DNA of 27,656 nucleotides from an uncultured Chloroflexia bacterium. Lineage in GTDB: Bacteria > Chloroflexota > Anaerolineae > B4-G1 > SLSP01. The notes beneath the pieces are model-generated. The model had not been told where the DNA came from. It made no database searches and saw nothing but the letters and a program-made list of their open reading frames with translations. Position numbers and translations under genes: made by a program. This document shows positions 1 to 27,656 of this stretch, piece after piece. Numbering within the stretch: the stretch's first letter is position 1; each line of letters starts with the position of its first letter. The DNA lies in contig CAVVUS010000029.1 of NCBI GenBank assembly GCA_963751345.1, forward strand, positions 1 to 27,656. Reading direction: 5' to 3'.

Positions 1-12
1 CCCAGACTGCGG

Positions 13-1085
13 TCACCGCGCCAGCGTCACCGGCATCCCGGTCTCGCCCGACTCGTAGGCCGCCAGGAAGACCTCCAGGTCCTTCCGCCCCTCCTCGCCG
101 GGGATGTCGGGGGTGCGGCCCTCGAAGACGGCCTCGGCGAAGCGGTCGAAGTAGGTGACGTAGGGCTGCTCGTCAAACTCCCGTCAAGCGCGATCTGCGT
201 CCACTCGCCCTTGGTCAACCCCTCGACGTCCCTGTCGGTGTAGACCAGCAGCCCCTCGTCCACGAAGACGATCTGCCCGGCGGTGCCGAAGATGCGGTTG
301 CCCACGGCACGCGTCCCGCGCACGCCGCTCTTGGACGCGCCCGGCGCGCATGAGCCCGCCATAAAGGTACCGAGCGCTCCGTTCGAGTAGCGCAGGGTGA
401 CGACGATGAAGTCCTCGACCTCGACGGGCGTATGGTAAGTGTCGTACTCGGAGAAGACGCGCGTGACCTCCAGTCCCGTGACGTAGCGCAGGCGGTAGAT
501 GTCGTAGATGTAGTTCATGATCAGGATGCCGCCGCCGGCCTCGGCCTTCGACTTGCGCCACGTCGTCTGCACGCGCCCGGTGTAGCCGCCGGTCCAGTAG
601 CTGGCGGGCTTGTCGGCCGCGCCGTAGACCTGGGTCGCCATGACGTCGCCGATGGCGCCCCTGTCGATCAGCGCCTTGGCCTTTTCCGTCGCCGGCTGGT
701 AGCGCACCCCACCCTCCTTCGACGAACAGAGCACGCCGGCCCGCTTGCAGGCGGCGATCAGGGCATCCGCGTCCTCCAGCGTCGTCGCCATCGGCTTCTC
801 CACCACCACGTGCTTGCCCGCCTCCGCCGCCCGGATGCCCAGCGGCACGTGCAGGTAGTGAGGTGTGGAGACGATCACGGCGTCGACGTCCGGATTCTCA
901 AGCAGGTCGTCGAGCGAGGTGGAGCACGGGATCTCGAACTCGGCTTGGTAGGATGCGGCGATCTCCGGGACGGGGTCCACACCGGCGACCGCCTCGGCGT
1001 TGGCACAGCGTGCCAGCACGTGGCCCGTGTCCCTGTACGCGATCTCACCCAGGCCGATCAGGCCGAAGCGCAGTTTCTCAGTCAT
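13..1085 (-). CDS. Gfo/Idh/MocA family NAD(P)-dependent oxidoreductase (frameshift near 180)
   Basis: Starts MTEKLRFGLIGLGEIA (Rossmann motif) and has STPHYLH and VVEKPMA. GGAGG RBS at 1092-1096; ATG overlaps the upstream stop. After a 1-nt indel at ~180 the family-type C-terminus continues in another frame (EFDEQPYVTYFDRFAEAVFEGRTPDIPGEEGRKDLEVFLAAYES...LAR, TGA at 13-15). Confidence 0.88.
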
Positions 1086-1860
1086 CCAAAGCCTCCATGA
1101 ACTCGTGGAACTTGGTGATGTGGTGCGCGAGGACGGCCTCAGGGTCCTCCGGATCGATGATCTCGACCGAAAAGAAACCCTCGAAGCCATCCGCCGCCAG
1201 CAGGTCGAAGGAGCGTTGGTTGTCGGCGTCGGTCACGTAGGGATCTTCGAGAGCTGCGAAATGCACGTGGCGGACGTAGCCGCGGAGATGGCCGTAGGCC
1301 TCGTCGACGCCCTGCCCACGCTGGAGGTGGTGGCCGATGTGCCAGAGCACGCCGAGGTTGGCCGCTCCGGCCTCGTCGAGGATCTGCCGAGCCCACTGCC
1401 CCAGCATGTTCGTGTGGGTCTCGACCAGCACGACGACGCCGTGCTCTCCGGCCCAGGCGTCCACACTGGCGTACGACGCGGCCGCCAGCCCGATCACGTG
1501 GTTGCGCAGTGCGGAGTCGTCCTCGGGAAGGCCATCGCTGAAGGTGCGGATGTAGGGCGCGCCGACATCCGCAGCCAGCTCGACGTACCGCCGCAGCATC
1601 TCACGCTGCAGCACGTGGTCGGCGGGATCGGGGCTGTTGAAGCGGACGCTGGTCGCAATGCAGCTCGCTGCGATCCCCGCGTCGGCCAGCATCCGGAAGG
1701 TGGCGGCGCGCTGAGCCGGCGTCGTATCGAGCTCAACGCCGTGGGCGTGGCCCCACTCGGTGCGAAACTCGATGCCCTCGTAGCCATACCGCTGTGCCGT
1801 GCCGATCAGCTCGGAAAGAGTCTGCTTCGGGCAGACCGAACTCATGAACCCAGGCCTCAT
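1078..1860 (-). CDS. Sugar phosphate isomerase/epimerase family (xylose isomerase-like TIM barrel)
   Basis: GYEGIEFR, LAADVGAPYIRTF, VLVETH, LWHIGHH, RHVHF and FSVEI match the metal-binding TIM-barrel pattern. RBS GGAGGTG before ATG 1860. Confidence 0.85.
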   Translation of the reverse strand: MRPGFMSSVCPKQTLSELIGTAQRYGYEGIEFRTEWGHAHGVELDTTPAQRAATFRMLADAGIAASCIATSVRFNSPDPADHVLQREMLRRYVELAADVGAPYIRTFSDGLPEDDSALRNHVIGLAAASYASVDAWAGEHGVVVLVETHTNMLGQWARQILDEAGAANLGVLWHIGHHLQRGQGVDEAYGHLRGYVRHVHFAALEDPYVTDADNQRSFDLLAADGFEGFFSVEIIDPEDPEAVLAHHITKFHEFMEALDD

Positions 1861-1942
1861 CTGTGACACCTCCCTTTCCCATACCCCTCTGCCCACGATC
1901 CCTCTTGGCGAGATGCAGCGCGACTCAAAGGGATGGTGCCGA

Positions 1943-3046
1943 TCAGACGATCTCGAGCCCGTTGCGATCAGGGAGCAGGGGAAACGGCGCAGCGGGCAGC
2001 GTCTGGTACCAGTAGGCCACCGAACAGATGTCGTGCAGGCCCGGCAGATATCGCCCCTCGCTCCGCCAGCCCAACGCCTGGATCGTCACACGGAGATCCT
2101 GCTCGAAGCGCACGGGGTCCATCACGTGCCAACGATACATCGCGTGCCGGTGCTGGGCGCGATAGGTGCCGTCAGGTCGCAGGACCTGGTGCATCCCCAT
2201 GAAGGGCGTCGTGTAGGTGACGTATTGGCCGTCCAGTTCCCAGTCGTAGGAGCCGCCGAAGTAGTCCTCGGTGCCGGTTCCGCAGATCGTGGGGAAGGCA
2301 CCGTCCCCATCGATGTAGAACTTGACCTCGCCCTCGCCCCACCAGCGGTCGTTGTGGACTGCCCATCCCATCGATGTGCCGACGTAGTGGCCCTGCCCCT
2401 TCACGCCATCGAGGATCGTGTAGACCTCACCGTACGGAAGCGGGTTTGTGCGGCGAAACTGGGCATGGAAGTAGGCTGCATCGTCGGGCACGTCGGTCAG
2501 CGTGTAGTTGATCTGGTAGAAGCACGCCGCGCTCTCCGTCGGGTGCAGGTTCTCGAGCGTGACGCGGCAGTGCGTGCGAAAGGGCATCTCCCAGAAGCAG
2601 TTCATGCCCCGCACCGGGTTGACCGCGACCGGCAGCGAGTTGACCGGCGCGAAAGGGCCGCGCGTGGGCGCCCGCCGGTCCTGAAAGGCCCAGGGCGAGG
2701 CGAAGAAGTCAGGGACCGGGCACTCGATCGAGGGGCGATCCTGACCGTCCCAGTAGAACCGCAGGATGGACTCCCTGTTGATGATGGTCCCGCCAAACCA
2801 CATCGATTGGACCGCACCGGGACCATCGATGTCGGCGAGGACCCGGGTCGTGCCGGGCGGGACCGGCACGTAGGGAGCGCACTTCCAGCCCTGGCCCAGC
2901 TCACGCGCCGGCCCGTTGGGGTCGGCCGGCGCCATCCCGCCCTTCGCGCTCTCACCCGTGGGATTCTCGGCCGAGATCGACCGAGTCTTCGCCTGTGAGA
3001 GACGGGAGAGGTTCCCCAGGTGCAGCCCGAGACCATTGAAAGCCAT
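1943..3046 (-). CDS. DUF2961 / glycoside hydrolase family 172 protein
   Basis: TRSISAENPTGE N-terminus, GPGAVQSMW, and WWGEGEVKFYIDG...TICGTGTEDYFGG carrying both candidate catalytic Glu; YRWHVMDPVRF. RBS GAGGTG. No signal peptide. Confidence 0.9.
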   Translation of the reverse strand: MAFNGLGLHLGNLSRLSQAKTRSISAENPTGESAKGGMAPADPNGPARELGQGWKCAPYVPVPPGTTRVLADIDGPGAVQSMWFGGTIINRESILRFYWDGQDRPSIECPVPDFFASPWAFQDRRAPTRGPFAPVNSLPVAVNPVRGMNCFWEMPFRTHCRVTLENLHPTESAACFYQINYTLTDVPDDAAYFHAQFRRTNPLPYGEVYTILDGVKGQGHYVGTSMGWAVHNDRWWGEGEVKFYIDGDGAFPTICGTGTEDYFGGSYDWELDGQYVTYTTPFMGMHQVLRPDGTYRAQHRHAMYRWHVMDPVRFEQDLRVTIQALGWRSEGRYLPGLHDICSVAYWYQTLPAAPFPLLPDRNGLEIV

Positions 3047-3105
3047 TATGTCATCACCTCGCACTCGGATACATGCCCATCAGGCCACGAACGCCCAGCG
3101 AAACC

Positions 3106-3225
3106 GGTTCGTAGCAACGATTCCAGCTGCTGTGCGACAGGCAGCGCTCCCAGAACCGATGAATCGGTTACAACGAACCCTCACGTCGCGCAGTCAGGTT
3201 CGGCAGTAACGATTTCAATAGTTCT
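3106..3225. repeat. Degenerate REP-like inverted repeat cluster (GGTTCGTAGcAACGATT type)
   Basis: GGTTCGTAGCAACGATTC (3106) pairs imperfectly with GAATCGGTTACAACGAACC (3161-3179). A third copy GGTTCGGCAGTAACGATTTC starts at 3197. Confidence 0.55.
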
Positions 3226-3239
3226 GAGGTCTGACGTCC

Positions 3240-4043
3240 TTACCGCGCGCCGCACGCCTGAAGGCTGGCCTGGATGTGGCCGCGGGTCTCCGCGGCGATG
3301 ACGCAGCACTGCTCCAACGTGTAGTCCTTGGCCTTGGTGCCGATGACCTCCAGGTCGACCGGTCCCACATAGCCGCGCTCGTGCAGCACACGGATGTAGC
3401 CCACCAGGTCGATATCACCACGACCGTTGGCCTGCATGTTGGGCTCGCCGGGACCGTGCTGCCGCCCCTTGCAGTCTCGGATGTGCACGTGCTTGACCCG
3501 CGAGATCACCGCAGCAATGGCCTCGACGGGGTTCTCACCCGCGCGCCAGATGTGCGAGGGATCCATATCGATGCCGAAAGCGGGCGATACGATCGCTTCC
3601 ATCAGCCGTAGCGTCGTCGGCGTGTTGTAGATCGCCGCGCCCACGTGGGCCTTGACACAGAGCGTCACGCCGTACTTCTCAGCCAGCACAGATAGGTTAC
3701 CCAACGAGTCCACCGACTGCTGGAAGCTCTCCTCGTCGCCCGACTTGCCGCCGGGGCCACAGTTGATGACGGGAATGCCGATCTCGACCGCGGCCTGGAA
3801 GGCCGTCTCCATCACGCCCGGGTCCTGCGAGGGCTGCTCCATAGCCAGGAGCTCCAGCCCATAAGCCTGCGAAAGCCGCTTGATCTCGGGGGCGAGCTCC
3901 TGCCACCGGTCGAGCACCAAGTGCTCGCTCATGCCGTTGATGGCCGACAGCTCGATCCCGTCATAGCCCGCCATCGCCGTGTACTTGAACGCCGTCTCCA
4001 TATCGAATGCACCAAACAGAACCGAGTTGGCTCCAATCTTCAT
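3240..4043 (-). CDS. Sugar phosphate isomerase/epimerase family (IolE-like TIM barrel)
   Basis: MKIGANSVLF start, GYDGIELS, LCVKAHVG, IDMDPSHI, KHVHIRDC, GRGDIDL, VDLEVIG. RBS AAGGAG. Confidence 0.87.
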   Translation of the reverse strand: MKIGANSVLFGAFDMETAFKYTAMAGYDGIELSAINGMSEHLVLDRWQELAPEIKRLSQAYGLELLAMEQPSQDPGVMETAFQAAVEIGIPVINCGPGGKSGDEESFQQSVDSLGNLSVLAEKYGVTLCVKAHVGAAIYNTPTTLRLMEAIVSPAFGIDMDPSHIWRAGENPVEAIAAVISRVKHVHIRDCKGRQHGPGEPNMQANGRGDIDLVGYIRVLHERGYVGPVDLEVIGTKAKDYTLEQCCVIAAETRGHIQASLQACGAR

Positions 4044-4071
4044 TGGGGGTCTCCTTTGCGTGAGTGGTTGT

Positions 4072-5121
4072 CTACAGCGGAAACGCGATCCGCCGCCCTT
4101 CCTTCGCCGAGCGATAGGCGCCCAACACCATCTCCACCGAGACACGGCCATCCTCGGCCGTGACCGGCGGGTCGAGGTCGTACTTGAGACAGTCGATGAA
4201 CGACCGTGGGACGCCCGCGATGCGCTCGCCATGGTGAGGCGGGATCGGCATGCCCAGATCCTGCCACTGCGGGGCATCGCGCGTGTAGAGCTTGAGCGCG
4301 ACCGCGCCGGGCGGCGCCAGATGCGTGGAGACGAGGTCGTCGTAGTTCTGGATGAGGACGCCCTGGTCTCCATAGACCTCGGTGGTGTTCTCTCCAGCCA
4401 GCGTGACCGACGAGTTGAGCAGCACCACCATCGCGCCACTCGCATACCTGTAGATCGCGACGCCCGTGTCATCGGGCGCGACGTCCGTGACCGTGTTCTC
4501 GATCTCGGCCATCACGCTCGCCGGGCGCCCCATGATCCAGTGGATGAAGTCGGTGGCGTGCGAGGCGTCGTCCATGAACATGCCCATGTTCTTCTCAGGC
4601 TCGATGTGCCAATGGGTCGGCCCATTGACAAAGTCGTCGTTGAAGAGCACAGGGATGCAGTGGCGGCGGCGCAACAAGCTGATCCTGCCCAGCACACCGC
4701 TCTCCACGAGCTCCTTGATCTTCTGGTTCGAGGGATCGTGCCGCATCTGGTAGGCCATGACGAACTTCACGCCGGCCTTCTCCGCCGCATCCGCCATCCG
4801 GTCGCAGTCCTCCAGCGTCAGAGCCATCGGCTTCTGACAGAGAATGTGCTTCCCGGCAGCCGCCGCGGCCACGGCCATCTCGGCGTGCCGGTTGGTCTCC
4901 GTGGTGATGATCACGCCCTGGATGTCAGGATTGTCGAGCACGTCCTCCACATGCGGGGTGTAGTGCATCCCGTATGCTTCTGCCGCGGCCTTTCCACGCG
5001 CCTCGTTGTCGTCCCAGCACGAGACGAGGGAGACGTCGTCGTAGCCGAGCATACGCCGGCAGTAGGCCTGCGAGTGCCCGTGCGCGAAGCTGATGACGCC
5101 GATGCCGATCTTTGCGGCCAT
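4072..5121 (-). CDS. Gfo/Idh/MocA family oxidoreductase
   Basis: IGVISFAHGH (YcjS-like N-terminus), ETNRH, ILCQKPMA (Q replaces the usual E of EKP), GMFMDDASHATD. RBS GGAGG. Confidence 0.88.
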   Translation of the reverse strand: MAAKIGIGVISFAHGHSQAYCRRMLGYDDVSLVSCWDDNEARGKAAAEAYGMHYTPHVEDVLDNPDIQGVIITTETNRHAEMAVAAAAAGKHILCQKPMALTLEDCDRMADAAEKAGVKFVMAYQMRHDPSNQKIKELVESGVLGRISLLRRRHCIPVLFNDDFVNGPTHWHIEPEKNMGMFMDDASHATDFIHWIMGRPASVMAEIENTVTDVAPDDTGVAIYRYASGAMVVLLNSSVTLAGENTTEVYGDQGVLIQNYDDLVSTHLAPPGAVALKLYTRDAPQWQDLGMPIPPHHGERIAGVPRSFIDCLKYDLDPPVTAEDGRVSVEMVLGAYRSAKEGRRIAFPL

Positions 5122-5179
5122 GGGACCTCCAGACTAGCAGTCAGACTCTCAGTTAGCGGTTGTCGGTTGTCAGTTGGTC

Positions 5180-5274
5180 AACCTTGCGAAGGTCAGCGTC
5201 GTGCCCTGTAAATAGGGCTTCTTTGGGTACGGAGGTGCCTTGTTGTGAAGGCACAGCGTAACCTTCGCAAGGTT
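5180..5274. repeat. REP-like pair AACCTTGCGAAGGT / ACCTTCGCAAGGTT
   Basis: 14-bp inverted pair at 5180-5193 and 5261-5274, each a mini-palindrome (ACCTT-N3-AAGGT). The motif recurs at 6380-6444. Confidence 0.7.
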
Positions 5275-5289
5275 CAATCGGTTCAAGGT

Positions 5290-5348
5290 AGACCTTTGGG
5301 GTTTCCTTGTCCAGCACGTTTCTGATAATGAAGAAACCCCAAAGGTCT
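5290..5348. repeat. REP-like hairpin AGACCTTTGGGGTTTC...GAAACCCCAAAGGTCT
   Basis: Perfect 16-bp inverted repeat; the same element occurs at 16781-16841 and 19223-19283. Confidence 0.8.
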
Positions 5349-5360
5349 TCGGGTCGAGCA

Positions 5361-6350
5361 CTATAGATGTATCACCGCCCCGCTGTCGAGCGAGTCGATC
5401 GCGGCCTGCAACACCTTCTGCGCCGCGAGCCCATCGGCGCCGGAGGCGTCGATCTCGTCCGGCGCCGCGCCCTCTGTCACCTGTTCCAGGAACCTGTGAA
5501 TGCGGTTGCGGAAGGTGTCGTCGAAGTCGCGGTGCCCGCCGAAGACGGGATTCGTGAACTGCAGCTTGACGAAGTCGCCCGCCGGAAAGAGCGTGACCTG
5601 GCGCCACATGTCCTCCAGCACAAAGCGGCCCTTGGTGCCCGCGACCTCGCAGCGCTCCATCGGATGGCCGCGCTCGATGTCATAGGAGCCACTCAGGGTG
5701 CCCACCGCGCCGTTCTTGAACTGCATGTTGAAGGACGCCGTCGACCAGATCTTACGGCCCGGCGCCTTCGTGGCAAAGCACTGTACGGATTCGACGTCGC
5801 CGCAGAAGTGACGCATCACATCCACGGTGTGGGGATGCAATGATTTGATCATGTAGTTGGGCGAGCTCTCGTTGGGGTTCATGATCCACATCGCCATATT
5901 GATGAAGAGCAGGTGCCCGAGCCGGCCCTCGTTCTGCCACTGCTTGGCGATCTGGGCCGCCTGGGTGAAGCGGTGGTTCAGGTCGATCCCGTAACAGAGC
6001 CCCTTCTCCTTGGCCTTGGCGACCATCTCCTCGGCCTGCGGGATCTCGTTGCAGATCGGCTTCTCACCCAGTACGTGGCAGCCGGCCTCCAACACCTGCA
6101 GCGTCACCTCATAGTGATCGCTGCCGTTCTCGAAGCCGGCGGTCGCGATGCTGCAGACATCGGGCGAGAGCGCGTCGAGCATCTCTTGCGCATCGTAGAA
6201 AGCGGGCACGCCGAGGCGCGCCGCCGTCGCATCCGCGCGCTCCTTGATGATGTCGCAGACACCCACCAACTCGGCCAGCGGATCTTCTTTGTGCAGCGTC
6301 GCGTGCAGATTGCCGATCGGCCCCAGGCCGATAACGCAGGTTCGTAGCAT
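5361..6350 (-). CDS. Gfo/Idh/MocA family oxidoreductase
   Basis: MLRTCVIGLGPIGNLH, HVLGEKPI, own RBS GGGAGG before ATG 6350. Paralogue of 7197-8321 (shared G-x-ENGS-x-H segment). Confidence 0.88.
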   Translation of the reverse strand: MLRTCVIGLGPIGNLHATLHKEDPLAELVGVCDIIKERADATAARLGVPAFYDAQEMLDALSPDVCSIATAGFENGSDHYEVTLQVLEAGCHVLGEKPICNEIPQAEEMVAKAKEKGLCYGIDLNHRFTQAAQIAKQWQNEGRLGHLLFINMAMWIMNPNESSPNYMIKSLHPHTVDVMRHFCGDVESVQCFATKAPGRKIWSTASFNMQFKNGAVGTLSGSYDIERGHPMERCEVAGTKGRFVLEDMWRQVTLFPAGDFVKLQFTNPVFGGHRDFDDTFRNRIHRFLEQVTEGAAPDEIDASGADGLAAQKVLQAAIDSLDSGAVIHL

Positions 6351-6379
6351 TGTGTAGCCTCCCGGTTGTGCTACTCCAG

Positions 6380-6444
6380 ACCTTCGCAAGGTTCGAGCCC
6401 GAGTCCCGGCGCAGTTCCCGGGCTCGACCCACCTCGCGAAGGTT
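6380..6444. repeat. REP-like hairpin (ACCTTCGCAAGGTT family)
   Basis: ACCTTCGCAAGGTT-CGAGCCCG...CGGGCTCGA-CCC-ACCTCGCGAAGGTT forms a long imperfect stem between genes. Confidence 0.7.
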
Positions 6445-6445
6445 G

Positions 6446-7178
6446 TCATCCAATACCTCGGTCGGATACCCATATTGCGCCATCGCGGGCGCGAGGAAGT
6501 CGAACATCGTGTTGCCGTCGTCCCGACGCCAGCGATCCACGGCCTCCGGTCTGACCACGATCCTCGCCAAGCGGAAGCCGAGGAAGTCCTCCAGCCGCGC
6601 GAGCGTCTCATCCTGATTGAGGACGAAGTCCTCGAACCGCACCTCGATCCACTGCTCGGGCTTGGCGGTCGCGCGAACGAGGTCGTACTGGTATTTCCAC
6701 GAGATGGCCCGCCGGCGGCGCACATCCTCGGTCTCCGGGTACGCGATCCCCCACTTGGACAGATCGTCGGTGCCGTGTCTGGCCGAGGATGCAGTCGCGC
6801 GGGATTGCGCACCCAAAGGATGTACTTGGCCTCGGGGAAGAGCCGTAGGATCCACGGGAAGACGAGCGTCGTCTCCGGGATCTTCCACCCCTTGTGCTTG
6901 TCGGTGCTCTTCAGCACCGTCACGAGGTAGGTGTCGATAAGCGTCTTGAACTCATCCGGGATCTCGGCAGCATTCGCCGCATCCCAATCCCAGGTCAGGT
7001 CGCCGTGCCAGGTGACGTACTTCGCAAAGACCTTGCACGCGTCGTACATCGGCTGGGGCGGGAGCAGATCGCCGGAGCGGTTCAGCGGCTCTCCCATGAA
7101 GACGCCGCTGGTCATCAACGTGTGGGATATGGCGCGGGTCCCAGAGTGCCCGCGCCCGATGATGGTGATCAGGGACAC
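6446..7178 (-). CDS. Sulfotransferase-fold (P-loop, PAPS-binding) protein; frameshifted, 3' end approximate
   Basis: 5'-PSB-like loop IIGRGHSGTR and GWKIPE. Removing two extra bases (~6802, ~6783) restores the 3'-PB-like VRNPRDCILG, followed by VRFEDFV...LEDFLG...WRR...MAQYGY. The stop is probably TGA at 6446-6448 after another indel. Confidence 0.78.
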
Positions 7179-7196
7179 AGATTCTTCCTCCTGACC

Positions 7197-8321
7197 TCAG
7201 GCGAGCAGCCTGGGGTCGCCGTGGACCGTGGGCAGCGGGTGCGGCTGGACGAGCTCGCCACCCGACTCATAGGACTCAATCGCGGCCCAGGTATACTCCA
7301 GGGCCGCCAGGGCATCTCGCCCGGAGGCGCGGAGTTTGTCCTTCGCCACACCGTTGGTCACATCCTCCAGGAAGGCGTGGATCCGGCGCGGGAAGGTTTC
7401 TGAGAAGTCGGTGATCCCGGAGTTGGTCACGACCGGCGCGGGCGCGGCGCCCAGCACCAGGTTCTCCGGCTCCGCCGCCCCTTCAGAGCCCGGCGACGGG
7501 TAGAACGTGATTTTCTCGATGCAGTTCTCGATGCAGAAGGTGCCATGGGTGCCCGCGACCTCCACGCTCCACCACCCGCCCAGTCCAAAGGTCGCGTCGC
7601 CGCGCTGGCTCAGCAGATAGCCCACCGCCCCATTCTGGAAGCGCATATGGATGCTGTTGATCGAGAGCATCACGTCGCCGGACGACTTACGGAAGCTCGG
7701 ACGGTCCATGAAGGCCTGGACGTGGGTCACATCACCGCAGAAATAGCGCATCACACTGAAAGGATGATGCAGGAACGCCTTGACGTGGAAGTAGGGAAAG
7801 CCATCCGAGCGAGGCGCCTTCGAATACTGATACGTCCACTCTCCGCCCTGGAACCCCATTTTGTGCAAACAGTAGACGAGCTCGCCGATCTTGCCGCTGT
7901 CCATAAGCTCGCGCGCCTTCTCGGCGGGGGGCGTGAAGTAGTGATTCAGGTTGCATCCCAGATAGAGGTCGTCCTCGAAGGCCTTCTGCACCATCTGGCG
8001 CGCCTCACCGATATCATTTGAGATCGGTTTCTCGACCAGGACGTGCTTGCCTGCCTCCAACGCCTCCATTGCGGGATCGAAGTGCCAACTGCCGTTCTCG
8101 TACCCCCCCGTGGTCACGTCGACGACGTCGAGGTCCTCGTTGCGCAGCATGTCGCGCAAGCTATAGTAGGCGGGCACGCCGTACTTCTTCGCAGCGTCAT
8201 CCGCGCGCTCCTCGACGACGTCACAGACTGCGACCAGTTTCGACAGGGGATCATGTGTATGCGCCTGGGCATGGGTGTTCCCGATGCCGCGCATCCCGAC
8301 GAGACCAACTCTGAGTGCCAT
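7197..8321 (-). CDS. Gfo/Idh/MocA family oxidoreductase
   Basis: VGLVGMRGIGNTH, HVLVEKPIS, GRDALAALE. RBS AAAGGAG. Confidence 0.88.
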   Translation of the reverse strand: MALRVGLVGMRGIGNTHAQAHTHDPLSKLVAVCDVVEERADDAAKKYGVPAYYSLRDMLRNEDLDVVDVTTGGYENGSWHFDPAMEALEAGKHVLVEKPISNDIGEARQMVQKAFEDDLYLGCNLNHYFTPPAEKARELMDSGKIGELVYCLHKMGFQGGEWTYQYSKAPRSDGFPYFHVKAFLHHPFSVMRYFCGDVTHVQAFMDRPSFRKSSGDVMLSINSIHMRFQNGAVGYLLSQRGDATFGLGGWWSVEVAGTHGTFCIENCIEKITFYPSPGSEGAAEPENLVLGAAPAPVVTNSGITDFSETFPRRIHAFLEDVTNGVAKDKLRASGRDALAALEYTWAAIESYESGGELVQPHPLPTVHGDPRLLA

Positions 8322-8437
8322 CTATGTGCTCCTTTGTAGTACCTAGTATCGTTAGCCTGACGAATGACGGATGATCAGAGATCAAGGACCTTGCGAGCCG
8401 TCAGGGCCGCCTGAGCCCGGCCCGCGATCGCGGATGC

Positions 8438-9886
8438 CTATTCACCGTCCTCGGATTGCTCCGCGTCCTCATCCTCATTGCCGGCCTGCAGCTTGGCGGC
8501 CTGCTGGGGATTGCCGATGTGCAGCGTGTCGTAGGCCTGCTGGGAGGTCTTAAAGGCCCCCACCCCTTCATGGCCGTGCCAGTCGCCCTGATGATAGATC
8601 GGGTTCGGTAGACCGGTCTCCATCTCGCGCTGCGCGATCCACCGCTCCATCCGGCCCCTCAACAGGTCGACGACGCCGGGCTCCGCCTCCGCGAGGTTGT
8701 TGTCCTCGTGGGGATCCTCGACCAGGTTATAGAGCTCGACCGGTGGTTTGAAGTGGAAGTCCGGCTCCAGCGCCACGATCAGCTTCCACTCGGGCGTGCG
8801 CCAGCCGTGCTTCCTCATCCACGTGCACTCGGTGATATAGAACTCACTGCGATGCGACACGACGTCGGCGGGCCCCCGTCCGAGGGGCATCATGGGGACC
8901 AGGCTCTCCCCGTCGAAGTCGATCTCCGTCTCCAATCCAAGCAGTTCCATCATCGTCGGGACCAGGTCATAGTGCTGCGCGTAGCCCGAGATCCGCTTGC
9001 CCGCGGGCACCTTTGCCGGATAGCGGATGATCAGCGGCACGTGCAAGGTCACGTCATAGATCCCGTGGTGGTCGAACCAACACTCGTGGTCGTAAAGCGT
9101 CTCGCCGTGGTCGGCTGTGATGATGACGAGTGTCTCATCCAGGACGCCGTGGGTTGCCAAGGTGGTGAAGATCGCCTGGATCGCCGCATCCATATAGGCG
9201 ACCGCGCCGTCGTACTGGGCGATGACGTAGTCCTTGTCCGTGATCCCTTGGGGCATCCACTCGGCGAAGTAGTCGCGGAATGGCTTGAACGCCATCACCG
9301 GCTCCATCGACCTGTTCTTGGGGTCACATTCGTTGCCGTGGTAGAAGATGCGCTCGAAGGGGCCGGGCGGAAGATAGGGAGAGTGCGGGTCCATGTGACG
9401 CATGAAGAGCAAGAAGGGTTCCTTCTGCTTGACCAGTCGATCCAACTCGGGGATCGCCACCTCGTTCAGGTTCTCCGCCTTGTGCGAGCGTCCATCCTCC
9501 CCTGGCCCCCACCCGCTGAACTGAATGTAGTTGTCAAAGCCTCGCGAGGCCGGGTTCCCCTGAAATCCCACGCAGGTGCTGGTGTACCCGGCAGCATCCC
9601 GGAGAATCTCAGGCAGCGTCGCCACCTCCGGGCGCAGCGGCCCCACGTGACGCAGGGCCACGACCTGGGTGCTGAAGACATCCATACCCGTGAGCATATT
9701 GGAGTAGCCGCTGGTGGTGGGGATGTGCGGACTGTAGTAGCGCTCGAAGAGTGTCCCCTCCCGCGCGAACGCATCCATATGGGGTGTCGTCAACCGTGGG
9801 TAGCCATAGGTACTCATATGGTCCGCAAGCAGCGAGTCGATGCCGATAAACACGATATTCGGCGGTCTGCGTCTTCCTGATGGCAT
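8438..9886 (-). CDS. Sulfatase-like hydrolase (alkaline phosphatase superfamily) lacking the C/S-x-P-x-R motif
   Basis: PNIVFIGIDSL, TTPHMDAFAREG, SPHIPTTSGYSNMLTG, HMDPHSPY, YDGAVAYMD, IITADHGE, HVPLII, ELYNLVEDPHE. RBS GGAGG before ATG 9886. Confidence 0.88.
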   Translation of the reverse strand: MPSGRRRPPNIVFIGIDSLLADHMSTYGYPRLTTPHMDAFAREGTLFERYYSPHIPTTSGYSNMLTGMDVFSTQVVALRHVGPLRPEVATLPEILRDAAGYTSTCVGFQGNPASRGFDNYIQFSGWGPGEDGRSHKAENLNEVAIPELDRLVKQKEPFLLFMRHMDPHSPYLPPGPFERIFYHGNECDPKNRSMEPVMAFKPFRDYFAEWMPQGITDKDYVIAQYDGAVAYMDAAIQAIFTTLATHGVLDETLVIITADHGETLYDHECWFDHHGIYDVTLHVPLIIRYPAKVPAGKRISGYAQHYDLVPTMMELLGLETEIDFDGESLVPMMPLGRGPADVVSHRSEFYITECTWMRKHGWRTPEWKLIVALEPDFHFKPPVELYNLVEDPHEDNNLAEAEPGVVDLLRGRMERWIAQREMETGLPNPIYHQGDWHGHEGVGAFKTSQQAYDTLHIGNPQQAAKLQAGNEDEDAEQSEDGE

Positions 9887-10114
9887 AAATGTCCCTCCTA
9901 GTCTCTTAAGATGGGAATACGATACGCAGGCGTGAGATGATGCCGGGGCGCCGGGCAAGGACAACGGTATCGCACATTACAGACACACACGAAACCAGAG
10001 TGCGGTGCGGCACCCGCCTCCCGGATTGAGCATCTGACTTCATCCATTCTCCACTAAGCCTATCATGAGATTAGGACAATTGCATTAAAAAAAGTGCCCG
10101 ATAGTATAAGGAAA

Positions 10115-10142
10115 TTGCCAAATCGATCCCCAATCCTATAAT
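10115..10142 (+). promoter_or_regulatory. Sigma70-type promoter for the AraC regulator
   Basis: TTGCCA (10115-10120), 16 bp, TATAAT (10137-10142) in an AT-rich divergent intergenic region. It implies a nearly leaderless transcript for ATG 10153. Confidence 0.65.
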
Positions 10143-10152
10143 GGTGGTCACC

Positions 10153-11037
10153 ATGAACGCGCAGGACATACTCAGCGACTCATTCTTCACGGAACCGGAC
10201 CTGCCGCTCTCGCTCCGGCTCACCCATCAGACCGATCTCCGCCCCCATATGCACACCTTCATCGAGCTGGTTATGGTGGTGGGCGGCAGTGGCACTCACG
10301 TGATCCAGACCGAGTGCTGCCCGATCACGGTGGGTGACGTCTTTGTCATCCCTCCCTATACGCCGCACGGTTACACGGACACCGACGATCTGACCATCTA
10401 CAACATCCTCTTCAAGGAGCAGATGTTCCGCCGTTTCCAGGAGGAGCTGGGGCTGATCCCAGGATTTCACGGTCTGATCTACCTCGAGCCCTACTACCGT
10501 TCGGTCCGCGGTTTCGCGGGCCGGCTGACGCTCACCCCCGACCAGATCGTGCAGGCGATGTCGCTCGTCACGCGTCTGGAGCACGAATGGAACAGCCGTT
10601 ACGACGGTCGCAAGATCATGATCGAGAATCTCTTTATCGAACTGCTGCTCTTCTACTGCCGGAGGTTCTCCGTGGATGCGGGTCCCTCGACACGCGTGAT
10701 GCCGGTGGCCCGTGCCATCGGCTATATGAACCGGCATTTCGCCGAACCCCTGTGCCTGGAGGACCTGGTCACCGTCGCCAATATCTCCAAGCGCAGTCTC
10801 ATCCGTCACTTCAAGAATACGACAGGCCATTCGCCCATGCGCTATCTGCAGCGGGTCAGGGTCGCCAAAGCACGTGCGATGCTGCAGAGAGGGGACCGGT
10901 CGATCACACGGGTGGCGATGGATGCAGGCTTCAACGACCCGGCTTATTTCTCGGCTGTCTTCAGCAGGCACACGGGCGTCTCGCCCAGCCGGTACGCCGC
11001 CGTGGCGGAGCAGGGCCACCCTTCCGCGTCGATTTGA
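10153..11037 (+). CDS. AraC family transcriptional regulator (RhaR/RhaS-like cupin plus double HTH)
   Basis: HMHTFIELVMVVGGSGTH cupin and C-terminal SITRVAMDAGFNDPAYFSAVFSRHTGVSPSRY signature. ATG 10141 overlaps the -10 box, so 10153 is preferred. Confidence 0.92.
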   Translation: MNAQDILSDSFFTEPDLPLSLRLTHQTDLRPHMHTFIELVMVVGGSGTHVIQTECCPITVGDVFVIPPYTPHGYTDTDDLTIYNILFKEQMFRRFQEELGLIPGFHGLIYLEPYYRSVRGFAGRLTLTPDQIVQAMSLVTRLEHEWNSRYDGRKIMIENLFIELLLFYCRRFSVDAGPSTRVMPVARAIGYMNRHFAEPLCLEDLVTVANISKRSLIRHFKNTTGHSPMRYLQRVRVAKARAMLQRGDRSITRVAMDAGFNDPAYFSAVFSRHTGVSPSRYAAVAEQGHPSASI

Positions 11038-11087
11038 TGTCCCGTCACGCCTGGGTGCGTATCACTCTCTTGCAGCTACACCGCTTG

Positions 11088-11219
11088 TCGTAGAGACGGG
11101 CCGGTGGCCGTCTTCCGGCGTGCAGACACCACTGGACGCCGATGTGATCTTCGTCGTGAGCAACCTGGTACCGACGGTAATGCTACGTCCGGATACGGGC
11201 CACCGGCCCGTATCTACGA
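11088..11219. repeat. Inverted pair of GTAG-family REP elements between convergent genes
   Basis: TCGTAGAGACGGGCCGGTGGCCGTCTTCCGG (from 11088) and its near reverse complement CCGGATACGGGCCACCGGCCCGTATCTACGA (11189-11219). Each is a GTAG tetranucleotide followed by an imperfect hairpin. Confidence 0.78.
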
Positions 11220-11242
11220 AAGCAAGGGCCGACGCACACTCG

Positions 11243-12269
11243 TCAGGCCTCCTTCGCAGCGTTGGCCATCGCCACCAGGTTCTCCACCGAGACATTCGGC
11301 AAGAGTGCCTCGTGGCTGGGTGAGACAACATACCTAGGCCCAAAGACCTCCTTGAGCCGGCGGACTTCGGCAGTCACCTCCTCCGGCGTGCCGAAGGGCA
11401 GGAGTTGCTGGGTATCCACCCCACCGATCCAGACCAGTTCCGGGCCGTACTTGCGCACCAGGTTTTCCGCGTCCATCCCTCTGGCCAGTGCCTGAAGGGG
11501 ATGCAGACCGTCGACGCCGGCATCGATCAGCGCAGGGATCGCCTTCTCGATGGCACCGCACGAATGAAGGACCACTTTGTAACCGTAGGATTTGGCCTGC
11601 GCCGTGAACTTCACAAAGGAGGGCAACACAAACCGCCGAAAGAGCTTGGGGCTGATCAGCAGGTCCAGCTGTGTCCCGAAGTCATTGCCGAAGAAATATG
11701 CGTCCATCCCGTGCCCAACGGCAGCGAAATACCGCCGGTTTGCCTCCAGGGTAAACTCGACGACATGGTCGGTCACGGCCTCGACCACCGCCGGGTCGGT
11801 GTACATCTTGACGAAGTAGTTCTCCATCCCGAAGAAGTCGGCCACGGTATGGAAGAAGGAGCCCCACATGCCCGAGAAGACGTAGAAGCCGTGAGAACGC
11901 GCGAGCTCGATGTGAGCCAGGACCTCGGTGAAGTCCAGGTCGTCGGGGTCGGGCCAGTCGAACGCCTCGACCACGCTGACCGTAGTGGCTTCGGCGAAAA
12001 CGCCCGGCTGGCTGAGACTGGTGCGCGTTCGTCCTCCCAGAACATCGAACATCGGCCGCCCGTCGGGCTGGCTGCCAGCCCGCATCGGCGGGGATCCAGA
12101 CGAAGTCGTCGCCCAGCGCGACGGAGAGGCCCATGTCGTCCTCCACGCCGAACGCGGGGTAGTAGATGGGCGTCGAGTCGGCGTGCGGGTTGCCGTGCCA
12201 GAAGCCACAGCGATCAGCACCACCGCTGAAGATCGCCTCCATTCTTTGTCGACCGCTCATCTCACTCAT
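11243..12269 (-). CDS. Uroporphyrinogen decarboxylase / MtaA-CmuA-like family protein (frameshift near 12070)
   Basis: N-terminus MSEMSGRQRMEAIF joins after one indel to FDWPDPD, FGMENYF, GNDFGTQLDLLISP, LHSCG, GGVDTQ, VSPSHEAL. Confidence 0.85.
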
Positions 12270-12325
12270 ACCAGATTCCCCGTCGGCTACGTGCTGCGGA
12301 TCGCTGCGATCCATCCGCACGATCG

Positions 12326-14443
12326 CTACGCGACCTCGGAGTACAGATGTCTCCCGATGATGTGGGATTGATACTCGGGGCTGAGATCGACGAAATAGGC
12401 GCTCCACCCCCACACACGCACGATCAGATTGCGATGCTGCTCCGGATGAACGCGGGCGTCCAGAAGATCTTCCACCCTGACCGCGTTGAGTTGTAGCTGC
12501 TGGCAACCCAACCGCGCGAAGGCACGCACATACATGGCAACAGACCGGATCGATTCCTGATCACTGAAGACCGTGTCGGAGAGCTCTACCGTGATGGGAC
12601 CGCCATTGCAGATACGTCCATAGTCGATCTTGCTGAAGGACTGGAGGACCGAGGTCGGCCCGGAGACCCGCGCATTGTTTGCGGGCGCCAGGTTCGCACT
12701 GAAATAGTCGCCGCGCCGCCGGCCGTTGGCCGTCGCCCCCACGACAGGCTCGCGCATGCCCTCGCGTCCCCGGGCCAGCCAAACATAGTACATCGCCGAA
12801 CCTGTTCCAGGTCGTACACAGCCGCCGCGACCATTGTCCTTCACCGCCTCACAGGCGTCGGCAAAGGCGTCATAGAGCCAGACCAGCTCTCGATCCGCGG
12901 CGTCGTCGTTGTTGCCGACCTTTGGCGCCCGGTTGGACAGCCGCGCCCGCAGACGCTCCGCATCGGCGAAGTCCGTGTCCAACGCTGTGAGGAGTTCGTC
13001 GGGGGAGACGCTGCGATCCTCGAAGACACACTGCCGTACGGCGGCCAGCGAGTCGGCGCCATCGGCGGACCCGGCGCCGTGGATGCCGTAGTTGTTGTAT
13101 CGCAAACCTCTAGAGAGATCGCGCCCCTGACCGAGACACCCATCCATCAACACCGAGTAATACGGCGCGGGCGCCAGAATCAGGTTGGCATAGGCATCCG
13201 TGAGCGTGGCGACCTGGGCTCCGATGTCCGCGCGAACGCTCTCCAACACCTCATCGTATGGTCCACCGGACGCCAGCACTGCGCGGATGCCGGCATCGAC
13301 CGCCGCCGGGAAAGAGACCGCCCCGATGTTGACGACTTCCATACCCTTGCCCGGGATGATGAACTCCCAGCAGGCCGCCACCGTGAAATCGCGGGCATCC
13401 GCCAGATCGTAGCCGTGAGCGACCAACGCGGGGATGACAACCGCGTCGTTGGAGTATTGGGGGAAGCCCAGGCCCTTGCGGGTCAGGTCGGTCGCGAGTT
13501 CCAGTAGCGCCAGATCCGTGTCGGGGTTGATGCGCAAGTTGATCTTGGGGTCGATCACGTTGGTCGCCAGCGCCACCTCGAGGGCCAACCATGTCAGCCC
13601 GTTGACGCCATCGCCACCATCGGGACGCATCCCGCCCAGCGTCAGTGTCTGACCGTTGTCGCCCTGCTGGACGCCCGGATAGAGGTCGCTGTCCTTGTTC
13701 AGCGAGAGGAAGAACTCGGCAAGCAGTTCGCCGGCGCTGTCCATAGTCTCACGGCCCGCCTCGAGGTCAGCCTGAAGATAGGGCCACATATATTGATCGA
13801 AGCGACCCAGGCCCACATGGTTGTGTCCGCTGAGCCAGACCACGGCCTGCAGCAAGCGGAGCGCCTGCAGCGCTTCCCAGAACGTGCGCGCCGGCCGCGC
13901 GGGCACCTGCTGCAAGATCTCAGCAATCTCAGGGCGGTTCTGCGCAATGGCAGTATCGGCGTACCGGGCAGTCAGATCGAGGACCGCATCGATCGTCTCG
14001 ATGGCCCCATCCAGAAACGCCACAGCCTCTGCCCCCGTCCGAGGGGCGTCCTCCGCTCTCCGCTGTCGCGTTTCAAGAGCCAGCTCCCGACGCCCCAGCA
14101 ACCCTGTGGAGAGAACCATACCCCAGTCGGCGCAGATGTTGCCGATGGTGCCCAGTTCGTGTACACAGCCATCGCACTTGATCGCTTCCCACTCCGCCTT
14201 GCTATAGACGGGAGGCACCGCCGGCAGCGTCCGCGTGAAGACGATCCTCTCGTCCGGCGCGATGACCGGGAGCTCGGCCTCACACATACGCCGGGTCAGT
14301 CGTGCCGATCGCTGCATCCCGGATAGGCCAAGGGCTTCACACTCCGAGAGGACGTCGGGCGATCGTTCTTGGCGCCACCGCAGATGGTCGCCACGCCGCA
14401 CACGTTCCCGCATTCCCACCAATCGATCACTCAAACTGTACAC
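12326..14443 (-). CDS. Glycyl-radical enzyme (PFL-like family), uncharacterised type
   Basis: PARTFWEALQ, GLGRFDQYMWPY, QTLTLGG, PKINLRI, G-FPQYSND, Cys loop AACWE, PKVGNNDD, VGATANGR, QLNAV and glycyl loop NLIVRVWGWSAYFVDL. GTG start after AGGAGG. Confidence 0.92.
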   Translation of the reverse strand: MYSLSDRLVGMRERVRRGDHLRWRQERSPDVLSECEALGLSGMQRSARLTRRMCEAELPVIAPDERIVFTRTLPAVPPVYSKAEWEAIKCDGCVHELGTIGNICADWGMVLSTGLLGRRELALETRQRRAEDAPRTGAEAVAFLDGAIETIDAVLDLTARYADTAIAQNRPEIAEILQQVPARPARTFWEALQALRLLQAVVWLSGHNHVGLGRFDQYMWPYLQADLEAGRETMDSAGELLAEFFLSLNKDSDLYPGVQQGDNGQTLTLGGMRPDGGDGVNGLTWLALEVALATNVIDPKINLRINPDTDLALLELATDLTRKGLGFPQYSNDAVVIPALVAHGYDLADARDFTVAACWEFIIPGKGMEVVNIGAVSFPAAVDAGIRAVLASGGPYDEVLESVRADIGAQVATLTDAYANLILAPAPYYSVLMDGCLGQGRDLSRGLRYNNYGIHGAGSADGADSLAAVRQCVFEDRSVSPDELLTALDTDFADAERLRARLSNRAPKVGNNDDAADRELVWLYDAFADACEAVKDNGRGGCVRPGTGSAMYYVWLARGREGMREPVVGATANGRRRGDYFSANLAPANNARVSGPTSVLQSFSKIDYGRICNGGPITVELSDTVFSDQESIRSVAMYVRAFARLGCQQLQLNAVRVEDLLDARVHPEQHRNLIVRVWGWSAYFVDLSPEYQSHIIGRHLYSEVA

Positions 14444-14579
14444 GCTTGCGTCCTCCTACCAAGCCGGCACCCACCGGACAAGAGCATCCGGACAGGCGCC
14501 CTCAGCGATATCACGGGCAGACGGCCCGGAACCCAATTCACCAATGTCGACGTCGCGGGCACATCGACGAGACACGTCG

Positions 14580-14588
14580 ATTGTACCA
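14580..14588 (-). promoter_or_regulatory. Extended -10 element upstream of the glycyl-radical enzyme gene
   Basis: TGGTACAAT (TGn-TACAAT) on the minus strand about 140 bp upstream of GTG 14443; no clear -35. Confidence 0.45.
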
Positions 14589-14654
14589 CCGCGTCCTCGA
14601 TCTGCCGGTCTACCACCGCCGGATCATAGATCCGGCTCGAACATACAAAACACC

Positions 14655-14707
14655 CTTCTACACCGTTCCCGGCGGATCTGCGATCCGCGGAGAACGAACG
14701 GTAGAAG
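14655..14707 (-). terminator. Long imperfect hairpin after the GH51-like gene, possible terminator
   Basis: CTTCTAC...GCGGATC-TGC-GATCCGC...GTAGAAG stem, followed on the minus strand by GGTGTTTTGT. Confidence 0.35.
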
Positions 14708-14736
14708 CTCGGGACGCGCTACCTCTCACCAGCGGA

Positions 14737-16762
14737 TCACGCGTTTGAGGCCAGACGCAGAACGGTGAAGGAGTACCCGGGGAAGACGTGCTCCAGATCG
14801 CCGCCATCCCATGCCACCACCCGCTCCTCCGGAACGATCCGCTCGGGCGCCTCAGGCGTGTTCTCCGCATCCAGCGGTCCGGTCAGCGTGGTCACGGAGA
14901 CCTCTCCGGCGACGGGCTCTCTGCCCTGCAGTTTGAGCGTGCAGCCGACAGGCTCGGAACCCAGGTTGAGGACCTTGAGGACGACGACGTCCCCGGCCTC
15001 GCTGCGCGTCGCCACGACGTCGAGCGTGTCAGGTGCATCGAACGCCTCCGACTCCACCAGCAACGGCTGGTAGGCACGCGAGAGCATCTGTTGGGCGTAG
15101 TACGGCGGCATTCCCCAAACCTGTGAGGGTGTGAAGAAAAGCTGCCCCTGATCCCAGGCGTTATCGTTCTGCTGCCACGGCTGCAGGCAGTTGGCCGCAC
15201 TGTCCAGCGCCACCAGCCTCAGACGCTCGAAGGTCATGATGTTGTGGGCGTGGCCGAGGGCGCGCTGCAGATCGTGGCGCCCGCCGTTCTCCTCGAGCAC
15301 GCAGAGCCCGATCCGGTTGTCAGGGTCCGCCTCGTCGATCACCCGCCGGATGAGCGCGATCCCCTCCGCGGCGTCGTGGGCGTCCATCAGGTCATCCCCA
15401 TTGACGTGGACGTCCCACAGGACCTCAAACCCGCGAACCGCCTCGACGACCTTGCGGATTCGCTCGACGTTCTGCGGGTCTCGGAGCGAGCCATCGCCAT
15501 TCGCCCATAGCCCCGCGCCGAGGATCGGCACGATCGTGGGGTCCTTCTCGTGAAGGGCGGTAACGGTCGATCGGATCCGCGCGGCGTAGGCCAGATCGAC
15601 CAGGGGCGGCAGCCCCGGCCCGCGGCGCGCGTGTTCCTCGTTACCGATCTGAATGTAGCGCAGACCGAAGGGCGCCGGATGCCCGTCCCGCGCGCGCAGT
15701 GCGCCCCAGCGGCGTGTCCACCTGCCCGTTGACGTATTCGACAAAGTCGCGAAGATCCTGGATCGTCTCCATCGGGTTGAGCGTCGGCACACAGAGAAAG
15801 CCCGCAGCCTCGCAGAACGCGATGTAGTCGATGATGCCGAAGCCATTGCTGTTGTAGCGGTAGAATGTGCCCCGGTACGGGGGGCGGTCGTGTCGCGGCC
15901 CGATCATCTTCTTCCAGCGGTATCCCGAGCCAGGCACCTGCTGCTCGTGCGCCCAATCGGTGTTGATCATGTAGCCACCGTAGCGAAGAAGCGTCAGCCC
16001 CTGGTCGACGAGGGCCTCGCCGATATCCCGGCGGACCGGCAGTCCGTGGAACCGTCCCCACGGACCGGGTTCGAGACGGACGTAGTCGACCCACACCGTA
16101 GCGGGTGCGCTCAGCAGAACCTCAAACTGCGCAATCTCACCGCTGTCAGTGCCGCCGGTGGTATCGATGGCGTACGACAGGACGTGCCATTGCCCATCCG
16201 CGGGCACGTGCACCACCGTCTCGCCAAAGGCGACGGTATCGGCCGTATCTGTGACGAGAGCAAGGCGCAGGTGGACGGCAACCGTGGCATCCGGGTCGCG
16301 ATCAGGCATTTCTGCCGCGGCAACCAATGTCCCCTCATACCGGCGACCGGCGACAACGTGCAGCCCCCACCGGTTAAGCCCCCGGTTCTCGATGCCGACC
16401 TCGCCGTCGCCGCCGGCAAACTCGATCCGTTGGCTGCGCACCCCGCGCCGCGCCCGCAGTTGGGTGGCCTTAAGTCGTCCCCGTGCGGTGCCGCGCCGGA
16501 AGGGCTGCCAGGAGCGGATCTCGGAGCTGGTCCGAAGGTGCTCGCGCTCCGCCAGACAGCTCACCGTGCCCTCAAGGCCCTCGAAAGCAGGGACCAGATC
16601 GGGCCGGATGTCCATCGGCTCTTCTTCAAAACTCTCACCAAAGATCATCTGGCTGTAGATCCCGCCGTAGACCTCGTGGTTCACATCCTCCAGACAGGCC
16701 CCCGTCAGATAGCGGGATATCGTCCCGAGGACACGTTCGGGATAGACGTCAATTGTGATCAA
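14737..16762 (-). CDS. GH51-like alpha-L-arabinofuranosidase family protein (frameshift near 15710)
   Basis: TTG start after AAGGAG; EDVNHEVYGGIYSQMIFGESFEE, LLRYGG, WKKMIGP..DRP. Removing one base gives TPWGALRARDGHPAPFGLRYIQIGNEE (acid/base motif). C-terminal beta-sandwich ends FPGYSFTVLRL. No signal peptide. Confidence 0.85.
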
Positions 16763-16780
16763 CTGTTTCTCCTTGACGTG

Positions 16781-16841
16781 AGACCTTTGGGGTTTCCTGT
16801 CTCTTGAAGACACTTGCTTGAGAGGGAAACCCCAAAGGTCT
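16781..16841. repeat. REP-like hairpin AGACCTTTGGGGTTTC...GAAACCCCAAAGGTCT
   Basis: Perfect 16-bp arms, identical to the arms at 5290-5348. Confidence 0.8.
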
Positions 16842-16845
16842 TCCC

Positions 16846-17850
16846 GTACGTTGCCGCCTTGCGGCAGTACTCCTCGAATAACCTGACGTAGATGCGGTAT
16901 TCCTCCAGCGACACCTCGGGCGGTGTCTGGTGATCGACCGACGGTATGTAGCCGCCGGAGCGCATCACGGGCAGGAGCCGCTCGAACTCGGCGCGCATCG
17001 CTGCCTCGCTGCGGAACATCACCATCTTGTCGTAGCCCCCCATCATCAGGAACTCGGGATAGTCGCGGCGGATCTTCGCGATGTCGACGCCAGCCTGACG
17101 CTCCAGCGGATAGACGCCCTCAATGCCGGCGTCCAGCATCCAGGGGATCATCTTGCTGATGTCGCCATCGCTGTCGATCAGCACCTTGACCCCGTAATCC
17201 TTGATGTGCGGGAGCACACGGCGGTAGTAGGGCAGCAGAAAGGTGTCAAAGGCGCCGCGGGAGAGCATCGGGCCGTGGTTGTAGGACATGTCCTCCCCGA
17301 ACCCCACCATGTCCGGGCGCAGCACGGGGAAGAGCGCCTCGACGGCCCTAATGCAGAAGTCGGCCAGGTCACTGTTCATCCGGTGCATCAGCGCGGGTTG
17401 GTCGTAGAAAGCGTAGAAGTGCGGCTCGATCCCGAAGAGCGTCCGCGGGAACCAGAAGAACCCGTCCAGCCATAGGCGGAGTATAACCTCGCCCCGTTCG
17501 TGCTTGGCCTTGAGAGCGCGAGCGGCGTGGATCGCATCCTCAATGATGGCATCCGTGTAGAGGTAGGGCAGGATCGCCTCGTAGGACGCCTCGTCAGTGA
17601 TGATCGGGCCGCCGTGGGTGGTGGGGCCGGGGCAGCCCGCCCCGCGCGCACCGGCGTTGATCAGGAGCATCGGATCGAGGCCGAAGTAGGTCTGCGACGC
17701 CTCGTGGTCCATCCCAACGGGCAATCCCTCACCCTCCCACCGCTGGATCGTCTTGTCCCACCACGGCGCCCACTCCACCATCGGCAGCCGGTCGGCGGGC
17801 CGGCGGAAGTTGAGGACGTCAAGGAAGCGCTGTCGAGGCGTCATCGTCAC
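16846..17850 (-). CDS. URO-D-like family protein, copy A (stop apparently lost by a 1-nt deletion; reads on to 16759)
   Basis: MTPRQRF, EDMSYNHGPMLS, IDSDG, GGYDK, GGYIPSVDH. I count 10 amino-acid differences from 19289-20293. The TAA of copy B reads TAC here. Confidence 0.85.
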
Positions 17851-18850
17851 ACGTATCGCCCATACCGATGCGCCGCTTCATACATCGCGACGACGTTCTC
17901 GGTGGGCGAGTTATCCTGAATCTGGTGGGTGGGCGAGAGCGCGTAGCCGCCGCCGGGCATCATCACTTCCAGCGTCTGCGCGTACATTCGCCACGACCTC
18001 CTCCACGGTTCCGTAGGCCAACGGACCGGCGGTCGAGATGCAGCCGTGAAAGGCCAGCCGGTCGCCATAGCGCGACTTGAGATAGGCCGGCGCCATGTCC
18101 TTTGCCTCCGGCTGCAGCGTATCGACGACGCTCGATCCCAATCTCGATGAAGTCGTCGAAAGCCCAACTGCTGGAGCCGCAGGAGTGGATGGCCACGGGG
18201 ATGCCGAACGACTCGCCCAGCGCCGCGAACTTGCGGTGCCAGGGCTTGATGTGCTTGCGATAGAGCCGCGGGCTGATCAGAGGGCCGCGCTGCGTGCCGA
18301 GGTCGTCGCCGAGCCACAAGACGTCGATGCGTCCCTTCGCCGACCTCCAATGTGCGCCGGGTGACCTCTAGCAGGATGTTGCTCTTGCGCTCGACATAGC
18401 GCAGAAAGACCGGATCATCGGTGATCAGATCGACCATCACCTGCTCCATGTTGCGGATCATCCCCGTGGCGTTGATCACGTCGGGCAGCCCTGCATTGCC
18501 CGCGACGATGCCGTAGCCGCGCCATCGATCGCAGGCCGTGACCACGGCGTCGTAGTCGTAGTCGTCGGGTGAGGGCATCGGCCAGGCCTCGACCTCCTCC
18601 AGCGTGGCGTCGCGGAGGGGAAAATCGCAGTAGTCCCAGTACCCGCCGGATTCGTGTTCGACGTACCGCGTGCGCACGCCCCAGCAGGGATCGACGTGGC
18701 GATCGGGCACCTCGGGGTGCAGCCGCGGCCCAACGTAAGGCGCGACCGACCGACCTGAAGTCAACGCCGAGGGCCTGGCGCAGCCCTTCGTCGTCGGTCG
18801 CCCCCAGGCCGAAGTGAGCCTTCAGCCGCGCGTCGATACCCGGATTGGAG
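17847..18850 (-). pseudogene. 5'-truncated, frameshifted copy of the URO-D-like gene at 20290-21375
   Basis: Lacks the first ~29 codons. Single-base insertions relative to copy B at ~17979, ~18133, ~18341 and ~18744. Confidence 0.75.
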
Positions 18851-18854
18851 CTTT

Positions 18855-19203
18855 CGGCAAACTCGATCCGTTGGCTGCGCACCCCGCGCCGAGCCCGCAG
18901 TTGGGTGGCCTTAAGTCGTCCCCGTGCGGTGCCGCGCCGGAAGGGCTGCCAGGAGCGGATCTCGGAGCTGGTCCGAAGGTGCTCGCGCTCCGCCAGACAG
19001 CTCACCGTGCCCTCAAGGCCCTCGAAAGCAGGAACCAGGTCGGGCCGGATGTCCATCGGCTCTTCTTCAAAACTCTCACCAAAGATCATCTGGCTGTAGA
19101 TCCCGCCGTAGACCTCGTGGTTCACATCCTCCAGACAGGCCCCCGTCAGATAGCGGGATATCGTCCCGAGGACACGTTCGGGATAGACGTCAATCGTGAC
19201 CAA
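18855..19203 (-). pseudogene. 5' fragment (~116 codons) of the GH51-like gene, fused in frame to the truncated URO-D-like gene
   Basis: Near-identical to 16414-16762 and keeps the AAGGAG RBS and TTG start. Ends at the duplication junction (...QRIEFA-ES-SNPGIDARLK). Confidence 0.8.
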
Positions 19204-19222
19204 TCGGTTTCTCCTTACCGTG

Positions 19223-19283
19223 AGACCTTTGGAGTTTCCTGGCCCTAGCAGACACTTGCTTGAGCAGGAAACCCCAAAGGTCT
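19223..19283. repeat. REP-like hairpin (duplicated copy)
   Basis: AGACCTTTGGAGTTTC...GAAACCCCAAAGGTCT, one arm mismatch. Confidence 0.78.
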
Positions 19284-19288
19284 TCCCG

Positions 19289-20293
19289 TTATGTGGCCGC
19301 CTTGCGACAGTACGTCTCGAAGAGCTCAACGTAGGTGCGGTATTCCTCCAACGACACCTCGGGTGGTGTCTGGTGATCGACTGACGGAATGTAGCCGCCG
19401 GAGCGCATCACGGGCAGGAGACGGTCGAACTCGGCGCGCATCGCCGCCTCGCTCCGGAACATCACCATCTTGTCGTAGCCCCCCATCATCAGGAACTCGG
19501 GATAGTCACGGCGGATCTTCGCGATGTCGACGCCAGCCTGGCGCTCCAGCGGGTAGACGCCCTCGATCCCGGCGTCCAGCATCCAGGGGATCATCTTGCT
19601 GATGTCGCCATCGCTGTCGATCAGCACCTTGACCCCGTAATCCTTGATGTGCGGGAGAACACGCCGGTAGTAGGGCAGCAGAAAGGTGTCAAAGGCGCCG
19701 CGGGAGAGCATCGGGCCGTGGTTGTAGGACATGTCCTCCCCGAACCCCACCATGTCCGGGCACAGCACGGGGAAGAGCGCCTCGACGGCCCTGACGCAGA
19801 AGTCGGCCAGGTCACTGTTCATCCGGTGCATCAGCGCGGGTTGGTCGTAGAAAGCGTAGAAGTGCGGCTCGATGCCGAAGAGCGTCCGCGGGAACCAGAA
19901 GAAGCCGTCCAGCCAGAGGCGGAGTATAACCTCGCCCCGCTCGTGCTTGGCCTTGAGAGCGCGAGCGGCGTGGATCGCGTCCTCAATGATAGCATCCGTG
20001 TAGAGATAGGGCAGGATCGCCTCGTAGGACGCCTCGTCAGTGACGATCGGGCCGCCGTGGGTGGTGGGGCCGGGGCAGCCCGCCCCGCGCGCGCCGGCGT
20101 TGATCAGGAGCATCGGATCGAGGCCGAAGTAGGTCTGCGACGCCTCGTGGTCCATCCCAACGGGCAATCCCTCACCCTCCCACCGCCGGGTCGTCTTATC
20201 CCACCACGGCGCCCACTCCACCATCGGCAGCCGGTCGGCGGGCCGGCGGAAATGAAGGACGTCGAGAAAGCGCTGTCGAGGCGTCATCGTCAC
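19289..20293 (-). CDS. URO-D-like family protein (DSDG type), copy B
   Basis: Intact 334 aa; EDMSYNHGPMLS, IDSDG, GGYDK, PSVDHQTPP. Start overlaps the upstream stop (GTGA). Confidence 0.88.
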   Translation of the reverse strand: MTMTPRQRFLDVLHFRRPADRLPMVEWAPWWDKTTRRWEGEGLPVGMDHEASQTYFGLDPMLLINAGARGAGCPGPTTHGGPIVTDEASYEAILPYLYTDAIIEDAIHAARALKAKHERGEVILRLWLDGFFWFPRTLFGIEPHFYAFYDQPALMHRMNSDLADFCVRAVEALFPVLCPDMVGFGEDMSYNHGPMLSRGAFDTFLLPYYRRVLPHIKDYGVKVLIDSDGDISKMIPWMLDAGIEGVYPLERQAGVDIAKIRRDYPEFLMMGGYDKMVMFRSEAAMRAEFDRLLPVMRSGGYIPSVDHQTPPEVSLEEYRTYVELFETYCRKAAT

Positions 20294-21375
20294 ACGTATC
20301 GCCCGTACCGATGCGCCGCTTCATACATCGCGACAACGTTCTCGGTGGGCGAATTGTCCTGGATCTGGTGGGTCGGCGAGAGCGCGTAGCCGCCGCCGGG
20401 CATCATCACCTCTAGCGTGTGGCGCACGTCTGTCACCACCTCGTCCACGGTGCCGTAGGCCAGCGGGCCGGCGGTCGAGATGCAGCCGTGAAAGGCCAGC
20501 CGGTCGCCATACCGCGACTTGAGATAAGCCGGCGCCATGTCCTTTGCCTCCGGCTGCAGCGTGTCAACGACGCTGATGCCAATCTCGATGAAATCGTCGA
20601 AGGCCCAACTGCTGGAGCCACAGGAATGGATGGCGACCGGAATGCCGAAGGAGGTACCCAGCGCTGCGAACTTGCGGTGCCACGGCTTGATGTGCTTGCG
20701 GTAGAGTCGCGGGCTGATCAGGGGGCCGCGCTGCGTGCCAAGGTCATCGCCGAGCCACAACACGTCGATGCGTCCCTTCGCGATCTCCAATGTGCGCCGG
20801 GTGACCTCCAGCAGGATGTTGCTCTTGCGCTCGACATAGCGCAGAAAGACCGGATCATCGGTGATCAGATCGACCATCACCTGCTCCATGTCGCGGATCA
20901 TCCCGGTGGCATTGATCACGTCGGGCAGCCCTGCATTCCCCGCGACGATGCCATAGCCGCGCCATCGATCGCAGGCCGTGACCACAGCGTCGTAGTCGTA
21001 GTCGTCGGGTGAGGGCATCGGCCAGGCCTCGACCTCCTCCAGCGTGGCGTCGCGGAGGGGAAAATCGCAGTAGTCCCAGTACCCCCCGGATTCGTGTTCG
21101 ACGTACCGCGTGCGCACGCCCCAGCAGGGATCGACCTGACGATCGGGCACCTCGGGGTGCAGCCGCGGTCCGGCATAGGGTGCTCCCACCGACCTGAAGT
21201 CCACGCCGAGGGCCTGTCGCAGCCCCTCGTCATCGGTAGCGTCCAGGTCGAAGTGCGTCTTCAGCCGCGCGTCGATACCCGGATTGGAGTAGTAGTTGAT
21301 CGGCACGCGGTCCGGCTCCTGTCGCGCAAACGCGGTCAGCACGCGCTCCCTCGATGTCATCGTCTGCCTTGCCAT
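20290..21375 (-). CDS. URO-D / MtaA-like family protein (HSCG type)
   Basis: MTSRERVLTAFARQEPDRVP, GDDLGTQRGPLISP, IHSCG, LQPEA, FHGCIST, GGYALSPTHQIQ. RBS GGAGG before ATG 21375. Confidence 0.9.
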   Translation of the reverse strand: MARQTMTSRERVLTAFARQEPDRVPINYYSNPGIDARLKTHFDLDATDDEGLRQALGVDFRSVGAPYAGPRLHPEVPDRQVDPCWGVRTRYVEHESGGYWDYCDFPLRDATLEEVEAWPMPSPDDYDYDAVVTACDRWRGYGIVAGNAGLPDVINATGMIRDMEQVMVDLITDDPVFLRYVERKSNILLEVTRRTLEIAKGRIDVLWLGDDLGTQRGPLISPRLYRKHIKPWHRKFAALGTSFGIPVAIHSCGSSSWAFDDFIEIGISVVDTLQPEAKDMAPAYLKSRYGDRLAFHGCISTAGPLAYGTVDEVVTDVRHTLEVMMPGGGYALSPTHQIQDNSPTENVVAMYEAAHRYGRYV

Positions 21376-21595
21376 AGGTCGACCTCCATGCCTCATTGTA
21401 GAACAGCGTAGTGGTATCACGGTTTGTCGGGATTGCCAACACCCGCCGAAACTGCGCCGACCAAGGTCGATGATCCGGACACCAACACCGTGGGGGCACA
21501 CGCATACCCGCAGCGGGATCGGCGAGAGCGGTGACAGTCCGGACGGCGGCGGCCATCGTGACACCGCGCCGTCTTGGGATTGCGTCGTCTCGGAA

Positions 21596-21623
21596 TTGTG
21601 CGTGGGAGAAGGGACGCTATACT
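21596..21623 (+). promoter_or_regulatory. Sigma70-type promoter for the beta-helix lipoprotein gene
   Basis: TTGTGC, 16 bp, TATACT, about 40 bp upstream of ATG 21665. Confidence 0.5.
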
Positions 21624-21664
21624 CATCATTAGCGTCGACCCTCCACAATGAACGAGGTGACACG

Positions 21665-23197
21665 ATGCATAACCAGTACCGAAGGATAACGGTGCAGGTG
21701 CCGACCGCCCGGCTGATCGGCCTCGGGTTGCTGGTCTTGGTGAGTCTCCTCTTCTCCTGCCGATCAGGGGAACCACCGGACGAAGGGGCCGGCCTGATGG
21801 CGCCCGTCGCCACACCTCCCCCTATGGCCACGGCTGCCGACATCGTAGCCACGGACTGCACCTACCACGTCGCCCCGGACGGCAGTGATGATGATCCCGG
21901 CTCAGCCGCAGCGCCCTGGGCCACCTTCGAGCACGCCGCCGAGGTCGCGGAAGCCGGCGACACGGTCTGCTTCGCGGGCGGCGACTATACCGGCGACGAG
22001 ACCCACCTGGCCCGGTCGGGCACACCGGACGCCCCCATCCGCTTCGTCGCCTACCCCGGCGAGTCGCCGGTATTGAGCGGATACGCTCTGATCTTCGACC
22101 GCGGCATCTCCGACGTGCGGGTCAGCGGCTTCGCGCTGCGGGACTTCTCGGTGTGGGGCATCACCCTCTCGGGCGACAACCGGAACATTCAACTGGACCA
22201 CCTGGACATCGGTGGCGGCGAGGCGGCCATCCACCTCACGTACGGCGAGGGCTCCGAGTCGCCACCGGCGGAAGGCCCGGTCGATCACGTCACGCTGGAG
22301 GACGCGCTCCTCCACGACAGCGAGTACACGGCACTGGACTGCACACCCGGTCCCTGCAACGAGGTGACCATCCGCCGGGTGGAGGTCTTCGGCAGCGGGC
22401 TTCGGGGCGACGACTCGTACGGCGCCGACGGCATCGCCATCACGCGCGGGTACCCGATCCTCGTCGAGGACTGCTTCGTCCACGACAACGGCGGCGATGG
22501 CATCGACCTAAACTCGCGCGACCGGGAGGGGAACGCGACGGACGTCGTCGTTCGCCGCAACCGCGTGGTCCGGAACCATCAGAACGGGATCAAGCTCTGG
22601 GCCGGGGGACGGATCGAGAACAACCTGATCTGGGGCCAGGGCAACACCGCGGTGTGGTCTGGCTCTTTCCCGAGCACGCTGGAGATCGTCAACAACACGA
22701 TCGCCTACAATATGTGGGAAACCTCTTACGGTGAGCGCAACTATGCGATGGCCATAGGTTACCCCGAGGAGATGGAATCCCCTCCCGTGGCGCTGACGCT
22801 GGTGAACAACATCGTCGCCTTCAATGCCGATCCCTCCGATGGCGGACCGACCGGCGTCTATCTCGGGCCCGGCGTGACCCTGATCCGTGAGGGCAGCAAC
22901 CTCTTCCACAGCCAGGCCGACGCCGAAATCGCAGCCGAGTTCGTCACAGGGCGCGACACGGACATCTCACGGGATGAGATCGCCGACGGCACATGGGCCG
23001 GCGCCACCGGTCAGGGGCAGGGCGACCTCGTCGCGGATCCACGCTTCATTGCGGGCTGGCCACAGGCTGACCTGCATCTGCTGCCGGACAGTCCCGCCCT
23101 CGGAGCTGCATCCCCTGACGTCGCCCCGCCCGACGACCTCGACGGTCGCCCGCGCAGCGGCCCGGCCGACCTCGGGGCGTACGACAGCGGGAACTAG
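21665..23197 (+). CDS. Right-handed parallel beta-helix repeat protein, probable lipoprotein (pectin lyase-like fold)
   Basis: Basic/hydrophobic signal with LFS-C lipobox, Pro/Ala/Thr linker, YHVAPDGSDDDPGSAAAPWAT N-cap, repeated DN-GDGIDL / RN-QNGIKL / NNTIAYN coils, and a C-terminal DLHLLPDSPA...DLDGRPR...DLGAYD tail. RBS GAGGTG. Confidence 0.85.
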   Translation: MHNQYRRITVQVPTARLIGLGLLVLVSLLFSCRSGEPPDEGAGLMAPVATPPPMATAADIVATDCTYHVAPDGSDDDPGSAAAPWATFEHAAEVAEAGDTVCFAGGDYTGDETHLARSGTPDAPIRFVAYPGESPVLSGYALIFDRGISDVRVSGFALRDFSVWGITLSGDNRNIQLDHLDIGGGEAAIHLTYGEGSESPPAEGPVDHVTLEDALLHDSEYTALDCTPGPCNEVTIRRVEVFGSGLRGDDSYGADGIAITRGYPILVEDCFVHDNGGDGIDLNSRDREGNATDVVVRRNRVVRNHQNGIKLWAGGRIENNLIWGQGNTAVWSGSFPSTLEIVNNTIAYNMWETSYGERNYAMAIGYPEEMESPPVALTLVNNIVAFNADPSDGGPTGVYLGPGVTLIREGSNLFHSQADAEIAAEFVTGRDTDISRDEIADGTWAGATGQGQGDLVADPRFIAGWPQADLHLLPDSPALGAASPDVAPPDDLDGRPRSGPADLGAYDSGN

Positions 23198-23200
23198 ACC

Positions 23201-24056
23201 CTACGCCGAGGCCGGCGGCGCCAGCAGCCGCTGCACGTTGCCGCCCAGGATCAGCGCCTTCTCCTCGTCGGGCACAAAGTCGCAGTGCTCACGGAAGGCG
23301 TCTAGCGCCTGGCAGTAGGTCACGTGGAGCGTGGCGACGGGGTAATCGGACCCCCAACACAGACGCTCAGCGCCGTAGCGGTCGTAGATCGCGCGGACGA
23401 GCCAGTGCGCCGCGGCGAAGGGGTACTCGTCGCTCCCCCCGGTCGCGTAGTAGAAGCCGGACAGCTTGAGATAGACGTTCGGGCAGCGAGCCGATATCAG
23501 GATCTCGCTCAGGTCCTCATAGGGCGGCGCCTCGTCAGCCGTGGGATGCCCGAGATGATGGCATAGCACAGGCACGGTCGGGAACCGATCCGCGAGCGCC
23601 CGGATCGCCTTCTGCTGGTGCGGGTAGCAACTCAGGCTCGCAAACAAGCCTAGATCCGCAGCCGCCGTAAAGAGCGCAACCCCATCCTCCGACCCGAGCC
23701 AGGCACCATCGTCATCGTGTGCCAGGTAGTGCGTGAAGCCCTTGATCGGCCAGCGCTCGGCGATCTCCCGGAGCCGCTCGCCGGCGCCAGGTATATGGTA
23801 GGTCGTCGACCAGGCACTATCAAGATCCGCAACCTGGTGGAGACGTTTCGGGATAGGCGGCGACGCGATCGGCGACGTAGGCATTGTTGTCAGGATTATG
23901 GTCGATCTGCGCACAGACGACCACCGCCTGATCGATGCCGTGTGCGTCCATCTCGTGGAGCAACTGCTCAACTCGGCCACGATGCTCCGGATCGGGCACT
24001 TCAGGCCGGTACGGCCAGTAAGACCACGCATGACAGTGACTATCGATAATCGGCAT
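23201..24056 (-). CDS. Amidohydrolase family (Amidohydro_2), sugar-lactonase-like (frameshift near 23850)
   Basis: IIDSHCHAW (HxH), VLCHHLG, NVYLKLSG, RLCWGSDYP. The two ORF halves join after removing one base at ~23850. Confidence 0.85.
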
Positions 24057-24073
24057 AATGAGGCTCCTTCGGA

Positions 24074-24196
24074 AGCAGACAGCTTTCAGCTTTCAGCGGG
24101 CGTAAGGAGTAGGAAGTAGGCTGCGAAACTTACTCCTTACTCCGTACTCCCTACTTCCGCCTCTCGCTGACAGCTGAAAGCTAACGGCTGACCGCT
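24074..24196. repeat. Nested inverted arrays of 7-bp repeats
   Basis: Outer arms (AGCTTTC)n at 24074-24097 and (GCTGAAA)n at 24166-24196; inner arms (GTAAGGA)n at 24102-24120 and (CTTACTC)n at 24129-24156. Confidence 0.75.
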
Positions 24197-25354
24197 CTAA
24201 CCGTACCGCTCGATCCATTCCTCCCGGATCTCCAGCCCGAAGCCGGGCGCGTCGTTGGGCACGAGCCAACCGTCTTTGGCGATGGCCTGCCCGGGCAAGC
24301 GCGCGGCCTCCTCCAGCGGCACGCCGGGCGGCGAGGCGACGAAATACTCACCCCACGGCGAGGAAGGCGTGGCGAAGGTGAAGTGCTGGCCGAAGGGCGT
24401 GACGGCCCCGCCATGCAGGATCACGTGGATGCCGCCCGCGTCGGCCGCCGCCGCGATCCGGCGGACGGTCGTCATACCGCCGCACCAGTTGATGTCGGGC
24501 TGCAGGATGTCGACGACGTGGTGGTTGATCGCCCACTGGAAGGGAACGTGGCTGTACCAGTGCTCGCCGGTCGCCAGGGTCTGCCAGGGCAGGCGTTCTC
24601 GAAGTGCCACGTGCGCGTCGAAGTCCTCCGGGATCAGGCACTCCTCCATCCACTTCAGCCGGTAGGGGCGCAAGACCTCGGCAAGGCGCACGGTGTACTC
24701 GACGTCAAAGGCCATCCAGCAGTCGAGCATCAGTTCGGCCTCGTCGCCGATGATCTCGCGCGCCTTCGCTACGAAGGCCTCATTGCGCCGAATGCCGTCC
24801 CACCCGTCCGCGGGCCCATACGGGCACGCCAGCTTGAATCCCCTGAACCCCAACTCCTTGTACCAGTCGACGTCATTGCCCGTCGCGTAGCAGAAGATGC
24901 GATCCTTCTGCGGGCCGCCGAGCAGGCCGTACACGGGCTGCTCGAGCAGCTTCCCCTTCAGGTCCCACAAGGCCAGATCGATGCCGCTGATCGCGTATGA
25001 AGCCAGGCCCGTCGTTCCATAGGGCTTGGTCATCCGGAACATCAGGTCCGCGTGGAAGTCGGTCGCCAGGCAGTCCTCGCCCACCATCTGCGACGCGAGA
25101 TGCTCGACGACGGGCGCTAACGCCCTGGCATAGGAGAGCGTGCCGAGACCCCAAGTGCCATCCTCGGCCGTCACTTTGACCCAGGCCCCCTCCCAACGAG
25201 GTAGCCACAGACTGCGGTGCGCCTTCACCTTCGCATACCGCGACATCGGGTTGGCTACCTCGGCCTCTGTGTTCCACGAGGGGCGCCGGGGCGGCGTCTT
25301 GGCCTCGTGGCGGGGGAGATTGACGCGTACGACGCTGATATCGGTGATCTGCAT
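24197..25354 (-). CDS. Enolase superfamily acid-sugar dehydratase, L-rhamnonate dehydratase-like
   Basis: RhmD-like VANPMSRY N-terminal motif, AISGIDLALWDL, metal ligands MLDCWM / WMEECL / TGEH, LQPDINWCGG, ILHG. RBS AAGGAGG. Exact substrate not certain. Confidence 0.85.
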   Translation of the reverse strand: MQITDISVVRVNLPRHEAKTPPRRPSWNTEAEVANPMSRYAKVKAHRSLWLPRWEGAWVKVTAEDGTWGLGTLSYARALAPVVEHLASQMVGEDCLATDFHADLMFRMTKPYGTTGLASYAISGIDLALWDLKGKLLEQPVYGLLGGPQKDRIFCYATGNDVDWYKELGFRGFKLACPYGPADGWDGIRRNEAFVAKAREIIGDEAELMLDCWMAFDVEYTVRLAEVLRPYRLKWMEECLIPEDFDAHVALRERLPWQTLATGEHWYSHVPFQWAINHHVVDILQPDINWCGGMTTVRRIAAAADAGGIHVILHGGAVTPFGQHFTFATPSSPWGEYFVASPPGVPLEEAARLPGQAIAKDGWLVPNDAPGFGLEIREEWIERYG

Positions 25355-25597
25355 GACGCAACCTCCTTGATAGGTGGATCTCCATTCTCGTCCAGAAATG
25401 GAACTTGCGCAACTCCACACTTCCTGGAACCCAAGCCGGATCGACGCTCTTGCCGCGCCTGGAAAGATCAGCATCCAATTGTGGTGCATCCGTAGTCTTC
25501 CCAGGCTCGCATTCCTCGAAGCCCACGTCCGCGATTCCAGATGAGCGGGTATACTAAACGTATCGCAATCGGTCGCAACGGGCGAGAGGAGACACCT

Positions 25598-26254
25598 ATG
25601 GACGAGAGGATTCGCGTTGTCCTGGCCGATGACCACGTCCTCGTACGCGAGGGCATCCGGCAGTTCCTTGAAGAAACAGATGACATCCAGGTCATCGGCG
25701 AGGCAGGCAACGGTGCAGAGGTGCTACAGCTGGTTGAGGAAACCAGCCCGGACGTGGCCGTGCTGGACATCCAGATGCCCGAGGTCACCGGGATCGAGGC
25801 GACCCGCCGCATCAAGCAACACTTTCCCGACGTCCAGGTGTTGATCTTGACGGCGCACGACGATGATCCCTACATCCGTGCGCTTCTGCGTGCCGGGGCA
25901 GACGGCTACGTCCTCAAGACAGCCACGTCCGAGGAGTTGGTCAAAGCCGTGCGAGACGTCCACCATGGCCTCACCGCTCTGAGCCCGGCGGTGGCCACGG
26001 TGGTGGTGCGGCAAATGAGTCACGAGGCCCCACCGGGTGCCGCAGATCAGGTGGAGACGCTAACCGAGCGTGAGATCGACGTCCTGCGGCTGGCGGCCCA
26101 GGGCATGACCAACCGTGAAATCGGCCAGGAGCTGGGAATTAGCCACCGCACGGTCCAGGGCCATCTGGCGAACGTCTACGAGAAGCTGAACGTCAGCAGC
26201 CGAACTGAGGCCGTTACCGAGGCGCTCAAGCGCGGCTGGATTACCATCGAATAG
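25598..26254 (+). CDS. NarL/LuxR family response regulator
   Basis: VVLADDH, LDIQMP, GYVLK receiver domain and LTEREIDVL...GMTNREIG...RTVQGH LuxR HTH. RBS GAGGAG. Confidence 0.93.
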   Translation: MDERIRVVLADDHVLVREGIRQFLEETDDIQVIGEAGNGAEVLQLVEETSPDVAVLDIQMPEVTGIEATRRIKQHFPDVQVLILTAHDDDPYIRALLRAGADGYVLKTATSEELVKAVRDVHHGLTALSPAVATVVVRQMSHEAPPGAADQVETLTEREIDVLRLAAQGMTNREIGQELGISHRTVQGHLANVYEKLNVSSRTEAVTEALKRGWITIE

Positions 26255-26262
26255 TGCTCGCG

Positions 26263-27656
26263 ATGACGAAGCTCTCACGCTGGGTGCGCTCACTGCAGGC
26301 GCAGTTGATCCTTTGGGCGATACTGCCGGTCACGCTCGTGATCATTGGCCTGGCCTTTACGGGTGTCTACTCACACCAGAGGGTGATGCAAGACTTCGTC
26401 ATCGAGCGCGACATGCTGACGGCAAGGCTGATTGCCCTGCGCCTGGAGGATGCCCTCTCACGCGGCGACCTTTCTCCAGGAGGCGAGGACCTTGCAGCGT
26501 GGCTACCGATCACCGCTGATGAGCTGCCTGGGGCCGTATGGATCGTGGATCGCGATGGCCGCCTCATCGCGAACAGCGATGGGCCGATCGGCAGCTCGGT
26601 GGTGAGCGCACCTGGCGTGGCGGAGGCCCTCCGGCAGCCGGAGGGTGCTGTCATCGTTCCCAACTCCCCGTCAGGCCCCCTCATAGTGACGTACGCCGCC
26701 GTTCGGGGCGCCGAGTGGCACGTCATCATCCGGGAGCCCGCACAAGACCTTATCGGACCTATCCTCCGATTCTCCAGCCTTGGACCTATCGCAGCCGCTA
26801 TCGCAGCAGGCCTCTCTGTCCTCATCCTCACCTTCGGCTGGCGGACCATTGTCAGGCCCCTGCAGCGCCTTTCCAAGGCCGCCAGCCAGGTATCTTGGGG
26901 AAACCACGCACTCATCGGCGAGGATCCCGGGGGCGTGGCCGAGATCGGGGAACTCCACCGCACGCTGTCGGAGATGGTCCGGCGCCTGGAAGGCTATCAG
27001 GCCGGTGTGCTCGACTATCTGGATGCGGTCACGAAGGGGCAGGAAGAGGAACGGGCGCGACTGGCCCGCGACCTCCACGACGGGCCGGTCCAGAGTTTGA
27101 TCGCGCTCAACCAGCGTATCGAGATGGCGCGCCACCGGATCGAGCGAAACGACGTCATCGGTGCGGAATCGCTACTGGGTACGCTGCGGGAGGCCGAGGT
27201 CGGCGTGATTGACGACCTGCGGCGCACCATCAGCGCACTCCGCCCGGCTTACCTAGAGGATCTCGGCTTCGTGCCGGCCCTGGAAATGCTGGTGGAGGCC
27301 GCAGATGCACGCAGCGATAGCCAGGTGAGGCTTGAGGTGGGGCCCGACGCTCGGCGACTCCCCCCCCAGACAGAGCTCGCCGCCTACCGGATCACCCAGG
27401 AAGCCCTAAACAACGCGCTTCAGCACGCTTCCGCGAGCACATTACCGTCAGGGTCACGTGGTATGCGCAAGGAATGTCGCTGGAGATCGATGACGACGGC
27501 GTTGGCTTTCAGCCCGCCACCCGCCTGGATGCGTACACCCATGGGGGACACTTCGGTCTTGTCGGGCTGCAAGAACGCGTCAGGCAGCTCGGCGGCACAC
27601 TCGAGATCCGGTCCACCCCCGGCGTGGCACCACCCTCTCGGTACAACTGCCCGACG
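26263..27656 (+). CDS. Membrane sensor histidine kinase (2 TM, HAMP, HisKA_3, HATPase); runs off window; frameshifts ~27440 and ~27625
   Basis: Not in the ORF track; translated by hand: MTKLSRWVRSLQAQLILWAILP, HAMP RPLQRLSKAA, QEEERARLARDLHDG, LRPAYLEDLG, YRITQEALNNALQH, then (shifted frame) IDDDGVGF and FGLVGLQERV. Confidence 0.9.
   Translation, partial: MTKLSRWVRSLQAQLILWAILPVTLVIIGLAFTGVYSHQRVMQDFVIERDMLTARLIALRLEDALSRGDLSPGGEDLAAWLPITADELPGAVWIVDRDGRLIANSDGPIGSSVVSAPGVAEALRQPEGAVIVPNSPSGPLIVTYAAVRGAEWHVIIREPAQDLIGPILRFSSLGPIAAAIAAGLSVLILTFGWRTIVRPLQRLSKAASQVSWGNHALIGEDPGGVAEIGELHRTLSEMVRRLEGYQAGVLDYLDAVTKGQEEERARLARDLHDGPVQSLIALNQRIEMARHRIERNDVIGAESLLGTLREAEVGVIDDLRRTISALRPAYLEDLGFVPALEMLVEAADARSDSQVRLEVGPDARRLPPQTELAAYRITQEALNNALQHASASTLPSGSRGMRKECRWRSMTTALAFSPPPAWMRTPMGDTSVLSGCKNASGSSAAHSRSGPPPAWHHPLGTTAR

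Follow-up and report, generated by a model that had tools for sequence, protein, structure and literature searches.

Glycyl radical enzymes (GREs) are oxygen-sensitive and account for the most difficult chemistry of anaerobic metabolism; newly assigned classes have opened the choline, hydroxyproline, sulfonate and anhydro-sugar pathways. The locus described here, from an uncultured Chloroflexia bacterium (contig CAVVUS010000029.1), raises the question of which reaction is carried out by an unusually compact GRE encoded among sugar-catabolism genes, and what the URO-D-like gene next to it has to do with that reaction. The window, meaning the whole stretch of DNA that was analyzed, comprises 27,656 nucleotides. 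The initial annotation had reported a GRE of 705 amino acids with a single active-site Cys in AACWEF and the glycyl loop RVWGWS, and both motifs are present exactly as described in a minus-strand reading frame with no internal stop. The elements of the gene are as follows.

12326..14443, minus strand: compact GRE gene, 705 aa, intact open reading frame (translation without stop, Pfam, AF2/Foldseek)
14451..14457, minus strand: Shine-Dalgarno sequence AGGAGGA, spaced by 7 nt from the GTG start at 14443 (sequence reading)
14138..14140, minus strand: Asn102, in the column of glycerol dehydratase (GD) His164, PflD His156 and YbiW His165
13361..13378, minus strand: Cys loop AACWEF (Cys358 at 13370-13372, Glu360 at 13364-13366)
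12401..12418, minus strand: glycyl radical loop RVWGWS (Gly679 at 12407-12409)

The translated protein matches the Pfam families PFL-like (PF02901; 1.4e-92, 311.9 bits, cut-off 24.3) and Gly_radical (PF01228; 6.3e-18, 65.7 bits, cut-off 22.2). The single Cys of the Cys loop, Cys358, lies in the context VAACWEFIIPG, and Gly679, in the context IVRVWGWSAYF, is located 27 residues from the C-terminus. In HMMER and MAFFT alignments the Cys358/Glu360 loop coincides with the GCVE loops of PflD, YbiW and GD, and RVWGWS with the RVAGYS of the same three enzymes; AACWEF and RVWGWS are both invariant in the family alignment (A1). The AF2 model (pTM 0.84, mean pLDDT 77) was matched by Foldseek to GD, propanediol dehydratase (PD), PflD and CutC with TMq values of 0.77-0.82, and the ten-stranded alpha/beta barrel was recovered against more than 30 GRE structures (TMq 0.71-0.82); pLDDT is lower than 50 in the family-specific loops (residues 92-104, 254-264 and 557-591), and the region of Asn102 is unreliable in the model. 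Short-read contigs of other runs span parts of the reading frame with 0-8 differences and no gaps, the DNA runs holding the locus sharing only 0.06-0.13 of the sampled words, and no RNA run holding locus sequence was listed among the sequencing runs searched. An Rfam scan of the window at gathering thresholds returned no match, and no riboswitch, and a promoter scan of positions 11000-15000 returned no promoter-like site.

Pyruvate formate-lyase proper is marked by an adjacent Cys-Cys pair; the single Cys in AACWEF and a TIGR01255 score of 41.9 bits against a cut-off of 994.2 place the enzyme outside this class. The PFL2/glycerol dehydratase subfamily model (TIGR01774) gives 322.2 bits versus 678.2, and the NCBIfam equivalog models remain far below their cut-offs, including those for HypD (243 versus 1100 bits), CutC (235 versus 1050), HpsG (237 versus 1000), HpfG (230 versus 1000), the PflD type (PRK09983; 282 versus 1109), indoleacetate decarboxylase (168 versus 1100) and 4-HPA decarboxylase (134 versus 1150). 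The residues C358-W359-E360 agree with the signature of GRE 1,2-eliminases/isomerases given in the accessible part of the 2026 GRE review (sections 5.6 and 5.7), where no class corresponding to compact CWE/RVWGW enzymes appears. Nor was a publication on this clade found in the literature searched. Judged from its sequence, the window enzyme is a true GRE that belongs to the CxE (eliminase/isomerase) branch and fits no characterized class, in agreement with the initial annotation, which had taken the retained C-x-E as a sign of an eliminase-type enzyme and had recognized no characterized class that matched it.

This enzyme is not an isolated curiosity. At least 575 species genomes, from phyla that include Chloroflexota, Planctomycetota, Acidobacteriota and Verrucomicrobiota, contain a relative; the best 120 homologs have 650-769 aa and are 63-98% identical to the window GRE. 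The Trp residues at both loops, already singled out in the initial annotation, are conserved in the family rather than a chance occurrence, as AACWE[FY] is found in 118/121 and RVWGWS in 119/121 close members, and among the query and 31 representatives with ~35-50% identity, CWE occurs in 30/32 and R[VI]WGW in 25/32 sequences. Phylogenetic reconstruction places the window GRE in a large monophyletic clade of ~700-aa enzymes which, together with a sister group carrying RVWGF, is split with a support of 1.0 from E. coli PflD and YbiW, the only characterized GREs in the tree. None of the 65 neighboring representatives of 50%-identity clusters reaches an equivalog cut-off. A placement among the GREs had been called for initially, and it yielded a separate group.

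A second feature of the clade concerns the general acid. In GD, His164 on the first barrel strand serves as the general acid, according to the accessible text of the 2026 GRE review (section 5.6.1). The corresponding column, set by a HMMER alignment to 1r8w and by a MAFFT alignment, holds Asn102 in the window enzyme and Asn in 19/19 aligned family sequences, so that the general-acid His of the dehydratases and of PflD/YbiW is lacking in all of them. With Asn at this position throughout, either the leaving group or its protonation probably differs from those of GD/PD/HypD and PflD/YbiW. In the HMMER alignment to 1r8w, moreover, the column of GD Ser282 is a gap and the loop bearing GD Asp447 is missing; with these three changes, simple diol-dehydratase chemistry is not a given. 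The invariant Asn in place of the general-acid His is new to this analysis, as are the counts of GRE, URO-D and corrinoid loci in the host genome presented below.

The surroundings of the gene bear on the type of substrate. The window is a glycan-catabolism island with a GH51-like arabinofuranosidase, a sulfatase, five GFO/IDH/MocA oxidoreductases, xylose-isomerase-like TIM barrels, DUF2961, a pectate-lyase-like beta-helix protein and rhamnonate-dehydratase-like and fuconolactonase-like genes; the sugar-catabolism island proposed at the outset is therefore confirmed by the profile matches of its genes. The neighbors of the GRE are the following.

11243..12269, minus strand: URO-D-like gene A (PF01208, 81.7 bits; HSCG motif; frame change at ~12072-12079)
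14737..16756, minus strand: GH51-like alpha-L-arabinofuranosidase, the gene immediately upstream of the GRE (Alpha-L-AF_C and ASD1_dom matches)
16759..17850, minus strand: URO-D-like gene B (DSDG replaces HSCG; 97% identical to C)
17868..18873, minus strand: second copy of URO-D-like gene D, broken (five frame pieces)
18859..19197, minus strand: 5' part of the arabinofuranosidase gene, present as a duplicated fragment
19289..20293, minus strand: URO-D-like gene C (reads DSDG)
20290..21411, minus strand: URO-D-like gene D (HSCG; the longest open reading frame extends to 21861, homology starts at ~21411)
16414..21296, no strand: tandem duplication of a 2.44-kb unit (copies 16414-18855 and 18855-21296; identity 89-99%, small indels)

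The URO-D-like gene 56 bp downstream of the GRE stop, as initially reported, was verified by its PF01208 match; its start at 12269 was set by homology to the ortholog in one other Anaerolineae genome (locus L020), to which its two frames are 80% and 74% identical. The window is syntenic with L020. The frame change of this gene lies within a segment (11976-12169) without cover by contigs of other runs. The arabinofuranosidase gene likewise changes frame, at ~15706-15709, its two frames matching the ortholog in another family locus (L017); one base is missing at 15709 in the contigs of two other runs, so this change may stem from an error in the assembly or be peculiar to the strain. Although neighboring genes carry frame changes, the GRE reading frame and its strong ribosome-binding site are intact.

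Comparison of the gene neighborhoods across the family was based on 80 loci for the HMM tallies and on 79 for the neighborhood clustering, in which one locus (L059) was left out as its GRE reading frame was not recovered. A minimal radical-SAM activase of 251 aa adjoins the GRE in 63/79 loci and is present within the locus DNA in 70/80, scoring 220 bits with TIGR02494 (cut-off 174). CUT2-type sugar-binding proteins occur in 37/80 loci, arabinofuranosidases (GH127 or GH51-like) in 19/80, Zn-ADH genes in 18/80, araA in 15/80 (838 bits versus a cut-off of 622) and SDR genes in 6/80, and ribulokinase (araB; 777 versus 428 bits) and L-ribulose-5-P 4-epimerase (araD; 322 versus 251 bits) were detected as well, together with galactokinase-like, mutarotase, MFS sugar transporter, RhaT-like and M24 prolidase-like genes. 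The family-wide partners of the GRE are thus the minimal activase, sugar transporters, alpha/beta-L-arabinofuranosidases and araA/araB/araD. PTS and phosphosugar genes are absent from the family context, import being of the ABC or MFS type, and this suggests that the substrate is probably not phosphorylated; neither microcompartment shell genes nor an aldehyde dehydrogenase were found among the neighbor clusters scanned. As the neighborhoods vary between phyla, the family may act on several substrates.

The location of the GRE among genes for sugars of plants and algae, such as arabinose and fucose, indicates that it probably catalyzes a radical step in sugar breakdown, for which the most plausible assignment is a radical C-O lyase or dehydratase directed at sugars. 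Of the undescribed radical dehydration or C-O/C-S lyase step on a sugar or polyol derivative envisaged in the initial annotation, it is the C-O lyase or dehydratase acting on a sugar that is retained here. Altogether, we consider with a probability of about 0.6 that the window encodes a functional member of an uncharacterized clade of compact GREs which would act as a 1,2-eliminase/isomerase-like enzyme on a neutral sugar and would be activated in trans, a substrate class, reaction type and mode of activation that we infer from the fold, catalytic residues, clade and gene neighborhoods shown above. In the mechanism proposed, an activase would place the radical on Gly679, from which it would be transferred to Cys358; the resulting thiyl radical would attack the substrate, a neutral L-arabinose-, D-galactose- or L-fucose-type sugar or sugar alcohol freed by the neighboring glycosidases, by abstracting hydrogen from a carbon that carries a hydroxyl, with Glu360 as the putative base deprotonating that hydroxyl. 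The ketyl radical so formed could then expel the substituent of the adjacent carbon by C-O scission, resulting in dehydration, ring opening or ether cleavage, and the deoxy-keto sugar produced might be passed on to the Zn-ADH, SDR or GFO-type dehydrogenases encoded nearby.

The coupling with the URO-D-like gene, which had been put forward as a partnership in which the URO-D-like protein would supply or remove the substrate, turned out to be bound to lineage. URO-D genes lie within 10 kb of the GRE in 30/80 loci, distributed as 28/46 in Chloroflexota, 1/7 in Planctomycetota, 0/11 in Acidobacteriota, 1/10 in Verrucomicrobiota/Kiritimatiellota/Lentisphaerota and 0/6 in others, that is, only 2/34 outside Chloroflexota; the conserved neighborhood asked about initially therefore exists in Chloroflexota and does not extend to the family as a whole. 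In 21 loci the genes of the activase and the GRE form an operon, with gaps of 11-82 bp, together with three URO-D genes and the gene of a corrinoid protein, and this arrangement is conserved in a 20-member Chloroflexota clade (tree support 0.99). The URO-D genes of the window and of its syntenic counterpart L020 belong to other subfamilies, and the link arose separately in their lineage. The window locus is an atypical variant of the family, with no activase, no corrinoid protein and other URO-D subfamilies. In the host genome, which contains 12 GRE loci, 40 URO-D loci and a single full-length corrinoid protein (contig C10), URO-D genes adjoin four of the 12 GRE loci, namely the window and three other, unrelated ones, as well as an orphan activase; at least four GRE loci next to URO-D were obtained in 7/20000 trials of random placement, a significance that is overstated since the permutation assumes even gene placement and both families reside in glycan islands. 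The URO-D linkage is real, lineage-bound and not accidental, and it is not the defining partnership of the family.

This linkage is an argument for a different chemistry, radical de-O-alkylation, in which the GRE would cleave an ether such as an O-methyl group on a decorated sugar, the ketyl radical on the neighboring carbon expelling methanol or another alkoxide, and the URO-D and corrinoid proteins would handle the alkyl group. Besides the tight operon of the Chloroflexota clade, the separate recruitment of other URO-D subfamilies in the window/L020 lineage and the recurrence of URO-D next to GRE loci of the host genome, it is favored by the fact that ethers are bonds beyond the reach of hydrolases, by the lost general-acid His, which hints at an unusual leaving group, and by the metal-type HSCG motif in the URO-D-like proteins A, D, U1 and U3. 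We take His-x-Cys...Cys to be the zinc-site ligand pattern of MtaA/CmuA methyltransferases; the third ligand column in A and D is His. The four URO-D-like genes of the window score 81.7, 56.9, 57.1 and 58.3 bits with PF01208 (gathering cut-off 23.9), but only 16.6-57.1 bits with the MtaA/CmuA model TIGR01463 (cut-off 235.4), and the URO-D genes neighboring the GREs give 57-71 bits against the MtaA/CmuA cut-offs of 235-244. Furthermore, 50/80 loci, among them nearly all of those outside Chloroflexota, are devoid of URO-D, which therefore cannot be essential to the GRE reaction; the window encodes no corrinoid protein, a single full-length one stands beside 40 URO-D loci in the genome, and neither a tetrahydrofolate methyltransferase nor a reductive activase was seen in the Chloroflexota operons. 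Weighing these points, de-O-alkylation by the window enzyme is unlikely. The broader proposal that CWE/RVWGW enzymes are anaerobic ether lyases that would use ketyl-radical beta-scission on O-alkyl or non-glycosidic ethers of arabinose-, galactose- or fucose-type sugars, with the greatly expanded URO-D family of Anaerolineae (joined in the canonical operon by a corrinoid protein) as alkyl partners, is equally doubtful; if true, they would represent an oxygen-free counterpart of P450 sugar demethylases.

A second alternative concerns the activation of the GRE in this genome. The 27.6-kb window encodes no activase, and the host assembly, 93% complete, contains none of the minimal type; lacking one of its own, the GRE would require activation in trans, probably by one of the three full activases encoded on other contigs, one of which has no adjacent GRE (the orphan on contig C24, beside fucosidase genes). 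The same absence, together with the frame changes in URO-D gene A and the arabinofuranosidase and the broken duplicate of URO-D gene D, would also be expected of a relic, a GRE that has lost its activase and operon partners and is no longer activated while its frame is still open; three frame-shifted neighbors and one broken duplicate mean that the locus could be decaying. Nevertheless, the activase-less arrangement is retained in L020, where the DNA around the GRE extends for 4.7 kb on the upstream and 10 kb on the downstream side, the catalytic residues and the ribosome-binding site of the window gene are all intact, the frame-shifting base at 15709 is absent from two other runs, and many other genes of the host assembly are likewise split between frames. 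With three activases available in trans as well, the relic is improbable.

A further alternative is that the enzyme is a short, isofunctional form of the B12-independent dehydratases acting on a small diol (1,2-propanediol, ethylene glycol or glycerol) left at the end of fucose, rhamnose or pentose cleavage. In its favor, GD and PD rank first among the structural matches and close to first among the sequence matches, the gene immediately downstream of the GRE in L020 encodes a GH29 fucosidase, fucosidase genes also lie beside the orphan activase, and the bulk of Trp on either loop could make the pocket smaller. Against this, the catalytic positions His164, Ser282 and Asp447 of GD are replaced, gapped or missing, the TIGR01774 score is less than half its cut-off, the accompanying araA/araB/araD route yields xylulose-5-phosphate and no diol, and the shell and aldehyde dehydrogenase genes are lacking among the neighbor clusters scanned, all of which renders a small-diol dehydratase quite improbable. 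As for a second hydroxyproline dehydratase serving arabinosylated hydroxyproline-rich plant glycoproteins, in which GH127 would free arabinose from Hyp-arabinosides and the M24 prolidase-like enzyme would free Hyp, the presence of GH127 and M24 genes in family neighborhoods is outweighed by the low HypD score, by the Asn at a position that is presumably His in HypD, by the sugar type of the adjacent transporters and by a canonical HypD already encoded by the host on contig C26 (1002.7 bits over 561/784 model positions), and such a role is highly improbable.

For the sugar-directed C-O lyase or dehydratase, the relevance reaches beyond this genome. The clade is encoded in operons for L-arabinose, which is among the most abundant plant sugars and whose catabolism is not known to require a radical step. 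It is one of the larger unassigned GRE groups and occurs in the phyla chiefly responsible for degrading polysaccharides in soil, peat, sediment and groundwater; identification of its substrate would expose an unrecognized anoxic route in the turnover of plant or algal cell walls. The repeated pairing with URO-D, a greatly expanded and likewise unassigned family in the host, provides a second handle on the function of the clade.

Several known systems can be compared with the locus. HypD, CutC, IslA, HpsG and HpfG share the fold and the CxE logic, as far as the accessible sources describe them, but the equivalog scores for HypD, CutC, HpsG and HpfG are far below cut-off and a separate true HypD exists in the host. 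The Mlp1-3 system of Kountz & Balskus, according to the available part of that report, combines three URO-D paralogs with a corrinoid protein and no tetrahydrofolate methyltransferase; the Chloroflexota operons, with three URO-D paralogs and an MtgC/MtbC-like corrinoid protein, have the same composition, which does not imply orthology to Mlp1-3. They differ in their low URO-D scores with the MtaA/CmuA models and in the missing reductive activase, and the window URO-D genes in having no corrinoid protein nearby; the paper itself contains no mention of glycyl radical enzymes or sugars. The B12-independent GD and PD (PDB 1R8W and 5I2G) share the CxE motif and the Gly loop, GD being the top Foldseek match (1r8w, 4.5e-38, TMq 0.77) and the second-best sequence match (2.3e-70); they differ in length (787 aa in GD versus 705), in the acid, Ser282 and Asp447 positions, and in a context of sugar import and arabinose genes instead of a diol pathway.

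The closest parallel is found in PflD and YbiW, the C-O lyases of 1,5-anhydromannitol-6-P and 1,5-anhydroglucitol-6-P (PDB 8YJO, 8ID0, 8ID7). Foldseek identity is only ~24-26%, the window enzyme is devoid of ~60-80 N-terminal residues and carries an extra segment at ~557-575, CWE/RVWGW stands in place of CVE/RVAGY and Asn in place of His (PflD 156, YbiW 165), the family context is without the PTS or phosphosugar genes, and the PRK09983 score is far below its cut-off. Conversely, among solved structures PflD gives the strongest sequence match (8yjo, 3.1e-76; TMq 0.77-0.79), alignment is possible over both the CxE-bearing Cys loop and the Gly loop, and both groups are found in sugar metabolism. 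In the accessible part of the 2026 GRE review (section 5.7), these "isomerases" of anhydroglycolysis are described as forming a ketyl radical followed by C-O scission, the same order of events that is proposed here for the compact enzyme on a neutral sugar.

The minus-strand ORF 12326-14443 is read without stops into 705 residues from a GTG start with AGGAGGA seven bases 5' of it, and its product carries a PFL-like domain (Pfam, 1.4e-92) and a glycine-radical domain (6.3e-18), evidencing a glycyl radical enzyme (GRE). The Cys loop, VAACWEFIIPG, holds a single Cys (Cys358) with Glu360 beside it, and the glycyl loop, IVRVWGWSAYF, holds Gly679; the motifs AACWEF (one Cys) and RVWGWS described in the initial annotation are thus present as written. 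The gene is intact, and parts of it are matched by short-read contigs with 0-8 differences and zero gaps. The URO-D-like gene reported 56 bp downstream does start there, at 12269 by comparison with its orthologue in L020, a syntenic locus of an Anaerolineae MAG, and Pfam and NCBIfam annotation agrees with the proposed sugar-catabolism surroundings, as the window is a glycan-catabolism island with four URO-D-like genes (A-D) and one broken copy.

Features of the window
12326-14443, minus strand: GRE
immediately upstream of the GRE: GH51-like arabinofuranosidase gene
11243-12269: URO-D A (PF01208, 81.7 bits)
16759-17850: URO-D B
17868-18873: second, broken copy of URO-D D
19289-20293: URO-D C
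20290-21411: URO-D D
elsewhere in the window: a sulfatase, five GFO/IDH/MocA oxidoreductases, two xylose-isomerase-like TIM barrels, a DUF2961 protein, a pectate-lyase-like beta-helix protein, rhamnonate-dehydratase-like and fuconolactonase-like genes and an AraC regulator

Among solved structures, the closest by sequence is E. coli PflD (8yjo, 3.1e-76), followed by the B12-independent glycerol dehydratase (1r8w, 2.3e-70), with pyruvate formate-lyase distant (2.4e-08). An AlphaFold2 model built from 19 family sequences (pTM 0.84, mean pLDDT 77) superposes on glycerol dehydratase (GD), propanediol dehydratase (PD), PflD and CutC at TMq 0.77-0.82, none standing out as best. In the NCBIfam equivalog scan every model stayed far under its cut-off: HypD (243 bits, cut-off 1100), CutC (235, 1050), HpsG (237, 1000), HpfG (230, 1000), the PflD-type PRK09983 (282, 1109) and the broad subfamily TIGR01774 (322, 678). 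On these matches and scores, the enzyme belongs to the CxE (eliminase/isomerase) branch, outside all described classes. The classes named in the available part of a recent review comprise six C-O eliminases, CutC, three C-S lyases and also three isomerases; the review states that entire GRE clades are still untested and contains no class like the compact clade (Imrich et al., 2026; PMC13450708), which, together with the scores below cut-off, supports the earlier view that no characterised class is matched.

The enzyme is a member of a large family. Of 7998 candidates scored in a word-indexed search, 6120 were homologues at E <= 1e-10; the top 120 of them measure 650-769 aa (mostly 695-705) at 63-98% identity and, counted together with the query, show AACWE[FY]..PG in 118/121 and RVWGWS in 119/121. 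An exhaustive search of 50%-identity representatives gave 1597 matches at E <= 1e-30. CWE is retained in 30 of 32 sequences surveyed (the query and 31 near-full-length representatives, identity down to ~35%) and R[VI]WGW in 25, with RVWGF in five; none of 65 more distant representatives reached an NCBIfam equivalog cut-off. In a FastTree tree with E. coli PflD and YbiW as the outgroup, the compact GREs and an RVWGF sister group stand apart from these two at support 1.0. P0154 and P0159, two of the 32 sequences surveyed, are full-length relatives of the compact clade in which catalytic Cys and radical Gly are both gone; judged from their sequences, they may be non-radical descendants. Relatives are encoded at at least 575 places in one-genome-per-species contigs, the best 80 of these loci comprising 46 from Chloroflexota, 7 from Planctomycetota, 11 from Acidobacteriota, 10 from Verrucomicrobiota/Kiritimatiellota/Lentisphaerota and 6 from other or unclassified MAGs.

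ORFs were called at these 80 loci and the neighbours of the GRE, six genes per side, were clustered (79 loci, without L059, whose GRE the ORF calling missed), cluster representatives were annotated with Pfam and NCBIfam, and neighbours were recounted with HMMs on six-frame translations of the full set of 80. A 251-aa radical-SAM protein adjoins the GRE in 63/79 loci and is present in the locus DNA of 70/80; it scores 220 bits against the GRE-activase family cut-off of 174 and is devoid of the usual ferredoxin insert. Ten loci lack it, seven with a contig end beside the GRE and three (L020, L021 and L080) flanked on both sides.

Neighbours of the GRE in the 80 loci
CUT2-type sugar-binding protein: 37
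CUT2-type permease: 34
arabinofuranosidase (GH127 or GH51-like, one mixed cluster): 19
FGGY kinase: 19
Zn-ADH: 18
araA: 15
class II aldolase-fold gene: 14
MFS sugar transporter: 8
M24 prolidase-like gene: 8

Three gene orders recur:
Chloroflexota (gaps 11-82 bp): three URO-D, corrinoid protein, activase, GRE, araA, M24, Zn-ADH, ribulokinase, araD
Planctomycetota and Verrucomicrobiota: regulator, ABC transporter, activase, GRE, arabinofuranosidases
Acidobacteriota: arabinofuranosidase, SDR, Zn-ADH, MFS transporter, GRE, activase

At one locus (L057), araA (838 bits, cut-off 622), ribulokinase (777, 428) and L-ribulose-5-P 4-epimerase (322, 251) all exceed the cut-offs of equivalog or subfamily models. 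Mutarotases also occur near the GRE, fused to GH127 in L025 and stand-alone in L037. In four Chloroflexota loci (L019, L029, L045 and L061) a galactokinase-like GHMP kinase lies directly after the GRE or two genes on, a hint that certain lineages may use a galactose- or arabinose-1-kinase step. A conserved 395-aa protein, with zero Pfam matches, is encoded between the corrinoid protein and the activase in L028, L039 (8023-9210) and L040.

The GRE fold with Gly, Cys and Glu retained, the conserved clade membership and a clade with its own activase in sugar-import and arabinose/galactose/fucose contexts are consistent with a CxE radical elimination converting an unphosphorylated neutral sugar or polyol to a deoxy-keto sugar, a reading to which we give a probability of about 0.58. 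As in the common CxE route outlined in the available part of the review (PMC13450708), the radical would pass from Gly679 to Cys358, H would be abstracted from a carbinol carbon and Glu360 would deprotonate its hydroxyl; the substituent on the neighbouring carbon would then leave heterolytically and the Cys would give the H back. Import of ABC or MFS type, the occurrence of mutarotases and the absence of a PTS from the annotated family neighbourhoods make a neutral, unphosphorylated sugar or polyol the probable substrate, and the deoxy-keto product could serve the neighbouring dehydrogenases. New radical chemistry, as originally proposed, is plausible, and the absence of a described class and the link to sugars stand; the URO-D partnership does not extend to the whole family.

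URO-D-like ORFs are found in the locus DNA of 30/80 loci: 28/46 in Chloroflexota, 1/7 in Planctomycetota, 0/11 in Acidobacteriota, 1/10 in Verrucomicrobiota/Kiritimatiellota/Lentisphaerota and 0/6 in other groups. With 28 of the 30 in Chloroflexota, URO-D is a lineage-specific partner and does not define the family. The coupling does hold in a 20-member Chloroflexota clade of the GRE tree (support 0.99), most of whose members are loci with both URO-D and a B12-binding corrinoid protein (21 loci in total, all Chloroflexota); there, URO-D is part of one tight operon with activase and GRE. These operons contain three different URO-D paralogues (U1-U3) and one MtgC/MtbC-like corrinoid protein, and neighbour annotation revealed no tetrahydrofolate methyltransferase in them. 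His-x-Cys is a zinc site in MtaA-type enzymes; HSCG with a later xPxH occurs in URO-D A, D, U1 and U3, DSDG in B and C, and HTDG in U2.

The same composition is found in the URO-D/corrinoid clusters of Kountz & Balskus, tentatively tied to methyl-sulfur or methyl-selenide metabolism in the available part of that paper, which does not mention GREs or sugars. An ether (O-methyl) lyase acting together with the URO-D and corrinoid gene products would account for the Chloroflexota operons, but with URO-D confined to 30/80 loci it is an unlikely description of the family. The host genome (5.40 Mb, 49 contigs, 93% completeness, 5.6% contamination), probably that of an Anaerolineae judging by the nearest loci, has 40 URO-D-like loci and a sole full-length MtaC-type corrinoid protein (contig C10:214887-215501, next to genes for a URO-D-thioredoxin fusion and a CobW-like protein); a further B12-domain match, weak and partial, lies on C14. 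Few of its URO-D proteins are therefore likely to have a classical corrinoid partner of their own. Four of its 12 GRE loci are abutted by a URO-D-like gene that scores over the Pfam cut-off: URO-D overlaps the GRE on C11, abuts it on C21, lies beside it in the window (C29) and follows activase and GRE on C30 (49-bp gap). Random placement of 12 GRE loci gave at least four within 500 bp of URO-D in 7/20000 trials, and the true significance is lower, because this null assumes even placement and both families cluster in glycan islands. These URO-D genes and a fifth, which abuts an activase on C24, share only 20-30% identity, and the GREs next to them are of differing types, none a characterised class.

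The window itself is an atypical variant of the family locus. It departs from the family in lacking the usual activase, neither activase nor corrinoid protein being found in its 27,656 nt by Pfam, NCBIfam and HMM scans. Its closest GRE in the tree is that of L020 (sister, support 0.986), where 4.7 kb of upstream and 10 kb of downstream DNA contain no activase, and the two loci are syntenic across a long stretch, the L020 order being URO-D, MR/MLE dehydratase, URO-D D, URO-D C, GRE, GH29 fucosidase, URO-D A, sulfatase, GFO, sulfotransferase-like, GFO, GFO, TIM barrel, GFO. As the URO-D genes of the window share only 25-34% identity with the three operonic ones, the GRE-URO-D association arose at least twice, with different URO-D subfamilies. 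Window positions 1-11000 and 23201-25636 share with L020 a sulfatase, a sulfotransferase-like gene, several GFO oxidoreductases and a TIM barrel, and the rhamnonate-dehydratase-like and fuconolactonase-like genes also appear in this comparison; this gene set suggests that the island targets a sulfated, deoxyhexose-containing glycan. ORF 5361-7178 seemingly joins a sulfotransferase-like and a GFO part, which are two separate genes in L020.

That the locus is a relic in the host genome is rather improbable, the GRE being intact amid damaged neighbours. A 2.44-kb tandem duplication (16414-18855 and 18855-21296; copies 89-99% identical, with small indels) comprises URO-D D, URO-D C/B and the arabinofuranosidase gene 5' end; the second copy of URO-D D falls into five frame pieces, and URO-D B matches C at 97% identity. 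Relative to its L020 orthologue, URO-D A shifts frame near 12072-12079 in the assembly, a site with zero cover in the short-read comparison. The arabinofuranosidase gene has a single frame change near 15706-15709, which may be an assembly error or strain-specific since one base at 15709 is missing from short-read contigs (95-99% alike) that come from two other public runs. Many further genes of the host assembly likewise seem split between frames. Short contigs 95-100% identical to parts of 11200-17000 came from runs X1-X4 (soil metagenome 2024; salt marsh metagenome 2019), only a hint, as cover is patchy, at the habitat of close relatives.

As to activation, the host has three full-length activases; all are long-type, and the 93%-complete assembly yielded no minimal one. 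One of them, on C24, lies in an operon-like group of URO-D, activase and GH95 fucosidase (48086-52450; L121:4086-8450) with no GRE beside it, and is a candidate trans-activator of the window's GRE. The other GRE loci are on C11, C14, C19, C21, C26, C30, C31, C35, C37, C43 and C49, several seemingly frame-split; apart from C26 and the PflD-like C43, none fits an NCBIfam equivalog. A small-diol dehydratase, to which the superposition on GD and PD would lend itself and the sugar-import contexts of the clade would not, has little probability. A second hydroxyproline dehydratase is very improbable, as C26 already encodes a canonical HypD (1002.7 bits, partial frame, 561/784 model positions). The residual probability belongs to other chemistry.

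The sugar or polyol elimination favoured here concerns a clade that should interest specialists because it is large, linked to arabinose catabolism and repeatedly paired with a URO-D expansion. Aligned with E. coli PflD and YbiW (both from NC_000913.3), the compact GREs are shorter by ~60-80 N-terminal residues, have an additional segment near residues 557-575 and carry Trp on both catalytic loops; the AlphaFold2 model is unreliable exactly in the family-specific loops (residues 92-104, 254-264 and 557-591). With respect to GD, Ser282 aligns to a gap and Asp447 lies in a loop missing from the window's GRE. In GD, His164 is the proton donor to the leaving hydroxyl, according to the available part of the review (PMC13450708). 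Its column holds His156 in PflD, His165 in YbiW and Asn102 in the window's GRE, with Asn in 19/19 family members and in the sister-clade sequences shown. This replacement, the most telling difference from the characterised relatives, suggests that the leaving group, or its protonation, is unlike that of the known dehydratases and PflD/YbiW.
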